Shown here: positions 1 through 64,000 of the stretch, piece after piece
Numbering within the stretch: position 1 is the stretch's first letter
How the letters are laid out: each line of letters opens with the position of its first letter
IMG/VR virus record: IMGVR_UViG_3300025133_000020
Length of the DNA: 64,000 nucleotides
Origin: a virus
Lineage: Duplodnaviria > Caudoviricetes
Reading direction: 5' to 3' (one strand)
Position numbers and translations under genes: made by a program
Notes under the pieces: generated by a model
Seen by the model: the letters and a program-made list of their open reading frames with translations, nothing else
What the model was told of the DNA's origin: nothing
Database searches by the model: none

Positions 1-733
1 TGAAGAGGACAGAGCCGATTCACTATACGTTATGACATTACCAGATGTTGATTCTGGTGGTCAAATACTAACACCAGAGGATATCTCAAGTGACCTAGAT
101 GGTATGTACGATAGCAGTTATACTGCAACGTTCTTCCCGTGGGTTCAAGTGAGTGATACTGAGAACAACGTTTACATCTGGTTACCTGCAACAAGGGACT
201 GGGTACGAAACGCAGCTTTGACTGACAATATCGCATTCCCATGGTATGCGGTTGCAGGTATTCAAAGAGGTGACGTGGCAGCTATTAAAGCGAGAACTAA
301 ACTTACTCAAACTAATAGAGACACACTATATGAAGCAAGAATCAACCCAGTAACTACCTTCGCATCAGATGGTATTAAGATTTGGGGTAACAAGACTCTT
401 CAAGTTAAGGAAACAGCACTTGATAGAATCAACGTTAGAAGATTGCTACTACAAGCAAGAAAACTTATTTCTGCTGTATCTATCAGATTGTTATTCGAGC
501 AAAACGATGACATCGTAAGGAACCAATTCCTTGGACTGGTTAATCCTATCTTGGATAACATCAGGTCAGAAAGAGGTCTTACAGACTTCCGTGTGGTATT
601 GGATGACAGCCCAGAATCTAGAGATAGAAATGAGCTTTGCGGAAGAATATTCATCAAACCAACAAGAGCACTTGAGTTTATCTGCGTTGAATTCAACGTT
701 ATGAACACTGGAGCATCGTTCGAAGATGTTTAA
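1..733 (+). CDS. Contractile tail sheath protein, C-terminal part (gene starts upstream of the window)
   Basis: The frame is open from base 2 (EEDRADSLYVMTLPD...). It carries gp18-family C-terminal motifs WYAVAGIQRG, LYEARINPV, IWGNKTLQ, ALDRINVRRLLL, LLFEQND and GRIFIKPTRALEFI. Confidence 0.93.
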   Translation, partial: EEDRADSLYVMTLPDVDSGGQILTPEDISSDLDGMYDSSYTATFFPWVQVSDTENNVYIWLPATRDWVRNAALTDNIAFPWYAVAGIQRGDVAAIKARTKLTQTNRDTLYEARINPVTTFASDGIKIWGNKTLQVKETALDRINVRRLLLQARKLISAVSIRLLFEQNDDIVRNQFLGLVNPILDNIRSERGLTDFRVVLDDSPESRDRNELCGRIFIKPTRALEFICVEFNVMNTGASFEDV

Positions 734-754
734 TATCCAATGATTATCTATTTG

Positions 755-787
755 AAAAGCGATGCTTCAGCATCGCTTTTCTTGTTT
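755..787 (+). terminator. Rho-independent terminator after sheath gene
   Basis: Perfect hairpin AAAAGCGATGC-TTCA-GCATCGCTTTT followed by CTTGTTTT. Confidence 0.8.
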
Positions 788-793
788 TAGAGA

Positions 794-801
794 TATTTAT
801 A
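794..801 (+). promoter_or_regulatory. TATTTATA motif, putative phage late promoter
   Basis: Motif recurs just upstream of about 17 gene starts in the window; here 4 nt before the ATG at 806. Confidence 0.65.
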
Positions 802-805
802 GTAA

Positions 806-1180
806 ATGAAGAAAAGGATAAGAGTACGTGAAAGCCAACTACAAATGATTGTGGAGCAGATGGCGCTTAGAGAAAGTGCTGAGAACGTTGGTATGGACGT
901 TTTAATGGGTACTGCTGTCCTTATGGGTTACAAGCTTAGTGGTTTTAACGATAAGACCGCTAAAGACGCTCTAAGCTCTCCTGAGAGCCTTAATAAGATT
1001 AAGGATTATCTTGAGGATGAGGATATACAATATTTAGCTAAGAGCTTGGCAGATATCGGAATGACTGACGCCATGGATAAAATAGAAGCTAAAAGACACG
1101 ATATTCAGGCAAGGTTTAATGATATAGCATTTGACACTGAAGGGGTTAGTGGGGGTCTTGTAATAAATATTGACGAGTAA
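806..1180 (+). CDS. Hypothetical protein between sheath and tube, with N-terminal RVRESQ...LRE leader
   Basis: 124-aa ORF with own TATTTATA motif; no family recognised. Confidence 0.75.
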   Translation: MKKRIRVRESQLQMIVEQMALRESAENVGMDVLMGTAVLMGYKLSGFNDKTAKDALSSPESLNKIKDYLEDEDIQYLAKSLADIGMTDAMDKIEAKRHDIQARFNDIAFDTEGVSGGLVINIDE

Positions 1181-1203
1181 TCGACATTTTTTAAGTTACC
1201 CCA

Positions 1204-1211
1204 TATTTATA
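1204..1211 (+). promoter_or_regulatory. TATTTATA motif upstream of tail tube gene
   Basis: Exact motif followed by an A-rich leader lacking a Shine-Dalgarno. Confidence 0.65.
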
Positions 1212-1252
1212 AACGTAGACAATAATAATACAATTTAAAAGAAAAAGATATA

Positions 1253-1741
1253 ATGGCTGATTTACTAATGAAAATGCCCGTCCCTTATGAACCGAAAAGG
1301 AAGAATAGGTGGATGTTACGATTCCCATCAGATTTGGGTATTCAAGAATGGTGGTTATCATCAGCCGCTAGACCTTCAATTACTCAGAACGAAGTTCCAA
1401 TTCCATTCCTTAACACGGAAACTTACGTTGTTGGACGTTTCAACTGGGAAGCAATTGATGTTACATTCAGAGATGCTATCGGACCTTCCACAGCGCAAGC
1501 TATTATGGAATGGGTTAGATTACAATCTGAATCTATCACAGGACGACAAGGTTATGCCGCAGGTTACAAGAAAGACATCGAAATTGAGATGCTTGACCCT
1601 GCTGGTGTAGTAATTGAGAAATGGGTTCTTCAAGGAACAATGCTTACTAACGTGAACTTCGGTGACCTTAGTATGGATGATGACGCTATCGCTGATATCG
1701 TTGCAACATTGAGATTTGACAGAGCAATCCTTCTTTTCTAA
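1253..1741 (+). CDS. Tail tube protein (T4 gp19-like)
   Basis: 162 aa, downstream of the sheath gene. Motifs EPKRKNRWMLRF, SAARPSIT, YVVGRFNWEAIDVTFRD, AGYKKDIEIEMLDPAG and ATLRFDRA are typical of myovirus tube proteins. Confidence 0.88.
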   Translation: MADLLMKMPVPYEPKRKNRWMLRFPSDLGIQEWWLSSAARPSITQNEVPIPFLNTETYVVGRFNWEAIDVTFRDAIGPSTAQAIMEWVRLQSESITGRQGYAAGYKKDIEIEMLDPAGVVIEKWVLQGTMLTNVNFGDLSMDDDAIADIVATLRFDRAILLF

Positions 1742-1765
1742 TAACATTCGGAATATGAATCATGG

Positions 1766-1792
1766 AACCTCACTTTTACGTGGGGTTTTTTT
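1766..1792 (+). terminator. Rho-independent terminator after tube gene
   Basis: AACCTCAC-TTTTAC-GTGGGGTT hairpin (one G-U pair) followed by a T run. Confidence 0.7.
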
Positions 1793-1869
1793 GTGGTTTA
1801 GAGCGAAAAACTTGAAAAACTTGACTGTAAACTATTTACTATTACATAAAATGAACTAAAATTAACTTT

Positions 1870-2229
1870 ATGGAGAGATATAAACAACTAACCCTTGAGC
1901 AAATATATGAGCGATTTGACATAGCCCATATTAGAAGACTTATCGCGTACAGTGATAAAAAGAATCCAATCAACTTGGACAACGTATCAATGCACCAACC
2001 ATTATATGAGATGATGCCAGATGAGGTAACATTAAGTGATGACGCACCAATAGATTATAAAACTAAGGTGGCGTTACTTGAAGCTCAGTTAGAAGCGGAT
2101 AGAGCTAAACGATTAAATGAAGCTCAATTTGTGGTGGCAAATACTGACGACAATAATGAAACTGTCGAAGTACCTATGAATCTGTTAAAGCAGATTATGA
2201 CAGTTTTGAATAATAACAATAAGAAATAA
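1870..2229 (+). CDS. Hypothetical protein
   Basis: 119-aa ORF with A-rich leader; tightly spaced to the next gene. Confidence 0.65.
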   Translation: MERYKQLTLEQIYERFDIAHIRRLIAYSDKKNPINLDNVSMHQPLYEMMPDEVTLSDDAPIDYKTKVALLEAQLEADRAKRLNEAQFVVANTDDNNETVEVPMNLLKQIMTVLNNNNKK

Positions 2230-2240
2230 GTTTTACAAAA

Positions 2241-3293
2241 ATGGCTGATAAAAAACCAAATGTTTTCCCAACAACGGAGACAACTCCAGTAGAAACACCT
2301 GAAGCTCCAACACAACATGTATCTGACGCAGAAATGAGCGCATCTCAAGAGATGCTTAAGCGTACTGAACAACAATTAAAAGAACGTGAAGCAGCGTTGA
2401 ACACACCAAAGATTGATGCGGCACCTATTGAAGCTCTAAATTATAATCAATTGGCTGACCTGTCACAAAAAGTGACAAAAGAAGCTATGGCTAATCATCC
2501 AGCAATGCAAACTGCCGTGGTTCCAGAACCAGTTGATACCGAATTAAGTAGCCTGTTAAGCCCTAAATGGGATTCAGCTTATGATATGATTCCACTACCA
2601 TCAAAGGCTAAAACCTATAAAGGTGTGAAGTCTAGCGTTAAGGTGGCTTATATGACAGGTTCTGATGAGAATATTCTAACTTCAGCTAACCTATTGGAGA
2701 GTGGTGACTTCCTTAAAGTTCTGGTTAGTAGAAACCTATTAGAACCAAACCTTAAATATGAGGATTTATTGGTTGGCGATAGAAACGCAATCATGATTTG
2801 GTTAAGAGGTAGTTCATTCGGAAATATGTACCCAATCACTATTATAAACGATGACGGTGTGGCTGAAGAAGTAGAGTATGATTTGAATGGTTTGAAATAC
2901 ATATACATGGATATTGACCCAGATGAAAATGGTTACTTTGATTTTACGTGCCCACAGAGTGGTGATGTTCTTAAGTATCGATACCTAACAGTTCGTGACG
3001 AAGACGCTATCGAAGCTCAAATAGAGGAAGATGATGAAAACGGTGTTCAAGTTAACCGTAGGGCAACCTATAGATTACAACGACAAATCGTAACGATTAA
3101 TGATAATTCAGACGTTACATACATATCCAAACGTATTGACGATATGAGATTGGGTGATATTAGAGCTTTTAGGAAGTTCTATGACGAAAATGAATCAGGA
3201 GTGGATTTAAAAATTGAAGTATTGACGGCTGGGGGTAAGTCCGTCAAGACGTTTCTTCCGTTTAACTTCAACTTTTTTTGGTCTAAGTCATGA
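2241..3293 (+). CDS. Tail assembly chaperone / baseplate hub assembly protein (T4 gp26-like)
   Basis: Lies between tube and tape measure genes. Motifs YDMIPLPSK, VKVAYMTGSDENILTS, LLVGDRNAIMIWLRGSSFG and MRLGDIRAFRKF, ending LPFNFNFFW. Confidence 0.75.
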   Translation: MADKKPNVFPTTETTPVETPEAPTQHVSDAEMSASQEMLKRTEQQLKEREAALNTPKIDAAPIEALNYNQLADLSQKVTKEAMANHPAMQTAVVPEPVDTELSSLLSPKWDSAYDMIPLPSKAKTYKGVKSSVKVAYMTGSDENILTSANLLESGDFLKVLVSRNLLEPNLKYEDLLVGDRNAIMIWLRGSSFGNMYPITIINDDGVAEEVEYDLNGLKYIYMDIDPDENGYFDFTCPQSGDVLKYRYLTVRDEDAIEAQIEEDDENGVQVNRRATYRLQRQIVTINDNSDVTYISKRIDDMRLGDIRAFRKFYDENESGVDLKIEVLTAGGKSVKTFLPFNFNFFWSKS

Positions 3294-3534
3294 GTACCGT
3301 AATTGGTTAGAAGAAGAGTTTTTCGTTTGCACTAAACATATCGGATATTCTTATGCCGACCTATTGATGATGCCTACTTCAACTAGAAGGTATCAACTAC
3401 ACCTACTTATGAATGAAAACCGAGCTAAACAAGAACATTACGACAAGTTGAGGGAGAAGAACTCTGGTGGTAAAAATACCATTAGCGGTGACGCATTAAA
3501 GTCTAAGATGAAATCAGGTGAAATCAATACTTAA
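3274..3534 (+). CDS. Frameshift-accessed extension of the tail chaperone (G/GT-type product), not in the ORF track
   Basis: The +1 frame is open from 3226 to TAA at 3532-3534 and has no ATG before 3367. It is entered at the T7 run 3273-3279 and reads FFGLSHEYRNWLEEEFFVCTKHIGYSYADLLMMPTSTRRYQLHLL...KSGEINT. Confidence 0.72.
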   Translation, partial: FFGLSHEYRNWLEEEFFVCTKHIGYSYADLLMMPTSTRRYQLHLLMNENRAKQEHYDKLREKNSGGKNTISGDALKSKMKSGEINT

Positions 3535-3552
3535 TGTTTCCGACCTTAAGGA

Positions 3553-3559
3553 TATTTAT
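3553..3559 (+). promoter_or_regulatory. TATTTAT motif upstream of ORF 3577
   Basis: GATATTTATT 17 nt before the ATG. Confidence 0.6.
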
Positions 3560-3576
3560 TACTATAACCTTTAGCA

Positions 3577-4914
3577 ATGAAAAGAAGAGTAAAGATAACT
3601 GAGAGTCAATTCGATAGATTATTCGAAGATGATACTGACCCTATGCTGATATTCCAGAACTTGGAAGTGGGTGATAGTATCTATACCAAAGAGACAGATG
3701 GGTCACACTCATTCCAAGTAATAGATGATTTAGGTAACGCCCTTAAGTTGGCTAGCTTAGACCAAAAATCAACCAAAACAGGTTGGAATTATATCGTATC
3801 TAAGGTTGAAGGTATCCAAGATGATGATATTAAACTACAACTAATATCTAAGAAGAACCCAGACGCTGCTCCGCGTAATCATACAATAAAAGGTGTTTTA
3901 AGTGTTAAGACATTCGATAAGAATAACACCGAAAAAGATTCCGTTACTGTAGGGGAACCACCAAAACCAAAACCAGACCCAAACTCACCAACTAACGCTA
4001 CAAATATAGCTACGGATGATATTGATGATGAGGATACAAGACGTAAAACATTAGAAGATGTACTTAGACAATTAAAGGAATTAAAGGAAGGTAGGTATTA
4101 CATTTTCAAAGTAGAAGAGACTACCAGCATCATATTCAAAGTTAATAATAATGATGGGTCTAACCTAAATGTTACCATAGTATCATCAACTGGTGCTGAA
4201 AAGGATAAGTATTTAGCACTTAAAGGTGATGAATATACTATACCATTAACCATGGAGAATTTAAGTATATCGGATATGGGTCATGGTTGGTTTAATATGG
4301 GTATGATTGGTGGTGGAAATACCAATACCTTATCAGATATTTCAAATATCAGCGACTTTGTTGAATATAGTGGTGAAGATGATAATGACGACCAAGCTGA
4401 CGACCAAGCTGACGACCAAGTTGATATTAAAAAACCTAATAAGAATAAGATGTTAAACTTTTTGAAAAAAAATCCAGACATCGCTTCCGCGTTACACCAC
4501 CAACCAAAATTATTTGGTATGTTTGATGCTGGTGAACCAGTTGGTTTAGCTGCTCTTAATAACGTACTAAACAGTTATGAAGATAGAACAGAGGCTGGCG
4601 AACAATTCGAAAATAACCGTCAAGTTAAATTTACAATACAAAGTCACGATATCCAACTTAAGGTTGGTGCCACTAACACCGATAGGTATAAGAGGGGTGC
4701 TAATATGAGAGCTATAACAAGAAAAAATGATAGGGGTATTGTAATGTTATTTATTGGGGAGGGCACCAGAAATGAGCTTACCATAAAAATCTTAGACCTT
4801 GTAGATGATGATACATATAAGGTTAAATTCATCCTAACTAAAATCATAAATAAGGTGGAAGAGACTGATAGCAAATATGGCGTGATAAAAATAACTGATT
4901 ATAATAATAAGTAA
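3577..4914 (+). CDS. Hypothetical (probably virion) protein with N-terminal KITESQF leader
   Basis: 445-aa ORF directly upstream of the tape measure gene; acidic/Pro linkers separate beta-rich segments. Confidence 0.75.
   Translation: MKRRVKITESQFDRLFEDDTDPMLIFQNLEVGDSIYTKETDGSHSFQVIDDLGNALKLASLDQKSTKTGWNYIVSKVEGIQDDDIKLQLISKKNPDAAPRNHTIKGVLSVKTFDKNNTEKDSVTVGEPPKPKPDPNSPTNATNIATDDIDDEDTRRKTLEDVLRQLKELKEGRYYIFKVEETTSIIFKVNNNDGSNLNVTIVSSTGAEKDKYLALKGDEYTIPLTMENLSISDMGHGWFNMGMIGGGNTNTLSDISNISDFVEYSGEDDNDDQADDQADDQVDIKKPNKNKMLNFLKKNPDIASALHHQPKLFGMFDAGEPVGLAALNNVLNSYEDRTEAGEQFENNRQVKFTIQSHDIQLKVGATNTDRYKRGANMRAITRKNDRGIVMLFIGEGTRNELTIKILDLVDDDTYKVKFILTKIINKVEETDSKYGVIKITDYNNK
4387..4422 (+). repeat. 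12-bp tandem repeat x3 (GACGACCAAGCT) encoding DDQA
   Basis: GACGACCAAGCT GACGACCAAGCT GACGACCAAGTT read directly. Confidence 0.9.
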
Positions 4915-4916
4915 TT

Positions 4917-7376
4917 ATGGCTGATGGAAGTAGAGAATTAAGAGAACATTTAGCCTTACTAAAGAAGATAGCCAAATATCAAAAAGATATGGGGTCTGGC
5001 TTCGATGGGTACTTAGATGGTATAAAGAAGCTTGGTATGCAGCAAGCTCAAATAGAACATCTATTAACCAGTCAGTACCAGCTACATGAAAAAATTATAG
5101 ACCTTGAACTTAGGAAAAGTAGAGCCACTGGAGTAGTGGCAGATGATTTACAAGACCAAATAGATGCGGCTATAGAGCTTAATGATGCTTACGAAGAGGG
5201 TATAGCCTTCGAACAACAACATTTAGACCTACTTAGGGAGAGTACTCAACAAGTAAGTTTACTTAATGTGGGTTATAAATCCATGGGTAAAGCTTGGAAT
5301 AAAATTCCAGGTCAAGCCAAGAAAATGTATGGTTGGGTTTCCAGCATGGCTGCTTTGGATATGTCCAAAGATATTAAGCAAGCCGAGCTTAGTATGGGTG
5401 TACTATCCAACCAATCCAAGTTCTTCTCTAAAACAATGTCCGATGCTTCCAAGTCCACCATTCAAATTGGTATTGGCGTATCCGACTTAGCGAAATCACA
5501 AGCTGAATACTCCGAGAGTATCGGTAGAAATATGATGCTTTCGGAAGACCAGTATCAAGCTATGGCTGAAATGGCTAAGGGTACTGTTCTGGGTGTTCAA
5601 GGTGCAGCAGAGATGGCAGCATCTATGGAAACCTTCGGGTTAAGTGTTGAAGGTTCTCGTGATATGATTCAGGAGACCGTGGATGCGGCTCAGAGTATGG
5701 GTACAAATACCTCTAAGACCATCAAAGAGCTTAGTAACGCTCTTAAATTGGCTCAGAGGTATCATTTCAAGGGTGGTATTAAAGGAATGGCTAGTATGGC
5801 TTCCTACGCAGCCAAAATGGGTATGGATATGGCTAATGTGGCTGGAATGGCTGAAAAGGTATTCAGACCAGAAGGTGCTGTTGAAATGTCAGCTAGATTG
5901 GCTACCATGGGTGGTCAAATGGCAAGACTTGGTGACCCGTTCACTTTGATGTTCAAGGCACGTAACGATTTAGAAGGCTTCATGAAAGATGTTGGGGCTG
6001 CGGCAGAAGAATTCGCTCAATTCAATGAGAAGACTGGTGAGTTCGATATTACTGGTCTACAATTAGATAGAATGCGAGAGTTAGCTGATATTACAGGACT
6101 TAGCGTTGAAGAGATGTCCAAATTAGCTAGGGAAGGTGCCAAATTCAGTAAAATAGAAAGATTAATACCAGCATCAATTGTGAGTGATGAAGATAGAGAT
6201 TTAATATCATCAATGGCTAGCTATGATGCAAAATCTAAGCAATGGGAAGTAACCATAAACGGTGACACCAAATTCCTTAGTGATTTAGACCAGACAGAAT
6301 TAGATATATATAAAAGAGACCAAGAAAGCCTTAAAGAACGAGCAAAACAAGCACAAACGTTTGATGATGCGTTTAATAATCTTGTTATGCAATTCAAGAC
6401 GGTTGGTTTACCATTCGTTGAAGCGTTGAATGAGCATTTCGTACCAGCACTAATTGAGTTCCAAAAGAAATTAATTGATGAGGGTTGGATTGATAAACTA
6501 AAGGAAGTTGCTGAAGATGTGGCGAGTTTTGTAGTAGGGGTAGGAAAAGTAGCTAAAACATTCATTGATATCTTTGGTATTAAAGGTACCGCTATAGCTC
6601 TTGGGTTAACGACAGTATTCTTCAATGCGGCTCAGTGGTACGCCAATGGTGTGGCATTAGCTAAAGGATTCAATATGGCTAGTGGTGAAGGTGGTGGATT
6701 ATTTGACATGTTTACTGGTGGTGGTAAAAAAGGTAAGAAAGGTAAAAGCAAGATACCCAAGATGGGTAAAATGGGTAAGCTGAGTAAGCTAGGTAAATTC
6801 GCAGCACCGTTAGCCCTTCTAGGTGCTGGTATGGATGGTATAACAAATGCTGGTGATGATTCATTAACTGGTGGTCAAGCTGTTGGGAAAACCTTAGACC
6901 AAAATAAATTTATGGGTATGGGTGCAGGTTTAGGCTTGCTTGGCGGTCCTTTTGCACCTCTTACTGTAGCTGGTGGTGCTGGTATTGGTGCAATAATAGA
7001 TTTAATAGCTAATAACATGTTAGGTGATGATGCGTTAATAGGTCACCACATGGGGCAATACAACATGGATGATGGTATCATCAAATTTAACCCACAAGAT
7101 AAATTCCTTCAAATGGATGATGGGATGGTTGCATCAACTGATAAAGGAAAAATTGATGACATCGCTAAGACTTCAAAAGATTCTGGTGGAAAAACTAAAG
7201 TCGAATTTGGTGATTTGAATATTAAAGGTGAAATCACTTTGAAGGATAATAACGGAAATAAGATTAATAGTAACCTACTTAAAGACCCATTCTTCATTAA
7301 AGAAATCACAAGTATGATACAACAACAGTTGAGTATAAATCTATCAGGTGGAAAATTAAATCCTAACCCTGCGTAA
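4917..7376 (+). CDS. Tape measure protein
   Basis: 819 aa, Ala/Gly/Met-rich and helical, with a hydrophobic Gly-rich segment (AAPLALLGAG...AGGAGIGAIIDL); located after tube and chaperone genes. Confidence 0.85.
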   Translation: MADGSRELREHLALLKKIAKYQKDMGSGFDGYLDGIKKLGMQQAQIEHLLTSQYQLHEKIIDLELRKSRATGVVADDLQDQIDAAIELNDAYEEGIAFEQQHLDLLRESTQQVSLLNVGYKSMGKAWNKIPGQAKKMYGWVSSMAALDMSKDIKQAELSMGVLSNQSKFFSKTMSDASKSTIQIGIGVSDLAKSQAEYSESIGRNMMLSEDQYQAMAEMAKGTVLGVQGAAEMAASMETFGLSVEGSRDMIQETVDAAQSMGTNTSKTIKELSNALKLAQRYHFKGGIKGMASMASYAAKMGMDMANVAGMAEKVFRPEGAVEMSARLATMGGQMARLGDPFTLMFKARNDLEGFMKDVGAAAEEFAQFNEKTGEFDITGLQLDRMRELADITGLSVEEMSKLAREGAKFSKIERLIPASIVSDEDRDLISSMASYDAKSKQWEVTINGDTKFLSDLDQTELDIYKRDQESLKERAKQAQTFDDAFNNLVMQFKTVGLPFVEALNEHFVPALIEFQKKLIDEGWIDKLKEVAEDVASFVVGVGKVAKTFIDIFGIKGTAIALGLTTVFFNAAQWYANGVALAKGFNMASGEGGGLFDMFTGGGKKGKKGKSKIPKMGKMGKLSKLGKFAAPLALLGAGMDGITNAGDDSLTGGQAVGKTLDQNKFMGMGAGLGLLGGPFAPLTVAGGAGIGAIIDLIANNMLGDDALIGHHMGQYNMDDGIIKFNPQDKFLQMDDGMVASTDKGKIDDIAKTSKDSGGKTKVEFGDLNIKGEITLKDNNGNKINSNLLKDPFFIKEITSMIQQQLSINLSGGKLNPNPA

Positions 7377-7398
7377 AAAAATTATTTTCTGGAAACCC

Positions 7399-7429
7399 TT
7401 GACTTTTCGAAAAAAAAGTTGTTTATTTG
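7399..7429 (+). promoter_or_regulatory. Host-type promoter candidate TTGACT-N17-TTTATTTG
   Basis: Same spacing as the TTGAmA-N17-TATATTYG promoters elsewhere in the window, with one mismatch in the -7 box. No convincing CDS follows. Confidence 0.5.
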
Positions 7430-7432
7430 TAT

Positions 7433-7595
7433 CTCATGGGGGATTATAGGGGGTTTGGTATATCCCTTCGGGACAAAACAAAAAAACAAGAAAACAAAAA
7501 ATAAGGCTGAAAGCCAAGAGCCTGAAGGCCCTAATATAATAGATTATATAACTATTATATCAAGAGTGTGGTCGGTGAGACCCTTTTTCTTATTT
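7433..7595 (+). ncRNA. Candidate structured non-coding element (ncRNA or origin-like) between tape measure and hub genes
   Basis: Several short GC hairpins (TCCC-TTC-GGGA, GGCT-GAA-AGCC, GCC-TGAA-GGC, GGTC-GGTGA-GACC then a T-rich tail) and the palindrome ATATAAT-AG-ATTATAT, downstream of a promoter-like motif. Confidence 0.3.
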
Positions 7596-7622
7596 ACTTC
7601 GTGAAAAATTCCATTAAAATAG

Positions 7623-7630
7623 TATTTATA
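7623..7630 (+). promoter_or_regulatory. TATTTATA motif upstream of ORF 7650
   Basis: Exact motif 19 nt before the ATG. Confidence 0.65.
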
Positions 7631-7649
7631 TACAAACGTATGTATTACT

Positions 7650-10600
7650 ATGGATATCAATAGCACAGCACCAAGCTTAAGAGAAATATTATTAGGTAGA
7701 AACATCATTAGCGATAGTATTACCAACAATGGGTTGGCAGCTTTGGTTGAAGGTATTAGTAGTTTAGTTTCTATTGGACACCATACGCCAAATGTTCAAC
7801 CATCAGAAGACATAGAGCTTTTAGGTGAACTATATCGGGATTTACTAATAGTGAATAATAAGCACCAAGGGTCACTTGATGACCATAGGCGAATATCTAT
7901 CATCACTTTACCAAATGATGAAACAGGAGAAGAACCATACAACCCAACTCACGCTGATTTAATTGAGGATAGTCTACTACGTGGAGACTTAAACCTTATT
8001 AACAACAAATATAGAAATGTATTGGGTGAAACCCAAATAATTGATGTCAAGTTCGTACCACAGGATATAACAACTGTTAGCGAATATGGTTCAACTTCAG
8101 GTAAGCTTGGACATGACGAAGACTCAGAGCAATACAGGAAGGATAATACTACCAAATCTAAGTACTTAGATTGGGATGCTCAATTACTCAAAGATATCAT
8201 AACCACACCAGTGGTAACAGATAAGAACCTACCCAACTATAAGACCCGTATGGAAGGTATCTTAGGTAAAGGTGATGGTTCGGTTGCTTCTGCTGCCGCC
8301 AGCGTAATGGGTAAACTATTAGGTGGTACTCAACCCAATTATTCAGTAGGTGAACCAAACCCAGTATTCGATATCCAAGGTATTCTATCCAATTCAGATA
8401 TTGATGAAACACCACTTGGTGTTAATGCTGCTGAAGGATTGAATAATGCAATCTTAGCCAACATAGGTGCCAACCTATACGAAGAAACTATTGGTAATAT
8501 AAACACCAACCCACTTAGTGTGTTGATGGGGAATGATATAATTGTTCCCAACTACAGTATAACTGTTGCCAAGGGTACATTCGGGGGGCTTTTGGACTAT
8601 TCAGAGAAAATTCTTGGGTTACAAGTACCTGTAAGTCTATTATCTCAATCATCTTCCATATTTCAATCGGAAAACCCAGTACCTAACGTTCAAAGAGCTA
8701 ATAGCTTGATTGAAAACACAGGTAAAGGTCAAATACTTAGTCTATTTGCCAATTTGAGAGCAAGTTTATTGAACTCAAATAGTGTGAAAAGTGGATATGC
8801 TCCTGGTTTTGTGGACAAACGTGACCCAAATGGTGGGATAAATCCAAATATATACGCTTTCGCAGATAATGAAGGTGGTGTTATAGACTTCCTACATGGT
8901 ACTGAAAGTAACCCAATAGCTCAATCCAACTATAATGATAAATTAGCGGCTAACTCTGGGTTTAAGGGTATAGAAAACGTTAAAAGTGAGGTATTGGATG
9001 GTACTGCTGGTCAAGTAGATTTCACTTGGTCTGACCAATACTTAGGTGTTTACACCAACACTGATTTCGAAAAGAAGAGCATCCTATGGAAAACACAAAA
9101 CCTGTTCAATCAAGCGGATAGGATGGTTAACCTTACTACTGGTAAGTATGCTAAAGCTACTCAAGGTGAAACTAACACAACGGTTGATTCTGCTGCTGGT
9201 ACTATAATTTCAAAGGGTAGTGCGGTACGTAGATTTAACGATAGATTACCTGAAACAGACCCTGACAGAATGTTCAATAGAGCTTGGACTACTTTTGATA
9301 GGTATGACAGAGTTGAGAACTTACAAAAACATGCAACATTGGATTATAAGGCTGGTGTTAACGAAAGAAGCCTAAGAGGTGAATCGGTATTAGATGATAA
9401 TGGTTTTGTTAAGATAAGTGATTATGGTGATATAGATGGTGAAGCTACTGTTGCTAACTTAAGAGGTCATATGTTTTCAATTGAAAACTTGGCTTGGGCT
9501 GATGACCTAACTAAACTAATGCCAAGTGAAATTGGTAGAGGTGATACGGTAACTGGTAAGAAAGGTAGGGTGATGTGGTTCCCACCATACGAGATGAATT
9601 TTAATGATAATACCAGCGTTAACTGGGAGTCTACAGACTTCATTGGTAGAGGGGAACCAATATACACATACAACAATACTACTAGAATCGGTACGTTACA
9701 GTTTAAGATAATAATTGACCATCCATCATACATGAATAACCTTAAAGGTGAAAGCGACCAATTGATTGATTCGTTCTTTGCTGGTGAGTTTGATGTTGAT
9801 GATAGAGTTAAAAGTAAACTAAGCGCTGATGAGATTGCTACTGTTGAAGTTAAGAGGAATCAAGAAATTGATGATGTTAACCATACACCAACAGCGACAC
9901 CTGAACCTTTTAGTGTTTTCTTCCCGTATAATTCAAATACGATACAACCAGTAAACGTTGGTTATGAGGAAGGAGCTAATTTCAACTTCGTAACTAACCC
10001 ACAGGGGATTGATGAAGGTCTGGGTACTTATACTGATATGGATGGTATAACCAGAAACGATAACACTAACTTCACCCAGAATGATATTTATTGGGAAGTT
10101 ATAGAGGACATAGGAGATAAACTAAAAGAGTGTCCCGCTTGTAAGATTACTATAACAACTTATGGTGCTACAAACGAGAACAACTTAGCCAGATTCCAAA
10201 GGGCACAAGTTATTTATAATGAAATGGTCGCATTTAACGACCCTAACGACCCTGTAAAGGAAAAACGATATGAGTTAGTGGATGGTGGAGTATTACCAGT
10301 TCAACTATTTATGGTAAACCCAAGTACGGGTATTCCATCACCTTTACCGTTGGACACTGAGTCGGTTAAAAGTAAGATAAAGGTGAGCGTTAAGTTCCAA
10401 TTCGATGCTAAATTAGCGGAAGAACTTAACCCACAAAAGAAACGAGCAATACCTCAAGCGGATTCATTATTGAATCAAGGTCTTAAAAATAGGTTCTACA
10501 ATGAACTTGGGTTTTTTAAGAAATTACAACAGGATGATAAAGTCGTGTATGATAGTATTAGTGAGAAGATTGGTTTCTTCCACCCAGCTTTCCACTCTAT

Positions 10601-11588
10601 AACACCTGAAGGGTTTAACTCAAGATTGACCTTCCTACAGCAATGTACTAGACAAGGACCCACCCTAAGTGATAATCATGAGCGACCAGATAACCTTGCG
10701 TTTGGTAAGCCACCAGTATGTATACTTAGAATTGGTGACTTTTATCACACCAAGATTGTGATAGATAACTTGAGTTTTTCATATGAACCATTGGTTTGGG
10801 ATTTAAACCCTGAAGGTGTAGGTGTTCAACCAATGATTTGTACAGTGGATATGCAATTTGCCTTTATAGGTGGTTCAAGTATGAAAGGACCCATTAACAA
10901 ATTACAAAATGCGGTTAGTTTTAACTTCTTCGCTAATACTGAAATATATGACCCACGAGCCGATTGGATTTCTGGTGATGAAGTTATCAGTGGTGTTTCA
11001 CCTGATGAAACAGGTAAAGCTGCTGCTAGTAGTACTAATGGTGGTGGAAATACTAACGCACCTGTAACTAATCAAGCGGCAACGGCTGCTGCGGCTGTGG
11101 GTCCTACACAACCACCAACCGCACCAACGGGTACTGCTGCTGTTGCTACAACAGCCGCTACTGCAACTGTACCAACTATAACAGGATTTGACGGTATCCA
11201 ACTTCAATTAATGGCTGATGGTGCTCATCAACAAACTTATGGTGTTAGGGTTAGTGTTAAAACTGAAGCTATCTATAGTGGAAGTACATTACTACTAACT
11301 ACTCAAGAGTTAAATGATTTCGTTGGTAAGGGCGTTAAACTTACGTTGATTAGTCCAGCAGGTACCCTTAAAGCTAATGAGGTGGTTCCGTTAACTGGTA
11401 GTGATGGTAAGAGTTGGAACTTCTTGAGTGGTGGTCTAGGTTATCCGTTAGGTGAGACAGTACAAAGTGGTATTGGTATCCGAGGTATGTTTACTGGAGA
11501 CTACCAACTTAAGCTTGAATATAATGGTCAGACTATAGCCAATAAGGTTATAAATATACATGGTCAAACTAGTGAATATATAACATAA
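7650..11588 (+). CDS. Large baseplate hub / tube-initiator-like structural protein with degenerate OmpA-like segment
   Basis: 1312 aa after the tape measure gene. It has two tube-fold-like blocks (GRVMWFPPY...FIGRGEPIYTY and AFGKPPVCILRIGDFYHTKIVI...), an Ala/Thr/Pro linker and a C-terminal beta domain. Confidence 0.65.
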   Translation: MDINSTAPSLREILLGRNIISDSITNNGLAALVEGISSLVSIGHHTPNVQPSEDIELLGELYRDLLIVNNKHQGSLDDHRRISIITLPNDETGEEPYNPTHADLIEDSLLRGDLNLINNKYRNVLGETQIIDVKFVPQDITTVSEYGSTSGKLGHDEDSEQYRKDNTTKSKYLDWDAQLLKDIITTPVVTDKNLPNYKTRMEGILGKGDGSVASAAASVMGKLLGGTQPNYSVGEPNPVFDIQGILSNSDIDETPLGVNAAEGLNNAILANIGANLYEETIGNINTNPLSVLMGNDIIVPNYSITVAKGTFGGLLDYSEKILGLQVPVSLLSQSSSIFQSENPVPNVQRANSLIENTGKGQILSLFANLRASLLNSNSVKSGYAPGFVDKRDPNGGINPNIYAFADNEGGVIDFLHGTESNPIAQSNYNDKLAANSGFKGIENVKSEVLDGTAGQVDFTWSDQYLGVYTNTDFEKKSILWKTQNLFNQADRMVNLTTGKYAKATQGETNTTVDSAAGTIISKGSAVRRFNDRLPETDPDRMFNRAWTTFDRYDRVENLQKHATLDYKAGVNERSLRGESVLDDNGFVKISDYGDIDGEATVANLRGHMFSIENLAWADDLTKLMPSEIGRGDTVTGKKGRVMWFPPYEMNFNDNTSVNWESTDFIGRGEPIYTYNNTTRIGTLQFKIIIDHPSYMNNLKGESDQLIDSFFAGEFDVDDRVKSKLSADEIATVEVKRNQEIDDVNHTPTATPEPFSVFFPYNSNTIQPVNVGYEEGANFNFVTNPQGIDEGLGTYTDMDGITRNDNTNFTQNDIYWEVIEDIGDKLKECPACKITITTYGATNENNLARFQRAQVIYNEMVAFNDPNDPVKEKRYELVDGGVLPVQLFMVNPSTGIPSPLPLDTESVKSKIKVSVKFQFDAKLAEELNPQKKRAIPQADSLLNQGLKNRFYNELGFFKKLQQDDKVVYDSISEKIGFFHPAFHSITPEGFNSRLTFLQQCTRQGPTLSDNHERPDNLAFGKPPVCILRIGDFYHTKIVIDNLSFSYEPLVWDLNPEGVGVQPMICTVDMQFAFIGGSSMKGPINKLQNAVSFNFFANTEIYDPRADWISGDEVISGVSPDETGKAAASSTNGGGNTNAPVTNQAATAAAAVGPTQPPTAPTGTAAVATTAATATVPTITGFDGIQLQLMADGAHQQTYGVRVSVKTEAIYSGSTLLLTTQELNDFVGKGVKLTLISPAGTLKANEVVPLTGSDGKSWNFLSGGLGYPLGETVQSGIGIRGMFTGDYQLKLEYNGQTIANKVINIHGQTSEYIT

Positions 11589-11905
11589 TGGCAGAATATT
11601 TCGATAGATACGCAGAATTCAGAACTAATGGTGGGGTAACCCCACTTCCTGGAATTAAATTACCTGAAGTTACCACGGATAAAGCGGTGGTATATAAAGT
11701 TGGTGAAACAAGGCTTGACATCTTAAGTCAGAAGTATTATAATAACCCTTATAGTGGGTTCTTAATCATGCTAGCCAATCCACGATATGGTGGGCTGGAG
11801 TTTGATATTAAGGATAGAGATGTTATAAGAATACCCTTTCCGTTCGAAAGTGCGGCTGAGAGATATGTCACAGGGGTAAAAGAATATAAGAGGTTATATG
11901 GTTAA
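11588..11905 (+). CDS. Small baseplate protein, LysM/gp53-like
   Basis: 105 aa; YKVGETRLDILSQKYYNNP...IMLANP...DVIRIP matches the LysM-like baseplate pattern. Confidence 0.75.
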   Translation: MAEYFDRYAEFRTNGGVTPLPGIKLPEVTTDKAVVYKVGETRLDILSQKYYNNPYSGFLIMLANPRYGGLEFDIKDRDVIRIPFPFESAAERYVTGVKEYKRLYG

Positions 11906-14900
11906 GAAAATACAAAACGTACCGCCAGAGTGTGGGAGAATTTTATATCACGACCCCAACCCTGCTGGGTCTACAATAGTACCACTTGAGAATCTATCAA
12001 TTGATGTTAATCTTGAGGTGAGTAAGAAGTCGCGTAGTATTATCACGAGTGGTAATGATTCTACGTTCTCATCATCGAGTAGTGGTACTAATGGTAAAAT
12101 ATCATTTCTTGATGGTAGTCCTTATGGTAGTGAAGGTAAGAGAGCATTAACTACCAGCTACACGAATATAGGAACCACATTCAACACATCAGGTGATGCG
12201 GATATGGAAGGGTTCGGTATGACCGATATTCAGATTGAATTTGATACTTCATATACACCTATGATTAAGATTAAGTTCGTTGATATTCGTGGTGGAATGC
12301 TAAGTAGACAATCAACGGCACCAGACCTTAATAGGTATAACCTATTCTTCGATTTACCTTACCCTATGTTCAGTTTAACTGTTAATGGGTATTACGGTAA
12401 AGCCGTAACATACTGCTTACACCTTATTAGATGGAATGCATCATTCAACACCGAAACTGGTAACTTCGAAATTGACGCTGAATTCATTGGTTATACTTAT
12501 GCTATTTTGACGGATATGTTAATGGGGTACCTTAAAGCTGTACCTAAGACTGCCATAGGTTCAATTAAATACAAAAAATTGGCTGATGAGTATAAGGATA
12601 GTGGTATACCCGTATACACAATAGATGAAATGCTGTATAACATTTCCAAACTTAATGATAACTTAAATGAGTTCAAATCGACCAACGAGGATTATGGTAA
12701 AATAGTCGCTATTGGTGAATCTATAGCTGTGGTTAAAGAAATGAAAGAGGCTATAGAGAACCTATTTTTTAGAATATCGATTAATAGGGAAAAACTTGCT
12801 GGTGACGACACATATCAAGTATATAGTGAGGACTTACAATATAGAGATTTAGGTCCCCCTGTAAGTACAGATGCGGTACTTACCGAAGAAGATGTTAATA
12901 ACCTTAAAGCTAATAATGAGGCTACTAAGAAGCAATCTGATAGTATTAGAGAAGTTGATAAGATTATTGATGATTATAACGTAACCATTGAGGATTTAGT
13001 TGATAAGTTATTGGCTATTAAAAACTCAGGTAATCCTGACCCAGAATTATTCAAGATTATACACACGTTCCCTATTAGTTATGATGATATCAGTAACGAA
13101 CCAACCAGTGGTAGTACTAGTGCCAAGGAACCTTTAGATGTATTCTTAAAGAATGATAAATACGTTGACCCAACAGAGAGAAAGAGGGCTAATGAGATTA
13201 GGGTTAAAATGCTCAATAAAATAAGAACTATAAAGAGTAAAGAGGATTTAACCTACCAAGTTTTAGATGCGTATAGAGCCGTATTGGAGATAAATCGATT
13301 AATAGATTTTTACTGTGATGAACAAAAAAGGCTTGAGGCTAGTTTATCCGAAAAGGTAAGGAAGTTTGTTGATGACGGGTTAGAATTCAAACCAACCATA
13401 AAATCGCTGGTGAGGACTCTTACGATGCATTGTGAGGTATTGTTAGAGACAATTATGGAAGTGTCTCATAAGGCTGAAGGCTCCGACATAAGGAGAACTG
13501 AACTAATTGAAAAACTTGGTATTGAGAATCTGGATGTTAAGGTACCACCAAAGCCTGCCAAAACTAAGGATAACAAAGGAACGGACGCTCCAATATACCC
13601 ATTCCCTATGTATAATGACGAGAATGGTGATGAAAAATGGATAGGTGATGAGGTGGAAAAAGGGACTGTTGATGAGGTGGATTTCACTATAGACTTATTG
13701 GATGCTCTTATACAGAGTAAAGAGTTTGATATAAAATTAGAAGCTCTGACCAACAGTGGTAAGGTGGATTGGTTTGCATTAACACCGTTGGATACTAAAG
13801 GTAGGTTACTGGGTGGTTTAGCTCTTAACCCATATAAGAATCCTGAACCAATACATCCAGATGAGACTATGCGTATTCTTATGTATAGAATGTTCTTATA
13901 TCTTGGTGTTGGTAACACTAAAGTGGACGATGAATTATTGACGTATATTGCTAAATTTGAGGCTCACAACTTATTCGATGGGGTTAACACAAAAACTGGT
14001 GAAATGCGTAAGCTACTTAACGCTAGTTATAATTCTGGTTCTGATATTATAACTCACTTCCTTAAGGGGTCGGATAATATTAAAAATCGTAACGGTTATA
14101 ATTCAGCCCAAGCCTATATGTTTGGGTCGGATGGTGATTATGTTTATTCATATATCACAGAGACAGCCAGCGTTATAGATAGAAGGGCTTATATACCTGT
14201 TAGTGATGGTTGGTCTGGAGAAAGATTCTACAATGGTAATGAGTTGAAGAATGAAAATGATTTAGCGCTACTGGGTGCTGGGGATAATAGGCTGACATTT
14301 ATTGGTAATTACATCAACGGAACTACTGGTACAACCAAACCATATGACGGTGCTCAATATCTTAAGATACTAGGGGCTAACAATTACAGTACAACACCTT
14401 TCACTAAACCTACCACTCTAACACCGAAATTGTATAAGAGTTATACTGAAAAATACACACCAGTAACCATAAGACCAACACAAAATAGTATAGTTAATTC
14501 CTTGGAAGATGATAAAGCTATCAAGAATTTAAACCCTATTTCTGGTAAATTTGGTACTACAGAATTCTTCGAAATTAATGCGGATAATTCTATAAGTGGT
14601 GATGGTAACATATCTGAACTGACCAAACTTAGTAACGGTAATACTAAAACAACCCCACTATTCTATGTGGATTGTAATAGAGGTTCTATATTGGGTAGTG
14701 GTAGTAAGGCTAAAACTATTGAAGGGCTTACCAGAATAGGTGAGAACAAAGCATTAGTGAATGAAGGTATATTAGGCTCCCCAAAAGAGTTGGTAGTACC
14801 AAGAGTTGAATTAGGTTGGGTAGATAGAACTGTTGGTTCTCAAAATGTGGTATACGCTAGTTTATTTGGTGTACCACTATATTACGCTCAAATAGCAGCA

Positions 14901-17900
14901 AAAGATGATGTTGTCGATTTGGCTAAAGCGTATCTATTTGTTAATACCTTCCCATTAGCTGGTACAAAAAATAATGACGAAGAAGTAAGGCACCAACCAT
15001 TGGATACCATTTTTGGTGATTCACATGAGGATATGGACACTATAAACGCTTTATTCTCAAGTAACGCTGGATTCATTAAATCACCAACACTGTGGTGTTA
15101 TTGGATGGGTAGTGTTCTGTGGAGACGTAGATATTTTGAGGTTAATGGTGTAGACCCGATAGTTACATCAGGTGTAAGCAGCAACCAAAGTATTAATCTT
15201 ATACCTTTGGTTACAACGTACCCTAAAACCGATGAATTATTCTTCGCCATAACTAGTTTAAATACGGATAAAAGAACTCCTATGTTATTAGCTGGAGATT
15301 CCCCTTCTTCACAAGAAGCGGCTATATATGAAAAGGTTGATAGTACGGTGTTAAAATTACCTGAACAAGTTAAGGATGAGTTTATAAACTTATTTACGAA
15401 TTGGGTTGAAAAAGAGTTTAAAGAGTTGACTGAAAATCTTGAAATGTCAGCAGGTATTGGTGTAACAAAGGTATCTGACGGGGTTGCTAACATAACCAAC
15501 TGGGAAACAATTTTAACATTTAATTATCAGACTTATTCTGGTGATACTGAAGGTGTGATACCACAAACTGAGTTAACCTCTACGGAAAGGAAAAATTACA
15601 GCGAGGTTGTGGTAGCGGCAGCTACATATACTGGTAACCCCGTAATATACAAACCATATTTCTATCAGCTAACCAACGGGTTCAACACCAAAGCCAACAA
15701 ATATCTTGTTCAATTAATGTTACAAGAATCTGTGATAGCAAATTATAGTCCTAATACGTTCAGGAAAAGCGAATTAGGTTACACTAATGCTAATATTAGG
15801 ATACCTACAAGTACTGTTGATACTTACTTGGATGTGTTATGGGAAGAGTATAAGAAATTATACAAGGAGAACGAGGAATCCATCAAAGATAAAAAGAAAA
15901 CTAAGGATGCGATATTCAAATCGGTGGATAACGATGTTATCCTATTGAATATTTATAGATACTTATCATCATTGAATAACAAGTGGGTAGGTGAGTATAC
16001 TCCTGACGATAATAGGTTATTCTTTCCATGTACCCCACAATCGTCAAATGATGATGTTATAGCGGAAGGTGAGAATAGAACTAGAACCAGATTAATTGAT
16101 TCTTTTAGGTTCCTAAATAAGTCATTTACCAGCATTGGAGACGAGTTCCTTATTAACCCTAGAATTATCTATGATATGATTACCAGTAACTATAATCAAA
16201 GCTTCTTCGATTATATCAATAGAATATTAGCGGATAACAATTTTAATTTCATTCCGTTACCATCATACGTTGACTTTAAAGATGGGGCATCGGTTGCGGA
16301 GATATTTGAACCTATACCATTTAATCAAGTAGTATCCAACATTGGTCCTACCTTCTTATGTGTATACATTGGTCAACCGTCAACACATTTGGATTTAGGT
16401 AAAGCGTCAGCATATGCTGACGATGGGTTAGATTTAAGATGTGAACAAGCTAGAAAGAGTGGTGATTGGACTATAGAGCCAGATTTGGCGAAGGGTGAGA
16501 AATATGTGCCAGTATTTGAGGTTAATTACGCACAACAAAACCAAAGCTACTTCAAGAATATTAAGTTAGACCAAAGAGAGTTTACGGAAACTGAAGAATC
16601 ATTGGTAATCATTGATGAGTTGAGTAAGTCTGGGGATAAGAATAAAGCGGCTTCCGTGGGGCAAAACTTATTCAATATTTATCAGACTAGAGCTTATAGT
16701 GCTGAGGTTGAGGCGATGGGTATGCCGTTAATACAACCTATGATGTACTTCCAACTTAATAATATCCCTATGTTCCATGGAGCGTACATGATTATTAAGA
16801 CATCACATCATATCACACCTAACCATATGGATAGTAAATTCACAGGTATTAGAATACGTGATGTTAATACGCCACTATACAAATCGTCATTCCAAATAAT
16901 GAGTTTGATTAGTGATGCTGAAACATGTGATACGAAGTTAAAATACAAGATAAAAGGGGAAGAACAGTATGAGGATGTAGTTAAGGATGATAAAGTTACG
17001 CCTGACCCTACACCTATTGTAGATATGGATGGTGTTAGTGACTATTATAAGCATGGTTATACTGTTGGATATAACTTTAAGCTTTCTGATTATGATGCTC
17101 AATCTAACACTAAGAAAAATGGTGTATATATGACTTATAATGAAATCATTAATGAGGTTAATGATATAACCAACGTACCGATAAACACGTTAAAACTGAT
17201 GATGCTATGTGAGTCCACTATTGGCACCAATAAGGATGGTAAGGGTAATAAAACAACCACATTTACTTACGAAGGTTCCAGTGTAACGCTACCAAAAGAT
17301 ATGAATGGTGGTGGTTATGTTGGGTTGATGCAATTCGGTAAATTAGCAACCTTAGATGTTAGGAGTAACGTACAAGATGCGGTGTTCATACCAAATAATG
17401 GTTTAGAATTTTATGCCAATACTGATGCGGCAAATAATAAGATAATCTTCCCAAGTGACTGGAACGGGAATTCAAGTACGAATAATAAATTCACTAACTC
17501 ATTATTCGATGATTATATCAATGTAATGGCTGGTGCTTATTATGCTATTCAGAACATGGGTATAACTCCAGAAAAGATAACCAACACCAAGGATGTATAC
17601 TTATCCCACCAACAAGGTAGAGGCGGATTAAACACTATTAAAAAGAACCCTTTAGACCAAGTAGACGAAAACAGTGGTAGGATACCAACTAACATGAAGG
17701 GTAATAAACCACCACTTAAAGATGTAAGCGAATTAACTAACGGTACCTTAACCAATGGTGATTGGTATGCAGCTTGGGCAGGTAGAATAGATTCAGCAGC
17801 AGTAGAGTTGGATAATAATTACGTTTCCAATGTGAATGATAAGTACCCTAATGCCAATAAATTCAGAAGGGTACTGAATCAATTGGGTTATAGTGAGAAG

Positions 17901-18428
17901 GGTAGTAGCTTAACAGAAGCTGGCGATATTAGTGAGAATATAGAAAAGGTAGCTTCATCTGTGATGAAGAAAATCAAAGAGTTACACCCTAATTTGGTAA
18001 TTATCGTTACCGCAGGTAACGATAATCTACACTCTAATAGTCAGTACAGTAGACATGCTGCTCACCCACCAACTACTACTAAAGGTAACGCTATTGACTT
18101 TACTGTTATGAACAGTAATGGTACTAAGATAGTAGCTATAAATTCACCATACAGGAAACTACAGACTACTCAACCACCATTAGAAAACGAGTATAATTCG
18201 GATGATAGAATTAAGTTAACACAAGTCTTAAAAATTCTACAAGGATTTACAGCAGGTGGTATACCAGATGTTGGTTATTTGGATGAATATACTTTAGGTA
18301 GTGAAACAGCGACAGGACCCCACTTCCACTTATCATACTTTAAGGGTGGTGGTTCTGAAGGTGTAGAGGAAAGAGAAGAAGCCTACGCTTTAGCTGATAC
18401 AAACGATATTACTGAATATACTGTATAA
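11898..18428 (+). CDS. Very large baseplate hub/tail-tip protein with C-terminal lytic transglycosylase-like and M15-like peptidase domains
   Basis: 2176 aa. The N-terminal hub-like block is FFDLPYPMFSLTVNGYYGKAV; AYSAEVEAMGMPLIQPMMYFQL is a gp27-like closing motif. SLT motifs: LMMLCES, GLMQFG, NVMAGAYY, YLSHQQG. Peptidase motifs: SRH...AIDF...PHFHLS. Confidence 0.75.
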   Translation: MVKKIQNVPPECGRILYHDPNPAGSTIVPLENLSIDVNLEVSKKSRSIITSGNDSTFSSSSSGTNGKISFLDGSPYGSEGKRALTTSYTNIGTTFNTSGDADMEGFGMTDIQIEFDTSYTPMIKIKFVDIRGGMLSRQSTAPDLNRYNLFFDLPYPMFSLTVNGYYGKAVTYCLHLIRWNASFNTETGNFEIDAEFIGYTYAILTDMLMGYLKAVPKTAIGSIKYKKLADEYKDSGIPVYTIDEMLYNISKLNDNLNEFKSTNEDYGKIVAIGESIAVVKEMKEAIENLFFRISINREKLAGDDTYQVYSEDLQYRDLGPPVSTDAVLTEEDVNNLKANNEATKKQSDSIREVDKIIDDYNVTIEDLVDKLLAIKNSGNPDPELFKIIHTFPISYDDISNEPTSGSTSAKEPLDVFLKNDKYVDPTERKRANEIRVKMLNKIRTIKSKEDLTYQVLDAYRAVLEINRLIDFYCDEQKRLEASLSEKVRKFVDDGLEFKPTIKSLVRTLTMHCEVLLETIMEVSHKAEGSDIRRTELIEKLGIENLDVKVPPKPAKTKDNKGTDAPIYPFPMYNDENGDEKWIGDEVEKGTVDEVDFTIDLLDALIQSKEFDIKLEALTNSGKVDWFALTPLDTKGRLLGGLALNPYKNPEPIHPDETMRILMYRMFLYLGVGNTKVDDELLTYIAKFEAHNLFDGVNTKTGEMRKLLNASYNSGSDIITHFLKGSDNIKNRNGYNSAQAYMFGSDGDYVYSYITETASVIDRRAYIPVSDGWSGERFYNGNELKNENDLALLGAGDNRLTFIGNYINGTTGTTKPYDGAQYLKILGANNYSTTPFTKPTTLTPKLYKSYTEKYTPVTIRPTQNSIVNSLEDDKAIKNLNPISGKFGTTEFFEINADNSISGDGNISELTKLSNGNTKTTPLFYVDCNRGSILGSGSKAKTIEGLTRIGENKALVNEGILGSPKELVVPRVELGWVDRTVGSQNVVYASLFGVPLYYAQIAAKDDVVDLAKAYLFVNTFPLAGTKNNDEEVRHQPLDTIFGDSHEDMDTINALFSSNAGFIKSPTLWCYWMGSVLWRRRYFEVNGVDPIVTSGVSSNQSINLIPLVTTYPKTDELFFAITSLNTDKRTPMLLAGDSPSSQEAAIYEKVDSTVLKLPEQVKDEFINLFTNWVEKEFKELTENLEMSAGIGVTKVSDGVANITNWETILTFNYQTYSGDTEGVIPQTELTSTERKNYSEVVVAAATYTGNPVIYKPYFYQLTNGFNTKANKYLVQLMLQESVIANYSPNTFRKSELGYTNANIRIPTSTVDTYLDVLWEEYKKLYKENEESIKDKKKTKDAIFKSVDNDVILLNIYRYLSSLNNKWVGEYTPDDNRLFFPCTPQSSNDDVIAEGENRTRTRLIDSFRFLNKSFTSIGDEFLINPRIIYDMITSNYNQSFFDYINRILADNNFNFIPLPSYVDFKDGASVAEIFEPIPFNQVVSNIGPTFLCVYIGQPSTHLDLGKASAYADDGLDLRCEQARKSGDWTIEPDLAKGEKYVPVFEVNYAQQNQSYFKNIKLDQREFTETEESLVIIDELSKSGDKNKAASVGQNLFNIYQTRAYSAEVEAMGMPLIQPMMYFQLNNIPMFHGAYMIIKTSHHITPNHMDSKFTGIRIRDVNTPLYKSSFQIMSLISDAETCDTKLKYKIKGEEQYEDVVKDDKVTPDPTPIVDMDGVSDYYKHGYTVGYNFKLSDYDAQSNTKKNGVYMTYNEIINEVNDITNVPINTLKLMMLCESTIGTNKDGKGNKTTTFTYEGSSVTLPKDMNGGGYVGLMQFGKLATLDVRSNVQDAVFIPNNGLEFYANTDAANNKIIFPSDWNGNSSTNNKFTNSLFDDYINVMAGAYYAIQNMGITPEKITNTKDVYLSHQQGRGGLNTIKKNPLDQVDENSGRIPTNMKGNKPPLKDVSELTNGTLTNGDWYAAWAGRIDSAAVELDNNYVSNVNDKYPNANKFRRVLNQLGYSEKGSSLTEAGDISENIEKVASSVMKKIKELHPNLVIIVTAGNDNLHSNSQYSRHAAHPPTTTKGNAIDFTVMNSNGTKIVAINSPYRKLQTTQPPLENEYNSDDRIKLTQVLKILQGFTAGGIPDVGYLDEYTLGSETATGPHFHLSYFKGGGSEGVEEREEAYALADTNDITEYTV

Positions 18429-18431
18429 GGG

Positions 18432-18462
18432 TTGAAACTCTCAGGTTAATTCTATATATTCG
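18432..18462 (+). promoter_or_regulatory. Host-type (early/middle) promoter TTGAAA-N17-TATATTCG
   Basis: Identical architecture at 20544, 55547 and 57277; matches the Bacteroidota -33/-7 spacing. Confidence 0.7.
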
Positions 18463-18466
18463 TAGA

Positions 18467-19090
18467 ATGATACTTGGGAGAATCATATCTGATACTGAAA
18501 TCGAGGTGGGAGACCACTTCGAATGTGTTACTGATGCTACTGATGCGACCATGGAACCAACAATTCCTACCATATACATTGGGATGACCAAGACCAATGA
18601 GTTACTTGATGGTAGGTTTGATATTGATTTAGACATATTGACCAGACGAATAAGTGATACTGAATTCTGGACGTTCACCAGAAAGGAACAACGAACTATT
18701 CACGCTAATGACCTTATGGACTTCAAAACCTACTGTTTCAATAGGTTGGTTGAGAACGTTAAATACGAGTTTATTGACCCATTACTATTATCGGATGAGG
18801 AACACACCAGAGCCTTTAGTAAGATTAAAGATTTCGGCATTAAGGTGACCTATATTGCTGGTGATATGGTTTACATCTACAATGGATTGGTAACATATGG
18901 TATTAATTTGATGTTCTACCAATACATGGGTGCCGATAGAACCAAACTATTAAAGAGAATTGAGAGGATTTCTTCAGTCGTTCTTGACACGGAGAAGATA
19001 CTTATAGAATATAACGATTTTATGGAAGAGTACAACAATGATAAGATGTACATTCCGTATCTATATTCTATAATTAACGATGCCCCTTAG
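18467..19090 (+). CDS. Hypothetical protein
   Basis: 207-aa ORF starting 4 nt after the TATATTCG box. Confidence 0.7.
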   Translation: MILGRIISDTEIEVGDHFECVTDATDATMEPTIPTIYIGMTKTNELLDGRFDIDLDILTRRISDTEFWTFTRKEQRTIHANDLMDFKTYCFNRLVENVKYEFIDPLLLSDEEHTRAFSKIKDFGIKVTYIAGDMVYIYNGLVTYGINLMFYQYMGADRTKLLKRIERISSVVLDTEKILIEYNDFMEEYNNDKMYIPYLYSIINDAP

Positions 19091-19484
19091 ACACATACTT
19101 TTAGCTTCATTTATAGCCTCAGATAGGGCAGAATGGTACTATGGGTATATGGAAGGGAAGCACGATATCAAAGCACGAGAGATTTTCAAGTATCGACAGA
19201 TAGAAGACCCAGATACCTTTATCTTTACCTTCAGATTCACGATTGATACCAACGATAATCTCAACTTCGGTAAGATGTTTCCAAACGCTATGTTGATTCA
19301 TAAAAAGGGTGATGCGTTATATACTATTAATGGACTCAATTTATTGATAGATGAGGAAAATGTTGACGGTATCGGAAACCTTAATCACAGTGATATTAAG
19401 ATAGATTGGTCTAAGTATCAGAACCGAATGATACTGGCAGATGGAGAAAATCTAGCTATAAATGAGATAGAACGCATATTTTAG
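19080..19484 (+). CDS. Conserved phage hypothetical protein
   Basis: 134 aa overlapping the upstream stop; IHKKGDALYTINGLN...IDWSKYQN motif resembles a hypothetical family common in large phages. Confidence 0.7.
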   Translation: MPLRHILLASFIASDRAEWYYGYMEGKHDIKAREIFKYRQIEDPDTFIFTFRFTIDTNDNLNFGKMFPNAMLIHKKGDALYTINGLNLLIDEENVDGIGNLNHSDIKIDWSKYQNRMILADGENLAINEIERIF

Positions 19485-19535
19485 CTAAGTTTCTGATATT
19501 TATTACTATATAACACGAACAAAAAATAGATTATC

Positions 19536-19718
19536 ATGAAAGATGAACTAATAAATAAAGACCTAGACAAGAAGCTTGACGACTTCTTAGGAGAGGATAA
19601 GGAAAATGAAACCATCGAATGTAAAGACGATGTGTGCATTATCAAGAACGATAAGAGTATCGTTGAAAGAGAACACAAGAAAGTAATTACCCAAGATGGG
19701 AGACAACTATTAATGTAA
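19536..19718 (+). CDS. Small hypothetical protein
   Basis: 60 aa, preceded by TATTTAT (19497-19503) and an A-rich leader; ends KVITQDGRQLLM. Confidence 0.7.
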   Translation: MKDELINKDLDKKLDDFLGEDKENETIECKDDVCIIKNDKSIVEREHKKVITQDGRQLLM

Positions 19719-19726
19719 TCAAACCG

Positions 19727-20479
19727 ATGACTGAGAAAAAAGACTTAGAGAAATTACTTAAGGAAGAAGCGAAGCGAATGGTAAATATCGTTGAGTATAC
19801 ATTCCATGGTATTGTTGATGAAGATGACGAAGAGCCAGCCGACATGGAAGGTGAACCAGAACTTGATGGTGGTGAAGATTTAGGTGGTGAAGAAGGTACA
19901 GGAGATGAAGAGCTTGATGGTGAAATCGGTGACTTAGAAGATGAGTTAGGTTTGGGAGACGAGCCAGCACCAGAGGATGATTTTGGTGGTGAGGAACCAG
20001 CAATGGATGAACCAGATATTAGTATGGATGAACCAGTCGAAGATGAGGTTGAATTGGATGTAACGGAATTGGTTACCAGTACTGAAGAAGCTAAAGAATC
20101 ATCTGACGCAGCAAACGCTAAATTGGAAGACCTTATTAACGGTTTTGCCCAACTACAGGGTCAATTAGGTGCTATGCAACAAACTAGCGCTAAGATTGAT
20201 GAGCTTGGTAATAAAGTAACCGAATTGGAACACGATATCGAAAGACGTAACCCAACTCCAGAGGAACAAATTGAAATGCGTTCACTTGATTCATATCCAT
20301 ATAACCTTAAACTTACAGATTACTGGTCTGACAAAGAAGATAAATTGGACATTCCTTCATCTGAACAAGATGGTGGGACAAAAGAATATACATTGACCAA
20401 ACAAGACGTTGATGACTATTCACCGTCAGATATCAAAAAAAGTTTTAACCAATTTGATGAAGACGAGGTGGATTACTAA
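19727..20479 (+). CDS. Acidic coiled-coil protein (possible scaffold/head-associated)
   Basis: 250 aa; very Asp/Glu/Gly-rich centre, coiled coil, and C-terminal PTPEEQIEMRSLDSYPYNLKLTDYW. Confidence 0.7.
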   Translation: MTEKKDLEKLLKEEAKRMVNIVEYTFHGIVDEDDEEPADMEGEPELDGGEDLGGEEGTGDEELDGEIGDLEDELGLGDEPAPEDDFGGEEPAMDEPDISMDEPVEDEVELDVTELVTSTEEAKESSDAANAKLEDLINGFAQLQGQLGAMQQTSAKIDELGNKVTELEHDIERRNPTPEEQIEMRSLDSYPYNLKLTDYWSDKEDKLDIPSSEQDGGTKEYTLTKQDVDDYSPSDIKKSFNQFDEDEVDY

Positions 20480-20502
20480 GTAATCAGCATAACATAGCAT
20501 AG

Positions 20503-20532
20503 AAAAAAAAAGTGAGATTTTCTCACTTTTTT
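20503..20532 (+). terminator. Rho-independent terminator (symmetric)
   Basis: AAAAAAGTGAGA-TTT-TCTCACTTTTTT. Confidence 0.75.
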
Positions 20533-20543
20533 CGTTTTAGGGG

Positions 20544-20574
20544 TTGACAAGTCGGAAATTTAGTAGTATATTTG
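20544..20574 (+). promoter_or_regulatory. Host-type promoter TTGACA-N17-TATATTTG upstream of SSB
   Basis: Perfect TAnnTTTG -7 box, with TTG 20 nt upstream. Confidence 0.75.
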
Positions 20575-20668
20575 TATCAGTTAATCCAACAACAATTATG
20601 ATGGATTTCGACAAGAAAAAAAGGTTAAAAAAGTGACGACTTTTAGGTCTTTTTGGGTGGTAGAATGA

Positions 20669-20676
20669 TATTTATA
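20669..20676 (+). promoter_or_regulatory. TATTTATA motif, second promoter for SSB
   Basis: Exact motif upstream of the AACAA-rich leader. Confidence 0.6.
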
Positions 20677-20744
20677 TATGTTCGAACAAAGATTAACAAA
20701 ACAACTAACAAAGTAACAAATTAAACAAAAACAATTAAACAACA

Positions 20745-21722
20745 ATGAGTAATTTAGATGCAATTTTAAACCAGTACGAGAAGTCTACCGCACAGAACAC
20801 GAATTCAGGCGGCAAAACGTTCAACTTAAACAACTACTTCACAACATTCCTACAAAAAGGGGTTAACACAGCCACAAGAACTATCCGATTATTGCCATCA
20901 GCTACGGAAGGTGAATCACCTTTTATTGAGATGTATGGACACAACTATCAGCTTGCTGATGGGAGTTGGAAAACGTTCGCATGTTTGAAGCATGAGAATG
21001 ATGAGGATTGTCCATTTTGTGATACCAGAGCAGGGTTACTTGCAGATGGTACAGAAGACGCTAAGGAAGCAGCGAAAAAGTTCCGACCAAGAAAATTTTA
21101 CATCTGCAAGGTTATTGACCGAGAGAATGAAGACCATGGGGTTAAGTTCTGGAGATTCCGTGACAACTGGCAGAAGCAAGGTACGCTTGACAAGATTGTT
21201 AACGTAATGAAGCTTGTAGAAGGTGACATGTCTGATGCTACGGCAGAGCATGGTCAAGACTTGGTAATCGATATCGCAAGAAATTCTAACCAAGTACCTA
21301 TCGTACAATCAATCCTACCTGCAAACGGTAAGAGTAGATTGTCTGAGGATGCGGCTCTTGAAAAAGAGTGGTTGGATGATAAGTCCGTATGGAAAGAAGT
21401 TTATAGCGTAAAGCCATATGCTTATCTTGAAATCGTAATCAAAGGTGGAATCCCTACTTACGACAAAGTAAACGAGTGCTGGGTTGATAAAGACACCCTA
21501 GAAGCGGATACCACTAAGGCTCCGAGCACTTCTGAGAGTTTAGATAGCGAATTAGCAGTGGGTAACGCTAATACAGGTTTAGTAGCCGAAACAACAACCC
21601 CAGTTGCAGAAACACCTGTGAAGACTGAAGCAATAGCTGAAGTTCCAGCAAGTGAGCCAGAGTTGGCGACTGCAACCACAACAACTACTACTGACGATGA
21701 GGATGACGACATGCCATTCTAA
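20745..21722 (+). CDS. Single-stranded DNA-binding protein (T4 gp32-like)
   Basis: TIRLLP, Zn ligands CLKH...CPFC, RKFYICKVIDR, GVKFWRF and an acidic tail ending DDEDDDMPF. Confidence 0.88.
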   Translation: MSNLDAILNQYEKSTAQNTNSGGKTFNLNNYFTTFLQKGVNTATRTIRLLPSATEGESPFIEMYGHNYQLADGSWKTFACLKHENDEDCPFCDTRAGLLADGTEDAKEAAKKFRPRKFYICKVIDRENEDHGVKFWRFRDNWQKQGTLDKIVNVMKLVEGDMSDATAEHGQDLVIDIARNSNQVPIVQSILPANGKSRLSEDAALEKEWLDDKSVWKEVYSVKPYAYLEIVIKGGIPTYDKVNECWVDKDTLEADTTKAPSTSESLDSELAVGNANTGLVAETTTPVAETPVKTEAIAEVPASEPELATATTTTTTDDEDDDMPF

Positions 21723-21742
21723 GTAGTAACAACAAGGATGAA

Positions 21743-21772
21743 AAGAAAGTGGCTTCGTGCCACTTCTTTTTT
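21743..21772 (+). terminator. Rho-independent terminator after SSB
   Basis: AAGTGGC-TTCGT-GCCACTT followed by CTTTTTT. Confidence 0.75.
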
Positions 21773-21776
21773 ACCC

Positions 21777-21784
21777 TATTTATA
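21777..21784 (+). promoter_or_regulatory. TATTTATA motif upstream of recombinase
   Basis: Exact motif immediately after the terminator. Confidence 0.6.
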
Positions 21785-21809
21785 ATAACGACAAACAAAC
21801 ACAACAACA

Positions 21810-22925
21810 ATGGCAAAACGACCAAAGAAAAATAGCGGGTCAGGAAATACCGCTAACCAAACCTTCGATTTAGATGCGTTTTTAGCTGATGAGAATATAT
21901 CATCAGAACCTCAAGATAAAGACCTTACATGGGTACCACTATCAAAAGCGTGGCACGATGCTATTAAACTTCCTGGATTTCCAAGAGGTTATGTTAGTTT
22001 AGTAAGGGGTTATTCCAACACAGGTAAATCAACCGCTTTCTATGAAGCCATTTCTGGCGCACAGAAGATTGGTGATATTCCAGTAGTGATGGAAACTGAA
22101 GGTAACTGGAGTTGGGAGCATGCCGAACAATGTGGGGTTCAATTCACAGAGATTGTTAATAAGGATACTGGTGAGATAACCAGAAAACCAAAAGGTTTCA
22201 TCTTAATGCGTGGTAAGGACTTCTACGAGAAGTATAAACTATACGACCATAAAGATAGTAAGTGGGCTAAGAAGCCTACACGAAGAGAGCCTGTTATTGA
22301 GGACGTATCATTCTTTATGGGTGAGATGTTAGATAAGCAAGCGGAAGGTAAACTTCCACACAACCTATGTTTCCTATGGGATTCAATAGGTACACTGAAC
22401 TGTTATAAGTCAGCCACATCCAATACCAGTAACAACATGTGGAATGCTGGTGCCATGGGTGTATTCCAATCATTGGTTAACTATAAGATTCCTTCAAGTA
22501 GGGATATTACTTCACCATTCACTAATACATTTATCTCCGTACAGAAGATTTGGTTGGATAGTATGAACGGTACTGTTATACGACATAGAGGTGGTGACTT
22601 CATGTTCTATAATTCAAGACTGATTGTACACTTGGGTGGAATCCTTACACACGGTACGCATAAATTGCATGCTGAGTCGCTAGGTCAAAAGTTCCAATAT
22701 GGTACCAGATGTGATATCAAATGTGAGAAGAACCACATTACAGGTATCGAAAGAAAAGGTAAGATTGCCTCAACACCACATGGTTATATAAACCCTGATG
22801 AAGAAGCTCAATATAAAGCTAAACACAGAGCGTTTATTCATGCCGCTATGAACGTACCTTATGATGCTGTAGTTGACTACAGTGAAATAGAAGGTGAGTT
22901 AGAGGCTGAGGACAAAAAAGGATAG
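21810..22925 (+). CDS. recA: RecA/UvsX-like recombinase
   Basis: Walker A GYSNTGKS, Walker B FLWDSIG, GGDFMFYNSRL and KCEKNHITG, following the SSB gene. Confidence 0.85.
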   Translation: MAKRPKKNSGSGNTANQTFDLDAFLADENISSEPQDKDLTWVPLSKAWHDAIKLPGFPRGYVSLVRGYSNTGKSTAFYEAISGAQKIGDIPVVMETEGNWSWEHAEQCGVQFTEIVNKDTGEITRKPKGFILMRGKDFYEKYKLYDHKDSKWAKKPTRREPVIEDVSFFMGEMLDKQAEGKLPHNLCFLWDSIGTLNCYKSATSNTSNNMWNAGAMGVFQSLVNYKIPSSRDITSPFTNTFISVQKIWLDSMNGTVIRHRGGDFMFYNSRLIVHLGGILTHGTHKLHAESLGQKFQYGTRCDIKCEKNHITGIERKGKIASTPHGYINPDEEAQYKAKHRAFIHAAMNVPYDAVVDYSEIEGELEAEDKKG

Positions 22926-22959
22926 GAAAAAGAGTTATTAACCGCATAATTAAAATGCG

Positions 22960-24021
22960 ATGCCTAAGTTACCACCCAAGAAGGGTGTCCGTATAGACAG
23001 AATTAATACGTTGCTAATCGATGGTAATGCCTTGTTCAAACGAGGTTACCACGGTAGCCATAACGCTTACAATAAAAATCGTGAGCATGTTGGTGGCATC
23101 TATCAATTCGTTACGGTACTTAGAATGTTACTCAAAGAGAACGTATTCCATAGAGTGTACGTTACTTGGGATGGTAGATTCAGTGGTAAATTAAGGTGGG
23201 AATTATACAAGGATTACAAGTCTGGTCGAGGTAAGAATTACATCGAAGGAACAGAGCCAGACGATGTGAACGAGAAGCTTCAACAGTTTAAAGTGAAGCA
23301 ATATCTCTATCACTTATCAATCCGACAAGTTGAAGATAAGGTAGTCGAAGCCGATGACTACATAGCTTATTATACCAACAACAAAGAAGACAATGAGGAC
23401 ATCACTATTTGCACCAGTGATAGAGACCTATGTCAACTAATTAACGAAGACGTTAAGATATGGTTATTGGATAAGAAGGAATATGTTACGCTTGAGAATT
23501 ATAACACATTCTTCGAACATCACCAAAGTAATGTAGCTTTGATAAAGCAAATAGCGGGTGATAATTCCGATAGTATTGTGGGTATTAAGAGGATTAAAGA
23601 GCCTACGTTATTAACCCACTTTCCAATGCTTAAGGAGAAGAAATGTTCGTTATTGGAAATTCTGGAAGAGGCGCTACGAATGCAAGAACTTAGAATTACT
23701 GAAAAGAAGAAGCCGTTAATCGCTCTCACCAACATATTAACTGCCACTACTGATGGTATACAAGGTGATAGGATATACGAAATTAATAGAAAATTGGTCG
23801 ACTTGACAACTCCCTTGATGACCGATTCTAGTGTTCAACATCTGTATGATGTGATTGACACACCACTAAGCACAGACCGTAACCTTAAAGAGGTTTACAA
23901 GATGCTTAAGAGAGATGGGGTTGACGATATGATTCTTGAGTATCGTATGACAGATTACTTCTTACCCTTCAAAAAACTAATAGATAGGGAAAGAAGAATG
24001 AGTAAACAACAAACAGCATGA
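22960..24021 (+). CDS. 5'-3' exonuclease / RNase H (Pol I N-terminal, FEN family)
   Basis: LLIDGNAL, VTWDG, YKSGR, VEADDYIAY, TSDRDLCQL, H3TH motif IAGDNSDSIVGIKRI. Confidence 0.9.
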   Translation: MPKLPPKKGVRIDRINTLLIDGNALFKRGYHGSHNAYNKNREHVGGIYQFVTVLRMLLKENVFHRVYVTWDGRFSGKLRWELYKDYKSGRGKNYIEGTEPDDVNEKLQQFKVKQYLYHLSIRQVEDKVVEADDYIAYYTNNKEDNEDITICTSDRDLCQLINEDVKIWLLDKKEYVTLENYNTFFEHHQSNVALIKQIAGDNSDSIVGIKRIKEPTLLTHFPMLKEKKCSLLEILEEALRMQELRITEKKKPLIALTNILTATTDGIQGDRIYEINRKLVDLTTPLMTDSSVQHLYDVIDTPLSTDRNLKEVYKMLKRDGVDDMILEYRMTDYFLPFKKLIDRERRMSKQQTA

Positions 24022-24497
24022 CAACAGAAACAAAAACTAACACGACAAGAGAAAGGGTCAATGACGACAATAGGTTCGAGTTTAATCTAACGATTAACGA
24101 TAACCTGATATGTCAAAGATTCTTCGCTATCAACTACTTCAAAAAGAAGAATATGCGTTTGGACAACGTAAAACCTTTGATGGATAGTTTGGTAGGGATG
24201 AACATCGACAAGTATGGTCGACATGGTATGATACCAACCTATCTTAGAGATAGGTCTAATGACTACCTATGGGGTAATTACCGATATTATGATGTGCAGA
24301 CTCCAGAGCAGATTGATAGGAGAAATGTATTTGAGAATGAAGATATAATAGGCTTCGAAATACGTTTTGATGATAAATTGGTTGCTAAGAGCGCTTTCAG
24401 TGGAAATTATTTCCCACCAAAGGTTCGATATAATATCGATATCAGAGGTATGATTCCTCAAATATTACATGAGATAAGGAAATCCTTCTCTCAATAG
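24018..24497 (+). CDS. Conserved phage hypothetical protein
   Basis: 159 aa with ATGA overlap; LTINDNLICQRFF and FSGNYFPPKVRYNIDIR. Confidence 0.7.
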   Translation: MTTETKTNTTRERVNDDNRFEFNLTINDNLICQRFFAINYFKKKNMRLDNVKPLMDSLVGMNIDKYGRHGMIPTYLRDRSNDYLWGNYRYYDVQTPEQIDRRNVFENEDIIGFEIRFDDKLVAKSAFSGNYFPPKVRYNIDIRGMIPQILHEIRKSFSQ

Positions 24498-24526
24498 AAT
24501 AATGGCTACTAAACAAACAACAATAG

Positions 24527-26011
24527 ATGACAAAACAGAAAGATGGGTTCAACTACCTTGGATTGGAATTCCAAGAGAGATTACTAAAACAATTCTTAGA
24601 GGATAGAAAGTTCACTGAGCGTATAGTCGATATCATCGACCCTAATTACTTCACAGATGACCACTTAAGACTTATTGCGGTTACGATTAAGAATGCTCAC
24701 GAGCAACATGAGGCTATACCTGATGTTGGTAGTTTGAAAATGCGTATCAGCGCTAAGGTGGGGAGTGAGAGTACGCAGAAGATTATAATAGGTCAGATTG
24801 ACCGTGTAGTAGGCGCCAATGAAAATGATGCTCTATTCGTTCAGGATATGGCAGTTAAGTTCTGTAAACAACAGGAGTTAGTAAAGTCGGTAAGAGATAT
24901 TCAGAAGATTATTGATAGAGGTGATTTGGAAGATTATGACCAATGTGCTGACCTTATTAGACGAGCGTTGGAAGCTGGAGATTTAACTGAGGATGATACA
25001 AATGTGTTAGATGGGTTGGCAGAAGTGTTGTCAGCAGACTACAGGAAGCCCATATCTACGGGTATACTGGGACTTGACGAGTTAATGGATGGTGGACTAT
25101 CCAGAGGTGAGTTAGGTCTTATACTGGCTCCGTTTGGCGTTGGGAAGACCACAATGATTACCAAATTGGCTTCTGCGGCTAAAGAAGGTGGTAATAACGT
25201 ACTTCAGATTATTTTTGAGGATAACCCTAAAGTAATCAAGCGTAAGCACTTATCATGTTGGACTAAGATACCACTGAACGAGTTAGCTGATGAGCAATGG
25301 CGACCAAGACTGGAAGAGGAAATTAAGAGGCAGACCGAAAGTAAGGGTACTATCTTGATTAAGAAGTTCTCAAGTGATGGTATTACCATTCCTAAGATAC
25401 GTCAATATATCAAGAAGAAGATTTCACAAGGCTTCAGACCTGATATGATATTATTGGATTACATTGATTGCGTTCAACCATCCAAGGAGTTCAAGGATGT
25501 GTATGCTGGTGAGGGTAACGTGATGAGACAATATGAAACGTTATTGAGTGATTTCGATGTTGCTGGGTGGACTGCGGTTCAAGGTAATAGAAGCTCTATC
25601 GGTGCCGAAGTAGTTGAAGCTGACCAAATGGGTGGCTCAATCAAGAAAGGACAGATAGGTCACTTCATTGTGAGTATAGCAAAAACTAATATTCAGAAAG
25701 AAACGGGCACAGCAACTATGGCAATCCTTAAATCTAGGTTTGGTAAGGATGGTATCATATTCCACGATATTACGTTTGATAACGCCACTATTCAAATTGA
25801 CGTTACTAAAAATAATAGTGGTCAGTCATTCATGCAAAATAACGTAGAAAAAGCTGCCGATGCTCAAGATAAAATCAGTGCTGTTATGACAGCCGTTAGC
25901 GATAGGAAAAGAGAAGAGGATAGAGTGAAGATGGAAGAGGATAGGGTGAAGATGAGGGCTGACGAAAATAATATTGGGGTTGACCAACCTGAGACTGAGG
26001 ACGTTACATAA
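24527..26011 (+). CDS. dnaB: Replicative DNA helicase, DnaB/gp41-like
   Basis: ISTGILGLDELMDGGL, Walker A APFGVGKT, ILLDYID, WTAVQGNR and LKSRFG. Confidence 0.93.
   Translation: MTKQKDGFNYLGLEFQERLLKQFLEDRKFTERIVDIIDPNYFTDDHLRLIAVTIKNAHEQHEAIPDVGSLKMRISAKVGSESTQKIIIGQIDRVVGANENDALFVQDMAVKFCKQQELVKSVRDIQKIIDRGDLEDYDQCADLIRRALEAGDLTEDDTNVLDGLAEVLSADYRKPISTGILGLDELMDGGLSRGELGLILAPFGVGKTTMITKLASAAKEGGNNVLQIIFEDNPKVIKRKHLSCWTKIPLNELADEQWRPRLEEEIKRQTESKGTILIKKFSSDGITIPKIRQYIKKKISQGFRPDMILLDYIDCVQPSKEFKDVYAGEGNVMRQYETLLSDFDVAGWTAVQGNRSSIGAEVVEADQMGGSIKKGQIGHFIVSIAKTNIQKETGTATMAILKSRFGKDGIIFHDITFDNATIQIDVTKNNSGQSFMQNNVEKAADAQDKISAVMTAVSDRKREEDRVKMEEDRVKMRADENNIGVDQPETEDVT
25913..25954 (+). repeat. 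21-bp tandem duplication (EEDRVKM x2) in helicase C-terminal tail
   Basis: GAAGAGGATAGAGTGAAGATG / GAAGAGGATAGGGTGAAGATG. Confidence 0.9.
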
Positions 26012-26022
26012 GATAGGAAAAT

Positions 26023-26058
26023 AATGGGGTGGTTTAATGTCGAGCCACCCTATTTATA
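26023..26058 (+). terminator. Hairpin/terminator after helicase overlapping a TATTTATA motif
   Basis: AATGGGGTGGTTT...GAGCCACCCTATT imperfect stem; its 3' arm runs into TATTTATA (26051-26058). Confidence 0.5.
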
Positions 26059-26074
26059 TTAAAGACATTCAAAA

Positions 26075-26461
26075 GTGGCACAAGGCAAATATATAAATAT
26101 CGATTATCCGTTTAAGGATAGTGACAAGGGGTTTTTACTGCAACTGAACGATACAGATTCAGGGGCGATTAAAGCTGACTTAATGCACTTAATTCTGACC
26201 CAGAAGGGTCAACGGTTATATATGCCTGATTTTGGTACTGATTTAATGAAGTATATTTTTGAACCTAACGATGCTAAAACATTATCGGAGATAAAATTGG
26301 ATATTCAACAAACTGTAAAAAAGTACATTCCCAACCTTACTGTTAACGAGGTTGAGGTCAATCAAGAAACCAATAACGAACACAAAGCTACTATAAGAAT
26401 CGATTATACAATCACCGAAGATGTCTTCGTTGAAACAGACTTTGTGGTCATAAATATTTAA
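26075..26461 (+). CDS. Baseplate wedge subunit, gp25/GpW-like
   Basis: YINIDYPF, IKADLMHLILTQKGQRLYMPDFGTDL and YIFEPND are typical gp25-family motifs; GTG start. Confidence 0.9.
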   Translation: MAQGKYINIDYPFKDSDKGFLLQLNDTDSGAIKADLMHLILTQKGQRLYMPDFGTDLMKYIFEPNDAKTLSEIKLDIQQTVKKYIPNLTVNEVEVNQETNNEHKATIRIDYTITEDVFVETDFVVINI

Positions 26462-26559
26462 GTAAAAACCCTATATCTCTTTGATATAGCTATGTCTTAT
26501 TGTTTCCACTAAGTCCATTAAATTAGAAAGTTAAAAAAGTTAAAAAAATAGAATTAAAC

Positions 26560-28566
26560 ATGGATTTATCAAGTAGTATTATGTCCGACATTACAGTGTA
26601 TATGAAGTACGCTAAATATGTACCCCACTTACAGAGAAGAGAAACTTGGGAAGAGTTGGTAACAAGAAACAAAGAAATGCACCAACGCAAGTATTCTCAC
26701 ATCGCTGACGAAATAGAAGAAGCCTACAAGCTGGTGTACGACAAGAAAGTTTTACCTTCAATGAGAAGCTTACAGTTTGGCGGCAAGCCAATCGAAATCA
26801 GTCCTAACAGGATTTATAATTGTGCGTACCTGCCAATAGACCACTGGAAAGCATTCAGTGAAACAATGTTCCTATTATTAGGCGGCACAGGAGTAGGATA
26901 CTCAGTACAACGTCATCACGTTGAACGCCTACCAGAAATAAGAAAACCTAACGCTAACAGACGAAGACGCTACCTAATCGGAGATTCGATAGAAGGATGG
27001 GCTGACGCAATCAAAATATTAATGAGAGCATACTTTGAAGGTATGTCAACTCCAGATTTTGATTTCTCAGATATACGTAAGAAAGGTGCCGCATTGGTTA
27101 CCAGTGGTGGCAAAGCGCCAGGACCGCAACCATTAAAGGATTGTGTTCACAACATCAGAAAGATTCTGGATACCAAAGAAGATGGTGACCAATTATCAAC
27201 ATTAGAGGTACATGATATTATCTGTTATATTGCTGATGCGGTATTGGCAGGTGGTATTCGTAGAGCAGCGTTGATTTCATTATTCTCAATGGATGATGAG
27301 GATATGCTTACCTGTAAATTCGGTAAGTGGTACGAGCTTAACCCACAAAGAGGTAGAGCAAATAATTCAGCAGTTATGCTTAGACATAAAATCACTGAAG
27401 ATAAGTTCTTCGATTTATGGAAGAAAGTAGAGGAAAGTGATGCTGGAGAACCAGGAGTTTACTTCTCAAACGATAAGGATTGGGGAACCAACCCATGTTG
27501 TGAAATAGGGCTAAGACCTAACCAATTCTGTAATTTGAACGAGATTAATGCTTCAAATATCACATCCCAAGCTGATTTGGAGAATAGAGTTAGAGTAGCA
27601 GCCTTCATAGGGACGTTACAAGCGGGTTACACGGACTTTCATTACTTACGTGATGTCTGGAAGCGTACAACAGAAAAGGATGCCTTAGTGGGTGTAGGAA
27701 TGACTGGTATCGGTTCAGGTGAAGTTCTTAAGTATGACTTAGCACTTGCGGCTGAGGCAGTTAAGGGAGAAAATGCTAGAGTCGCTAAGTTGATTGGTAT
27801 CAATCCAGCAGCTAGAACTACAACAGTTAAACCATCTGGAACCAGTTCATTGGTTCTTGGTACCTCTTCAGGTATTCACGCTTGGCACAATGATTATTAC
27901 ATTCGTAGAATCAGAGTAGGTAAGAATGAGTCAATTTATACGTATCTTCAGATATATCACCCAGAGTTGATTGAGGATGAGTACTTTAGACCGAACGACC
28001 AAGCTGTTATTTCTGTTCCTCAGAAAGCACCAGAGGGTTCAATCTTCCGACATGAATCACCAATGGATTTACTCAATAGAGTTAAGAAGTTCAATACTGA
28101 ATGGGTAGCTAATGGTCATATAGATGGTCAGAATACTCATAACGTATCGGTAACGGCATCCATCAAGAAAGAACCTGAGATGATTTCTGTTAAGGGTGAA
28201 GACGGTAAACCTATTAAGGGAGCCGAAGGTAAGGTTATTCTTGAACCTAAGAAGGATGAAGAGGGTAATATCATTTACAGAGTCAACGAGTGGGGCGCTG
28301 TAGGAGAATGGATGTGGGCTAACCGTGATACTTTCAATGGTATAGCAGTTCTTCCGTTCAATGGTGGAAGTTATATTCAAGCCCCTTTTGAGGACTGTAC
28401 CAAGGAAGTATACGAAGAAATGAGTAAGTCACTTCATAGTGTAGACCTTAGTAAAGTAATCGAGATTGACGACAACACAGATTTATCTGGAGAATTAGCT
28501 TGCAGTGGTGGTGGCGGTTGTGAGGTAGATATCGACATGTCTTCATTGTTAGAGGATAACTCATAG
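26560..28566 (+). CDS. nrdJ: Class II (adenosylcobalamin-dependent) ribonucleotide reductase
   Basis: VLPSMRSLQFGG, YNCAY, GGIRRAA, TNPCCEI, CNLNEI, TTVKPSGT and the C-terminal Cys pair ACSGGGGCE; no ATP cone. Confidence 0.92.
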   Translation: MDLSSSIMSDITVYMKYAKYVPHLQRRETWEELVTRNKEMHQRKYSHIADEIEEAYKLVYDKKVLPSMRSLQFGGKPIEISPNRIYNCAYLPIDHWKAFSETMFLLLGGTGVGYSVQRHHVERLPEIRKPNANRRRRYLIGDSIEGWADAIKILMRAYFEGMSTPDFDFSDIRKKGAALVTSGGKAPGPQPLKDCVHNIRKILDTKEDGDQLSTLEVHDIICYIADAVLAGGIRRAALISLFSMDDEDMLTCKFGKWYELNPQRGRANNSAVMLRHKITEDKFFDLWKKVEESDAGEPGVYFSNDKDWGTNPCCEIGLRPNQFCNLNEINASNITSQADLENRVRVAAFIGTLQAGYTDFHYLRDVWKRTTEKDALVGVGMTGIGSGEVLKYDLALAAEAVKGENARVAKLIGINPAARTTTVKPSGTSSLVLGTSSGIHAWHNDYYIRRIRVGKNESIYTYLQIYHPELIEDEYFRPNDQAVISVPQKAPEGSIFRHESPMDLLNRVKKFNTEWVANGHIDGQNTHNVSVTASIKKEPEMISVKGEDGKPIKGAEGKVILEPKKDEEGNIIYRVNEWGAVGEWMWANRDTFNGIAVLPFNGGSYIQAPFEDCTKEVYEEMSKSLHSVDLSKVIEIDDNTDLSGELACSGGGGCEVDIDMSSLLEDNS

Positions 28567-28590
28567 GGAAACCTAACAGTTAATAATGAG

Positions 28591-28619
28591 AAAGTGGTCA
28601 TCCGACCACTTTTTTTTTT
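28591..28619 (+). terminator. Rho-independent terminator after RNR
   Basis: AAAGTGGTC-ATCC-GACCACTTT plus a long T run. Confidence 0.85.
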
Positions 28620-28640
28620 GTCTTTTACTTTACTTCACAC

Positions 28641-28648
28641 TATTTATA
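28641..28648 (+). promoter_or_regulatory. TATTTATA motif upstream of HNH endonuclease 1
   Basis: Exact motif 25 nt before ORF 28674. Confidence 0.6.
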
Positions 28649-28673
28649 GTTATAATACTAAGATAAATGTGAA

Positions 28674-29510
28674 GTGATGAGTAAAAAAATAGATATGATA
28701 GATAAAAAATTTGGTAGGTTAACGGTTATTAGTGAGCATTCCAAAACTAGAAACGGGCATATACGATACGCTTGTGAATGTGAGTGTGGTAACAGTACCA
28801 ACGTATTAGGTACCCATCTTAGGCAAGGTAATACTATATCATGTGGGTGTGCTATACCTATAGGTAAAGCCAGAACTGATTGGACGGGGGTTGGTGAAAT
28901 GTCAGGCGCTTTTTGGGCTACGCATGTGGTTACTAGCGCTAGCGGTAATAAAGGTAGTAGGAGAGAATTACCATTAACGATAACAAAGGAAGATGCTTGG
29001 GATTTATTCTTAAAGCAGGGTAGAAAGTGTGCATTGAGTGGTATTGAATTGAAGTTTCCCGAAAGACATAATGATAGGTCGTGGACAGCTTCTTTGGATA
29101 GGATAGACTCGTCTGAGGGTTACATAGAAGGTAACGTTCAATGGTTACATAAGGACGTTAATATGATGAAACGCACCTACACCCAAGAACATTTTGTTAA
29201 AATGTGTGAATTGATTTCAGATAACTTAACTGACCTACCTGAAGAATCTAGCGTTAGAGGTAAATTAGTGCATCTTGCGTCAATCACGTATTTACATGGT
29301 TTAATATTTGAAAATTTCGAGGATTCGGATATGATAAAGGGTAAACTACAGAACGAATTGAATACACACTTAAATTTTGAGACTAAGATTGGTAATGTTA
29401 ATTGGGAAAATAGTATATTGAGTGGTGATATCTATTACAAACCAGTGGAAGGGGGTGAAAAATATATGGTATCAACGTTTACCGTTGTTAATACTGGGGT
29501 GATAGCGTAG
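28674..29510 (+). CDS. Free-standing His-Me/HNH-type homing endonuclease 1 with C-terminal extension
   Basis: N-terminal KFGRLTV...CECECG...LRQGNTISCGC Zn module; nuclease module CALSG...SLDRIDSSEGYIEGNVQWLHKDVNMMK; extra roughly 90-aa tail. Confidence 0.85.
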   Translation: MMSKKIDMIDKKFGRLTVISEHSKTRNGHIRYACECECGNSTNVLGTHLRQGNTISCGCAIPIGKARTDWTGVGEMSGAFWATHVVTSASGNKGSRRELPLTITKEDAWDLFLKQGRKCALSGIELKFPERHNDRSWTASLDRIDSSEGYIEGNVQWLHKDVNMMKRTYTQEHFVKMCELISDNLTDLPEESSVRGKLVHLASITYLHGLIFENFEDSDMIKGKLQNELNTHLNFETKIGNVNWENSILSGDIYYKPVEGGEKYMVSTFTVVNTGVIA

Positions 29511-29565
29511 CGGTGGGGCTTGTGAGGTAGATGTTGATATGAGTTCTTTATTGGAAGGAGAGTAA
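29509..29565 (+). pseudogene. Orphan duplicate of the RNR C-terminus (SGGACEVDVDMSSLLEGE*)
   Basis: Translates to a near copy of the RNR ending SGGGGCEVDIDMSSLLEDNS*; no start codon; overlaps the endonuclease stop. Confidence 0.85.
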
Positions 29566-29585
29566 ATATAGTATCATATTAAGTG

Positions 29586-29612
29586 AAAGGTGGGCTTGTC
29601 CCACCTTTTTTT
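29586..29612 (+). terminator. Rho-independent terminator after the RNR remnant
   Basis: AAAGGTGGG-CTTGT-CCCACCTTT plus TTTT. Confidence 0.85.
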
Positions 29613-29654
29613 GTGTTCTAACTATTTAGTTTTCGTAAATAATGTGTTAATTGA

Positions 29655-29661
29655 TATTTAT
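29655..29661 (+). promoter_or_regulatory. TATTTAT motif upstream of baseplate wedge gene
   Basis: GATATTTATT 18 nt before the ATG. Confidence 0.6.
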
Positions 29662-29679
29662 TACTAAGAACGAAAAACT

Positions 29680-31500
29680 ATGGCTCGAAAAATACCTTAT
29701 TTTGCCCGAAACTTTGCCGACATTAGAACCGAACTGGTTAATTATGTTAGGCAATACTACCCAGATATATTCAATGACTTCAACGATGCGTCCGTTGGTA
29801 TGATGCTACTGGAATTGAACGCTGCTACTGGTGACATGTTATCATTTCACACGGACAGAATGTTCCAAGAAACTCAAATTAATTACGCACAAGAACGGTC
29901 AAGCGTATTATCAATGGCTCGTACATTCGGGCTTAAAATTCCAGGTAAAAGACCATCAGTAAGTATAGTAGATTTCAGTGTAACCGTTCCAGTATTGGGT
30001 GATACGTGGGATATTAGTTACGCACCAGTAATTAGAGAAGGGGCACAAGTATCTGGCGCTGGAAAGGTATTCGAAACCTCAGATGATATAGATTTCTCAT
30101 CTCCGTTTGCATCAGGTGGTATACCAAATAGGTTAATTATACCTAATTTGGATAGTTCAAACAATATAGTTAATTACACCATAACCAAACGAGAGATGGT
30201 TATTAATGGTGTGACTAAGATATTCAAACGAGTGATGACGGAAAATGATGTAAGACCTTTCTTCGAATTATTACTACCTGAGACAAACGTTATATCTATT
30301 AATTCGATTGTTACACTTGAAGGAACCGATTTTACTACCACACCTACCATTGACCAATTTTTGGATAGTGAGTTAAGGTGGTTTGAAATGAACGCACTGG
30401 CAGAAGATAAGGTTTTTGTTAAAGATAATACACTTACCAGCGATAACACTTCAGTTGAGGTTGGTAGATGGGTTAAGGTAGACCAGCGATTTATTCGTGA
30501 GTATACCGATAATGGTTTTACAAAATTGATTTTCGGTGGTGGTTCCCAAGATATAGGGTCATTATGTGATTTCGATGTTGACGCAGCGTTGGTAAGTAGA
30601 ATCGGGGACTTCATTAATAATCTAAGTATGGGTACAACACCAAGCCCAAGCACTACTATGTTCGTAAGTTATAGAGTTGGTGGTGGTGCCGATACAAACA
30701 TAGGACCTAACGTTCTAACTACAGTTAATAATGTTAATATGTCCGTAAATGGGGTCGACTCAACTATAAATCAAGCGGTTAGAGGTTCATTGGAAGTTAA
30801 TAACCCACTACCAGCTTTAGGTGGTAAAGACGAACCATCAGTAGAAGAGATACGTAACTTAACACGTTACAATTTCGCTTCACAGGAGAGATGTGTAACA
30901 ATCAAGGACTACCAATCAAGAATTGCCTTGATGGATGGTGAGTTCGGGGTACCGTTCAGAACAGGTGTATTGGAAAATCAGAATAAGGTTGCGATTTATA
31001 TACTATCATTAGGTAGTGATGGGACGTTGACTAATCAGTCCACTAGCACGTTAAGACGTAATATAGCCACTTATTTGAGTGATTATAGGATGATGAATGA
31101 TTATGTGGAAGTAACTAACGGTCAAGTCATTAACTTAGCATTCGAATTGGGGTTATACATAGACAAGGAGTTCCCCCAAAGTCAAATCATAGCGGAATCC
31201 ATTAGTCAAATACAAAATTATTTTGATATCGATAATTGGGATATGGGTCAGAACATCTACATGAGTCAACTGATTGAGAATATCAATAATGTTGGTGGTG
31301 TATTAAACGTTATGGAGTTGAAAGTTTTCAATAAGGTGGGTGATGGATATTCCTTGAATCAAATAGCTCAACCATTATTGGATGAAGCCACAAAAGAGAT
31401 TGATTTGGCGCCTAACTACGCATTAATGGGTAGCCCTATAAGTATGTTTGAGATTAAGAGACCTAGCGTGGATATTCGCGTCCGTGTCAAGACTAATTAA
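29680..31500 (+). CDS. Baseplate wedge protein (T4 gp6 / baseplate J-like)
   Basis: YFARNFADIRTEL, FNDASVGMMLLELNA, SYRVGGG, GGKDEPSVEEIR, FASQERCVTIKDY and NVGGVLNV. Confidence 0.9.
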   Translation: MARKIPYFARNFADIRTELVNYVRQYYPDIFNDFNDASVGMMLLELNAATGDMLSFHTDRMFQETQINYAQERSSVLSMARTFGLKIPGKRPSVSIVDFSVTVPVLGDTWDISYAPVIREGAQVSGAGKVFETSDDIDFSSPFASGGIPNRLIIPNLDSSNNIVNYTITKREMVINGVTKIFKRVMTENDVRPFFELLLPETNVISINSIVTLEGTDFTTTPTIDQFLDSELRWFEMNALAEDKVFVKDNTLTSDNTSVEVGRWVKVDQRFIREYTDNGFTKLIFGGGSQDIGSLCDFDVDAALVSRIGDFINNLSMGTTPSPSTTMFVSYRVGGGADTNIGPNVLTTVNNVNMSVNGVDSTINQAVRGSLEVNNPLPALGGKDEPSVEEIRNLTRYNFASQERCVTIKDYQSRIALMDGEFGVPFRTGVLENQNKVAIYILSLGSDGTLTNQSTSTLRRNIATYLSDYRMMNDYVEVTNGQVINLAFELGLYIDKEFPQSQIIAESISQIQNYFDIDNWDMGQNIYMSQLIENINNVGGVLNVMELKVFNKVGDGYSLNQIAQPLLDEATKEIDLAPNYALMGSPISMFEIKRPSVDIRVRVKTN

Positions 31501-32436
31501 ATCAAACATTAATGTTGTTTTTAGTGATAACCACCTATTTATGATAAACGAATGACGATGAATTGTATTAAATGTGGTGGTAAGGTAACGAAGTTTGGTA
31601 AAATAAATAAGAGGCAGAGGTATCGATGTGGTAATTGTGATATTACGTTTACCGATACCTCTTTGATTAAAATTAAGGAGCGAAAGCTTAAATATGAAAA
31701 AATTGTAGATATGTATACCATAAGTGGTATGTCAACAACTGAAATAGGTAAGGTGTTAGGTACTTCATCTACGGTACCACAAAGAATATTAAAAGGTATG
31801 GGTATTACTAGAACTATAAGTGAAGCTAAGAAGGGTAAGTTAAGGGGTACTTCATTACCCACAGATAAAATAATAAGATTGTATTGCGAGGGTACTCCAA
31901 CAACAAAAATAGCTAAAGATTTGGGTTATTCGAAGACTTCTATTTTAAAAGTGCTCATGAGTAATAATATACCTAGAGATAACGAGTATGAATATCACCA
32001 CCCATATGATGACACTATAAAATGGTTATACATAGAAGGTAGCTCAATGTTAGAGGTGTCAAAACTACTTAAAATACCATACACCACCATTAATACTAGA
32101 TTACATAAGTTTGGTTTGGTTAGAACTGATGATAGATTTAGGATTGGTATGGATTACGATACTTATTTGGAAAATCTACCAGCTTATGATAAATATCGTA
32201 GTGATGTTAATAAGGTAACGAATGAGCAACCTATAGAGATATTAGATAATTGTGGTAAGCGTGGGTTATGCGGTGTGGATGGTGCATACCAATTAGACCA
32301 TAAGTTTTCTATCTTAGAAGGCTTTAAACAAGGTGTCGAACCAGAAGTTATTGGTAATATAGCTAATTTGGAGTTTATACCTTGGGAAGATAATCTTAGT
32401 AAGGGTGGCGACTGTTCCATCACTTTAGAAGAATTG
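31501..32436 (+). mobile_element. Homing-endonuclease cassette at the 3' end of the baseplate wedge gene
   Basis: Flanked by two synonymously different copies of R-V-K-T-N-stop (31483-31500 and 32437-32454). Confidence 0.68.
31536..31542 (+). promoter_or_regulatory. TATTTAT motif upstream of HNH endonuclease 2
   Basis: CCTATTTATG 9 nt before the ATG. Confidence 0.55.
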
Positions 32437-32454
32437 AGAGTTAAAACCAATTAA
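31552..32454 (+). CDS. Free-standing HNH homing endonuclease 2 (Zn ribbon + 3 HTH repeats + HNH)
   Basis: CIKC...QRYRCGNC Zn ribbon; three LY..G.S..EI helix-turn-helix repeats; YQLDHKFS...NLEFIPWEDNLSK nuclease; ends RVKTN*. Confidence 0.85.
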   Translation: MTMNCIKCGGKVTKFGKINKRQRYRCGNCDITFTDTSLIKIKERKLKYEKIVDMYTISGMSTTEIGKVLGTSSTVPQRILKGMGITRTISEAKKGKLRGTSLPTDKIIRLYCEGTPTTKIAKDLGYSKTSILKVLMSNNIPRDNEYEYHHPYDDTIKWLYIEGSSMLEVSKLLKIPYTTINTRLHKFGLVRTDDRFRIGMDYDTYLENLPAYDKYRSDVNKVTNEQPIEILDNCGKRGLCGVDGAYQLDHKFSILEGFKQGVEPEVIGNIANLEFIPWEDNLSKGGDCSITLEELRVKTN

Positions 32455-32504
32455 TAGTTGATTTAACGGAGCTTTAAATTATATTGATACAAAACTAATA
32501 AACT

Positions 32505-32885
32505 ATGGGATGTGGATGTAAAGGAGATAACAACTTCGAAATACCAGGAGCTAAAGAGGCTCATGAACCTAAAATAGGTTTAGACGTTAACACTATTGTT
32601 AAATGGGTGGTGTTCATTATTGTAACAATATTATCACCGATACTCGCCCCACCTATTCTGATTTGGGCACTATACAAAGGCGTTATCCAGAATGAAAGGT
32701 TGGATGCGATTCTAATGTTCAGGGCTATAGCTAGAGCAGCCAACGATATTTTGGAAGAAGAAGATGATTCGTTAGATGACGATGAAATTGATAGATTGGA
32801 TGAATTAGAGGTGGTAGAAATGGACGCTGACATCATGGATTTAATTAGAACGGCTCCAGTAGAAGAGTTACATAAGAATGGGTAA
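32505..32885 (+). CDS. Hypothetical membrane protein
   Basis: 126 aa; MGCGCK start, hydrophobic stretch VKWVVFIIVTILSPILAPPILIWAL, acidic tail. Confidence 0.75.
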   Translation: MGCGCKGDNNFEIPGAKEAHEPKIGLDVNTIVKWVVFIIVTILSPILAPPILIWALYKGVIQNERLDAILMFRAIARAANDILEEEDDSLDDDEIDRLDELEVVEMDADIMDLIRTAPVEELHKNG

Positions 32886-35800
32886 AAGTATAAGGATACG
32901 TACAACACCAAACGGTGATGATAAGTTTCTCAAAATCAATCTGGAACAGGATTTTGATTTTGTGGAGATATTGTCGTTGAAACTAACTCAGAAAGAGCTT
33001 TATACTAAGTTCTGTGCTGATTATGGTGCTATTGTGGGTAGAGTTACAGTTAATAACGGTTTCGGGGTACCTAACGCTAAAGTAAGTGTGTTTGTACCAG
33101 TATCAGAAGCTGATGCTATGAATCCAGAGATTTACGGAGAGTACCCTTACGAGACCATCAGTGACCTTGATAGCGATGGGGTAAGGTATAACCTACTTTC
33201 AGCCAATAACGACACTAACAACGAATGTTTCACACCAGTGGGGTCATTTCCGAACAAGAGAGGGTTCTTGGATGATGATGACCTATTGGATGTTTATTGT
33301 GAATACTATAAATACACCACCACCACAAACGATGCTGGTGATTATATGATTTTTGGGGTACCTACGGGTGCCCAAGTAATGTATGCTGAAGCTGATATGT
33401 CTGATATAGGTGTCATCAGCCAACATCCTTACGACTATATACGAATTGGTTCCTCACAAGAGAACTTTGACTCAACAACTAAGTTCAGAAAGGAAGATAA
33501 TCTGGACGCAATGAATCACATTTTAAACCGAAGCCCAATAGGGGTGGACGTTCAACCATTCTGGGGTGATGAGGGCAACTGTAATGTAATGATTACCAGA
33601 AGGGATATCGACATGAAAGTTAGGGTGATACCTCACGCTATATTCATCGGTTCCATATTCGGAGATAACGAAGAAAGCTCAATCAACTTTAAGTGTAACC
33701 CAAGGAAATCTTTGGGTGTCTTGGATGGTCAAGCTGCTGGTACTGGTAAGATTGAAATGATTCGACAAACCATTAATGGTGGCATCGAACGATTTGATGT
33801 TAAAGGTGGTCAATTAATCGATAAGGATGGTACATGGGCTTATCAAGTGCCTATGAATATGGACTATAGGGTTACCGATGAATATGGTAACTTAGTTCCA
33901 ACAGATGACCCGAATAAGGGTATCCCTACTTCAGCTAACGTTAGATTCCGAATAGGTATGGACGTTACTGGTGGTGAAGGTAGTTTAAGGAATAGGGCTA
34001 AGTATTTGGTACCACACAACCCAGAGGTGGTTAGTGACGTAGACTTTGAGTTTGGAAGTAATACCAGTCTTAATAGTTTCACTAAGTTAAGGTGGAATAC
34101 CATCTACACGGTTAAGAATCATATCAGGAGATATGAACGTACAGACTCACCATCCAATGCCCACATAAGGAATTTCGTGGGTGTTAAGGACGTTGATAGC
34201 GCCAGAGGTAAGTATACACCATTCCCATTCAATAGATTAGAGATAGCCAAAGATGCGCTATTTAACTTCATTTGTGCTCTGGTGATAGCATTATCGGTTA
34301 TTGTGGCTACCATTAATGGTACCATTGTGTGGATTATTAACAAAATTATTGGTATTATCAATGATATTATAGAGTTCTTCGGTGGGGACGGTTTAGCCTA
34401 TATAAAATGTATCACATTGGAGTGTAATCAACACCTATACGCTCCTGGATGTCTACAATCCCACGAAGGTTGTGGCGTATTACCTTTAGGTTCGATATGT
34501 GTTGGTTCCACACAGTATAATAGTTGTTTTCAGACTGACGTGTGGTGTGATGCTGGTTATACGCATTGTGTTGCTATAGGTTTGATAGAGAGCCTTAACT
34601 TACTGAAGTTCGACTTCTATAATGATTGGGTTAATGGTACGTTATATGCCCCATTATTCAAGTATGAAACAAAGAAAGAGGGTGAGGGACCTGATAGATT
34701 TTGTGAACGAACTTGTGGTGGTGGCGGTGTAAACAATGGTGACCCTACAGACCCTAACGGATTTGATAACGATTGTTATAAGGATACTTACATAATCGAT
34801 ACCTGTATTCCAGTTAATTCATGTAGTGTATATACTGCTGGTTCTAATAGAACTAATGAAGGTTTGATAGAGAAGAATGGTGATACCCTATATTACTCAC
34901 CATTCAGTAGGAATTTGGCGGTTAAGTTCTTTGCTACGGATATAGTGAGTCTAGGTTCCAGCGTTAAATGTCATTATGATGGTACACCATTCGTTCAAGA
35001 CCTTTGGATTGATACCACATACAATATGCCACCATTATTACCAGAATACGTGGTTACTGGTACCACACAACAAGATGATTTACAGCTTGTTGTCAGTGGT
35101 ATGGATAGTGAGTCTGCTAATATGGGTAATTCATTATTCATCGATGTTAATTGTGTTAATATTCAAGCACGTTCTCAACAATGCGGTAATATTAGGCGAC
35201 AATGTGAATTAGGGGTTGGTTTAGATGATTACTTAGTGAATAATCAAGGTGAGTGGATAGCAGACCCTAATTCCGAAATAAATAACGAGGATATCGATGT
35301 GCTATTCTCTAGAAACATCTTTGCTTGGTTGAATAACGAAGACTTAAGATTATTACACCCAGACCCTACTGACCCTACCTTCTCATGTACATATGATTCA
35401 TTCCCTAATTGTGGTGCTATTATAGGTAGTGATGATTATAACATATTCAGATATCATAATGCCAACCAAGGTATAACCACTAATATCACACCAAAGAATG
35501 ATGACTCATTTTACTTCTATTTCGGGTTAAATGCGGCATCTACAGCTATTAGTAAACTACGTGATAGATACTTTGCACCATGCCCAGTAATTTCAAGCCC
35601 TAACTTTACCGTAATTGGTAATGTTCAGGATAATACTAACGTATCATCACCTGGAAACGGTTCTATTGATGTCACGGTTATTGGTGGTCAAGGACCTTAC
35701 AATTATTTTTGGAGTTATCCAGATGGTACCACCCCTTCGATATTAGGTGAGAATAATGAGAATGGTGATATAGAAGACTTGGAAGGTGGTGTGTATACAC

Positions 35801-36696
35801 TTACCGTAGTTGATGCTGGTGGTGTTAGTACGACAACTACATTCATAGTAAATGACCCACAACAATTAACGTGTAACGCCTCTGGTGTGAATTTAAGTCT
35901 TGACCCTAACACTGGTCTTTTACTTACTGACGGACAACTTAATCTATTGGTGCAAGGTGGTACACTAGATTATGATTTTGTTTGGACTTGTACTAACCCA
36001 GCAGGTGATGGTAATATGACTTCACAAACAGGTTATGAAACAATTTCTAACTTACCTGCTGGTGTGTATACATTTACCGTAACTGATGGTGCTAACCCAC
36101 CTAATACGTGTACTTCCACTGTAGAATTATTGGAGCCACAACCGTTCACTGCCACAACACAAACTGGGGATACTTTATGTCCTCAGATAGCTAATGGTTT
36201 TATAAATATTTTCCCTGAAGGTGGAATACAACCATACTCATATTGGGTTGAAGCGCTACCTCCAGGAATGGAATTACCTGATGGTTCTTATGTAGGGTAT
36301 TCTGCTAATACGTTTACTAATACTAACTTAGGTGCTGGTACTTATGAAGTGACCGTGACGGATTCTAATAGTACACCTGTATCAATAACGCAAAACATCA
36401 CTATTGAATACGGTACTGCCCCAATAATGGATTGGGAATACGATAATGCTGACCCTGCGTCCGATATTATCACCATTACGGTGATAGACCCTGACCCACA
36501 CCCAGCTAACCCTGCGTATCCACCAACATTACCAGAATACTTAGACCTTACGTTTACATTCTACGTGGATGGTGATATTTACACCAATGAGATTTCACCG
36601 TTTACGATTACTCTACCTGAAGGTGACCATGATATTAGATTCTCATATCAAGGGTGTGTTAGTGAGACTGAGACTGTTACTATACAAGAACAGTAA
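32878..36696 (+). CDS. Large structural (baseplate/fibre) protein with C-terminal SprB-type repeats
   Basis: 1272 aa; N-terminal GRVTVNNGFGVPNAKVSVF carboxypeptidase-regulatory-like block; a hydrophobic helix; Cys-rich middle; repeats GGQGPYNYFW, GGTLDYDF, GGIQPYSYW with GxYxxTVTD. Confidence 0.75.
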   Translation: MGKSIRIRTTPNGDDKFLKINLEQDFDFVEILSLKLTQKELYTKFCADYGAIVGRVTVNNGFGVPNAKVSVFVPVSEADAMNPEIYGEYPYETISDLDSDGVRYNLLSANNDTNNECFTPVGSFPNKRGFLDDDDLLDVYCEYYKYTTTTNDAGDYMIFGVPTGAQVMYAEADMSDIGVISQHPYDYIRIGSSQENFDSTTKFRKEDNLDAMNHILNRSPIGVDVQPFWGDEGNCNVMITRRDIDMKVRVIPHAIFIGSIFGDNEESSINFKCNPRKSLGVLDGQAAGTGKIEMIRQTINGGIERFDVKGGQLIDKDGTWAYQVPMNMDYRVTDEYGNLVPTDDPNKGIPTSANVRFRIGMDVTGGEGSLRNRAKYLVPHNPEVVSDVDFEFGSNTSLNSFTKLRWNTIYTVKNHIRRYERTDSPSNAHIRNFVGVKDVDSARGKYTPFPFNRLEIAKDALFNFICALVIALSVIVATINGTIVWIINKIIGIINDIIEFFGGDGLAYIKCITLECNQHLYAPGCLQSHEGCGVLPLGSICVGSTQYNSCFQTDVWCDAGYTHCVAIGLIESLNLLKFDFYNDWVNGTLYAPLFKYETKKEGEGPDRFCERTCGGGGVNNGDPTDPNGFDNDCYKDTYIIDTCIPVNSCSVYTAGSNRTNEGLIEKNGDTLYYSPFSRNLAVKFFATDIVSLGSSVKCHYDGTPFVQDLWIDTTYNMPPLLPEYVVTGTTQQDDLQLVVSGMDSESANMGNSLFIDVNCVNIQARSQQCGNIRRQCELGVGLDDYLVNNQGEWIADPNSEINNEDIDVLFSRNIFAWLNNEDLRLLHPDPTDPTFSCTYDSFPNCGAIIGSDDYNIFRYHNANQGITTNITPKNDDSFYFYFGLNAASTAISKLRDRYFAPCPVISSPNFTVIGNVQDNTNVSSPGNGSIDVTVIGGQGPYNYFWSYPDGTTPSILGENNENGDIEDLEGGVYTLTVVDAGGVSTTTTFIVNDPQQLTCNASGVNLSLDPNTGLLLTDGQLNLLVQGGTLDYDFVWTCTNPAGDGNMTSQTGYETISNLPAGVYTFTVTDGANPPNTCTSTVELLEPQPFTATTQTGDTLCPQIANGFINIFPEGGIQPYSYWVEALPPGMELPDGSYVGYSANTFTNTNLGAGTYEVTVTDSNSTPVSITQNITIEYGTAPIMDWEYDNADPASDIITITVIDPDPHPANPAYPPTLPEYLDLTFTFYVDGDIYTNEISPFTITLPEGDHDIRFSYQGCVSETETVTIQEQ

Positions 36697-36735
36697 AATT
36701 TACTTTAGTCCTTTAAAAATTCGGCTCATACCTTA

Positions 36736-36743
36736 TATTTAAG
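36736..36743 (+). promoter_or_regulatory. TATTTAAG variant of late motif
   Basis: 4 nt before the ATG at 36748, the same spacing as exact copies. Confidence 0.5.
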
Positions 36744-36747
36744 TAAT

Positions 36748-38574
36748 ATGGGTATGAACAGAATTAAATACAGGTTACGTAGTACTGAATCCCAGACTAG
36801 CGTTAACACCGATACATTCGTTAATATAGAATTAAAAGGTAATGAGAGATTATTACCTTACAACGATATTAATAGAGTGGTAGATGCTGGTGAAGTGTTC
36901 AATAATGAGCGCCAATCATGTACAAAATATCGAATTATAGGTACGATTAAACCCATCATCAGTAATGTGTTATTCAATATATCAGGACCTGATAGTTGGG
37001 TTACATTAACCCAACCTCAATTTCTTGATGACCCATATGATAATCCAGATACTGGTATAGGTTCTATAACGTGGGAACAATCATACAACACCAATCTTAG
37101 TGAAAGAGATGGATGGTTCGGATATTACGACCCTAATTTCGTGGCTTCAGGTGCTTGTGAGTTCACAGATATGAACCCTAAGAGAGAGAAGTTCTCATTC
37201 AAACCAGATGTAAATACTGGGACTAAGAGGTGGGAATTAACGGTGACATATCCATGGTCAGCCAATACGACACACTCATTGATTTACGATTCAATAAATG
37301 GTATATCAGGGTTGCGAATTGTTGGTATAGACACTGTTAATGTTGGTGGTAGAGATGTAGTATTATTCTCTACACCATTGATGCATAATCTGGCTCAGGG
37401 TGATAGAGTTAGGATACGGGGTTTAACACCTACAACCTTTAATGGTGATTATAGAGTTATTAGGGTTGGTACCGATAGTGGTGACCTTAAAGATTATACT
37501 TTTTCTGTAGCTATTGATTATCATCCAGGTAACCTGAACCCTATTCCACCTATTCCACCTATACTACCAGTGAATTCGGCATTGGATATAACAACAGCTA
37601 GAATGAATAGATTAATAGGTGGTCAGGAATCTGAATACTATTTCAGGCTTTTCAAGAAGGTTAGTACAGTGAACACTAATATTAATAATGGTATTTTAGA
37701 AGATGATGATTATGAGATATATCCAGCAGCATTTGCTTCAACTGTTTATAGAGATGAGGTGTGTCAATTCGCTGTAAATGAGGATATTGAAACTAAAGAC
37801 CTTGTAGATAATCTAGGTAGACCATTAAGTGAATTATACCTTACTACTATTAAAACATCGGAAAGTGAGTTCACAACCATTCAAGCTGGATTGGAGATAG
37901 GTCTTGTTCATGGTCATGACGAAGCCTCAATACCAGATATTAGAAGGTTACACACGGATGTAGGTGCTTTAAATGTTAACCCACAAGAGAATCCATTTAT
38001 AAGCCCAGACCCACTTAATTCAGCCGTTACAATCCACCAAGATTGGTTCTGGGGTGATGCGGTGGATTATAATAGGTTTGAGCTTATAGAGTATACCCTA
38101 GGTAGAGTTGGACATAGATTCAATACACTAAATAGGACTTTCCCTACAAACCCACAAATTAATAATATGCCTAAAGGACCCAGATTGGAAGGGTATTTCT
38201 ATTACCCCCACCACTTGATGAAGATAAGAGATTTCTCTAACTATGTTGAGCAAGGTGATGTTAACACTTATGGTATTCCAGATTATGCTGAGGATTTGGA
38301 TGATGGTAGATGGTTATGGAGAGATTTGTTGGATATAGGGTTAAATGATGGTCAATATAAGACCTTGGATTACCCATTCTTAAATGGTTCTCATTATCTA
38401 TACCATAATTTCTGTGTACCAGTTAGAAGGCAAGACCCATATGGTCAATACGACTTACTGTATACGTATAAGAAAGATATTAACGGTAACCAAATAACGT
38501 TCCCACCATATGATATTGTAGGGATTGGCACATCCGATAGATTTAAAGTTAAAGCCGAAGACGATGCCTGTTAA
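36748..38574 (+). CDS. Structural protein (tail/baseplate region), function unknown
   Basis: 608-aa ORF in the structural operon; ends WRDLLDIG...YPFLNGSHY. Confidence 0.75.
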   Translation: MGMNRIKYRLRSTESQTSVNTDTFVNIELKGNERLLPYNDINRVVDAGEVFNNERQSCTKYRIIGTIKPIISNVLFNISGPDSWVTLTQPQFLDDPYDNPDTGIGSITWEQSYNTNLSERDGWFGYYDPNFVASGACEFTDMNPKREKFSFKPDVNTGTKRWELTVTYPWSANTTHSLIYDSINGISGLRIVGIDTVNVGGRDVVLFSTPLMHNLAQGDRVRIRGLTPTTFNGDYRVIRVGTDSGDLKDYTFSVAIDYHPGNLNPIPPIPPILPVNSALDITTARMNRLIGGQESEYYFRLFKKVSTVNTNINNGILEDDDYEIYPAAFASTVYRDEVCQFAVNEDIETKDLVDNLGRPLSELYLTTIKTSESEFTTIQAGLEIGLVHGHDEASIPDIRRLHTDVGALNVNPQENPFISPDPLNSAVTIHQDWFWGDAVDYNRFELIEYTLGRVGHRFNTLNRTFPTNPQINNMPKGPRLEGYFYYPHHLMKIRDFSNYVEQGDVNTYGIPDYAEDLDDGRWLWRDLLDIGLNDGQYKTLDYPFLNGSHYLYHNFCVPVRRQDPYGQYDLLYTYKKDINGNQITFPPYDIVGIGTSDRFKVKAEDDAC

Positions 38575-39388
38575 TAGATATACATTTAGGGTTCCGACTG
38601 CTACCGCGACTGCTACCACGATAAACATTCCAATAGATATGGACTTCCAATTGGTTGACCAAGGGGAAACTATTGAACGACAGTTTGTTGACGTTGAGAC
38701 GGAGAAAGCTATTAATCCTATTACCGATTATGAGAAGGTTAGGTTTATACCCAGAAATGGTGTAACTGATGCTAGAATAGTTTCTTATGATGTTAATTTC
38801 TGGGATGGGATAAGCAATTATTATAATACGCCTAACTCTACCATGTATGCTGATATTGGGTTTATTGATGATGATTTGAGGTTTAGGAAGAATAACCTAA
38901 TTAAGTCTGTATTGAGTTTGGAATTTTATGATTCGCCTATTGTGACTGACCAGAATTTGATATCGGTTATATTCATTAATCCAGACATACGATTGGCTGA
39001 CATTAATATCAATAGTCAGGTAACACCAGCATCAAGTAAGGCAGTACTATTTTCATTGGGTAACCCATTGAATTATAATGAGGTGTTTGGTGAGGGTTTC
39101 TTCATATATCACTATAAGGATGAGGTGGATTTCACACTACCTAAAGATTTATATATGAGAGCGTCATTCAAGAACGCTAAAACAGGTAAACGTACCAATA
39201 TGATGACGGAACCATTCGATATTAATAACCAGATACAGATTGACGGGTTACAAGGCGTTCTACATACCAAATATACATTGGTCAGAACACAAACAGGATA
39301 TTACTATGAGTTGGATACAGCGCAAAGTAATGTGGAGTTCGTTGGTGACGCATACAAGATAAAACTGTACGAAATTATGGTAGCATAA
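38564..39388 (+). CDS. Structural protein, function unknown (likely start ATG 38564, MPVNRY)
   Basis: The track ORF starts at 38525, but the in-frame ATG at 38564 overlaps the upstream stop region in the usual coupled way. Confidence 0.7.
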   Translation: MPVNRYTFRVPTATATATTINIPIDMDFQLVDQGETIERQFVDVETEKAINPITDYEKVRFIPRNGVTDARIVSYDVNFWDGISNYYNTPNSTMYADIGFIDDDLRFRKNNLIKSVLSLEFYDSPIVTDQNLISVIFINPDIRLADININSQVTPASSKAVLFSLGNPLNYNEVFGEGFFIYHYKDEVDFTLPKDLYMRASFKNAKTGKRTNMMTEPFDINNQIQIDGLQGVLHTKYTLVRTQTGYYYELDTAQSNVEFVGDAYKIKLYEIMVA

Positions 39389-40455
39389 TGAGAGAGATTA
39401 AACGTAAAATATCACTTAGAGAGTTCAAAAGCTTTGAAGAAGGTATCCTATATGGGGAGTTCGTGGAACCTAATATGTACATAAAGATTGACCTTAAACA
39501 GTCGGCTGATGATATGGGTATATTCACTGATTTAGACTTTTTACCGTTTGGTGATACTTGTGGTGGTTTTGATGCTAACCTATTCATAAACGATATAACT
39601 TGCTTTGAAGGTCCGCCAAGTAGCGCACCAGCTATTGGTTCCATGTATGTGGTAGCTAATGGTGGAACGGAACCGTACACTTATCTATGGAGTACTGGGG
39701 CAGATGTTGATACTATTAGTGGTTTGAATTCTGGTACTTATAGTGTAGTAGTAACGGATATACATGGATGTCATGTGGAATTAGAAGGTACCATAGAGGT
39801 ATCTTCCAGTGCTGATGGTAGTATTACCGTGACGCTGACACAAGATGTTGGAAATATACTTCAAGATGTGGTTACCCCAGTTACAACTAACACACCAGAC
39901 CCTATAATATTATGTCCTAGTGAGACGGCTACTTTAACCGCTTTACCAGGATATCAAACATATGTTTGGGAAGATGAATTCGGTAATAACGTTGGTAACA
40001 CCCAATCGCTAGTGATAGATGGTCTGGAAGGTACCTTCCATGTTAGTGTGGAGGATGCCTATGGTTGTACTGGTGAATCTATGACGGTTACGATAGAGTA
40101 TGCCGTTGAGCCACCATTAATCATAGAACCACTTAATCTACCACCAGATGTTGTTGGTAGTGGTACATATGAAGACCCATGGATTATATGTAACCCAAAT
40201 ACTACAGAGCAACCATTGATAGAATTTGGTGTGACTGAGCCAAACTACTTTATCGGTTATAAATGGAGTGGTACTCTATATAGTGGTGGTGCAATAGCTC
40301 AACAATCAGGTACGAATTGTTCAACATCAGCCCCATGTGAAATATATGTTGAGGCTACTAGTATATGTGACCTTAACCCACCATATACCGTATTACAAAG
40401 TAATCAATTTTGGATTGCTTATTCAATAACCCCACCATGCGAAGAAGTCCTTTAA
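39388..40455 (+). CDS. Structural protein with SprB repeat and Ig/PKD-like domains
   Basis: ANGGTEPYTYLWSTG...ISGLNSGTYSVVVTDIHGC and TLTALPGYQTYVW...GTFHVSVEDAYGCTG. Confidence 0.75.
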   Translation: MREIKRKISLREFKSFEEGILYGEFVEPNMYIKIDLKQSADDMGIFTDLDFLPFGDTCGGFDANLFINDITCFEGPPSSAPAIGSMYVVANGGTEPYTYLWSTGADVDTISGLNSGTYSVVVTDIHGCHVELEGTIEVSSSADGSITVTLTQDVGNILQDVVTPVTTNTPDPIILCPSETATLTALPGYQTYVWEDEFGNNVGNTQSLVIDGLEGTFHVSVEDAYGCTGESMTVTIEYAVEPPLIIEPLNLPPDVVGSGTYEDPWIICNPNTTEQPLIEFGVTEPNYFIGYKWSGTLYSGGAIAQQSGTNCSTSAPCEIYVEATSICDLNPPYTVLQSNQFWIAYSITPPCEEVL

Positions 40456-40465
40456 CTGAATAATT

Positions 40466-41206
40466 ATGGCTAACGTAAATTACGACATATTAATTGATAG
40501 ACTGCAAACTAACGGTTTCTACTTTCCATTCATGAATGGTGATACACCAGCAATGCTTGCGGCTACCCCGACCAACATCAATGCGTCACCTAATACCAGA
40601 TATTCTGGTGCCACGGTAGACCAATGGTATCAGTTTGCTGGATTCGTAACAGGTTTCACCAATGATAAGTTGAATATGGTTAAGAGTTATGATGACACCG
40701 ACCCGTATATACCTTATTTGATTTTCAATGCTGAGACGTATGATAATTATTTTGGTGATACGGTATTTAGTGGTGTCACAACGCTTACCACTGAAGGTGA
40801 GCCTAATATATACGTTGTTGACGCTGAAGGTGGTGGAGCCAACGCAATAGACACACAACAAAATTTAGCTGTAATTGGTACCGTAGGTCAAACAACTGGA
40901 CTTAAGTATGATAGTTATTCGGCTGACACCTACGATATAGTAGCTTTTGACGGTACACCCACCCCACATCCAAAGACTGAAGTAAGATATGTTGGTGAGG
41001 GTTGGAATGAAACTAACGTGGATTTAAGTGCCATGACTAAAACAGAATATTTATTAGGGATAGTTTCTCCACCAGAAGTCTTTAGTGATGTATTTATAGA
41101 TAGAGGTGCTACTACTGTAATGGAAGACCACCTCAGATTGGGTGAGATAAAAGGGTTAGACGCTTTACTTGACTATGGGAATGGTTATTATAAAGTAGGA
41201 TTATAA
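40466..41206 (+). CDS. Structural protein, function unknown
   Basis: 246 aa; C-terminal PPEVFSDVFIDRG...LRLGEIKGLDALLDYGNGYY. Confidence 0.72.
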   Translation: MANVNYDILIDRLQTNGFYFPFMNGDTPAMLAATPTNINASPNTRYSGATVDQWYQFAGFVTGFTNDKLNMVKSYDDTDPYIPYLIFNAETYDNYFGDTVFSGVTTLTTEGEPNIYVVDAEGGGANAIDTQQNLAVIGTVGQTTGLKYDSYSADTYDIVAFDGTPTPHPKTEVRYVGEGWNETNVDLSAMTKTEYLLGIVSPPEVFSDVFIDRGATTVMEDHLRLGEIKGLDALLDYGNGYYKVGL

Positions 41207-41221
41207 AAGATAGAAAAAGAA

Positions 41222-41878
41222 ATGCCTAAGAAATACAACCATAACGAGGAAGAAATCTGTAAGTTATACTTGGATGGGTTTAGTTTGCAAAAGATTGCGG
41301 ATAAATTCGATGTAAGTAAGATGCCGATACGTACAATAGTGAGTAATCATGGTATCCTTAGAGGTGGTACGAGTAATGGACAGAAGATAATCCTAACCAA
41401 AGAACAGGAAACTCGGATAAAATATTTATACTTAAATGAGTATTGTAGTGGTACGGAGATAGCTTCTAAAATGGGGTTAACTGCACCATTCGTTGATAAA
41501 TATTTGAGTGGTATTGACTATAGAAGAACTAAAGGTGAGGGTGCTTCTATAGGTTTGGTGAAAAGATATAGAGGGGTTAGATATGATGTATATTTAAACT
41601 CAGTAGATGAATATAAGCGATATAAATCTGACGTGTTGAAGGTGACTAATAAACAACCTATCGAAACTTTAGATAATTATAGTAAGCGGGGTGTTAGTGG
41701 GTTAGATGGTGCATATCATTTAGACCATAAATATTCCATATTGGAAGGGTTTAAGCAAGGTATTAACCCAGACATAATTGGTAACATAATTAATTTAGAA
41801 TTCATACCATGGGAAGACAACGTAAAGAAACGGGTCACATGTAGTATTTCTAAAACAGAACTTTTAAACTTAAACTAA
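41222..41878 (+). CDS. Free-standing HNH homing endonuclease 3 (2 HTH repeats + HNH), paralog of endonuclease 2
   Basis: C-terminal ~95 aa align closely with ORF 31552 (YHLDHKYSILEGFKQG...NLEFIPWEDN). Confidence 0.85.
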   Translation: MPKKYNHNEEEICKLYLDGFSLQKIADKFDVSKMPIRTIVSNHGILRGGTSNGQKIILTKEQETRIKYLYLNEYCSGTEIASKMGLTAPFVDKYLSGIDYRRTKGEGASIGLVKRYRGVRYDVYLNSVDEYKRYKSDVLKVTNKQPIETLDNYSKRGVSGLDGAYHLDHKYSILEGFKQGINPDIIGNIINLEFIPWEDNVKKRVTCSISKTELLNLN

Positions 41879-41879
41879 T

Positions 41880-42803
41880 ATGGCAACTGGCGTATACGGA
41901 ATAAATAGACCAGCAGATGTGCTACCAGAGGATTGCGAAATCTGGGTTCACTACTCACCGAGTAGGAGCCAAGCAGGTAACCCTATAATAACGCAGTTAA
42001 ACCCACAACAGGTTCTCCTTCAAACGGATAACCCTAATAAGATACAGTCTAACGTGACTGGATTTGAAGTATTCGGTGGTCTATACACTTTGAAGCTACC
42101 AGTAGCTCAATTCAATACCAAAGGTATCTACACTATTGTAATCAAACCAGTTGAAATTAGAACTAGAATTGTGGATTGTGGCGTGTTGGCTGCATTTCCA
42201 GACCAAAAAGGTCTTCTATTTGATACGGCAGCAGTTTCGTCAACACATGTAAATAAATTTGAGAATAACAACCTAATCGGTTATAGAATAGAATACATCA
42301 ACACTGATACTGGTGTTGCTGATGCTAAATTGAGGAACTTCTTCAAAGTGGTAACATCAAACAACAGAGCAGAACCAGTTAACCAAAACCTTACTAATAG
42401 TAGCCAGAAAGCTATTCGTTATAACTTTAACGATAACTCTTCATTGGTATTCTGTACGGTATCACCCAGTTCAGCTTCGAATGTTAGACCTAACGTCTTA
42501 CCATTCATCGGACAACCGAACCAACAGGTAATCATTACCAACACATTCTTCAATCCACTTATGATTGAGATTGATATGGTTGAATACGATATAGAAACAT
42601 TGGCTTACGGTATCTTCGGTAACCAAAGCAAGTCACTTGAGGATGGTATCTATACTATTTACAACTTCAATAACGATATTTACAAGCAATACAACTTGTT
42701 CGAAATCAAAGACCAATTCACTGGCAAACCATTGTTTGAGGTTAGAGAAGAACGAGATAATATTGACTTTACTAAAGACTTAGATACAATCACTGACGTA
42801 TAA
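41880..42803 (+). CDS. Conserved structural protein, function unknown
   Basis: 307 aa; GLYTLKLP...GIYTIVIKPVEIRTRIVDCGVL; located in the structural operon. Confidence 0.75.
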   Translation: MATGVYGINRPADVLPEDCEIWVHYSPSRSQAGNPIITQLNPQQVLLQTDNPNKIQSNVTGFEVFGGLYTLKLPVAQFNTKGIYTIVIKPVEIRTRIVDCGVLAAFPDQKGLLFDTAAVSSTHVNKFENNNLIGYRIEYINTDTGVADAKLRNFFKVVTSNNRAEPVNQNLTNSSQKAIRYNFNDNSSLVFCTVSPSSASNVRPNVLPFIGQPNQQVIITNTFFNPLMIEIDMVEYDIETLAYGIFGNQSKSLEDGIYTIYNFNNDIYKQYNLFEIKDQFTGKPLFEVREERDNIDFTKDLDTITDV

Positions 42804-45547
42804 TGGCAGAGAATCCTAGAATAAGAGTACCTGGATACGCTCAGAGGGTTTTCTTCAATGACGGAATTGAATATAGAAACTTCTCTGATAGTCTTGTCGG
42901 TAACCAATTGACCGATGAGGGTGGCTTGCCGTTGTTCACAATGGGGAACTTCACGGTTACAACTAACCTTGACCCAAGCGTTAGTATCACCCATAATACA
43001 GGTGGTTACGGTCCTTTCTATGACCTATCCACTCTTGATGTAACTGATAGTGAAACAGCGTTATTATTGAATGATAATGCAACCGCAAGGTTGAATTTGG
43101 ATGATAGTAATCTGTTGAATCACGCATATTTCGGTTCATTAACGGAATTCGTTAGAGTCAATTTAGAAGAGATTATAACTAATTGGGTGGCATCCATTTA
43201 TATGACACCAATTGTAACGTTACCTAATGGTTTAGAAACCACAGGGTACACCGTAACCAATTATTTATACGATGCTAACACTAACACGTCAACATTCAAC
43301 GTACCGTACCAAACAATCATAAACAACTATGAAATTAATTATTTGGTTGAAGGTTCCATTGTGAATACCTTTAATGAGGGTAATGATTTACGTAATATGA
43401 CAGTTAACTACTTGAGTTATAGTGTATTATTGGATAATCTGGAGTATGATGTATTAGCATTTACTGGTTTAACTAATTCTGACTCTGGTAGTCTGTCCTT
43501 CCAAGTGGAAGGTGACCCATTTGCTCTTTCAGCTAATTCGGCTAACCAATTCGTAAAGTACCACATCAAACCAAATAAGGTAGAGGAAGATAAGTTTTTC
43601 AATAACTTACCAGACTTCCAAAAGAGTTTATTGAATACTATAGTTAAGCCTAAGTACACAATAACATTCAGGTACCCAGTTGAGAGTGATGATGGTATAA
43701 TTCTATACCAAACAACTAAACTTAAGTGGACAACAACTGATGGGTATAATTTGGACTTTAATACTCCAGAATATACAGAATACGTTAATCAACTAATTGA
43801 GTTATCTGAACTAACAGACCTATCCAAGTCTGACCTTATTGTAAGGTTCTTGACGGCTGATTCAATCAGTGAGTTCGATACGATACCACAGTGTGATGGT
43901 AGTGAGGATGAAACTGCCGCACAAAAGGTTACCAAGACCTTAAGGGTGTATGGTAGAGAGTTTGATGATATTAAACGATATATAGATGGTATCGCATTTG
44001 CTAATGTGGTAACGTATAATAAGCGAGATAATACGCCAGACCTTGTTCTGAAGAATCTAGCCAGAGTTATGGGTTGGGACTTAGTTTCCAGCATTCTGGA
44101 GAACAATCTATTGGCTAACTACGTAACAACACCAAGAGCATCATTCTCTGGTCAAAGTAGAGGTCTGACCCCTATTGAATCGGAGTATGAGATGTGGAGA
44201 AGGTTGATAATGAACACGCCTTGGATTTGGAAGTCCAAAGGTCAAAGAAAGGTTATTGAGTTCTTAACTCAATTCATTGGTGCGCCAGATGGTTTGATGG
44301 AATTCAACGAACACGTATATGTAGCTTCTGCACCATTGGATATTGACCTATTTAGAGAGGTGTTAAGATTGAATAATCTTGATACTGACTTATCACTGTA
44401 TAATATTGACGAGGATGGGTTCCCTATTGTTAGACCTGATAATAGAGATATGTACTTCCAAAAAGGTGGTGGGTGGTACCGTGAAACTGGTGGCGCTAAT
44501 GCTGGAAAGTATATTCTTGATGGTAATAACCCTCACTCAGGTCCTTACGACAGAGGACAGGAATTCATAAATCAATTCAGAGGATTGATACCAGATTTCG
44601 AACCAGTTACGGTAACGGCAACAACAACAGAAACTGGTACTCAGACGCTATTCACTAACTATAACCAAGGTCTTGTGAATAATTACACTGGTAATACCTA
44701 CGTTGATGTTAGCGCTGATGGTTACGATGTATCTAACTGCATAGTAATAGATTCTTACGTGATTGAAGACCCTAACCCAACAGATGAGGTTAATGACTGT
44801 GGTTGTGATATTGCAACGAACGATGACTCAATTCAAATTGATATTGCGTTCACTGGTAATACGGTAGACCCATGTCCTACATTATATGCTAATGGGTATC
44901 CTAATACGCCAGATGGTTTTAGTGGTGTGACAAGCAATGGTTTCTATGTATTCCAATACCCATTATATGATATTGATGGTGTAACACCAAACGTACTGTA
45001 CCCATTCTATAACAGTCCATTTATACGACCTGATTGTTGTAGTGGAACTACTGGTGACGGGTACTCTATGGATTATACTGATTTGACCATATATGATGAC
45101 GAATCACAACCACAACCTACACTTCCAAGTGAGATAATAGGATTGGGTTATGTTCCATATACTCAAAATGGTAGCATATGCTGTAGGGTAACTAACGGTG
45201 TATACGTAGATGATTGTATATGCTTTGCTACTTGCAATTGGAGATTAACAGGTACCACATTCAATGATTACACAGTATCCATTGGTGGTGAGACGTATCT
45301 ACATTTTGTTGACCCACAAGGTGGTGATAGAGTTGTTAGTCCTGACGGATGTAATTGTATACACCCATCAGTGGCGACATCAGGTGTGATAGACCCATTT
45401 ACTGGAGAAGAAGGTTTCGGTTGTAAATTAGACATAAATGATTGGGGTGAGACCCATTTAATGACAACTAGTTATAAAGATAGGCTTGATAGGATTATTG
45501 GATGTACTGAAGATAATTTCCTAACGCCAGAAACGTTACCAGAATAA
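42803..45547 (+). CDS. Large structural (baseplate/fibre) protein
   Basis: 914 aa; WRRLIMNTPWIWKSKGQRKVIEFL resembles the phage tail protein I-like motif; Cys-rich C-terminus. Confidence 0.72.
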   Translation: MAENPRIRVPGYAQRVFFNDGIEYRNFSDSLVGNQLTDEGGLPLFTMGNFTVTTNLDPSVSITHNTGGYGPFYDLSTLDVTDSETALLLNDNATARLNLDDSNLLNHAYFGSLTEFVRVNLEEIITNWVASIYMTPIVTLPNGLETTGYTVTNYLYDANTNTSTFNVPYQTIINNYEINYLVEGSIVNTFNEGNDLRNMTVNYLSYSVLLDNLEYDVLAFTGLTNSDSGSLSFQVEGDPFALSANSANQFVKYHIKPNKVEEDKFFNNLPDFQKSLLNTIVKPKYTITFRYPVESDDGIILYQTTKLKWTTTDGYNLDFNTPEYTEYVNQLIELSELTDLSKSDLIVRFLTADSISEFDTIPQCDGSEDETAAQKVTKTLRVYGREFDDIKRYIDGIAFANVVTYNKRDNTPDLVLKNLARVMGWDLVSSILENNLLANYVTTPRASFSGQSRGLTPIESEYEMWRRLIMNTPWIWKSKGQRKVIEFLTQFIGAPDGLMEFNEHVYVASAPLDIDLFREVLRLNNLDTDLSLYNIDEDGFPIVRPDNRDMYFQKGGGWYRETGGANAGKYILDGNNPHSGPYDRGQEFINQFRGLIPDFEPVTVTATTTETGTQTLFTNYNQGLVNNYTGNTYVDVSADGYDVSNCIVIDSYVIEDPNPTDEVNDCGCDIATNDDSIQIDIAFTGNTVDPCPTLYANGYPNTPDGFSGVTSNGFYVFQYPLYDIDGVTPNVLYPFYNSPFIRPDCCSGTTGDGYSMDYTDLTIYDDESQPQPTLPSEIIGLGYVPYTQNGSICCRVTNGVYVDDCICFATCNWRLTGTTFNDYTVSIGGETYLHFVDPQGGDRVVSPDGCNCIHPSVATSGVIDPFTGEEGFGCKLDINDWGETHLMTTSYKDRLDRIIGCTEDNFLTPETLPE

Positions 45548-45559
45548 TGAAGAAGAATA

Positions 45560-45567
45560 TATTTAAG
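45560..45567 (+). promoter_or_regulatory. TATTTAAG variant of late motif
   Basis: 4 nt before the ATG at 45572. Confidence 0.5.
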
Positions 45568-45571
45568 ATTA

Positions 45572-48500
45572 ATGCCTATACCTAACATAAACGAATACGG
45601 ATACCAAGGGTGCCTTTTTATTGGTTCAGATTATACAGTTATTGACCGACTACCTGATGGTACGGTTGAGGCTCATGTTGATTTGAATCAAGGGAATGGA
45701 CCAGAAGATTGGTTCCCAACACCTATTGGGACGTTTTGTTGTGGACTATTGAATGCTTCAACCGACCCAAATTCTGAATATTATGGTGGGCTATTATACC
45801 CTCAACTATCTGGACATACCTATACTTGGGATGAAGATAGACAAGAATGTCGTTGGCAGCAATATGTGGACTGTAATGCCCTACCACCATTTAGTGTGGT
45901 ATTGAACCCACAAGATAACTCTGGTGCTCTATTTGAGGTTCAACCAGAGGAAACCTGTGAATTGAATGTTGAGTTCGATTATATGTTTAAATTCGACTGT
46001 CAAGATATTATGGACGTTCAAGCGGATAGCGTATCAGACACACTTACTAACCTATATAATGACCTTGATTTGGCTACTAATGAATGTATCTCTAGACAAG
46101 AAGAATTAGATAACCTTCCATTTGGTTGGAATTATGTTCTTGAATATAATGGGTTTGACCCTAATACTCCATTACCATCTATATATTTTTGTGTTACGGA
46201 AGCTGGACTACCACTATTAGAATCTACGATTAATGACGTTTACGGTGCTGGCTACTGGGATATTTATTTATCGGGGGGTATAAACATCTACGAAATTGAC
46301 CCAGCAGTAGTATGGCTTATGGTAATAGCTAATAGTGAAAATCAAAACCTATTTTTAGAAGAATGTACTGAAGATGGACTTCAATTATTAGATGATTCCA
46401 TAGTTTGGTTAACAACACGTGATGGTCTTATTCAAGACTTGGAGGATTGTGGGAACACGATAACCCTACTAAACGAACAGATAAATCTAATTCTAAACCA
46501 AAATGCTGAGAATTGTATATACGCTATTGACACCTTCGAAGAGTTGGTTGTTAATATGGCTATTGATATCCAAGACCCAACACAGCCTAATGTGGTTAAT
46601 ACGGTATACACTGAAGAAATCTTCAATATCGGTGCTGGTAATTTGGTTAATTACATGGCAACTAACGCACAAAACCCTATGTATATAGACGGTTTTGATT
46701 GGAGAACGTGTGATTTTGACGAATGTGATAGTTTGGCTACCATATTAGTACAACAAATGATTGACCAAGCACTTGAGGGTGGTTTATTGAGTGGAACTAC
46801 ATATTACTCGCAATATAATCAATTGATTGACTTAGTTGGTACCTTTGGTCCTACTTGGTTCCATTATAGTGGTACCATCAGTGACCCAGCTATCATAAGT
46901 GGGATAACTGGTCAAGATATTAATCTTAGTTTACAGATTGCTGATTCATGTGTTAACTTCTCAATACTATTAGACCAAATTGAGTTGAATAAGGTATGTG
47001 AGAGGGTAGTAAACAACGAAATAATAGTTAATACGAACCCATCATTCGATATTCGAAAGGAATGTGATAATAAGAAATCATGGGTAGTTATGGATACCCC
47101 AGAAGAAAGGGATTATACATTATTCATGCGTAATACTGATTACGATGTGAATGATAGTAGATTGGTTCTGAATACCAAAGAGATTGACCTTAATGTGTCA
47201 ATTGATAATGGTATCGAGACTGACGTGTGGTGTTATGTTAATGATAATCCATGTATCTTGGAACCATGCGGTGATGTAACAACTACGGTAATAACAAGTG
47301 GAACATGTGTTGCCCCTATAACTGGTGTTACAAACTGGACTGGTGGTACAACCGCATTACCAAGCGTTAATCTTGGTACTGACCCACAATATGCTGGTAG
47401 TTTACTTAGAATACAACAAGCTGGTGATGGTACAATAGCGTCAAGCGCTTTCACCACAGAATATAGTGGTTGTAGTTTTGTGCATAAAATTGATAGGTCT
47501 TTCACAGTACCTTGGAGATTTACTGGTAGTTGGATTGTAGGTCAAGATGATGGTATGGTATACTGGTACCTGAATCAAACTATTTCAGGTAATACTGACC
47601 TTACTAGATATTATGGTGATACACTAACCCAAACTAATTGTAACGATATTGGTACAGCCATTACAGCTTACAACACATTCAACGGTACTGATTATCAAAC
47701 CATATATTGGGATGGGGTTGGATGTGTATTCGACCAAGTACTTACAGGTGCAACTACTGCAACTACTATTACTGATGATTGTTGTTGTGATATACCACCA
47801 TTAAGTGGAACGAATATTACAGGTGGAACCGTAGCGTTACCACCTACTGGAACGTCAGTACCTTGTTCTATAACAACTGGTGATACTGGTCCTGGTGGTG
47901 GACTAGTATTCTGGCTTGACCCTAATAACCCATGTCAAGGATTGGAAATGAATGTTGCCGATTTAAGTACCAGTACTCGTTGGTCACCAGTTGTGGTGTC
48001 ACCAACTTTCATTTGGGCAGATAATAATGGTTTATTTTCGGGGCAGACCAATACTGACATAATTGTGAATGAGTACCCAGTTCCACCTAACCTTGCTTAT
48101 GCTGCATCATTATGTGATGATTTGGTGAATGGTGGTCAAAATGATTGGTATCTACCTAACGTAACGGAGTGGGATTTAATGTACGATGCTTTAGCAGGGT
48201 TACCACCTACGATATACAGTGGTGGAACGTATTGGACATCATTAGAGGTTTACAAAGATGATTCAGCTAATTATAATGCTGCCACAGGTGTAGAGAGTAC
48301 TGTAAATAAGGGTAACCTTTATGCGGTTAAAGCTATTCGAAGGTTTGAATTATACCCATGTGATGAACCATTAACCGTCTTGACCAACGCCACTAGTTTT
48401 GAACAAGAAGGTGTTGATTGTTCTTCTTGGATTTACAAGTTTAATATTGCTCCACAACCATCACCAGATTTCATTGGTTACTGGGTTGCTGGTATGCCAG

Positions 48501-49294
48501 ATGGTACCGTGGGAGTATTCGAACAGGTAATTATTTCAGGGGTTACAGCCAGTACGTTAGATTATACACCATGGGTGACACAAGAATGTTGTGAGGATTT
48601 CAATACTGCAATACAGAACTATGCTACGGTTGAGAATATGGGTGACCATTTAATCGAATTCAAATGGGATGCTAACTGTGAGCAATGTAAGTTCACTAAG
48701 TGTGAGAAACCACAATGTGTAGATTTCACAGAACTACTGACTTCACCCGTAACTGGTATAACAACCGTTAAAGCTTTTAACGATGTGATTACCAGTGAGT
48801 TAATAAATGCTAGATGTAGGCAAACAAGCTCATCATACCCAACACTTAGAGCGTTGTATGAGAGATATATGAATTCAACTGAGTACTGTGACACACAAAG
48901 TTCGGCATTTGATTACTTTACCATGAGTGATTTTGGTAATTTGGTTGGGACTTATTGGGTAGACCTATTTGAGCAAGTAATACCAAGTACAACTATTTGG
49001 TGTGCTAACCATATCCACGGTAATACAATATATGACCAACAGAAGTTCAAATATAGAGGTCATTCATTATACCCATGTGGTATAGATGCCAATAGTGGTG
49101 CCCCAGTTGAGGCTCCTACGGGTTTCACTTGGACAGCTTCAGGTGCGGCAGATGTGGATATTTATACGATAAGTAATGATGAGGTATGTACAATTAATAC
49201 TACATGTACTTCAGGGGTATACTATATAACGGGTGATTGTGGTTCAGAATTTTTAGGAAGGGTGACCGATACGCCAGCAATAATTAGTCCATAA
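45572..49294 (+). CDS. Large fibre/receptor-binding-like protein with internal DUF1566 (C-type lectin-like) domain
   Basis: 1240 aa; GDTGPGGGLVFWLD...GQTNT...AASLC...DWYLPNVTEW...YWTS...VKAIRRF at about 47870-48350. Confidence 0.72.
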   Translation: MPIPNINEYGYQGCLFIGSDYTVIDRLPDGTVEAHVDLNQGNGPEDWFPTPIGTFCCGLLNASTDPNSEYYGGLLYPQLSGHTYTWDEDRQECRWQQYVDCNALPPFSVVLNPQDNSGALFEVQPEETCELNVEFDYMFKFDCQDIMDVQADSVSDTLTNLYNDLDLATNECISRQEELDNLPFGWNYVLEYNGFDPNTPLPSIYFCVTEAGLPLLESTINDVYGAGYWDIYLSGGINIYEIDPAVVWLMVIANSENQNLFLEECTEDGLQLLDDSIVWLTTRDGLIQDLEDCGNTITLLNEQINLILNQNAENCIYAIDTFEELVVNMAIDIQDPTQPNVVNTVYTEEIFNIGAGNLVNYMATNAQNPMYIDGFDWRTCDFDECDSLATILVQQMIDQALEGGLLSGTTYYSQYNQLIDLVGTFGPTWFHYSGTISDPAIISGITGQDINLSLQIADSCVNFSILLDQIELNKVCERVVNNEIIVNTNPSFDIRKECDNKKSWVVMDTPEERDYTLFMRNTDYDVNDSRLVLNTKEIDLNVSIDNGIETDVWCYVNDNPCILEPCGDVTTTVITSGTCVAPITGVTNWTGGTTALPSVNLGTDPQYAGSLLRIQQAGDGTIASSAFTTEYSGCSFVHKIDRSFTVPWRFTGSWIVGQDDGMVYWYLNQTISGNTDLTRYYGDTLTQTNCNDIGTAITAYNTFNGTDYQTIYWDGVGCVFDQVLTGATTATTITDDCCCDIPPLSGTNITGGTVALPPTGTSVPCSITTGDTGPGGGLVFWLDPNNPCQGLEMNVADLSTSTRWSPVVVSPTFIWADNNGLFSGQTNTDIIVNEYPVPPNLAYAASLCDDLVNGGQNDWYLPNVTEWDLMYDALAGLPPTIYSGGTYWTSLEVYKDDSANYNAATGVESTVNKGNLYAVKAIRRFELYPCDEPLTVLTNATSFEQEGVDCSSWIYKFNIAPQPSPDFIGYWVAGMPDGTVGVFEQVIISGVTASTLDYTPWVTQECCEDFNTAIQNYATVENMGDHLIEFKWDANCEQCKFTKCEKPQCVDFTELLTSPVTGITTVKAFNDVITSELINARCRQTSSSYPTLRALYERYMNSTEYCDTQSSAFDYFTMSDFGNLVGTYWVDLFEQVIPSTTIWCANHIHGNTIYDQQKFKYRGHSLYPCGIDANSGAPVEAPTGFTWTASGAADVDIYTISNDEVCTINTTCTSGVYYITGDCGSEFLGRVTDTPAIISP

Positions 49295-49297
49295 TGA

Positions 49298-49305
49298 TAT
49301 TTATA
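49298..49305 (+). promoter_or_regulatory. TATTTATA motif
   Basis: 4 nt before the ATG at 49310. Confidence 0.65.
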
Positions 49306-49309
49306 GAAT

Positions 49310-49552
49310 ATGCCTAAACTAATACGAAATATAACAGGTTCTATCTACTTACCAGAGAGTGGTTCGGTTCATTTTACCAAATTCATTGAGGGTCAACTTG
49401 GACAAGGGGATTACTTTAAAGTTTTTGGGTTGGAAATGTTCCAACAAGACTTCAGTAGAGTGGAAGACTCTGAATCGTTGAATAAACCAATTAACTTCGG
49501 ATTGAAAAATCAATTCCGAAAAACTGTTGTGAACTTAAGTATAGATAAATAA
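49310..49552 (+). CDS. Small hypothetical protein
   Basis: 80 aa with own motif; stop overlaps the next start. Confidence 0.65.
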   Translation: MPKLIRNITGSIYLPESGSVHFTKFIEGQLGQGDYFKVFGLEMFQQDFSRVEDSESLNKPINFGLKNQFRKTVVNLSIDK

Positions 49553-51444
49553 TGAGACACCAAGAGAGAATATATTTGCAGAGCAACGTGGAGTGTCTTA
49601 GGAATAAGACCACAATGAGTGTTAATTGTAGTGGTGATATCGATACGTTTGATTTTCCTACATGGCAACTTAAAGGTAGTGACTATGAGAATACCTGTGT
49701 GGTAGAGGAAGTGTCATTCTCTGGTATCAACTATCAGGATATATTGGATATTGCGGTATCAGCATGTACCAGCGCATCAACTTGTTTGAGTAGTGTGACT
49801 TGGAGCTTGACCGTTAAAGAGGACTCAGAGGTCGTTTACGATGGCTCTACGGGCACAACTAGTATTTTCTGGACTGGATATACAGGAACAGGAGATACGC
49901 CAACAGAACCCTTTATACAGAGCGCCTTATATGATGCTTTCACATCATTAGGGTATGATTTCTATAATACTGGTATGTTATACTACATTAGGAAACCATA
50001 TGGTACGGCTTTATTAGAGGTTGATGCCTGTTTGGATATTGAGTTAAGTGTTGGTGTGGGTCCTTGTACTGGTGGTACCTGTTCGGCTACATGCGTTAAT
50101 ATGGCAAGTCAGGTATACCCTGTTTTAACGGAGAGTAGTGATTCAGTAAAGATTATAAATGATGAGGTGGGTGAGGATAGTATTGACCTTCTTTTTGTAT
50201 TCCACGACCCAACCGTATTTGATGCTCCAAGAAATGGTAAATTCAGGTACGAAATATTCAAATACAATAAGGTATCATCAAGGTTCGGTAAACCAATCGT
50301 ATATACGGGTGGATGGTATGGTAGAGCCGAAGTACCTACCAATAATAAAACGGAGACGATACCAACACTTAATTTGAAATTGGATGGTGACTACATCGTC
50401 AAGGGATATTGGCAAGCAGATGTTACTACTGAATACAGAAGTGAGCTTGGAGATAAGATTAACACCTCATTCAATACGGCAGGCGCAGAAGCGGCAAGAT
50501 ATGACAGAGATTATGACCAGTATTTCATAGCTAATTATTCAGCCAGTACACCAGTATTCTCATTGAATAATGTGGGCTTCCCTACAATAGGTGGGTTAAG
50601 AGTAATCAGCTTTATTGCCAATGGTACAACCGATACATTCCAATTGGAAGGTGACCTTGGTAAAACTACCCCTATAGTAAATCTTAATGGTTCTACTATG
50701 GCTTGGCAATTGGACTACACATTGACGGTAATCAATGTGAGTGGTAGTACGACAACGAGTTTAACATTCCTAGACCCTATAATATCAGGTGACGTTATCA
50801 CATACAGCTACGCTAGTGATGGTATGTCAAATAGGTTCAGAAACGATGTTATAAATGTAGATACCACTATTGTATCTGGAACCACAGGCGCTCAAGGTGA
50901 TAATAACCCATACTACAATACAACAGAGAGTAAGTATGAGATTTACTGCACGTTAATCCCAGTAAACCCAAGAGAGTTATACGTTACCATCAATGGTGTT
51001 ACATTAGCTAATAACATTGACTATTACCAATCGATAACAGACCCTAAGAGGATTATATTAGAAGGTGACATTTATGTTGGTGACATCATAAATATATTCT
51101 ACATGTCCTACGCTGAGGTCAGTGATAATATTTGGTTTAACCCACAAAAGATTATGTGGACAATAACCAGACCACCACAAGAGGTGAATGGTCTATTCAC
51201 TGTGGAAGTTGCTGAGAATAAAGCTTTCAGTGCTATAACACAGACTGCCACAACCGATTACGTGGTTGGGTATATAGATTACGAAGCTAGCATATCGTTC
51301 AGTGGTACTGTTGGTGACTCGTACTACTATAGAATTAAGAATGAGAAAAATTACGAAAGTATGTGTGGGGATGTGATAAGTTCCGAAGCATACAGTGAAG
51401 TGGTACGAATAAATGTTATGGATAATTCCATTAATTCCTATTAA
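49552..51444 (+). CDS. Structural (fibre/baseplate) protein
   Basis: 630 aa; two copies of an xVxLNGxTLAxxxDY beta repeat and a C-terminal FN3-like YYYRIKNEK. Confidence 0.72.
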   Translation: MRHQERIYLQSNVECLRNKTTMSVNCSGDIDTFDFPTWQLKGSDYENTCVVEEVSFSGINYQDILDIAVSACTSASTCLSSVTWSLTVKEDSEVVYDGSTGTTSIFWTGYTGTGDTPTEPFIQSALYDAFTSLGYDFYNTGMLYYIRKPYGTALLEVDACLDIELSVGVGPCTGGTCSATCVNMASQVYPVLTESSDSVKIINDEVGEDSIDLLFVFHDPTVFDAPRNGKFRYEIFKYNKVSSRFGKPIVYTGGWYGRAEVPTNNKTETIPTLNLKLDGDYIVKGYWQADVTTEYRSELGDKINTSFNTAGAEAARYDRDYDQYFIANYSASTPVFSLNNVGFPTIGGLRVISFIANGTTDTFQLEGDLGKTTPIVNLNGSTMAWQLDYTLTVINVSGSTTTSLTFLDPIISGDVITYSYASDGMSNRFRNDVINVDTTIVSGTTGAQGDNNPYYNTTESKYEIYCTLIPVNPRELYVTINGVTLANNIDYYQSITDPKRIILEGDIYVGDIINIFYMSYAEVSDNIWFNPQKIMWTITRPPQEVNGLFTVEVAENKAFSAITQTATTDYVVGYIDYEASISFSGTVGDSYYYRIKNEKNYESMCGDVISSEAYSEVVRINVMDNSINSY

Positions 51445-51462
51445 TAAAGGTTTACTTCACGC

Positions 51463-51470
51463 TATTTATA
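51463..51470 (+). promoter_or_regulatory. TATTTATA motif
   Basis: Exact motif upstream of ORF 51499. Confidence 0.65.
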
Positions 51471-51498
51471 ATTAAACTAACTAACATAAGATAGAGAC

Positions 51499-53622
51499 AT
51501 GAGTTACATAATAAACAATACCAGCCCATACGCCAGCATAAAACTGACTGAAAAAGGTCGAGAGCGATTAGCATTAGGACAATTGAATTTTTCCTATTGG
51601 GCTATTGGTGACTCTGAAATCAATTATGATAGAGAATTGTTATACGATGATGCTGACCCATCAGGTCCATACACTAACGTATCAGGGGCAACTAGGATTT
51701 TAAGACCCAAAGACCAACAACCAAACATTAAGTCGTTCATAACCAAAGATAACGCTACCAATCTGCAAACTATGCAGCCAGCAAATATCGAAGTTATCAA
51801 AGCTGTTGTTAATAACGAAGCAGACGAACGAGGATTCTTTAATTACACTGGTAGTTCATTTACAACTTTAAGTAGTACAACGTATATAGTTGATTCTCAA
51901 ATGGTTAGCAGTGTAGTATTTACAGGTGGAACACAATTGTGTATTTCAGGGTTGACCTATGATGTGGGTGACCGTTTACTAATCAAATATATTAACCCTA
52001 CGGTAACAGGGCAAACAGCTTTTAGTAACGTATTAGCTTTACCTAACCTATGGTATCAGATTGAGACCAGTGGTGTGACTTGTTTTGATGTTGACAGAGA
52101 CTTACCAGATTTCAGTGGTTTCACTGGGATGTGTCAAGTAATTGTTTACCCAAGCGGAGAAGTTTGGGATATTTACGGTAGTTCTTCAGTCCCTTATTGG
52201 GATAATGGAACACTAAGTTTTGACGCATGTTGTAACGTATCGTGTAGTGATGTTCCTATTTGGAATCAGAATAACGTATGGTGTGAAGACCCTGCGGGAT
52301 TTAGTTCTGGTTTAACTTATGAGCATTATTGGGATTTCGGTTCTTACGACTACTTGGGTCAAAAATACCCATATCTGTGGTATACTTGCCAAGAGGATGG
52401 TACAACAGGTGATATAATCTGTGAAACACCAGGACAATCAACAGTTGACTCTATTAGAAAATCAATTGGTATATTACATTACACAAATAATGTGGTATCA
52501 AACGTTTATGGAGAATTCTTCTATATCGACACAGCTAACAATAAGACGGTGATAGTGGACGTACCTGATTTAATGTGGCATAGAAGAGGTTTCTCAACGG
52601 CTTCAGGTACTACTATGGGTATGAGGTTTGTTGCCAGTGGTGCCACACAGTATATACCTAATAGTGAGATAGAATATGTACCGTTGATTGAAGACCCAAC
52701 GGTTATCAGTGTACCAAAAACGGTGGGTAAAGTATTCCCACAACTTAAGACGATTGTATTCGATGATGATGAGATTGTAATGGCTACGTCATATAAGGCA
52801 AATAGAAACTGGACATTACCAGCGTTGTCGGCTACGTTACAGGCACCACAAGCTGGTGGTAGTGGAGTACTGGAAACAGATAAAACAATGTACTTGACCT
52901 ATATCTTGGATACTGAGGTTTCAGGTGGTACAAGTGGTTTGACGACACCGATAAATTGCCAATATTACACTAAGATAAGTAATACGACACCTACGATTAA
53001 GGATGTTGACTTCAAAATTAATGCGGTAGACCTTTTACCATACATGAGGAAGATTGAAAACATCGATTATGATGGGTTAGGTTTCTACGCATACAACTTC
53101 AAGGTGTTATGGCAAATCGTTGACGAGCCAGAGGATAGACCAATAGCGCATCTATGGAACGAGTTCGATTACACTTCAAGTGCTATAACAAGTACGGTAG
53201 GTGAAACGATAGACCCAATAGCATTGGAGAATCAAAACCCAGTGGTAAATGGTTTCTTGGTTGATGGTGACGTGGCTACAGGTAGTACTATATTTGATAT
53301 TATCCCTACTCTTAACTTACCACTTAATGTGGATAACGAGAAGTTACAGTTAGGTGATGAGAGATTCTTCTATGGTAATGTCGGAGCATACATTGGGGCG
53401 ACTATATTTAAGACCTTATTCAAGGTGAATATAGAGGCGAGTGATTTTATTTACACGAGTAATCCAACTAGAACATTAGACCCTAACGAAGCAGCCATCA
53501 GAATAAGTGAGATTGGTATATATGATAGTGATAGTAATCTGGTAGTTATAGCTAAGATGTCAAAACCAATGCTATTGGAAAATAGTAACACAATTAACGC
53601 AGAATTATCAATAGACTTCTAA
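51499..53622 (+). CDS. Tail-collar/fibre-attachment-like protein
   Basis: N-terminal KLTEKGRERLALG...WAIGDSE and C-terminal ISEIGIYDSDSNLVVIAKMSKP flank a large insertion, like tail-collar fibre domains. Confidence 0.65.
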   Translation: MSYIINNTSPYASIKLTEKGRERLALGQLNFSYWAIGDSEINYDRELLYDDADPSGPYTNVSGATRILRPKDQQPNIKSFITKDNATNLQTMQPANIEVIKAVVNNEADERGFFNYTGSSFTTLSSTTYIVDSQMVSSVVFTGGTQLCISGLTYDVGDRLLIKYINPTVTGQTAFSNVLALPNLWYQIETSGVTCFDVDRDLPDFSGFTGMCQVIVYPSGEVWDIYGSSSVPYWDNGTLSFDACCNVSCSDVPIWNQNNVWCEDPAGFSSGLTYEHYWDFGSYDYLGQKYPYLWYTCQEDGTTGDIICETPGQSTVDSIRKSIGILHYTNNVVSNVYGEFFYIDTANNKTVIVDVPDLMWHRRGFSTASGTTMGMRFVASGATQYIPNSEIEYVPLIEDPTVISVPKTVGKVFPQLKTIVFDDDEIVMATSYKANRNWTLPALSATLQAPQAGGSGVLETDKTMYLTYILDTEVSGGTSGLTTPINCQYYTKISNTTPTIKDVDFKINAVDLLPYMRKIENIDYDGLGFYAYNFKVLWQIVDEPEDRPIAHLWNEFDYTSSAITSTVGETIDPIALENQNPVVNGFLVDGDVATGSTIFDIIPTLNLPLNVDNEKLQLGDERFFYGNVGAYIGATIFKTLFKVNIEASDFIYTSNPTRTLDPNEAAIRISEIGIYDSDSNLVVIAKMSKPMLLENSNTINAELSIDF

Positions 53623-53623
53623 G

Positions 53624-54826
53624 ATGGGATTTAAAAGCATAGGAACACAATTAACAGCTAAGTTTACACCTAAAGGTAGGGAGAGACTTATCATAGGTAA
53701 TAACACGCTAATCACTAAATTCTCATTAGGGGATTCAGATGCGAATTATTACGCATCATTAGATTTGGGGTTAGGTGAGATACCTACACTTGGTGGGGAC
53801 TTATCGTCAACATCTGGAGTGAGTACAAATAGTGTTACAACTAACGTTAAAATGAATAACCAATTATACGCCACCGCTAATTCATTATTTAAGAATGTAG
53901 AAGCTGGTTCTAGTAGAATAGTAACCACATTCGATGAGTTAGGTACTACAACACTTGCAGGGAGCGCTATGACGTTTAATACAATAGTTAAGTCGGCAGG
54001 GACAACTGATAGTTTAGTAAACCTATACCAATCATTTAAACTACCTATAACCAATAGTAACGACCTTAAATATACGACTACTAAATATGCTAGTGGTGGT
54101 TGGAGTGATACCGCTTTGAGTGGTTTCGCATCATCATCAATATTAGCGGTTGGTATTCCAGAGACTTATTATGGTGATATGTTGGATGGTAAAGAAATCA
54201 GGTTATCATTATCTGGTACGACTGGTGGTACGTATACCATTTACGGTACATTCCAGAGGAAGCAGGGTAATATTGCGGCAGATGATTTTGCTTACACTGA
54301 GTCATCGTCACAGACATCAGCATTCGCACCAAACTATTCATTCCTATTTTGTGATGCTATTAAGAGACCTAACGGTGACCCAACTAAATCTTGGGCTACT
54401 GGTTTCGGAACGCTTAAACCGTTCAGTGGGAATGCTAAGGCGAGATACAACCTAACAACCAGTAATTCACAAGGTCTATCAGCAGATACTGCGGTAGGTG
54501 TGGCTTATTTGGATAAAGGGTTCTTGGTTATAACAGACCCAACAATCGTTGCTGATGTTAGTACGGCATATTCGGCTACTACTGGTAACTCGGTTACATT
54601 CGATAGTGTAAGTTCGGTAGTTAGTCAAGAGATTACTTGTATCGCACCAAGAGGTTCGTTCGTAAGGTCTAATAACCCTACATTCAATACGGGTGATACA
54701 CCAAGAATTTCAGAGGTTGGTCTATACGACAACAATGGCAATCTGATTGCTTATGGAAAGACTGATGAACACATCACAAAGACGGCTAATGAGCTAAAGG
54801 TCTTTGCAGTAAGTATCAATATCTAA
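53624..54826 (+). CDS. Tail-collar/fibre-attachment-like protein, paralog of the preceding gene
   Basis: KFTPKGRERLIIG...FSLGDSDANY and ISEVGLYDNNGNLIAYGKTDEHITK. Confidence 0.65.
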   Translation: MGFKSIGTQLTAKFTPKGRERLIIGNNTLITKFSLGDSDANYYASLDLGLGEIPTLGGDLSSTSGVSTNSVTTNVKMNNQLYATANSLFKNVEAGSSRIVTTFDELGTTTLAGSAMTFNTIVKSAGTTDSLVNLYQSFKLPITNSNDLKYTTTKYASGGWSDTALSGFASSSILAVGIPETYYGDMLDGKEIRLSLSGTTGGTYTIYGTFQRKQGNIAADDFAYTESSSQTSAFAPNYSFLFCDAIKRPNGDPTKSWATGFGTLKPFSGNAKARYNLTTSNSQGLSADTAVGVAYLDKGFLVITDPTIVADVSTAYSATTGNSVTFDSVSSVVSQEITCIAPRGSFVRSNNPTFNTGDTPRISEVGLYDNNGNLIAYGKTDEHITKTANELKVFAVSINI

Positions 54827-54834
54827 AGCGACAC

Positions 54835-54865
54835 TTTACATTCTAATTTCAATTCATTATACTTG
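54835..54865 (+). promoter_or_regulatory. Host-type promoter variant TTTACA-N17-TATACTTG
   Basis: Same spacing as the other host-type promoters; upstream of the RuvC-like gene. Confidence 0.55.
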
Positions 54866-54883
54866 TATTATTAATTCAATAAT

Positions 54884-55534
54884 ATGAAAAAAGAAGAAAA
54901 TGGGTTTATATTGGGGTTGGATGTTTCAACCAAGACAATCGGAGTAGCCTTATTTGAGGATAAGGGTAAGAGAGGTGATTTGAAAATGCTTACTCACGTA
55001 ACACCTAAAGTCAAACCACTACCTAAAAGTAAGATTGAGCAGCTTTTCAAGAAAGTTGAAATCTTCGAAGAATTCCTAGACGAATATAAGGATATCGGTA
55101 TCACCAAAGTAATCATAGAGGAACCATTATTGCGTTCTAATAACGTTTACACGGTGGCAACACTATTACGTTTTAATGGGATAGTATCAAGGGCGGTATA
55201 TGATATTCTGGGAGTAGTTCCTGATTTTATTTCTTCATACGATGCCAGAGCGTTCGGTTATCCAGAATTCATGGCTAAGAGAACCCATAAGAAGGATGGT
55301 ACACCTCACACTGAAGCTCATATGAAAAAGGCTAACCCAGTATTGTTCGGTGGCTTACCATATGATATCGATAAGAAGTTTGTTGTGTGGGAAAAGGTGA
55401 GTGTCGCTCATCCAGAGATTACATGGTTATACACTAGAGTTAATTCACTTAAAAAAGAAAATTATGATATGACTGATGCATACGTTGCTGTGTTAGGTCA
55501 GATGCATAAAGAGAGTCTCTGGGAACCAGCTTAA
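54884..55534 (+). CDS. ruvC: Holliday junction resolvase, RuvC-like
   Basis: ILGLDVSTKTIGVALF, VIIEEPL and DMTDAY give the RNase H-fold acidic set. Confidence 0.8.
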   Translation: MKKEENGFILGLDVSTKTIGVALFEDKGKRGDLKMLTHVTPKVKPLPKSKIEQLFKKVEIFEEFLDEYKDIGITKVIIEEPLLRSNNVYTVATLLRFNGIVSRAVYDILGVVPDFISSYDARAFGYPEFMAKRTHKKDGTPHTEAHMKKANPVLFGGLPYDIDKKFVVWEKVSVAHPEITWLYTRVNSLKKENYDMTDAYVAVLGQMHKESLWEPA

Positions 55535-55546
55535 TTACATAAAAAC

Positions 55547-55577
55547 TTGAAAGTGTCGGACATTATGCGTATATTCG
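55547..55577 (+). promoter_or_regulatory. Host-type promoter TTGAAA-N17-TATATTCG
   Basis: Ends 4 nt before the primase ATG. Confidence 0.7.
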
Positions 55578-55581
55578 TGTA

Positions 55582-56544
55582 ATGTCTTTTTTAATTCCCG
55601 ATATTCTGGAGTCATTTCTTGGTGAACCAAGGAAGCACCACGAGAGTAATGGTCAAATAGCTTTTGACTGTCCTGTTTGTGCTGAAGAGAACGGTTTAAG
55701 AGAAGGTGATGGTAAAGGTAATCTTGAGGTAAACTACGTAGAAGGTGTTTATAAATGCTGGGTATGTAGTGGTACTCATGGTACTCACGGTACGATAGGT
55801 AAACTGATATATCGTCACGGTACGAAAGAGAATCTGAAGGATTATCAATTGATAAAGCCTGATTATGAGTACCTTAGAATGGAAAGGGATAATCAGGAAG
55901 TCGCAAGCGTCATAGTAACGCTACCTGAAGGTTATAAGCGCCTAACTGACTGCAATCAATTCCAATGGCGCTATGCTGATGCTATGAGATATCTCAAGGA
56001 TAGGGGTATCACAAAAGAAATGATTGATTATTACGATATAGGCATGACTACGGTTGGCAAGTATCACGATAGAATCATCATACCATCCTACGATAAGAAT
56101 GATAGGTTGAATTACTACATAGCAAGGACGTTCGAGAAATGGGCTAGACCTAAGTACTTGAATCCCGAAGCTGAAAAGATGGGTGTTATATTCAATGAGG
56201 GTAAGCTAAATCTGGATGCTACCATATACCTTGTTGAGGGTGCGTTTGACCATATTGTGATACCTAATTCAATTCCATTATTAGGTAAGATATTATCACC
56301 AGAGTTATGGCTTTATCTACAGGATGCCAGAGCCAATATCGTGATAGTATTGGATGCAGACGCTTTTGCAGATGCCAAGGAGATATACAGGAAACTGAAT
56401 AGTGGTAATTTGAGGGGTAGGGTTATAATATGTGAAATACCGAATGATAATGACCCTAGTAGAATCTTTGAGTTGTTAGGGTCTAACGGGATACAAAAAC
56501 TATTAAGAAATTGGTGTATGGTGCCGTCTGAGAGTGAATTATGA
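55582..56544 (+). CDS. dnaG: DNA primase
   Basis: Zn finger CPVC...CWVC, RIIIPSY, KYLNP, Toprim YLVEGAFD and IVLDADA. Confidence 0.9.
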   Translation: MSFLIPDILESFLGEPRKHHESNGQIAFDCPVCAEENGLREGDGKGNLEVNYVEGVYKCWVCSGTHGTHGTIGKLIYRHGTKENLKDYQLIKPDYEYLRMERDNQEVASVIVTLPEGYKRLTDCNQFQWRYADAMRYLKDRGITKEMIDYYDIGMTTVGKYHDRIIIPSYDKNDRLNYYIARTFEKWARPKYLNPEAEKMGVIFNEGKLNLDATIYLVEGAFDHIVIPNSIPLLGKILSPELWLYLQDARANIVIVLDADAFADAKEIYRKLNSGNLRGRVIICEIPNDNDPSRIFELLGSNGIQKLLRNWCMVPSESEL

Positions 56545-57000
56545 TTGCATAAACTGACGTAGTTGGTCAGCACCATCAAGGTCTGGTAACATACATAAAT
56601 CACCAAGCTCATTACTTAAACATTCGTAGCTACCGATACTTTTCAGTTTATCCCAGATGGTATCCATTTTAGGGTTCATTCTACGACCTTTACCTGAATA
56701 TAGATGACCGAATTCTGAAATGAATTTTTGGTACACCTTAACCCCTAGACCAGCCCCTTGTGCGTTTTTCGCTAATGCTATATTTGGTTGATATATCACA
56801 CCACCTAATGCTTTGATACCTAAAACACCTACCGAATTACCACCAACCCTAATAGTTAATTCTGGTGTATTTCCATCACCATCTAATAATTCAATATCTT
56901 CCCACTTAACGTTCTGTAGATTATCAAACTCACCACCTTCATCGGGTAGGCTTGGAATATCTAAAGCTTCTCTTAATTTAAGTCTAATGTCGGTTTTCAT
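56539..57000 (-). CDS. GNAT-like acetyltransferase-fold protein
   Basis: 153 aa; PNIALAKNAQGAGLGVKVY fits GNAT motif A (Q/RxxGxG); N-terminal RLKLREAL leader. Confidence 0.6.
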   Translation of the reverse strand: MKTDIRLKLREALDIPSLPDEGGEFDNLQNVKWEDIELLDGDGNTPELTIRVGGNSVGVLGIKALGGVIYQPNIALAKNAQGAGLGVKVYQKFISEFGHLYSGKGRRMNPKMDTIWDKLKSIGSYECLSNELGDLCMLPDLDGADQLRQFMQS

Positions 57001-57251
57001 AGGTACTGTTTCTCGATAATGGATAGTACGGCACCTAAAGCACCATTCCTATCACCAAAAGTTCCCGCATGCTTATCCACCAAGTAATTGATAGCTTTCT
57101 CAACATCTTCTCGTACATTTGAGTATCGTAAGTCTTGAGCTACTTCATATTCACCCTCACCAACAATCTTAAATTCATCGTTAGTAGCGTCACCCTGAAC
57201 ATGGGCATATTCAAGGTCTTCACGTAACTTTTCTTTTAGTGATTTATCCAT
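56997..57251 (-). CDS. Hypothetical protein with LRE leader
   Basis: 84 aa; ATGA-coupled to the GNAT-like gene; TATTTATA on the minus strand 5 nt upstream. Confidence 0.7.
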   Translation of the reverse strand: MDKSLKEKLREDLEYAHVQGDATNDEFKIVGEGEYEVAQDLRYSNVREDVEKAINYLVDKHAGTFGDRNGALGAVLSIIEKQYL

Positions 57252-57256
57252 TTGAA

Positions 57257-57264
57257 TATAAATA
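57257..57264 (-). promoter_or_regulatory. TATTTATA motif on minus strand
   Basis: Plus strand reads TATAAATA; oriented with the only minus-strand operon. Confidence 0.65.
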
Positions 57265-57276
57265 TAGAGGTTTAGG

Positions 57277-57307
57277 TTGAAACTGTGGATAAAATAAAGT
57301 ATATTCG
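57277..57307 (+). promoter_or_regulatory. Host-type promoter TTGAAA-N17-TATATTCG
   Basis: Ends 5 nt before the exonuclease ATG; back-to-back with the minus-strand motif. Confidence 0.7.
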
Positions 57308-57312
57308 CTTAT

Positions 57313-58089
57313 ATGAACGCAAACATCAAAGTATGGGAAGGTCCCGTTTATCTGGAACCCATCGAACACATCTACTTCCACAGGGAGACTGGTCAACGGT
57401 ATAAATCCGTAACCACGACCCTTGCTGCTGTTGAACCTCACTTCGATACTGAAGGGGTTTCTATGGCTATATCACGACAACGTGACGATGACCCTAAGAA
57501 GAATCCTTTATATGTGGGTATGAACCAAGACCAGATACTGGACTACTGGCAATACCTGAATGATACTGCAAATGAGTATGGAACGGCAGTTCACGAACAT
57601 ATTGAAACATATCTATTGAAGAAGAAGTTCTGGTTTCCTAAAGACCCTTTGGAGAAAGCGGCTGTAAGGGGTTATGATAGTCTGAAAGTGGATGAAGGTG
57701 AGATGATGTACCCAGAGCGTATCATGTTCTCAGAGTATTACAAATTAGCTGGAACGGCTGACCTTGTGATTGATATTGACGAGGTATTTTTCGATATTGG
57801 TGACTGGAAGACCAACAAAGCTTTCCATTACTGGAACCAATTCGGAAATCAAACGCTGAAGAAACCATTCGAACATATCCAAAACTGCCAGTATGGTATC
57901 TACTCATTACAGTTGAGTACGTATGCTTACATGTATGAGTTGGAGACTGGTAGGATGTGTAGACACATCTGGATTGGATACTGGGATAAGGAAACTGAAA
58001 CAATGAGTAGAATACCAATACCATACCTCAAGCACGATGCTAAGAGGTTATTAGAATTACACAAGTATAACACAGAAATGGCAATATAA
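57313..58089 (+). CDS. PD-(D/E)XK exonuclease (Cas4/RecB-like)
   Basis: YKSVTT, GTAVHEHIE, AGTADLV, IGDWKT and YSLQLSTYAYM. Confidence 0.88.
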   Translation: MNANIKVWEGPVYLEPIEHIYFHRETGQRYKSVTTTLAAVEPHFDTEGVSMAISRQRDDDPKKNPLYVGMNQDQILDYWQYLNDTANEYGTAVHEHIETYLLKKKFWFPKDPLEKAAVRGYDSLKVDEGEMMYPERIMFSEYYKLAGTADLVIDIDEVFFDIGDWKTNKAFHYWNQFGNQTLKKPFEHIQNCQYGIYSLQLSTYAYMYELETGRMCRHIWIGYWDKETETMSRIPIPYLKHDAKRLLELHKYNTEMAI

Positions 58090-58310
58090 TGAGTGATAAA
58101 ATAAAAATGACATTAGCGCAATTTAAGCTTATCATGGGCGGTGCGGTTGGTTATGCCGATAGTAGACCACCAAACTCACCAAACAATATGGAAGATGAGT
58201 TTCTATGGTGTGAAGTAGAAATTGCATATAGAGAGGGTGCCTTACAAGCGCTAAACATGTTGGAAGAATACATAGAATTACCCGAACTTAAAAAGAATTC
58301 TAATGATTAA
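58089..58310 (+). CDS. Small hypothetical protein
   Basis: 73 aa, translationally coupled on both sides. Confidence 0.6.
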   Translation: MSDKIKMTLAQFKLIMGGAVGYADSRPPNSPNNMEDEFLWCEVEIAYREGALQALNMLEEYIELPELKKNSND

Positions 58311-59121
58311 GAAAGTAATACATTTAGCGGATATTCATATCCGAACATATAGAATGCATAGCGAATACGTAGCCATGTTCGATGAGTTGTACAAAACGGT
58401 TAAGAAATTAACTGAGGACTATGAGTACGATGAAGTAAGAATAGTCATTGTCGGTGATTTAGTCCACCAGAAAATAACCATATCCAATGAGTTATTGATA
58501 ATGACATCAGGGTTCATAAGTGAACTGGCTAAGTACGCTCCGTTGGTGATTGTTGCTGGTAACCACGACCTGTTGGAAAACAACAAAGATAGGGTCGACA
58601 GCATCACACCAATGGTTACATTATTAAACAACCCCAACATCCACTATTACAAGGAGAAGAAGTGTTACCAAGACGATAATATTGTCTGGTGTAACTACTC
58701 GGTGTTTGAACACAACGAACGACCTGATATCGAAGCTGCTAAGGCTGAACATGGTGATAAGAAGTACATTGGATTGTACCACGCACCAGTATTGGGTGCC
58801 ACCACAGATATTGGGTATGAATTCGATACTGGGACACCTATTGACCACTTCCACGGATGTGATGCGGTGTTGATGGGAGACATACATAAACGACAATCAT
58901 TTGAACTTGATGGGGCACCTATTGCCTACTGTGGTTCACTAATTCAACAGGACTTCGGAGAGAGTATCGAGAATCACGGATTATTATATTGGGATGTGGA
59001 AGCCTTGACTTTTGAGGCGATTGACCTTAATAATGATTACGGGTTCTACACATTCTCTATAAATGGGGTGGAAGAACTTGATGAAGATAAAGAAAAACTA
59101 CTGAATGGAACTGCCAAATAA
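58303..59121 (+). CDS. sbcD: Mre11/SbcD-like nuclease (T4 gp47-like)
   Basis: HLADIH, VGDLVH, AGNHD, GLYHAP and MGDIHK metallophosphoesterase motifs next to an SMC ATPase. Confidence 0.9.
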   Translation: MIKKVIHLADIHIRTYRMHSEYVAMFDELYKTVKKLTEDYEYDEVRIVIVGDLVHQKITISNELLIMTSGFISELAKYAPLVIVAGNHDLLENNKDRVDSITPMVTLLNNPNIHYYKEKKCYQDDNIVWCNYSVFEHNERPDIEAAKAEHGDKKYIGLYHAPVLGATTDIGYEFDTGTPIDHFHGCDAVLMGDIHKRQSFELDGAPIAYCGSLIQQDFGESIENHGLLYWDVEALTFEAIDLNNDYGFYTFSINGVEELDEDKEKLLNGTAK

Positions 59122-59467
59122 ACTTAATGATGAGATATGGGAATACTGTAGAGCAAACAGTATAACTGATATTGATGGGTTTATTATCAATCTGGTTAGG
59201 ACTGCATTCACCATAGAGAAATTTGGTTATAGTCCTGAAGTAAGTAAGGAGCCGCAAGTGGTTGAAAAAGAGGTAGTTAAGGAAGTGGAAAAGATAGTAG
59301 AGGTAGAGAAGATAGTAGAAGTGATTAAAGAGGTGCCAGTTGAGAAGGTAGTAGAAAAGGTGGTTGAGAAGGTAGTAGAAGTGGAGAAAAAAGTGGAGAA
59401 AAAAGAGAAAGACATTTACGGTGAAGGTACCAGAGGTACTTTCGGTTCAAATTTATTAGACAATTAA
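59105..59467 (+). CDS. Hypothetical protein with VEK/EKVVE repeats
   Basis: 120 aa; low-complexity VEKEVVKEVEKIVEVEK... tract. Confidence 0.75.
   Translation: MELPNKLNDEIWEYCRANSITDIDGFIINLVRTAFTIEKFGYSPEVSKEPQVVEKEVVKEVEKIVEVEKIVEVIKEVPVEKVVEKVVEKVVEVEKKVEKKEKDIYGEGTRGTFGSNLLDN
59257..59400 (+). repeat. Low-complexity EKVVE-type coding repeat
   Basis: Repeated GAGAAGGTAGTAGAA-like units. Confidence 0.75.
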
Positions 59468-59468
59468 T

Positions 59469-61817
59469 ATGCTGAAAACAAAAATATCACCTTATGGAAA
59501 GGTAAAATTATACTGGAACGACAAACCAGAGAATTACTCACGAGCCAATAGATTGGCTGTAAGGAACAGTTTCGCTAAAAAGTACGGAGTGGACAAGGAA
59601 CGAGTGAAAGTCGTTTACAGACCCGTTAAAGTGGATAATAAGGGTAATCTCATCAAGCTTGATGGGGTTCAGATTGAGAGTGTGGGAGATATCCTGTATC
59701 AACGCAAGCTTTTCAAAGAGTGGTTGGTTAGGAATGAGAAGGATATTGATTTTGAGCGTCTGATTAAGCTGGATGATAAGGTCAATGCTGATTTGGATAG
59801 TGACGTAGTACAAGGTACGAATAAGAAGTGGGAGTTCGAATGGATAATGATAGACAACCTATTATCGTTCGGTGATGATAATTTCTTCCCTATTGATAGG
59901 TTTAAGGGTTTAACAACAGTATGTTCGTCTCCAGAGAACCAAGGTGGTAAAACGACCTTAATCATTGATTCATTCAAGTTCTTATTATTCGGTATTACAA
60001 CCAAGACCAGTAAGAACGAGCACATATTCAACAGATATCGAGATAAGAGTACTTTAGTAGTTAGAGGGTTAATGAAGATTGAGGGTGAGGAAGAATTCGT
60101 TATCGAACGTAAGTTATCACGTAAGGCTAAACGAGATGGTGGGTGGAATGTGAGTAGCACATTAAACTACTACAAGATGCTTCCTGATGACACTGAGGAA
60201 TCGATGGATGAGGAACATACGATAAGAACGACCAGTAAGATACGTGAGACGGTAGGAGATGTTAAAGACTTCGACCTTGTATCGTTAGCTACTGGGGATA
60301 ACTTGACATCACTTATCGGTAATACGGTAACTGAGAATGGTAAGATATTCACCAGAATGATTGGTCTGGAAGTAATGGAGGTTAAGGAAGCCATAGCACG
60401 TAAGATGTATAATGAGTTCCACAAGGATATGCAATCCAACATATACTCTAAGGTAGAACTTGAAGATGAGAATGAGATATCAGAAGCCAATTTAGAGTTG
60501 GTTAAGGAAACTCAAATTCAGGCTGATGAGAAGTTAATATCAACAACAACCAAGATTGAGAACTTGGAGACTGAAAAGAGTGCTCTATTGAGTAGTAAGC
60601 ATGTGGTAGATAGTAAGTTATCCATGACCACTATTGAAAGTCTTGACCAGAGAATAGCCACTATCACCAATGATGGCAAGAAGGCTAAAGAAACTATGGA
60701 TGAGTTGAAAGAGTCGTATAATGGGATTGAGGTTGATTATGATGAGTATAAGGAGAAGCGTACTGCCGATAAGATAGGTGAGCTTAAAACTAGCGTAGCT
60801 ATTAAGAGGGTTGAAAGTACCAGACTCATAGCTGAATCTGATGCCTTGGATAAGGCTGAATCGTGTGTAACCTGTGGTAGAGCGTTAGAAGGGGTAGATA
60901 ATTCTAAGATGGTTAAAGACCTATCAGCACGAATCACCAACCTAGATACTGAAATTATCGCTATTGATGAGGAATTACTTCAATTAAATGAAATAATTTC
61001 AAGCCTTGCTGAAGTGAAGGTTGAGTTGGAGCGTAAGCAACGTTTGGAGTTGGAGATTGAAAGGGGTAACCTAAAATTGACTAATTTAAGAGGTCAACTT
61101 ACTGATGTGAGAGAGACTAAGAAGCAATTCGAAGCCAACGTTCAAGCAATCAAGCACAATCAAGATACTGATGTTAAAGTTAACAAGATTACATCAGACC
61201 TACAGATAGAGCGACACACAAAAGAAGAAACCATCAGAAAGATAGAAGTAATCAAAGGTGAAATCATCAAACATGACGCTAAGATTGCTATGAACAAGAC
61301 CATTCTAACCAAGATGCTTAAAGAGGGTGAGATTGAGCGTATCTTTAAGATGTATATCGAGATGGTAGGTAAGAAGGGTGTATCCAAGATTATATTGAGG
61401 TCTGTCATTCCTATCATTAATGCGGAATTGGATAGATTATTGGAAGGTGTATGCAACTTTGAGGTGGAAGTGCGTATGGATGATAAGAACGATGTTAACC
61501 TCATCATTATCAAAGATGGTGTGGAAGGGTCGTTGAAGTCAGGGAGTGGCTTAGAGAAGACGATAGCAGCCATAGGGCTTAGATGTGTTCTGGGTGTAGT
61601 ATCGACATTACCGATGCCTAACTTCATCGCATTTGATGAGGTGTTCGGTAAGGTAGCGCAGGTGAATATACCATTACTAAAACCTCTCTTTGACAAAGTG
61701 GCAGATTCATATGACAAAGTGTTTGTGATAACCCACAACGAACAAGCTAAGGATTGGGCGAACAAAATAATAACTGTCGTTGCGGATAAAAATGTATCCA
61801 AAATCGACTATAAATAA
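59469..61817 (+). CDS. sbcC: Rad50/SbcC-like SMC ATPase (T4 gp46-like)
   Basis: Walker A NQGGKTT, coiled coil with Zn hook CVTCG, signature SGSGLEK, Walker B IAFDEVF and H-loop VITH. Confidence 0.92.
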   Translation: MLKTKISPYGKVKLYWNDKPENYSRANRLAVRNSFAKKYGVDKERVKVVYRPVKVDNKGNLIKLDGVQIESVGDILYQRKLFKEWLVRNEKDIDFERLIKLDDKVNADLDSDVVQGTNKKWEFEWIMIDNLLSFGDDNFFPIDRFKGLTTVCSSPENQGGKTTLIIDSFKFLLFGITTKTSKNEHIFNRYRDKSTLVVRGLMKIEGEEEFVIERKLSRKAKRDGGWNVSSTLNYYKMLPDDTEESMDEEHTIRTTSKIRETVGDVKDFDLVSLATGDNLTSLIGNTVTENGKIFTRMIGLEVMEVKEAIARKMYNEFHKDMQSNIYSKVELEDENEISEANLELVKETQIQADEKLISTTTKIENLETEKSALLSSKHVVDSKLSMTTIESLDQRIATITNDGKKAKETMDELKESYNGIEVDYDEYKEKRTADKIGELKTSVAIKRVESTRLIAESDALDKAESCVTCGRALEGVDNSKMVKDLSARITNLDTEIIAIDEELLQLNEIISSLAEVKVELERKQRLELEIERGNLKLTNLRGQLTDVRETKKQFEANVQAIKHNQDTDVKVNKITSDLQIERHTKEETIRKIEVIKGEIIKHDAKIAMNKTILTKMLKEGEIERIFKMYIEMVGKKGVSKIILRSVIPIINAELDRLLEGVCNFEVEVRMDDKNDVNLIIIKDGVEGSLKSGSGLEKTIAAIGLRCVLGVVSTLPMPNFIAFDEVFGKVAQVNIPLLKPLFDKVADSYDKVFVITHNEQAKDWANKIITVVADKNVSKIDYK

Positions 61818-61830
61818 CGGTTTTAGCTGA

Positions 61831-61838
61831 TATTTATA
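61831..61838 (+). promoter_or_regulatory. TATTTATA motif upstream of sigma factor
   Basis: Exact motif 21 nt before the ATG. Confidence 0.6.
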
Positions 61839-61859
61839 TACAACAAACAACAAGGAATC

Positions 61860-62696
61860 ATGGGCAAATATGTCAACTATAATGAAGATAAGACCATAAG
61901 TCATTACTTCAAAGATTTAAGAAAAGAAGACCTATTAACGAAAGAGGAAGAATTCTCATTAGCGTTAAGAATTAAGGATGGGGATACGAGAGCCATTGAT
62001 AAACTGGCAAAGTCTAATCTAAAATTCGTAGTATCAATCGCCAAGGAATATCAAGGTAATGGATTACCATTGAGTGACCTGATAAGTGAGGGTAATTACG
62101 GGTTAATTAAAGCAGCGCATAAGTTTGACCCTAACAAGGGGTTCAGATTTATTTCATACGCTGTATGGTGGATACGTCAAGCAATCATTCAATCGTTGAA
62201 TGACCATTCACGAACCGTGAGACTACCATCCAATGTTATAAACAAGATTACAAGCGTTAAGAAAGCTCTGGAAGCCTTCGAACAGATTAATGAGCGAGAG
62301 CCAGTATTTGGTGAGGTTATAAACGAGGACGGTGCCAAATTGGATATCAGTGTAGATAGTGGGTATTGTAGTTCACTAAACGATAGAGCTTGGGACGGTG
62401 AGGGTGACGAGTTGGGTGATATGTTGGAAGATGATGAAACTTACGAAGAAACCAAGTACACAGTAGATGATAGACTTAAAAACACACTTGAGGGTACGCT
62501 GAATAAGTTAACCAAACGAGAGCGTGATATTGTGAAGTGTTATTTCGGTATCGACACAGAATGTGAACCGATGACGTTAGAAGCGATTGGAGACAAATAT
62601 GAACTCACTAAAGAGCGTGTAAGACAGATAAAGGAGAAGGGAATTAGAAAGCTAAGACACAATGCTGGAGGTCTATTTTCGGTGATGAATGAGTAG
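61860..62696 (+). CDS. RNA polymerase sigma-70 family factor (regions 1.2-4, no region 1.1)
   Basis: LLTKEEE, NLKFVVSIAKEY, DLISEGNYGLIKAAHKFD, GFRFISYAVWWIRQAI, RTVRLP and TLEAIG...LTKERVRQIKEK. Confidence 0.93.
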   Translation: MGKYVNYNEDKTISHYFKDLRKEDLLTKEEEFSLALRIKDGDTRAIDKLAKSNLKFVVSIAKEYQGNGLPLSDLISEGNYGLIKAAHKFDPNKGFRFISYAVWWIRQAIIQSLNDHSRTVRLPSNVINKITSVKKALEAFEQINEREPVFGEVINEDGAKLDISVDSGYCSSLNDRAWDGEGDELGDMLEDDETYEETKYTVDDRLKNTLEGTLNKLTKRERDIVKCYFGIDTECEPMTLEAIGDKYELTKERVRQIKEKGIRKLRHNAGGLFSVMNE

Positions 62697-62704
62697 TAGC
62701 CCCA

Positions 62705-62712
62705 TATTTATA
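62705..62712 (+). promoter_or_regulatory. TATTTATA motif
   Basis: Exact motif 15 nt before the ATG at 62728. Confidence 0.65.
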
Positions 62713-62727
62713 TAAAACAATATAAAC

Positions 62728-63972
62728 ATGAAATTTAACTATTTAGTCTGGCTAGCAGCCTTCGTTTTGGCAGCTTGTGCCGCCTTTGTTTCAGTAGTAG
62801 GTCTGGGTCAGCTTTTTGCTGGTGCTGGTACCACTGTTTTGATAATGGTAGGTGGTATGGAGTTTGGTAAGCTAGTAGCAGCCAGCGCATTACATAGATA
62901 TTGGGATAAAATATCCACAATCATAAAGATATACATGACCATTGGTGTCATTGTGTTGATATCATTAACTTCCGTAGGTATTTACGGCTTCCTATCCAAC
63001 GGGTACCAAAAGACCGCAAATGCGTACACTATTGAGACCAGTCAAACGGACATTTATGAAGGTAAAAAAGCCATATATGTTAAGCGAATTGCTGATGGTG
63101 ATAAAATAATTGAAAATAAAAACAAGCGTTCTGAGACATTATCCGACCTTCGTAATAACCAAGAGGTTAGGTTGGATTCTTTATTAGCTAAGAACTACAT
63201 AACCAATGCCAATAGGGTGAGAAGGGATATTGAGGCGGCTAACGAAGAAATAGGTGAACTGAATAAGGATATTGACGAGATAATGGAGAAGAACATTTCA
63301 TGGGCTGATTCCGTGGCGGCATATGATATGAAGATATTGAAAGTGCAATCCGCATCGGAAGTAACAGCAGAGTTAGGTCCTTTAAAATATTTAGCAGACC
63401 TCACAGGATGGGGAATGGGTAGAGTGGTTAACTGGTTGATTGTAATAATCATGCTGGTGTTCGACCCTATGGCGGTAAGTCTACTTATCATGGCTAATAG
63501 TATCAGAGAGATTGAAGCTGGTGAGGTTAAACCAACACCTAAACCAAAGAAGAAGTGGTTCGGTAAGTTGAGAGATAGGTTTAAGAAGAAACCCAAAACT
63601 GACCCCAAAACTGGTCAAGTAGATATACAATACGATGCGTCTAAGCCCCAAAAAGAAGATTTGTATATCCCACTAAAAGAAGATGACGAACCTATTGTTG
63701 AGTTAGATAAGAATGGGACATTCAAGGTGCCAGTTGAACCAGTAAAAGATTACCCATTGGTGGAGATACCAGAGGGTACATTCAAGGGTGAACCACTGTT
63801 TGAGGTTAGAGAAGAACGAAAGGAAGAAAAGACCATGGTGGATGTTGCGTTGGAGAATGAGAAGAAGGGTAAGCGTAATTTCTCGGTAGATATACCAGAC
63901 CCTAAACCAATTGAGGTTCCAGAACCAACCAAGTTGGGTAGGATATGGTCTAAGAGGGATAGGAAGAAATGA
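62728..63972 (+). CDS. Multi-pass membrane protein with coiled coil
   Basis: Three N-terminal hydrophobic helices, a long coiled coil, a further TM (WLIVIIMLVFDPMAVSLLIMA) and a charged tail. Confidence 0.78.
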   Translation: MKFNYLVWLAAFVLAACAAFVSVVGLGQLFAGAGTTVLIMVGGMEFGKLVAASALHRYWDKISTIIKIYMTIGVIVLISLTSVGIYGFLSNGYQKTANAYTIETSQTDIYEGKKAIYVKRIADGDKIIENKNKRSETLSDLRNNQEVRLDSLLAKNYITNANRVRRDIEAANEEIGELNKDIDEIMEKNISWADSVAAYDMKILKVQSASEVTAELGPLKYLADLTGWGMGRVVNWLIVIIMLVFDPMAVSLLIMANSIREIEAGEVKPTPKPKKKWFGKLRDRFKKKPKTDPKTGQVDIQYDASKPQKEDLYIPLKEDDEPIVELDKNGTFKVPVEPVKDYPLVEIPEGTFKGEPLFEVREERKEEKTMVDVALENEKKGKRNFSVDIPDPKPIEVPEPTKLGRIWSKRDRKK

Positions 63973-64000
63973 TAATAGATAAAACCAGATATAGACTTCC
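63969..64000 (+). CDS. Start of next gene (MIIDKTRYRL...), truncated by window end
   Basis: ATGA overlap with the preceding stop; open to the window end. Confidence 0.5.
   Translation, partial: MIIDKTRYRL

Follow-up and report, generated by a model that had tools for sequence, protein, structure and literature searches.

A tail gene in the DNA analysed here, a 64,000-nucleotide stretch of a large marine phage (Caudoviricetes record IMGVR_UViG_3300025133_000020; hereafter the window), raises the question of how a long open frame that overlaps the end of the gene, and that lacks a usual start codon near its beginning, might be translated. On the plus strand, the ORF at 2241–3293 encodes 350 amino acids and ends in AAC TTT TTT TGG TCT AAG TCA TGA, with a run of seven T residues (T7, or U7 in the mRNA) at 3273–3279, near its 3' end. 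The -1 frame is closed by the TAA at 3284, just past this run, and the +1 frame has no stop between 3226 and the TAA at 3532–3534, which leaves 86 sense codons counted from 3274. This layout, first described in the initial annotation, was confirmed on the sequence in every element, as was the claim that no start codon precedes the +1 frame: its first ATG, GTG or TTG is the TTG at 3364, followed by the ATG at 3367, both within the conserved domain of the extension, and the sole earlier near-cognate start is the CTG at 3229. Of the 35 gene ends in the window, this is the only one with a long ORF in another frame that has no ATG until far past the stop, so the overlap arrangement is more than chance would give.

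The product of ORF 2241–3293 is, judged by profile matches and a structural model, a T4 gp26-like tail assembly chaperone (the short form, TAC-N or G). It matches phrog_150 with an E-value of 1.8e-5 and PF12322 with an E-value of 4.9e-5 (23.6 bits, slightly below the 24.5 cut-off); phrog_150 is also matched by 12/12 aligned relatives. The AlphaFold model (pLDDT 89.6) gave as its top four VIA-align structural matches 3fgx (Z 6.2), 3klu (Z 5.4), 2ob9 (Z 5.1) and 5ir0 (Z 4.5), with modest Z scores and an rmsd of 3.5–5.9 across 79–88 residues, and these matches fall on two separate halves of the model. 3fgx and 3klu are reportedly chaperones too (Pell 2013); 2ob9 is the HK97 tail assembly chaperone. 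A Foldseek search of the PDB with the same model returned no match. The protein apparently contains two chaperone-fold halves (model residues 10–102 and 129–219), and the segment encoded by 2241–2540 adds an N-terminal stretch of about 100 residues with many Pro, Glu and Thr, outside the family domain.

The chaperone gene lies between the tail tube gene (1253–1741, plus strand; phrog_4542, E 3e-28; PF06841, E 9e-4) and the presumed tape measure gene (4917–7376, plus strand, 819 residues), with one extra gene on each side. The ORF at 4917–7376 has no Pfam or PHROG family match and is assigned by synteny, the tape measure gene coming directly after the chaperone locus in annotated relatives. The additional gene that the initial annotation had placed between chaperone and tape measure is real: it occupies 3577–4914 on the plus strand, encodes 445 amino acids and matches no Pfam or PHROG family. 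An ORF of 290–650 residues with a similar N-terminal motif is found at this place in most of the clade and is absent from L002, L018, L025, L102 and L137. The motif, a basic-hydrophobic segment ending in I-[TR]-E-S-Q, is shared in the window by ORFs 806 and 3577 and recurs in most relatives' inserted genes (L001, L003, L004, L016–L033 and L096–L123). A candidate late promoter, TATTTAT, is present at 794, 1204, 3553 and 7623, 12–50 nucleotides upstream of ORFs 806, 1253, 3577 and 7650; none precedes the +1-frame extension, and a promoter and terminator scan near the shift site gave nothing above shuffled sequences. Most upstream regions of genes in the window are A-rich and carry no Shine-Dalgarno sequence; a Bacteroidota host fits with such starts and with the presence of a Flavobacterium phage among the few cultured matches.

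Codon differences among the seven closest sequences establish that the +1 frame at 3226–3534 is under purifying selection, with a ratio of synonymous to non-synonymous differences downstream of 266/313 here, the other two frames giving 71/535 and 58/561. By its relatives' profile matches, the extension (TAC-C or T, plus strand; it would be translated from 3256 or from 3277–3280, depending on the site discussed below) is a gp51/DUF6760-like domain: among 51 aligned relatives, 18 match PF20546 (DUF6760; best E 2.2e-5) and five match phrog_634, the gp51 family annotated as ‘baseplate hub assembly catalyst’ (best E 1.2e-5). The extension of the window itself has no match to PF20546 or phrog_634, and its link to gp51 runs through the alignment with these relatives.

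The phase of the extension is conserved well beyond the window. The long frame past the stop is the +1 frame in 143/143 non-redundant loci of a first set, window included, where it is open for at least 40 codons beyond the stop in 142, and likewise in 58/58 Immutovirus-like loci; the -1 frame is never the long one in either set (143 + 58). The same +1 phase is found in the cultured phages RM378, SP-15, HSE3, LIS04, GXN1, immuto and Mel-JY01. In RM378 (L181, 1498–2377), TCC TTT TTT TGG is kept together with the phase, even though the tube gene is found downstream of the locus and on the other strand. Two more distant relatives, XacN1 (L185) and LR756511 (L184), encode their gp51-like domain in frame -1, and the phase is therefore not constant across the wider family. 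Ahead of the conserved core, 128/143 loci have a start codon, against 135 expected by chance, and these starts share no common position; in the TTT TTT TGG class, 12/48 loci, the window among them, have no start before the core at all. Moreover, the conserved +1-frame residues FFGL, Tyr+7 and Glu+14 sit 15–30 codons ahead of the window's first start codon. The core of the original claim, a chaperone pair of the G/GT type joined by a shift into the +1 frame, is thus supported, with a conserved site and an extension that has no start of its own.

We consider it very probable, from the comparative sequence evidence, that a programmed frameshift yields forms of 350 and about 430 amino acids. The whole is best explained, with a probability of roughly 0.78, by a gp26/gp51-family chaperone made as two products through a +1 slip on UUU_Y. 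Most ribosomes would end at 3293 and release the 350-residue short form, while in a minority the peptidyl-tRNA-Phe would re-pair with the UUY that overlaps UUU, and translation would continue to 3534, adding the gp51-like domain to give 430 residues. The slip would be ribosomal and in the +1 direction, would take place at the UUU_C at 3252, at the U7 run or possibly at both (roughly even odds), and would be stimulated by a 5' stem. Either +1 route gives a product of 430 residues in the same hydrophobic register, whereas a -2 shift gives 431. The predicted junction is LTSTFFGLSHEYR for a +1 shift at 3252 and a peptide ending in NFNFFGLSHEYR for one at the U7 run, each with two Phe residues; the corresponding peptide of the short form ends in NFFWSK.

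The first candidate site is the U7 run itself, TTT TTT TGG at 3273–3281. At this site Phe-Phe is spelled TTT TTT in 102/104 cases, compared with 166/334 elsewhere, and an Arg following the site is encoded by CGN in 53/53 cases, compared with 13% in the gene body (seven site registers were set by hand in the site-codon tally, and the loci are related, so that the counts overstate their independence). Within the window's own clade, TTT TTT is read at 119/119 distinct sites, and the T run noted in the window is accordingly conserved in its relatives. The position of the shift can be bounded in two other clades, because a stop in the +1 frame falls shortly before the Phe-Phe register in 14/53 loci of the FFR clade and in 8/57 Immutovirus-like loci, which places the shift at the Phe-Phe register there; consistent with this, neither clade has an excess of +1-frame conservation just upstream of it. 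The U7 register is the candidate shared by the whole family, and probably the ancestral one. In one side group (L034–L037, L132, L135, L138, L141 and L142) TTT CTT TGG is preceded by a T9–T10 run at a distance of 9–11 codons; the +1 frame is open there, and the run may be another shift or slippage site.

The second candidate is TTT CTT at 3252–3257 (UUU_C), which precedes the U7 run by seven codons; the zero-frame UUU_Y codons of the window's overlap are those at 3252, 3273 and 3276. UUU_Y is found at the 3252 codon in 41/44 loci of the window's clade; the neighbouring clade has it in 21/21, and among the sites found by pattern it is present in 117/119. The +1 frame is open over the six codons that follow in 44/44 loci of the clade, against 16.6 expected, and the excess +1-frame residue identity over this stretch is 0.24, above all 202 control windows (maximum 0.164). 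In the window's clade the +1 frame has invariant Phe and Leu where the zero-frame residue may be Leu, Phe or Ile, and in the neighbouring clade it has Leu or Met in 19/21 loci, opposite a zero-frame Phe, Tyr, Ala, Ser or Thr. To judge by these alignments, the six codons after 3252 look dual-coded, and dual coding (FFW/FFG) would explain the invariance of the U7 run. A similarly constrained block is present at codons -19 to -12, where there is no +1 coding, so an RNA element could mimic dual coding, and the synonymous constraint at codons -6 to -1 could come from such an element. We regard a slip at UUU_C 3252, instead of or besides the U7 run, as an even bet. The claim that the U7 run is the shift site has therefore to be divided: its conservation stands, and its role as the only or main site in this clade is called into question by the conserved TTT CTT and the dual-coding signal. 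A further reading, less likely than not, is that the site has moved or been duplicated seven codons upstream in the window's and the neighbouring clade, with a 5' stem 4–9 nucleotides before the site in use.

Candidate RNA structure around the sites was found on the 5' side, where in two clades a stem precedes the presumed site by 4–9 nucleotides. Past the U7 run no stable 3' structure stands out (z from +0.15 to -1.4). Upstream, a candidate stimulatory hairpin at 3222–3247 (plus strand), which ends 4 nucleotides before the second site and has weak to moderate support from folding and from covariation in relatives, carries GGGGGU in its loop, with GGAGGU in many relatives. At nearly the same place, 41 relatives have a stem GGACUC/GGGUCC with 75% paired cells and covariation exceeding 500/500 shuffles; compared with this stem, the window pairs in a shifted register, and RNAalifold gave no consensus for the upstream stem. 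The FFR clade has a different stem, which ends 4 nucleotides before the Phe-Phe site, with 90.5% paired and 14 compensatory cells, a value reached in 0/500 shuffles; both 5' stems were derived from these alignments. In the group of L014 and L039–L094, the stem that ends 4 nucleotides before TTT TTT CGN is a long-range one of 6 bp (CCCC/GGGG; alignment columns 7–12 and 45–50) with compensatory changes, and its GGG GTG GAG arm is also Shine-Dalgarno-like. Upstream hairpins adjoining the E site raise +1 shifting in yeast and on 70S ribosomes (PMC3639245, PMC6321510), which is a suggestive parallel for a possible stimulatory role of the 5' stems.

The initial annotation had spoken of a less common -2 (or +1) shift. 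The +1-frame phase is upheld, and the lean towards -2 is not. In a -2 slip, resembling that of Mu, the tRNA-Phe paired with the second UUU codon within the U7 run would go back two bases and make a 431-residue protein containing NFFFGL, with the predicted junction peptide NFNFFFGLSHEYR. The window's U7 site is compatible with both directions, and pattern scans of its clade for variants of the site found 0 VTT TTY and 0 TTT CTN; because the site is invariant there, this clade cannot tell the direction, and the argument has to come from other lineages. The window contains UU_UUY, as do 158/200 loci, 14 loci of the neighbouring clade with NTT TTY fit a -2 shift perfectly at the U7 register, and a chaperone shift of that kind is known from Mu (PMC5009743); at TTT CTT sites, -2 re-pairing is formally possible with wobble (CUU to UUC). 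Against this, UU_UUY is missing from the whole overlap in 42/200 loci, a tally in which nine TTT CTT TGG loci of the L034 group, with a T9–T10 run upstream, did not count as incompatible with -2. Moreover, TTA TTT TGG and TTC TTT CGT are unable to re-pair at -2. By contrast, the overlap of 200/200 scored loci contains a zero-frame UUU_Y that is followed by an open +1 frame, although UUU_Y is common in AT-rich DNA, so that its presence in a single overlap says little and the argument rests on fixed positions.

Scored at the local register, 133 of the 200 loci fit both directions, 50 allow cognate re-pairing at +1 only (UUU_Y), 15 at -2 only (UU_UUY) and two at neither. The -2-only variants are confined to one clade, and 15/15 of these loci have UUU_C at codon -7; every NTT TTY locus, too, has UUU_C seven codons upstream, with the dual-coding signal between both sites. 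The variants that break -2 pairing and keep +1 (TTT CTT, TTT CTA, TTA TTT and TTC TTT) require at least five changes on the tree, and 30/57 Immutovirus-like loci are of this kind. A -2 shift had been preferred after the first 15 relatives, in which NTT TTC fits it, and this was reversed by wider sampling and by scoring the whole overlap. Since UUU_Ynn is also +1-prone in bacteria (PMC5009743), we consider +1 the likely direction from these site patterns, and -2 improbable.

A separate small protein, started within the extension (TTG 3364, ATG 3367 or CTG 3229) or by re-initiation past the stop, is how the databases annotate RM378, SP-15, HSE3 and immuto, and XacN1 and LR756511 carry the domain in another frame. 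Such a state probably exists in the family: L134 and L038, in which the local slip site is missing and a TTG or ATG of the extension frame lies close to the stop, may have switched to a separately started gene. For the window, this reading is very unlikely, because FFGL, Tyr+7 and Glu+14 are conserved ahead of any usual start, starts are no commoner than chance and not fixed in position, and the constant +1 phase and the synonymous-site constraint would be left unexplained. Slippage of RNA polymerase on the T run, with one U lost or two gained, would make a fused mRNA; there is a T7 in the template, a hairpin before a U run resembles stem-loop-stimulated slippage (PMC5009743), and one side clade has the T9–T10 run. 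Many relatives, however, have runs of 3–5 T (TTT CTT, TTA TTT, NTT TTC) with the same phase, and the conserved unit tracks codon phase rather than run length, which makes this slightly less probable still. The suspicion that a homopolymer always invites, an assembly error in a true T6 (the deletion of one T does fuse the frames into one ORF), is refuted: a contig from a second study spans 3017–3542 with no differences and no gaps relative to the window, and the T7 run, kept throughout the relatives' 119 sites, is not an assembly slip. The preferred reading remains a +1 slip on UUU_Y during translation.

In phage lambda, the two products divide the work: the tape measure protein becomes coated with the short form, and the long form brings in the tail tube protein. 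Vladimirov, Gautam and Davidson are said to have described in 2022 that frameshifting is conserved in several T4-like groups, with T4 itself having two genes. The pair described here belongs to the same families as T4 gp26 and gp51 (PF12322/phrog_150 and phrog_634) and shares their position, with the tube gene on one side and the tape measure gene on the other. According to PMC12846349, which cites the study and describes its poly-T signals as -1, Vladimirov et al. 2022 identified gp26 and gp51 as the chaperones of T4-like phages. In the present case, the phase is +1, and we propose 5' stems and an additional site further upstream. A C-terminal domain that lacks its own start and lies in another frame, ahead of the tape measure gene, is likewise found in lambda gpG/gpGT (Levin 1993; Xu, Hendrix and Duda 2004), and the HK97 chaperone 2ob9 is a structural match to the short form. 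The lambda shift is -1 (PMC5009743), while the extension here is not in the -1 frame, which stops at 3284, and, unlike in lambda, there are apparently two chaperone-fold halves, a 100-residue N-terminal extension and a 445-residue gene before the tape measure gene.

All three shifts, -1, -2 (Mu) and +1 (HSTV-2), are used for tail chaperone pairs (Atkins 2016, PMC5009743). Mu and the haloarchaeal myovirus HSTV-2 both reach the +1 frame, as here, and the present case differs from them in its UUU_Y site and in belonging to a very large family of bacterial phages; the Mu type of re-pairing, two bases back, is possible in the window and lacks cognate pairing in the 42 loci mentioned. Poly-T also marks the end of myovirus chaperone genes in Vandenendeviridae and Andersonviridae (GTTTTT) and in P2 gpE/E', where the shift is -1. 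The same UUU_Y core is found in the unrelated genes of the E. coli argI error, Yersinia yopN-tyeA (UUU-UGG) and influenza PA-X (UCC_UUU_CGU); this core reads UUU_UGG in the window's clade and UUU_CGN in 53 relatives. The yopN UUU-UGG is a weak precedent, having been proposed as the site, yet the hybrid persisted after its mutation (PMC3789692).

Tail chaperone frameshifting as such is already known, and what is new here is the conserved UUU_C at 3252–3255 with the codons behind it that look dual-coded. A search of the openly accessible literature found no report of a +1 shift for the gp26/gp51-like family. To our knowledge, bacterial systems offer few programmed +1 shifts that do not depend on a stop codon. 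The product pair itself follows the known lambda logic in its biology, which limits the surprise. The finding supports the view that T4 gp26/gp51-type ‘baseplate hub’ genes are tail assembly chaperones, and it corrects the annotation of hundreds of uncultured and several cultured large myoviruses, in which the long chaperone has been missed or called a truncated small gene. It also provides a large natural series of +1 sites, for which cultured hosts exist (Flavobacterium immuto, Bacillus SP-15 and Rhodothermus RM378). Should the upstream site and its 5' stem prove to act as proposed, the family would offer a natural +1 shift on bacterial ribosomes stimulated by an upstream refolding hairpin, where the literature examples found are designed reporters, and a traceable migration of a recoding site inside a gene.

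Follow-up and report, generated by a model that had tools for sequence, protein, structure and literature searches.

A probable endonuclease homing cassette between the redox cysteine codons of a phage class II ribonucleotide reductase gene

In fungal mitochondria, mobile ORFs (mORFs) associated with a foreign gene C-terminus have been described for atp6 of Allomyces macrogynus and for atp6, atp9, cox2 and nad3 of Glomus sp. (PMC3630166, citing Paquin et al. 1994). There, an essential gene is interrupted towards its 3' end by an endonuclease ORF. The gene is completed in phase by a C-terminal piece that came with the insertion, and the native C-terminus is stranded 3' of the ORF. The stranded end stands nearer to relatives than the inserted end does, the differences between the two are largely synonymous, and the ORF is sometimes in phase with the host gene.

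In T4-like phages, the free-standing homing endonuclease genes for SegF, SegG and MobE are intergenic and the neighbouring gene is cut at a distance; to our knowledge, a duplicated, recoded gene end has been described for none of them. Within the T4 mobA/gene 60 bypass cassette, function is kept by ribosomal bypass. The “intronless homing” of SegF, SegG and MobE (PMC2988022, PMC2790892) is presumed to proceed via cleavage of the empty allele, gene conversion and co-conversion of the flanks, and their genes are found beside or in conserved essential genes, often ribonucleotide reductase (RNR), with a patchy distribution among relatives. In Aeromonas phage Aeh1, nrdA is divided into two genes by an inserted mobE (as summarised in PMC3653736). 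Furthermore, in ICP1-like and other phages, where CapR-type DNA-binding domains occur, essential genes such as RNR are preferred locations of homing endonuclease genes (PMC10448857).

The locus described here lies in a stretch of 64,000 nucleotides from a marine tailed phage, analysed as a whole and referred to as the window. As with mORFs, the nearest precedent, an in-phase C-terminal piece completes the RNR gene, the native end, nearer to relatives, is stranded downstream, and the two ends differ largely at silent sites. With the free-standing genes of T4-like phages, the nuclease gene has in common its position at an essential gene, a patchy presence among relatives and a presumed spread through cutting of empty alleles. 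The differences concern the nuclease, which is HNH-like rather than LAGLIDADG or GIY-YIG, the setting in a tailed phage rather than an organelle, the size of the replaced piece (only ~20 codons, starting inside the redox Cys pair), and the presence of a dedicated terminator and promoter-like site. Moreover, in many members of the nuclease family the ORF continues into the native tail and is closed by the stop codon found there. With Aeh1 mobE and T4 mobA the locus shares a homing endonuclease gene inside an essential coding sequence, free of intron or intein and with function kept; whereas those systems rely on assembly of two polypeptides or on ribosomal bypass, a substitute gene end is supplied in the window. 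The ICP1-type nucleases are similar in their RNR association, a weak, below-cut-off CapR resemblance of the N-terminal module and positions bounding exchanged segments, but replacement gene ends are not described in PMC10448857 and the families concerned are T5orf172 and AP2-associated HNH. A search of the phage literature returned no description of a gene-end-replacing endonuclease cassette. In our reading, the locus probably represents a free-standing HNH-type homing cassette of ~1 kb that has entered between the two redox Cys codons, importing an RNR end and stranding the native tail.

Anatomy of the RNR 3' region

The window carries an intact class II (B12-type) RNR gene of 668 aa on the plus strand (26560..28566), a native body whose last 20 codons form the replacement tail. 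The product matches PF02867 (33.4 bits, cut-off 23.9) and PF21995 (29.3 bits, cut-off 27) in Pfam as well as phrog_367 in PHROG (E 1.9e-114), and it is 91% identical across 665 aa to the RNR of a related phage contig, L001. As the RNR barrel domain and a B12-type insertion domain are found in one polypeptide, the product is assigned to class II (adenosylcobalamin) NrdJ. In this class, two cysteines carried by the flexible C-terminal tail re-reduce the active site, as established for the L. leichmannii enzyme. A corresponding pair, its function assigned on the basis of sequence, is present in the window RNR (C-x5-C) and in every relative read, mostly as C-x4-C; the latter spacing was observed in 104/112 endonuclease-free alleles. 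The codons of the pair constitute the best conserved DNA within the RNR 3' region in both RNR lineages.

The RNR ORF terminates in ...ELACSGGGGCEVDIDMSSLLEDNS*. The native body can be followed with certainty as far as the first Cys codon of the pair (TGC, 28501..28503, plus strand), which is missing from the stranded copy. This codon is followed by the replacement tail SGGGGCEVDIDMSSLLEDNS* (28504..28566, plus strand), in which an additional Gly codon widens the usual C-x4-C spacing to C-x5-C. The ORF is unbroken through this tail to the stop, includes the second Cys and can be aligned with relatives to its end. Downstream, an intrinsic-terminator-like hairpin with a T-run (28588..28619, plus strand; −15.7 kcal/mol, z −4.8) is missing in the empty allele of L001. 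A promoter-like site, TTTACT-16-TATAAT (28629..28656, plus strand), precedes the endonuclease gene, contains CTATTTATA at 28640-28648 and is conserved together with the cassette in the filled locus L081. The position of CTATTTATA at 25-37 nt ahead of four ORF starts in the window is suggestive of a promoter motif. The pattern CTATTTAKW was tried as a promoter motif and rejected, its overall enrichment not being significant (9 found, 5.8 expected).

The endonuclease gene (28677..29510, plus strand) encodes 277 aa from ATG, with a GTG at 28674 as a further possible start. Its stop codon TAG (29508-29510) overlaps AGC (29509-29511), the opening codon of the stranded native tail SGGACEVDVDMSSLLEGE* (29509..29565, plus strand); this tail and the only tail of L001 are colinear. 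The stranded tail lies in a different frame from the endonuclease ORF and two stop codons lie just 5' of it in its own frame; thus, it is part of no long ORF. The second, native terminator (29585..29615, plus strand, hairpin 29585-29609; −14.2 kcal/mol, z −3.6) has a hairpin identical to that of L001. Across 1.5 kb of the locus, four terminator-like sites were seen where 0.5 were expected. The succession of RNR end, terminator, motif, endonuclease, second tail and second terminator reported in the first-pass annotation was recovered in full, each element at its position. Because the RNR stop codon and a terminator precede the nuclease ORF, the nuclease gene is without intron or intein housing, and no intron-like RNA family was matched in 28200..29800 at E up to 1.

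Filled and empty alleles at a fixed site

L001 has no endonuclease and a single tail with C-x4-C spacing (ACGGGACEVDVD...), which leads directly into a terminator and intergenic region matching the window's second terminator and then into the same downstream gene. Apart from window positions 28539..29511, the two sequences are colinear. An empty allele with a single tail and the second terminator had been predicted, and L001 conforms to this, although the exact ending foreseen, ...MSSLLEGE*, was not found. Conversely, endonuclease-free relatives with both tails, named beforehand as evidence against an insertion, did not occur: two tails were seen in 0/80 relatives. A contig that occurs in marine metagenome runs X1 and X2 has no endonuclease and joins position 28513 to position 29584 with only 64 other bases in between, and filled and empty forms co-occur in the same samples. 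A search for C-terminal RNR fragments matching the tail of the bridged variant gave a best match of only 76% identity. A more distant endonuclease-free relative ends ...ELACSGGACEVDVDM..., with 11 residues identical to the stranded copy, and the stranded tail shares ACEVDVD and the C-x4-C spacing with L001 and P0123. GenBank phages yielded short, weak DNA matches only. As the closest empty alleles are 80-91% identical at the DNA level, the left border of the insert can be placed only within the shared AGYGGTGG. A sliding comparison of window and L001, of low power at ~80-85% identity, revealed no clear identity drop before 28493 that would indicate a co-conversion tract.

A closer filled/empty pair was found in another RNR lineage. 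Here, L149 contains an insert of ~532 nt exactly between Cys1-Val-Gly and Gly-Ser-Cys2 of the L151 allele, within flanks of 90-95% identity. The L149 remnant is identical to the native L151 tail at 35/37, whereas re-spelling of the L149 replacement tail is heavy. Related genomes thus differ in the presence of an insert at a fixed site, with window and L149 filled and L001, L151 and the bridging contig of X1 and X2 empty. Across at least three RNR lineages, every remnant begins between the codons of the two cysteines, and its frame is often that of the nuclease; the junction originally placed at the Cys pair of the window RNR is thereby borne out in other lineages as well. For the second lineage, 77 endonuclease-free alleles end ...CEIVDLT*, as do the remnants, and the replacement tails vary, often with altered Cys-Cys spacing.

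L081 shows the same overlap of nuclease stop codon and remnant and the same neighbours as the window, with an RNR only 36% identical. The nuclease core of window and L081 is 75% identical and the RNR ends only 32%, and the reverse pattern holds for L110 and L115. These opposite patterns show that the nuclease phylogeny is decoupled from that of RNR, as expected for a mobile gene. Homologous nucleases have a class II RNR gene immediately 5' in 34/67 loci (RNR identity 25 to 79%), among the 120 closest homologues 31 run in frame into an RNR tail of the GGxCE(I/V) type, and more than 1000 homologues at E 1e-20 or better are found in public metagenomes. Gene-end replacement, known from fungal mitochondria, proves to be a habit of a large phage nuclease family.

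Many homologous nucleases are also located 3' of RNR in loci that hold no remnant.

Proposed insertion and alternative readings

Four elements make up the proposed cassette: the substitute end of the RNR gene, from the second Cys through the tail to the stop, the terminator, the promoter-like spacer and the endonuclease gene. Upon insertion, the native RNR body would read into the imported tail and the enzyme would stay complete, with the native tail and terminator displaced 3' as an untranslated remnant. This remnant may double as the right-hand homology arm when the cassette is copied into endonuclease-free relatives. During mixed infection, the nuclease would cut an empty allele within the conserved stretch that codes for the Cys pair, and recombinational repair templated by the filled genome would copy the cassette in. 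The filled allele would be spared due to its split target and its re-spelled tail, which is also one Gly codon longer. Several endonuclease-bearing alleles keep the canonical Cys-pair loop, so loop change and immunity appear to be loosely tied. Immunity of the recoded copy to cleavage and its origin from a foreign donor are predictions of this scheme.

The gene product is a putative HNH-type homing endonuclease, and its nuclease activity and exact cut site are predictions of the same kind. It can be divided into an N-terminal Cys-rich, DNA-binding-like part, an HNH-like part (residues ~66-188) and a sheath/gp25-like C-terminal part (residues ~187-278). Matches in PHROG are to phrog_3322, phrog_374 and phrog_1035 (E 1e-15 to 1e-21), families annotated as endonuclease, HNH endonuclease and endonuclease VII. 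An AF2 model (mean pLDDT 82.7) resembles the HNH enzyme PacI (Foldseek probability 0.95, VIA Z 7.0), the Gme HNH nicking enzyme (Z 4.9) and, in addition, gp25 and sheath structures (Z 6-8). Overall, the fold matches are middling (Z 5-7). A profile search of PDB sequences provided nothing usable, the N-terminal module matches the CapR homology domain weakly and below cut-off (E 0.0055), and the C-terminal domain has no sequence similarity to the neighbouring gp25-like gene. The motif reads SLDRID...N...HKD.N, with Arg where the first His of the HNH motif is usually found, and the predicted catalysis is not assured for this reason.

This substitution, together with the lack of any match to Pfam HNH models, bears on the possibility that the nuclease arrived as described but has lost homing and now serves the phage in competitor exclusion or regulation, the stranded tail being an inert relic. 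An intact ORF, a phage-type promoter motif and the extra folded C-terminal domain would be in line with such a role. Still, the Arg is invariant across the whole, evidently mobile family, the gene is patchy among close relatives with filled and empty forms in the same samples, and nuclease and RNR phylogenies are strongly incongruent. Domestication is thus considered rather unlikely, and active homing remains the preferred reading.

The origin of the replacement tail was addressed by comparison of the two window tails. With one Gly codon removed, 18 codons align, of which 14 encode identical residues. The tails differ at 16/54 bases; eight codons differ only silently and four change the residue, compared to 10.2 residue-changing codons expected under random placement (P = 5e-5). 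The first-pass annotation had described the copies as differing at most synonymous positions. The predominance of silent differences is confirmed, but they affect 8 of the 14 conserved residues, and a 12-base core, TGTGAGGTAGAT, is the same in both tails. A 29-base probe from the downstream tail had no second match in the window (0 in 100 shuffles). Both tails carry a lineage-specific MSSLLE extension found in no other contig; taking the RNR locus alone, this sharing makes a local origin of the duplicate compatible with the data. A degenerate DNA pattern for GGACEVDVDMSSLLE had no match in viral contigs, and the looser pattern CEVD(V/I)DMSSLLE had none in metagenome contigs; neither search turned up a donor for the replacement tail.

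A local duplication would explain the shared extension directly: the irregular repair event by which the endonuclease gene entered would have doubled the recipient's own end, and the upstream copy would have been re-spelled in place, under selection to avoid both cutting by the nuclease and recombination of the two repeats, with no foreign tail involved. Likewise, the replacement tail of L081 is closer to its own remnant than to that of the window, both being of one type, which indicates that the tail is not carried unchanged with the nuclease across RNR lineages. The insert is also bordered by short identical stretches (AGYGGTGG for the window, AGTGGCGG for L081, TTGG for L149), which would fit irregular repair as well. 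However, the remnant would have been unselected since insertion, and the bias of the tail differences towards silent sites is better explained by import of a functional tail than by decay of a local duplicate. In L149, moreover, divergence of the replacement tail greatly exceeds that of the flanks, which are 90-95% identical. We therefore judge local duplication to be improbable.

A second cassette of the same design (31483..32454, plus strand) provides a further view on this point. It consists of a baseplate-wedge gene end RVKTN* (31483..31500, plus strand) and an endonuclease-like ORF of 300 aa (31552..32454, plus strand) that runs in frame into a recoded RVKTN* at its 3' end (32437..32454), and the whole insert is missing from L001. 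The replacement end and spacer are common to the window and the filled L081 and unlike the native end, which speaks against local duplication, whereas the remnant is nearly identical to the empty L001. A third endonuclease-like ORF of the window (41222..41878) has no duplicated neighbour end. Together, the silent-site bias and the filled/empty pattern of the second cassette favour a foreign donor for the inserted end and support the earlier proposal that the element brought a replacement end with it.

Lastly, the downstream tail could be a recombination scar from a second RNR gene or an RNR swap, with the endonuclease as an ordinary intergenic gene in between; RNR exchange does occur in this group, as L081 illustrates, and remnant-free loci are common, but the fixed, often nuclease-framed start of the remnant in several RNR lineages and its colinearity, terminator included, with the empty allele, together with the absence of any other RNR fragment, render this reading very improbable.

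Reach of the design

Beyond this locus, gene-end replacement may tentatively be regarded as a common, undescribed mode of entry that requires neither intron nor intein, in which nucleases gain C-terminal pieces; the sheath/gp25-like domain could then be the captured 3' end of a sheath gene. RNR tails on short nuclease relatives would, with the same reservation, represent an early stage of this capture. As the nucleases often read into the stranded host end, it is conceivable that they pick up new C-terminal pieces on moving. If true, they would keep a readable record of formerly occupied genes and be a source of mosaic phage gene ends.

For homing as proposed here, a selfish nuclease could reside in those codons of an essential phage enzyme that are most conserved and functionally critical, and its host would bear no cost, which would explain why critical sites draw mobile elements even without introns or inteins. 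The Cys-pair coding sequence of class II RNR would be a predictable natural target of the family, so that specificity and immunity become directly testable using matched filled and empty alleles. In annotation, short “orphan” gene ends and odd nuclease C-termini can be insertion scars. RNR is also a marker gene for viral diversity, and its 3' ends may be chimeric as a consequence.

Among isolated phages, the nearest nuclease homologues are less than 40% identical and none is located behind a class II RNR gene. In Rhodococcus phage Trina, a related nuclease gene is located 5' of a different RNR.

Organization of the RNR 3′ end

The window derives from a tailed-phage genome. All its long ORFs lie on one strand (GC content ~38%), and they encode, among others, a tail sheath, baseplate proteins and a DnaB-like helicase. 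The gene-calling record places the window on a 130-kb contig, and the runs containing its sequence are labelled marine metagenomes. The class II ribonucleotide reductase (RNR, 668 aa, plus strand, 26560..28566) was identified by its RNR barrel and B12-type insertion domain, both above Pfam cut-offs, and by phrog_367 (E 1.9e-114). Its ORF, up to 28566, closes with ...ELACSGGGGCEVDIDMSSLLEDNS*, referred to below as the replacement tail. Further along the plus strand follow a first terminator-like strong hairpin with T-run (28588-28619; -15.7 kcal/mol, z -4.8), a promoter-like site containing CTATTTATA (28629-28656), a nuclease ORF of 277 aa (28677..29510), a second tail SGGACEVDVDMSSLLEGE* that overlaps the nuclease stop codon in a different frame (29509..29565), and a second terminator (29585-29609; -14.2 kcal/mol, z -3.6). 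Each element that the first-pass annotation had read here, from RNR tail to second terminator, was thus recovered in place. As two in-frame stop codons immediately precede the second tail and its first Cys codon is absent, it is regarded as a fragment and not as a gene. No intron families matched the RNR/nuclease region.

CTATTTATA occurs on the coding strand at 21776, 26050, 28640 and 51462, each time 25-37 nt before the start of an ORF, and is a candidate phage promoter motif. A related CTATTTAGT is found at 29622, ahead of the baseplate-wedge gene.

Empty alleles and the origin of the second tail

When 80 viral contigs carrying related RNR genes were compared, two tails were present in the window alone; nuclease-free relatives with both tails, which the earlier reading of an insertion had named as evidence against itself, are not among these contigs. 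The closest relative, contig L001, shares the gene order of the window (RNR identity 91% in protein, ~80% in DNA), is devoid of the endonuclease and ends its RNR with ...ACGGGACEVDVDITELLK*, followed by a hairpin identical to the second terminator of the window, the same intergenic region and the baseplate-wedge gene. BLASTN gave two matches, 384-5976 of L001 to 22934-28538 and 5948-7935 to 29512-31500, and their overlap of 29 bases corresponds to the duplicated tail. The predicted empty (nuclease-free) allele, a single tail directly before the second terminator, is in essence observed in L001; a search for an empty allele with the exact ending MSSLLEGE* found none.

The assembled contigs of two metagenome runs from different studies, X1 and X2, were aligned to window 27000..31000; X1 is the probable source of the window, and X2 is not. 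In each run, a contig matches 28306-28513 and 29584-29728 at ~88-91% identity with only 64 other bases between, alongside contigs identical to the filled (nuclease-bearing) form; thus, an endonuclease-free relative co-occurs with the filled phage. P0123, the RNR protein on the more distant, endonuclease-free contig L229, ends ...ELACSGGACEVDVDM..., with 11 residues matching the stranded copy. The last 129 RNR codons of L229 are called as a separate gene (226..615), and the RNR of this contig may carry an interruption at a more upstream position.

If one Gly codon is left out, the two tails of the window align over 18 codons with 14 identical residues and 16 of 54 bases different; eight codons differ silently only and four change the residue, in agreement with the first-pass description of tails near-identical in protein and synonymously different. 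When 16 changes were randomly assigned to the upstream copy in 20,000 trials, a mean of 10.2 residue-changing codons was expected, and four or fewer occurred in a fraction of 5e-5 of the trials. The divergence is therefore attributed mostly to a period when both tails were under protein constraint, and the pattern fits independent divergence of two working tails, each in its own genome, better than decay of one copy after a local duplication. This silent-site bias speaks against the main rival, local origin of the duplicate at insertion; in favour of that rival, the MSSLLE extension is common to both window tails and otherwise unseen, and a donor of the replacement tail was not found.

Local duplication is further disfavoured by a second cassette of the same design (31483..32454). 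The baseplate-wedge gene (plus strand, 29680..31500) ends in RVKTN*, and the ORF that follows (300 aa, plus strand, 31552..32454; endonuclease-like and helix-turn-helix matches) ends in frame in RVKTN* as well, with four of five codons re-spelled. The whole insert is absent from L001. The downstream copy and the DNA following it are nearly identical to L001, and the upstream copy and adjoining spacer are common to L081, another filled genome; the replacement end of this cassette therefore travels with the nuclease gene, and the comparison settles that the downstream copy is the native gene end. With the empty L001 allele, the silent-site bias and the second cassette in support, we consider it likely that the element was inserted with a replacement tail at the RNR 3′ end, as first proposed.

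A third endonuclease-like ORF (41222..41878) shares 42% identity with the second across 206 residues, and no duplicate of the upstream neighbour's gene end was apparent. The position of the gp25-like baseplate gene (26075..26461) varies: it precedes RNR in the window, L001 and L081, but in almost every other relative (L002-L080 compared) it follows RNR, or RNR plus nuclease, and precedes the gp6-like gene.

The cassette in other phages and a proposed homing model

A search of 5.8 billion proteins returned 1200 nuclease homologues at E 1e-20 or better, and 31 of the 120 closest end in an in-frame GGxCE(I/V)-type RNR tail. A class II RNR, 25 to 79% identical to that of the window, is located directly upstream in 34 of 67 viral loci with nuclease homologues. 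The cassette at RNR is a family habit and no one-off. The closest long-form homologue (56% identical overall, 75% in the core) is found in contigs L081 and L082, downstream of an RNR only 36% identical to that of the window, with similar neighbours otherwise. The anatomy is that of the window: ...ACSGGSCELTSL* closes the RNR, and a remnant SGGQCEITSL* overlaps the TAG stop of the nuclease ORF; the spacer with promoter-like CACACTATTTA...TATAAT and the nuclease gene 3′ end can be aligned between the cassettes, and the tails are lineage-specific. Nuclease and RNR similarity are strongly decoupled between loci, as expected for a horizontally moving element. In L081 the different class II RNR (743 aa, 665..2893) occupies the same place, followed by a nuclease of the window's subfamily, and the neighbouring genes are 76-78% identical; it seems that the RNR gene was exchanged as a whole next to a homing endonuclease.

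A second, very different RNR lineage provides a filled and an empty allele, L149 and L151, with flanks 90-95% identical. L151, the empty one, ends in Cys1-Val-Gly-Gly-Ser-Cys2-EIVDLT*. In L149, ~532 bases inserted after Cys1-Val-Gly comprise a re-spelled NCEVVDLT* and a nuclease ORF whose TTG start overlaps the stop of this tail and which reads in frame through the native GGSCEIVDLT* to the native stop codon. The remnant-type ending ...CEIVDLT* is present in 77 endonuclease-free alleles of this lineage. In both lineages, DNA conservation in the RNR 3′ region is highest at the Cys-pair codons. The two cysteines have C-x4-C spacing in 104 of 112 distinct endonuclease-free alleles, but in only 14 of 21 alleles that carry the endonuclease; as the loci are interrelated and differently collected, this comparison serves as a hint and does not amount to a test. 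In contig L110 a stranded tail GGACEVDVDIKALSNSSRETV* (1803..1883) lies ~440 nt 3′ of the nuclease stop, past further short ORFs, which suggests an older or compound insertion.

The anatomy is matched by fungal mitochondrial mobile ORFs, in which an endonuclease ORF arrives with a foreign C-terminal piece completing the host gene and leaves the native C-terminus downstream; for the Allomyces element, endonuclease-driven mobility was shown biochemically (PMC3630166). Free-standing T4 endonucleases undergo intronless homing (PMC2988022). By analogy with both, the nuclease would cut empty alleles at the conserved Cys-pair sequence during co-infection. Repair would take its left homology arm from the RNR body and its right arm from the stranded tail with its terminator, and the filled allele would be spared because its site is split and its replacement tail re-spelled, here also lengthened by one Gly codon. 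Nuclease activity, site of cutting and immunity are thus inferred. Phage homing endonuclease genes near RNR genes are well known (PMC3653736, PMC10448857), as is one that splits nrdA in phage Aeh1; a phage example bringing a replacement gene end was not found in the full-text literature covered, an incomplete sample in which absence is no proof. Cassette anatomy and principle are those of the mitochondrial elements and are known; new are the nuclease family, the phage host, the class II RNR redox pair as target and the way in which nuclease ORFs often continue in frame into the native tail.

Predicted fold of the nuclease

Residues 88-187 match three PHROG families (endonuclease, HNH endonuclease, endonuclease VII; E 1e-15 to 1e-21), and the sole Pfam match is a sub-threshold CapR-homology hit of the Cys-rich N-terminal module. 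A profile of 31 homologues matched no solved structure by sequence. An AlphaFold model was built from the same alignment (mean pLDDT 82.7). Its residues 66-188 are structurally similar to two HNH enzymes, PacI (Foldseek probability 0.95; VIA Z of 7.0 across 113 residues) and, at Z 4.9, the Gme HNH nicking enzyme. The homologues share an invariant S-L-D-R-I-D...G-Y...N-V-Q-W...N..K, with H-K-D near-invariant ahead of the last Asn. As Arg holds the position of His in canonical HNH enzymes, the protein is denoted HNH-like and its activity putative. For modelled residues 187-278, the structural similarity is to gp25-like proteins and TssE as well as to C-terminal domains from several tail sheaths (Z 5-8; T4 gp25 at a Foldseek probability of 0.99). 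This domain (29232..29507) is colinear with the last ~90 residues of the window's own sheath (2..733; 25% identity, pairwise E 0.002), and may represent a sheath gene end captured at an earlier insertion site.

Follow-up and report, generated by a model that had tools for sequence, protein, structure and literature searches.

The last codons of two genes of a marine tailed phage, one encoding a ribonucleotide reductase (RNR) and the other a baseplate protein, each harbour a nuclease cassette. We consider it probable, on the strength of sequence comparisons, that both are free-standing HNH-type homing endonuclease cassettes that sit in the 3'-terminal codons of their targets and home by gene-end replacement. 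They were found in a 64,000-nucleotide stretch of DNA, here referred to as the window, in which sheath, gp25 and baseplate genes identify tailed-phage DNA. The window has no close relative in the collection of cultured phages searched, the best match being the RNR gene of a Microcystis phage with 65% nucleotide identity. The features of both cassettes and of their target genes lie on the plus strand. Cassette 1 (28504-29508) comprises a new RNR tail with its stop codon, a terminator, the promoter-like motif CTATTTAT and the HNH1 gene. Cassette 2 (31483-32436) comprises a new five-codon baseplate end with its stop codon, the same promoter-like motif and the HNH2 gene. A preliminary description of this DNA had proposed that, at both places, a gene is followed by a promoter, an endonuclease gene and the stranded original gene end, and that the two endonucleases are of unrelated types. 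Both architectures are indeed present, and no sequence similarity is detectable between HNH1 and HNH2 (BLASTP E=0.61). The promoter proposed there, TATTTAT, also agrees with our data, as CTATTTAT occurs upstream of both nucleases, at 28640 in cassette 1 and at 31535 in cassette 2. TATTTAT has 28 copies in the window, and 13 of these fall in the 120-nt zones before starts, which together cover 8% of the window. This enrichment before starts is consistent with a putative promoter.

The target of cassette 1 is a class II-type (NrdJ-like) RNR gene at 26560-28566 (Pfam Ribonuc_red_lgC and RNR-II_ins_dom; phrog_367, E 1.9e-114), which is 91% identical to the gene of L001, a relative with an empty site. 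The gene is a hybrid of a resident body and 20 last codons from cassette 1, and its terminus reads ACSGGGGCEVDIDMSSLLEDNS before the stop codon. In a global alignment with the empty allele of L001, a gap opens at 28504, and the end of the L001 gene pairs with the copy located downstream. This alignment and a codon comparison delimit the replacement end at 28504-28566 (SGGGGCEVDIDMSSLLEDNS plus TAG). It is followed by the cassette's own predicted intrinsic terminator for the rebuilt RNR gene (28588-28615; terminator scan), which consists of a 12-pair stem and a T run and is missing in the empty alleles. The promoter-like region at 28629-28656, in which TATAAT ends at 28656, is a sigma-70-like match at 10 of 12 positions, and the motif cacactattta..tataat is also kept in the cassette of L087. 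The HNH1 ORF (28674-29510, with its start probably at the ATG at 28677) ends in a TAG stop codon (29508-29510) that overlaps the first codon of the stranded resident RNR end. This remnant (29509-29565) is in the +1 frame after HNH1 and reads SGGACEVDVDMSSLLEGE, followed by TAA. Its 3' flank equals the spacer that natively separates the RNR and baseplate genes in the empty allele L001, and the native RNR terminator now lies behind it (29585-29609; terminator scan), a hairpin likewise found behind the RNR genes of the empty alleles L001, L081 and L082.

The working and the stranded RNR end share 70% nucleotide identity. Their alignment contains 18 paired codons and a one-codon indel: 6 codons are the same in both copies, 8 show synonymous differences, among them a Ser spelled TCT versus AGT, and 4 show non-synonymous ones. 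The ends are therefore recoded, but not purely synonymously as had been proposed. The preliminary description had also reasoned that duplicates identical in DNA would speak against its proposal. Since the copies have diverged in DNA, a simple target-site duplication can be ruled out. At the junction, the working RNR end of the window retains GCT TGC AGT GG, so that immunity would have to rest on bases further downstream. With a nearest empty relative of only about 83% identity, a co-conversion tract around cassette 1 could not be discerned.

The target of cassette 2 is a baseplate wedge gene (gp6/J-like; 29680-31500) that matches phrog_219 and phrog_10646 (baseplate wedge subunit) and lies within a gp25-baseplate gene order conserved in more than 100 loci. 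This gene, too, is a hybrid, with a resident body and 5 last codons from cassette 2. The baseplate gene terminates in RVRVKTN and the HNH2 gene in EELRVKTN, and 4 of the 5 shared terminal codons are spelled differently. The replacement end (31483-31500) reads CGT GTC AAG ACT AAT TAA, with the CGN codon for Arg seen in filled alleles, and the stranded resident end (32437-32454) reads AGA GTT AAA ACC AAT TAA and provides the in-frame last codons and stop of HNH2 (RVKTN-stop). Between them lie a leader with a short palindrome, a T run and the promoter-like motif (31501-31551), which is common to all filled alleles and missing in the empty ones, and the HNH2 ORF (31552-32454), whose own coding part ends at 32436. 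The stranded end and its 3' flank are nearly identical to the end that the baseplate gene natively has in the empty allele L083, and identity to the cassette of the filled allele L086 rises already within the last 60 nt of the baseplate gene.

Could such short terminal similarities be due to chance? At site 2 the match covers only five residues and a plain local-alignment test yields p=0.035, so that this site convinces only when its relatives are taken into account; a suffix-before-stop test gave p=0.0005. Against chance, local alignment of the two RNR ends scored 71 at site 1, the highest score among 3000 shuffled tails being 44, the suffix test reaches significance in the families of both sites, the pattern is seen in at least 13 independent loci, and the flanks are homologous to empty alleles. 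We therefore regard chance as a practically negligible explanation. The test across loci follows a check proposed in the preliminary description, namely a search for the terminus of the upstream gene downstream of free-standing HNH genes, and it was positive: 13 of the 62 non-redundant loci with homologous nucleases have a terminal duplicate at p≤0.001 by the suffix-before-stop test, versus 0.06 expected. Four targets carry such duplicates, namely the baseplate gene, RNR genes of two lineages and the gene of a small basic protein. The junction position, directly after the first tail cysteine, is shared by RNRs with only 34-38% identity to each other. These comparisons indicate that the gene-end layout generalises beyond the window.

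Introns and inteins often occur in phage RNR genes (PMC3653736), and the relative L081 carries split inteins in the same RNR gene. It might accordingly be supposed that the nuclease genes reside within a group I or group II intron or an intein, and that the stranded end is the true second exon or extein. However, stop codons, a terminator and a promoter-like motif are located between gene and nuclease ORF, there is no Rfam intron match at E≤1 in 28300-32700, and the amino acids of the downstream exon would not be encoded a second time in an intron. No introns were found in the relatives L081, L086 and L144 either. We thus consider an intron or intein extremely improbable.

To see which copy is resident, empty alleles (L001/L083, L081 and L082) can be compared with filled ones (L086, L087, L084, L108, L144 and L162). 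Among related genomes the same locus is polymorphic for presence or absence of the cassette, which occupies 7 of 100 non-redundant baseplate loci. In related contigs, the empty alleles match the stranded copies together with their flanks, and the same holds for the podovirus-type RNR loci. The stranded copies with their flanks are therefore the resident original sequence, and the working end travels with the nuclease gene. Indeed, the variant ends are associated with the presence of the nuclease. The Arg codon of the baseplate end is CGN in 7 of 7 filled alleles and in 3 of 71 empty ones (Fisher p=4.5e-8), and each of the 10 filled podovirus-type RNR tails departs from a 21-nt consensus at 2-5 positions, whereas 45 of 62 empty tails match it fully (p=2e-8); it should be noted that the phylogenetic relatedness of the filled alleles limits the independence of these contrasts. 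CGC also encodes the Arg in the stranded copy of L144. The stranded copies of the podovirus-type RNR are indistinguishable from empty alleles (p=0.45) and keep the consensus. The working ends of filled alleles thus deviate from the conserved target sequence, which is what self-immunity predicts.

The HNH2 cassettes of the window and of L086 share 92-100% identity, whereas their flanks share 58-78% upstream and 37-58% downstream. A copy that is 95-97% identical recurs in contigs of another study, where the match to the flanks ends at 31495 and 32465. As the cassette is more alike between genomes than its flanks, these alignments indicate that the HNH2 cassette has been transferred horizontally. 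In L081 the working baseplate end directly adjoins the stranded remnant with no nuclease gene in between, and this locus apparently retains the footprint of a lost cassette. The same arrangement could be read as the state before insertion, the gene end having been duplicated in tandem first and the nuclease gene having landed between the copies later. However, the two copies in L081 differ at 5 of 17 bases and the upstream copy has the cassette-type AAG ACG spelling, so that this is not a fresh tandem repeat. Moreover, duplicates are enriched specifically beside these nuclease genes, at four unrelated targets, and the divergence between copies is mostly synonymous, which suggests that both evolved as working gene ends in separate genomes. 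A tandem duplication that preceded the nuclease is therefore very unlikely.

Both nucleases appear from their sequences to belong to homing-endonuclease families. None of the Pfam HNH models matched HNH1, HNH2 or the 32 HNH1 homologs, and a sequence search of solved structures returned no match for either nuclease domain. HNH1 is composed of a CapR-like zinc ribbon (E 0.0055), an HNH-like core (about residues 61-188) that is conserved across the alignment of 32 family members, and a C-terminal extension. It matches the HNH/endonuclease profiles phrog_3322, phrog_374 and phrog_1035 (E 1e-15 to 1e-21), and its Atlas leads are HNH and Endonuclease_7. The AF2 model (pLDDT 84.5) has fold matches to the PacI HNH (Z 7.0) and the Gme HNH (Z 5.3); Foldseek found no match for HNH1 in the PDB at E≤0.001. 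N154, H159 and N163 are invariant, and R143, which is also invariant in the family, occupies the position of the general-base His of canonical HNH_3 domains. HNH2 consists of a zinc ribbon, three HTH modules, assigned to HTH families by Pfam, and a C-terminal HNH domain. When the complete HNH2 model served as query, a fold search yielded HTH matches throughout (resolvase-type HTH, Z 8.1) and thus bears on the HTH part of the protein. The Atlas clusters point to PF01844 HNH with a score of 0.92, and the invariant residues of the catalytic motif, D249-H250, N272 and N281, fall within a predicted beta-beta-alpha unit. A classic intergenic member of the HNH2 family is also encoded in the window, at 41222-41878.

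The C-terminal extension of HNH1 (29241-29507; residues 190-278) is predicted to adopt the fold of gp25, TssE and the sheath C-terminus, as VIA-align gave Z-scores of 9.9 with 9f4b_AA, 8.9 with T4 gp25 (5iv5_BD) and 7.1 with the phiKZ sheath C-terminus. The modelled fold suggests that the extension may be a captured fragment of a tail gene. As to an origin from a sheath gene, the sequence signals are weak (BLASTP E=0.001, hhalign probability 7%, sheath-tail HMM E=0.19), no HNH1-like gene was found behind the sheath gene in any of 80 sheath loci, and a gp25 HMM did not match the extension. An apparent HNH1-gp25 fusion in L143 was rejected as a tblastn read-through artefact.

These features of HNH1 also bear on the view that the cassettes are relics of one-off illegitimate recombination, in which the nucleases would now be immobile or domesticated passengers and the duplicated ends by-products without a role. 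HNH1 lacks the canonical catalytic His and has no close relative, the best being 67% identical over the core. Many of its homologs are located behind RNR genes without a duplicated end, so that duplication is not obligatory for the family. In addition, none of the contigs from runs with the window's own strain skips either cassette and an empty allele of this strain was thus not seen, although contigs cannot prove its absence. On the other hand, relics would hardly be expected to include an HNH2 cassette of about 95% identity amid flanks of about 70% that recurs in another study, a junction shared by distant RNR lineages in which each stranded copy matches the local resident variant, or working ends so strongly tied to nuclease presence. 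We regard the relic view as unlikely.

Under homing by gene-end replacement, each cassette would be a unit of replacement last codons with a stop codon, a terminator in cassette 1 only, a promoter-like motif and a nuclease ORF that extends as far as the displaced resident gene end or into it. During mixed infection, the nuclease would cut or nick the conserved 3' end of the cassette-less allele, and repair would copy the cassette from the filled genome, with the gene body as the left homology arm and the stranded end plus the downstream spacer as the right arm. The target gene would remain intact because the cassette supplies its end. The filled genome would be immune, the old site being split by the insertion and the rebuilt site being spelled differently. 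The probable source of such a cassette is a donor whose nuclease gene lay directly behind the homologous gene, with homologous repair on one side and an illegitimate join on the other. Cleavage, immunity and preferential inheritance of the cassettes are what we infer from these patterns. The preliminary description had called the target genes essential, which for the RNR gene is likewise presumed.

The principle of gene-end replacement is not new, since it is known from fungal mitochondrial mORFs (PMC3630166). These form 'gene hybrids' with atp6, atp9, cox2 and nad3 in Glomus, and Allomyces macrogynus atp6 is a further hybrid as cited in that paper. There, as here, an endonuclease ORF lies in the 3' part of a protein gene, a foreign C-terminal segment is in phase with the gene body, which we see in both cassettes, and the native C-terminus is displaced downstream and closest to the native ends of relatives; in some cases the ORF shares its reading frame with the adjacent coding sequence. 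In contrast to the fungal cases, the host is a tailed phage rather than a mitochondrion, the enzymes are of the HNH type and not LAGLIDADG or GIY-YIG enzymes, and the duplicates are very short (5-20 codons). Furthermore, the phage cassettes appear to be separate transcription units with a phage promoter-like motif, and a terminator in cassette 1, the nuclease ORF is fused to the stranded end instead of the upstream gene, and population-scale data tie the variant ends to nuclease presence.

The free-standing homing endonucleases of T4-like phages (SegF, SegG and MobE; 'intronless homing') resemble the present ones as phage HNH or GIY-YIG genes outside introns that show presence/absence polymorphism and target conserved genes including RNR (PMC2988022). 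They spread with co-conversion of flanking markers and gain immunity by target sequence differences, and the T4 examples are intergenic and cut hundreds to thousands of base pairs away, with gene-end duplication unmentioned (PMC2988022). The likeness would extend to co-conversion and to immunity by target differences, both of them presumed here. By comparison, the phage cassettes described here are inserted inside coding sequence, with the gene end replaced and duplicated; rather than an intergenic insertion with unaltered neighbouring coding sequences, both are found inside terminal codons. In the mobA/gene 60 system of T4, the split gene is rescued by ribosomal bypassing, whereas here a duplicate, respelled end would do so. 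The extra sequence in mobA/gene 60 is also said to guard against self-cleavage. As in our case, a free-standing HNH gene lies in a critical coding region together with extra sequence that keeps the target usable, in T4 a 50-nt translational bypass insert (bioRxiv 10.1101/2022.08.31.505936; PMC2988022). Lastly, 'fractured genes', in which split inteins surround a free-standing endonuclease gene, are likewise known from marine phage-like metagenomic loci, often in RNR, with the endonuclease gene within an essential coding region (PMC2677866). The RNR gene of L081 has this arrangement. Fractured genes are rejoined by intein trans-splicing, whereas no intein and no splicing are involved here. A phage description of nuclease-linked gene-end duplication was not found in the openly available literature searched.

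Terminus replacement may even be a general, so far undescribed homing route of marine-phage HNH endonucleases, an idea that we put forward tentatively and with less than even confidence. This route would target the most conserved last codons without intron or intein, drive an arms race between consensus target and respelled immune variants that diversifies gene ends, and allow nuclease ORFs to acquire pieces of genes that once hosted them, a fossil of which would be the gp25-fold extension of HNH1. The idea of gene-end replacement can be checked at large scale in existing phage metagenomes, and the comparison provides candidate targets for enzymology, namely the tail-cysteine motif of RNR and, at the end of the baseplate gene, GTT AGR GTT AAA. 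Annotation and phylogeny can both be misled by gene ends that are chimeric and by nuclease ORFs with foreign tails. If the mechanism holds, it would give homing endonucleases a third route, one that needs neither introns nor inteins to occupy essential coding sequence, and it would account for the variable last codons of conserved phage genes, such as the redox-active tail of RNR and the end of the baseplate wedge protein.

The window is a contig of a marine tailed phage; its GC content is ~38% and all of its genes lie on the + strand. No close relative was found among cultured phages; related loci in IMG/VR number in the hundreds. The genes around the two sites are, in order, gp25 (26075-26461), a class II-type ribonucleotide reductase (RNR) gene (26560-28566), the nuclease ORF HNH1 (278 aa; 28674-29510), a baseplate wedge gene (29680-31500), the nuclease ORF HNH2 (300 aa; 31552-32454), a small ORF and a 1272-aa structural gene.

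At site 1, the working C-terminus of RNR reads ..ACSGGGGCEVDIDMSSLLEDNS before its stop codon. A stranded RNR end, SGGACEVDVDMSSLLEGE plus stop (29509-29565), lies directly 3' of the HNH1 stop codon and one base out of frame, its first Ser codon overlapping the HNH1 TAG. The alignment score of the two ends was 71, as compared to a maximum of 44 in 3000 shuffles. The preliminary description had proposed that such ends are recoded by synonymous changes only. Synonymous spelling is indeed found in 8 of the 18 aligned codons, 6 others being identical, but exclusivity did not hold at RNR, where 4 replacements and a one-codon indel are also present. At site 2, the C-terminus of the baseplate protein is ..RVRVKTN and that of HNH2 is ..EELRVKTN, with 4 of the 5 common codons spelled differently. 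By itself, this duplicate is of moderate significance (p=0.035 by local alignment, p=0.0005 in a suffix-before-stop test), and it is convincing only together with the relatives. The duplicates are diverged in DNA, and the divergence pattern rules out a target-site duplication. An intron or intein is ruled out by the stop codons, the transcription signals and zero Rfam matches.

The closest relative (loci L001/L083) has neither HNH1 nor HNH2. In a global alignment, its gene ends and spacers pair with the downstream, stranded copies of the window, and gaps open at about 28513-29518 and 31477-32430. The spacer 3' of the stranded RNR end, with its terminator hairpin and the promoter region of the baseplate gene, matches the native RNR-baseplate spacer of L001 and two further related loci, L081 and L082, and the stranded AGA GTT AAA ACC AAT TAA plus flank matches the native baseplate end of L083. 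Because gene ends, spacers and flanks of empty relatives match the stranded copies, these are the resident ends, and the working ends arrived with the cassettes. Comparison with the empty alleles places cassette 1 at 28504-29508 (1005 nt) and cassette 2 at 31483-32436 (954 nt). Cassette 1 carries its own terminator, the native one being located 3' of the stranded RNR end.

The same layout recurs in relatives. HNH2 homologs are found 3' of the baseplate gene in L086 (94% identical), L084, L087, L108, L144 and L162, each with a stranded baseplate end of 4 to 14 codons, and the leader after the working stop codon is common to all HNH2-filled baseplate loci. In L086 and L084, a GIY-YIG-like ORF (MSCGIYKI..) starts just 3' of the stranded end (from about 8820 and 8815, respectively), so that two different nuclease genes are stacked there. 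L087 also has an HNH1 homolog (56% identical) inside an RNR that is only 36% identical to that of the window; the junction is the same, right after the first tail cysteine, and is followed by a stranded SGGQCEITSL. Other HNH1 homologs, of shorter length, form in-frame fusions with a stranded ..GGSCEIVDLT 3' of podovirus-type RNR genes, or with ..ADKVKW 3' of a gene for a small basic protein of roughly 100 aa (L190, L245, L205, L192, L195, L193, L196 and others; L223, L227, L228, L241, L240, L226). In several of these loci the nuclease ATG overlaps the RNR TGA. Across 62 non-redundant loci, the strict suffix-before-stop test gave p≤0.01 in 17 and p≤0.001 in 13, with 0.06 expected at the latter threshold; gene-end duplicates next to nuclease genes, as anticipated at the outset, are thus enriched. 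Many HNH1 homologs 3' of RNR lack any duplicate end. A third nuclease gene of the window (41222-41878, 218 aa), an HNH2 paralog, is inserted in the classic intergenic way: it is separated from the structural genes on either side by 15 nt and 1 nt, and no gene end is duplicated; L165 and L180 have homologs in the same context. Insertion with and without a duplicated gene end is therefore seen in both nuclease families.

Two contrasts between filled and empty alleles, in both of which the alleles share phylogeny, bear on immunity: the Arg codon of the terminal baseplate (V/I)RVK is CGN in 7/7 filled and AGR in 68/71 empty alleles (Fisher p=4.5e-8), and 10/10 working tails of filled podovirus-type RNR alleles have 2-5 mismatches to a 21-nt consensus that 45/62 empty alleles fit perfectly (p=2e-8). 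The stranded copies resemble empty alleles: in 6/7 baseplate copies the Arg codon is AGR or a single step away, and the podovirus-type RNR copies are not distinguishable (p=0.45). L144 is an exception, and in the working RNR end of the window the bases nearest the junction are unaltered. This pattern would be expected if the nuclease recognises the conserved gene end and the cassettes carry a resistant spelling, and we regard such an immunity step as somewhat favoured. Six empty podovirus-type RNR alleles with 3 mismatches (L353, L358, L373, L367, L368, L399) could be naturally resistant variants, or could have lost the nuclease gene when their two tail copies recombined.

Nucleotide identity between the window and L086 is 58-78% in the baseplate gene, 85% in its last 60 nt, 92-100% in the cassette and 37-58% downstream. 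The HNH2 cassette occurs at 95-97% identity in contigs of a different study, the flank match ending at 31495 and 32465, and one metagenome yields both filled (L086) and empty (L082) alleles. Readings in which tandem duplication came first, or in which the cassettes are immobile relics, fit these transfer and linkage data poorly. L081 lacks HNH2; its working end has the cassette-type AAG ACG, and a remnant of the stranded type comes immediately after it, leading into native flank, which we read as a footprint of cassette loss. The RNR of L081 (1704-5707) is itself a 'fractured gene' with split-intein halves at two sites, the second with a free-standing 352-aa ORF between the halves. Contigs aligned to the window show very high depth and branching around 27860-27906, where a joint links 27899 to 28301 (RNR segments 27864-27906 and 28300-28322). 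This suggests a conserved RNR segment common to many co-occurring phages, with relatives differing there by about 400 nt of RNR.

Both cassettes contain CTATTTAT. TATTTAT has 28 copies in the window, 13 of them upstream of gene starts, where it lies, often in this longer form, at 12-76 nt (for example at 794, 3553, 7623, 26051, 29655, 51463 and 62705). It looks like a promoter element of the phage itself. A sigma-factor-like gene is located at 61860-62696.

As first described, the two endonuclease types are unrelated, HNH1 and HNH2 having no sequence relationship. HNH2 combines a zinc ribbon, three resolvase-type HTH modules (Z 8.1) and a C-terminal domain whose invariant residues D-H, N and N belong to a predicted beta-beta-alpha arrangement; PF01844 is carried by the Atlas clusters closest to it. 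In HNH1, a CapR-like zinc ribbon is combined with a core that PHROG profiles for HNH proteins and endonucleases match, and there is a weak fold match to PacI and Gme HNH. The chemistry of HNH1 is uncertain, because the position of the usual catalytic His is taken by an invariant Arg. Residues 190-278 (29241-29507) have a predicted gp25/TssE fold (Z 8.9-9.9), and IraD and the C-terminal domains of sheath proteins also have folds like that of this extension (Z up to 9.9). The fold favours an origin from a tail gene, a piece of which HNH1 may have captured, but sequence similarity of the extension to the sheath of this phage and to gp25 is weak.

T4-type free-standing endonucleases are described as lying between genes and cutting at a distance, without duplication (PMC2988022), whereas the present cassettes lie inside terminal codons and duplicate the gene end. 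In architecture, these cassettes are the same as the mORF gene hybrids of fungal mitochondria (PMC3630166). Altogether, we consider homing by gene-end replacement the probable explanation. A phage account of this nuclease-linked layout was not found in the literature searched, and the cassettes are a genuine and repeatedly occurring variant of a type of selfish element that is already known.

Follow-up and report, generated by a model that had tools for sequence, protein, structure and literature searches.

A 64,000-nt stretch of DNA from an uncultured marine jumbo phage, referred to below as the window, very probably harbors a mobile cassette with a putative HNH-type homing endonuclease in the 3' end of a gp6-like baseplate wedge gene. 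On this reading, the cassette has replaced the ending of the gene it entered and left the native ending behind as a relic, which now forms the end of the endonuclease reading frame.

Results

The locus comprises the following segments:

29680..31500, plus strand: complete gp6-like baseplate wedge gene (606 aa) whose 3' end is chimeric; hits phrog_219 ('baseplate wedge subunit') with E 7e-19
31466..31500, plus strand: probable cassette-borne replacement terminus VDIRVRVKTN*, including the five-codon copy (31483-31500), within a high-identity tract shared with L006 and a seawater contig
31501..31551, plus strand: cassette spacer; five in-frame stops including the wedge stop, the conserved TCAAACATTAATGTTGTTTTT (31502-31522) and a promoter-like TATTTAT (31536-31542)
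31552..32436, plus strand: own coding part of the endonuclease (probable start 31558), with Zn-ribbon, several HTH modules and a C-terminal HNH-like domain ending ...CSITLEEL
32437..32454, plus strand: relic of the native wedge terminus, AGA GTT AAA ACC AAT TAA, which supplies the final five codons and stop codon of the endonuclease ORF; aligns with empty alleles
32455..32504, plus strand: original sequence 3' of the wedge gene, as far as the next gene; tagttgatttaac... matches taattgatttaat... of the empty allele L003 and the putative scar allele L001
32505..32885, plus strand: small Cys-rich membrane-protein gene, the usual downstream neighbor of the wedge gene in a conserved gene order

As read from the window, the wedge ORF ends in CGT GTC AAG ACT AAT TAA and the endonuclease ORF (31552..32454) in AGA GTT AAA ACC AAT TAA. 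Both thus terminate in R-V-K-T-N-stop, and their five base differences, spread over four of the five codons, are all synonymous, just as an earlier note on this DNA had claimed. The computed probability that five random changes in these 15 bases would all be synonymous is 1.3e-4, and, of the 197 ORFs (stop to stop, 60 aa or longer) in the window, no two share any C-terminal pentapeptide other than RVKTN. The match exceeds chance, and the comparative evidence is decisive by itself. A paralogous endonuclease (41222..41878; 42% identity) aligns with the enzyme at the wedge gene up to ...EL and then ends in LNLN*, so that RVKTN is not the tail of the nuclease family, again in agreement with the earlier note. 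The true start of the endonuclease is likely the ATG at 31558 (MNCIKC...) rather than 31552, since the 95%-identical homologue in L006 has no upstream ATG; the protein would then measure 298 aa.

Alleles that lack the endonuclease reveal which of the two endings is original. Among the best 80 of 185 wedge relatives in IMG/VR (63-88% identity, with a conserved C-terminus ...MFEIK.P..DI.VRVK), 75 have no endonuclease between the wedge gene, the small gene (or its equivalent) and a gene for a 1272-aa SprB-repeat protein, including the close relatives L001-L003 (86-88% amino acid identity). The wedge gene ends in AGA GTG AAA ACC AAT TAA, followed by taattgatttaat, in L003 and in AGG GTT AAA ACC AAT TAA in L002, each matching the end of the endonuclease at 17/18 bases, versus 13/18 for the present wedge end. 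The match to L003 also continues into the flank after the endonuclease stop. Relative to these empty alleles, the insert measures 954 nt and begins five codons before the native wedge stop.

The borders of the mobile segment emerge from a comparison with L006, whose DNA is 69.7% identical in the wedge gene and 95.2% identical in the endonuclease. The high-identity tract begins at ~31466, about 10 codons before the wedge stop (33 of 35 bases identical in 31466-31500, against 70% upstream), and stops exactly at 32436. Likewise, contigs of ~97% identity from a 2025 seawater run fit only 31470-32465 and carry unlike sequence beyond. The tract bounds relative to L006 imply that the replacement ending, the stop, the spacer and the endonuclease move together, whereas the last 18 bases are the recipient's relic. 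A second sample, from 2017, contained an occupied arrangement identical to that of the window, and none of the four sequencing runs compared showed a contig joint in which the endonuclease is skipped. These data bear on several proposals of the earlier note. Insertion five codons before the wedge stop and an endonuclease ending on the original wedge terminus and stop are both borne out, because the empty alleles L002 and L003 carry the endonuclease's codon set together with the downstream flank and because the identity with L006 collapses at 32436/32437. The proposed recoded terminus is indeed supplied upstream and travels with the endonuclease, but it spans ~10 codons (tract from ~31466-31470) rather than five.

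The wedge and endonuclease trees are discordant. The closest wedge allele, L161 (90%), bears an endonuclease that is only 62% identical, and the closest endonuclease, that of L006 (95%), adjoins a 77%-identical wedge. The wedge tree requires at least 10-15 gains or losses of the endonuclease, with a share of occupied alleles that is inflated because some occupied loci were retrieved with the endonuclease as query (the best 80 of 290 endonuclease loci were compared). Collectively, these comparisons establish the insertion, its boundaries, its horizontal spread and the identity of the relic copy. A DNA search of deposited phages returned only a weak 150-nt match within the endonuclease, indicating that the phage has no cultured relative among them.

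In the spacer, TCAAACATTAATGTTGTTTTT follows the wedge stop in nearly all occupied alleles, including the distant L065/L103, L113 and L093, and is absent from the close empty alleles L002 and L003. Two other candidate readings were rejected: the spacer does not behave as a structured RNA or terminator (fold z-score +1.8, no terminator-like site, no Rfam family), and a group I intron or intein is contradicted by five in-frame stops between the two ORFs and by an Rfam search of 31200-32800 that gave no family at E ≤ 1. For the C-terminal extension of the first endonuclease of the window (28674-29510), no separate homologue was present in the fetched loci.

Among 20 distinct occupied wedge loci, 10-14 retain a relic, which lies in frame with the endonuclease, is frameshifted, or sits behind the endonuclease's own stop. 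The survey of homologue tails proposed in the earlier note showed that endonucleases at wedge loci end as the local wedge gene does, in RVKTN, VRVK, VRT or KTAQ. Their tails copy the neighboring one (RVKTN; EIRVRT beside CKVRT; DIRVRVKTAQ beside DIKIRVKTAQ; IIVRVK), and an RVK-type tail occurs in 36/76 homologues. At other loci, by contrast, homologues end in EEL plus 2-3 residues, not in RVKTN. Neither the paralogue at 41222-41878 nor the ~25 family members at the same second locus have a relic of the upstream gene's end; members at this locus begin 0-4 nt after the upstream stop and keep their own short tail. In the window, both proteins end in RVKTN because the endonuclease ORF runs in frame into the native wedge relic. 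The relic is out of frame at -7 nt in L004 and L007 and at +14 in L028, where the endonuclease stops inside it in another frame, and in L101 it lies at +38, after the endonuclease's own stop. The earlier note's view that the cassette uses the native stop as its own end therefore holds for this window, but the arrangement is not conserved. As judged from this range of positions relative to the endonuclease frame and stop, the shared peptide appears to be a footprint rather than a functional tail, and the in-frame use of the native stop would be a tolerated accident, not a design feature. The junction lies five codons before the stop here, compared with 8-15 codons in other lineages, a spread that reflects either several insertion events or relic erosion. 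In L161, a perfect 35-nt direct repeat lies on both sides of the spacer and endonuclease, so that its working copy is not respelled at all.

The protein is rich in DNA-binding modules, comprising an N-terminal CxxC...CxxC ribbon and three or four HTH modules (Pfam: HTH_23, Sigma70_r4_2 and HTH_7; also phrog_5104). By sequence, no nuclease domain was detected with Pfam (C-terminal 105 aa, up to E 10) or a PDB profile search, and LRR hits to an NLEFIP motif in the same C-terminal segment were spurious. HNH homing endonucleases are built around a beta-beta-alpha-metal core with a conserved His as general base and Asn/His metal ligands. We collected 87 homologues, and D249, H250, N272 and N281 are invariant across 27-31 of them. 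In an AF2 model of the C-terminal domain (pLDDT 93.8), these conserved residues lie at a beta-beta-alpha core (strand-strand-helix). The fold matches of this domain are weak, with all Foldseek E-values >1, and nearly all are HNH nucleases (best 4h9d, Z 4.5; also 5h0o, Z 3.6, I-HmuI, ColE7/E9, Cas9 HNH and McrA); a search with the full-length model returned HTH proteins only. The distribution bears the hallmark of homing, as the element occurs sporadically at one fixed site among close relatives and is more similar than its flanks. As part of the overall reading, the protein is predicted to be a free-standing homing endonuclease, possibly of the HNH type.

The last Arg codon of the wedge gene differs between allele classes, being CGN in 15 of 20-22 occupied alleles versus 2/60 empty ones (Fisher p = 2.7e-10, with phylogeny ignored); in the genome background, 79% of Arg codons are AGR. 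In the close clade in IMG/VR, the remaining three occupied alleles (L004, L006 and L007) likewise combine a CGN Arg with an AAG Lys. Exceptions that are occupied yet retain AGR are L094, L098, L101, L121, L140, L161 and L162. Most simply, the 'recoded' codons are those that a foreign donor allele happened to use; selection is suggested only by the shift from AGR to CGN, and CGN may confer self-immunity on occupied alleles.

Discussion

Our results are best explained by a mobile unit at ~31466-32436 that would consist of the last ~10 wedge codons and stop of a donor, a ~50-nt spacer with a promoter-like TATTTAT, and an endonuclease ORF without a stop of its own, leaving the recipient's last five wedge codons, stop and 3' flank just downstream. 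For the activity of this unit, we infer a cycle of cleavage, target recognition and immunity. During co-infection, the enzyme would cut the conserved native wedge terminus of endonuclease-free phages, and repair from the occupied genome would then copy the endonuclease along with the replacement terminus. Two features would protect the occupied genome itself: its native site is interrupted where endonuclease and relic meet, and the working copy is spelled differently, most conspicuously by the change of Arg from AGR to CGN.

Improbable, though the best of its competitors, is a scenario in which a tandem duplication of the wedge terminus came first and an intergenic endonuclease, arriving without a replacement terminus, later landed between the copies. 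L001 could be taken for such an intermediate, as it has both copies back to back and no endonuclease, and the perfect repeat of L161 would also fit. However, the upstream copy travels with the endonuclease, given that the tract shared with L006 and the seawater contig starts upstream of it, whereas the downstream copy does not do so in the L006 comparison. Moreover, none of 66 other empty alleles has a tandem second copy above background. The first copy of L001 contains the cassette-type codons AAG ACG. These fit a deletion that ran from the AATTAA of the wedge stop to that in the endonuclease end (...GAA GAA TTA A) and thereby removed the endonuclease, so that L001 looks like a scar of endonuclease loss.

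Still less probable is the reverse orientation, with the present wedge terminus as the original and a cassette that inserted after its stop and whose 3' end duplicated the terminus. From this window alone, either copy could be original, but the empty alleles side with the downstream copy and its flank, the identity with L006 ends before that copy, and TCAAACAT... follows the wedge stop only in occupied alleles and in the converted relic of L161. The least probable reading is that RVKTN serves the endonuclease, mimicking the wedge C-terminus for assembly, packaging or regulation, or else represents a family tail or a chance match. In-frame relics are indeed more frequent (~9 of 14 detectable) than the one third expected by chance, and some members at other loci have loosely similar hydrophobic-K tails such as ELLKLVKN; yet the peptide seems dispensable, because in close homologues this DNA is translated in a different frame (LEELKPINL*, LEELNSGLKPINS*) or lies beyond the endonuclease stop, while the EEL-type tails at the second locus and the match of the DNA flank dispose of the family-tail and chance variants, respectively.

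End-replacement with a native relic, the reading we favor, has several implications. The clean donor/recipient boundaries show how a selfish nuclease may live in the end of an essential virion gene by means of a spare ending, with neither an intron nor an intein. The arrangement would explain duplicated C-terminal peptides and chimeric endonuclease tails, which are liable to misreading by annotation pipelines. Within the baseplate module of these uncultured marine phages, a large group, it marks a boundary of recombination. The model also predicts the native wedge terminus as the target of the enzyme and the existence of natural resistant alleles. We would give even odds to the broader proposition that phage endonucleases generally colonize the coding ends of essential genes by end-replacement, a route that would stand beside introns, inteins and split-gene cassettes, and that, in this family, a single synonymous AGR-to-CGN swap in the conserved ...VRVK terminus is the immunity determinant. 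If this is true, nature already offers a pair of targets, one cleavable and one resistant.

A full-text search, limited in that most subscription journals lay outside it, returned no phage study of an endonuclease cassette that duplicates the 3' end of its host gene. The classical free-standing endonucleases of T4-like phages, encoded by the seg and mob genes (review PMC2988022), home without an intron, co-convert flanking markers and owe their immunity to sequence differences at the target, as the wedge cassette would. Unlike it, they sit between genes and lack a duplicated coding end, as does the paralogue at 41222-41878, by which the family is present at a purely intergenic site of this genome too. 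Also comparable, to the extent that they are described in a later preprint, are two elements of T4-like phages, the MobA/gene 60 cassette and the MobE insertion in nrdA (bioRxiv 10.1101/2022.08.31.505936, citing Bonocora et al. 2011 PNAS). According to this account, they are free-standing HNH homing endonucleases, as is predicted here, that reside in an essential phage ORF without being part of an intron or intein, carry extra sequence that preserves host function and disrupts their own recognition site (as that of the wedge cassette would), and combine patchy, recent insertions with progressive endonuclease loss. However, MobA and MobE are described as splitting their host into two working polypeptides with C-/N-terminal extensions (plus a bypass element), whereas the wedge ORF is complete. 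The element provides a complete new ending and so keeps the wedge protein intact; the five-codon leftover, which is read in other frames in relatives, has no role in the host gene.

The closest precedent is provided by the mobile endonuclease ORFs (mORFs) of fungal mitochondria, which form 'gene hybrids' with atp6, atp9, cox2 and nad3 in Glomus sp. (Beaudet et al. 2013, PMC3630166) and, as cited there, with atp6 in Allomyces macrogynus (Paquin et al. 1994). As in these hybrids, the endonuclease ORF has entered the 3'-terminal coding part of an essential gene, the foreign C-terminus of the element completes this gene in phase, here yielding a full-length wedge protein with a conserved terminus, and the native C-terminus stays downstream, where it is nearer to element-free relatives. 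Several features set the wedge cassette apart: its host is a tailed phage and its target a virion gene, its enzyme is HNH-like with a Zn-ribbon and an HTH array rather than of the LAGLIDADG or GIY-YIG type, and the duplicated piece comprises 5-15 codons instead of tens of codons. Finally, unlike in the mORF hybrids, stops part the wedge gene from the endonuclease, which itself ends on the stop of the relic.

The wedge and endonuclease genes share a C-terminal ending

The gp6-like baseplate wedge gene and the HNH-like endonuclease gene directly downstream both end in R-V-K-T-N-stop, and the sequence bears out the earlier observation that four of these codons differ synonymously (31483-31500 versus 32437-32454). 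The two copies show five base differences in four codons, 5/5 of them synonymous, and RVKTN is the sole C-terminal pentapeptide that recurs among the window's 197 ORFs.

Features of the wedge locus and the paralogous endonuclease
29680..31500: wedge ORF, 606 aa, ending ...SVDIRVRVKTN-stop; match to PHROG 219 'baseplate wedge subunit'
31483-31500: wedge terminus, CGT GTC AAG ACT AAT TAA
31501..31551: spacer between the two ORFs, 51 nt
31552..32454: endonuclease ORF, 300 aa, ending ...CSITLEELRVKTN-stop; true start likely at 31558
32437-32454: endonuclease terminus, AGA GTT AAA ACC AAT TAA
41222..41878: paralogue, 42% identity to the endonuclease, without Zn-ribbon; second conserved site; preceding gene ends ...GNGYYKVGL

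With five in-frame stops between the ORFs and no Rfam family found at the locus, the layout is not that of an intein or a known intron. The spacer showed no significant RNA fold and no terminator; its motif TCAAACATTAATGTTGTTTTT is conserved among wedge alleles that carry the endonuclease (occupied alleles). The sequence TATTTAT (31536-31542) lies about 10 nt ahead of the endonuclease start and also 5' of other family members and neighbouring genes; in related loci, endonuclease genes and adjacent late genes have (A)TATTTAT 8-15 nt ahead of their start codons. Our guess is a phage promoter or start-site signal.

Besides a Zn-ribbon and several HTH modules, the endonuclease has a conserved C-terminal domain in which D-H...N...N is invariant. 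Sequence-profile searches returned no profile confirming an HNH assignment. We call the protein HNH-like because AlphaFold models its C-terminal domain with a strand-strand-helix core (pLDDT 93.8) and the structural matches of this model, though weak, are nearly all HNH nucleases, including Gme HNH (4h9d, Z 4.5), phage GVE2 HNH, I-HmuI, colicin DNases and Cas9 HNH.

The native wedge terminus lies at the end of the endonuclease gene

According to the earlier note, a cassette inserted five codons before the wedge stop, brought a recoded terminus and now ends on the original one. An IMG/VR scan found 185 wedge relatives, the best 80 of which were fetched. In 75 of these best 80, a small Cys-rich gene and a 1272-aa SprB-repeat gene come immediately after the wedge gene; the endonuclease is present only in loci L004, L006, L007, L028 and L065. 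Two of the closest empty alleles end in AGG GTT AAA ACC AAT TAA (L002) and AGA GTG AAA ACC AAT TAA followed by taattgatttaat (L003); the window's flank after the endonuclease end is tagttgatttaac. Each matches the endonuclease end with its flank at 17/18 bases and the present wedge end at only 13/18, and carries the endonuclease's codon set. These matches identify the final 18 bases of the endonuclease ORF as the native wedge end and the present wedge terminus as the newcomer.

The synonymous differences are real. Since empty alleles also vary synonymously at this terminus, most of them are what is expected between wedge alleles of different phages, and the term 'recoded' holds mainly for the Arg of the final R-V-K. 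Its codon is CGN in 15/20 occupied and 2/60 empty alleles (Fisher p = 2.7e-10, phylogeny ignored), or in 15/22 occupied alleles once L161 and L162, both AGG, are added; AGR makes up 79% of Arg codons in the genome's large ORFs. This pattern would fit selection on the working copy for a spelling that resists cleavage, with exceptions. In one empty allele with the rare CGA Arg, a coiled-coil-like ORF of 105 aa separates the wedge and small genes (L035:2980-3315); this may represent a resistant allele or a cassette that has been replaced.

The cassette moves between wedge alleles

Across wedge positions 30600-31440, the window and the occupied locus L006 are 69.7% identical, versus 95.2% in the endonuclease (42 mismatches in 879). 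High similarity extends from about 31466, roughly ten codons ahead of the wedge stop, to precisely 32436; the relic, that is, the native wedge terminus left downstream of the insert, and all sequence beyond it are dissimilar. Contigs from an unrelated 2025 seawater run match 31470-32465 only (~97%), with unrelated sequence beyond, and a second 2017 marine sample contains an occupied arrangement identical to the window's. The wedge and endonuclease trees disagree: L161, the nearest wedge allele (90%), has an endonuclease only 62% identical to the window's, and the nearest endonuclease (95%) adjoins a wedge gene 77% identical. Occupancy requires 15 changes, at least 10 of them forced by well-supported branches, on a tree built from 86 distinct wedge alleles, some fetched with the endonuclease as query. 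As tract limits, seawater contigs and discordant trees show, the mobile unit consists of the replacement terminus with its stop, the spacer and the endonuclease; the relic is each recipient's own. Insertion, a supplied upstream terminus and reuse of the native end are therefore supported, with about ten rather than five codons replaced.

Loss appears to occur as well. L001 (wedge 88% identical, no endonuclease) reads AGA GTG AAG ACG AAT TAA, directly followed by GAGTTAAAATCAATTAA and tggttgatttaatc (L001:5804-5850): a cassette-type ending, then a slightly decayed second terminus copy (native ending) with native flank. Its junction lies at AATTAA, found both around the wedge stop and at the ...GAA GAA TTA A end of the endonuclease, and looks like the deletion scar of a lost endonuclease between two microhomologies. 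In L161, a perfect 35-nt direct repeat flanks spacer and endonuclease (2424-2480 and 3392-3450), comprising the last five wedge codons, the stop and 17 nt of spacer-type sequence, with AGG in both copies; either conversion of one copy by the other or a new invasion of a scar allele could explain it.

Other elements lie nearby. A GIY-YIG-type ORF (MSCGIYKI... or MGCGIYKI...), a second, unrelated endonuclease in the same intergenic region, is found just 5' of the small Cys-rich gene (L006:6820-7341, L004 after 6774, L036:1834-2427); it possibly borrows the first codons of that gene, whose product begins MGCGCK. Between the RNR and wedge genes, a different HNH/EndoVII-like endonuclease (28674-29510; phrog_3322, phrog_374) has a C-terminal extension of ~93 aa, absent from most homologues.

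Endonuclease tails follow the local wedge terminus

Among 87 endonuclease homologues, 76 have a complete C-terminus, and 36/76 carry an RVK-type tail of varying length; 80 family loci fall into at least three locus types. At 20 distinct wedge loci, the tail appears to be a copy of the local wedge tail.

Endonuclease tails and the corresponding local wedge tails
RVKTN: RVKTN
EIRVRT: CKVRT
DIKVRVKN: DIKVRVKT
DIRVRVKTAQ: DIKIRVKTAQ
PATDIIVRVK: PSSDIIVRVK

A relic is detectable at 10-14 of the 20 distinct occupied wedge loci. In the window, L081, L103, L113, L136 and, more weakly, four more loci, the relic shares its frame with the endonuclease stop. The frames differ in L082 and L091 (-7 nt, with tails LEELNSGLKPINS-stop and LEELKPINL-stop), L088 (+4) and L102 (+14); in L101 the relic lies 38 nt past the endonuclease's own stop. 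At the second locus, whose preceding gene ends ...YGNGYYK and which includes the window's paralogue, the family ORF begins 0-4 nt past the upstream stop and ends in EEL plus 2-3 residues; a relic of the upstream gene end was sought in these members, including the paralogue, and was absent. As noted earlier, the paralogue ends otherwise, aligning up to ...EL before its own LNLN-stop. Its site is purely intergenic and common to about 25 IMG/VR loci. Tails tracking the local wedge end, out-of-frame relics and the second-locus tails show that RVKTN is not the family's tail but a footprint of insertion, a peptide that the enzyme does not need.

Comparison with known systems

Collectively, our results confirm the original observation and support the insertion interpretation, with refinements. 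The nearest phage cases described are MobA/gene 60 and MobE/nrdA, in which an HNH endonuclease inside an ORF brings compensating sequence but leaves the host protein as two polypeptides (bioRxiv 10.1101/2022.08.31.505936); a two-part host protein is not seen in the window. Full-text searches with incomplete literature coverage found no report of end replacement in phages. The closest structural counterparts are the fungal mitochondrial mORF 'gene hybrids' of Allomyces atp6 and Glomus atp6, atp9, cox2 and nad3. In these, an endonuclease ORF lies within the 3' end of a coding sequence, an in-phase foreign C-terminus has been inserted, and the native C-terminus, matching that of relatives, is left downstream (PMC3630166); the wedge/endonuclease layout displays all three features. 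In a host class in which we found this kind of element nowhere described, the wedge cassette is a clean, well-bounded selfish element of a known kind.
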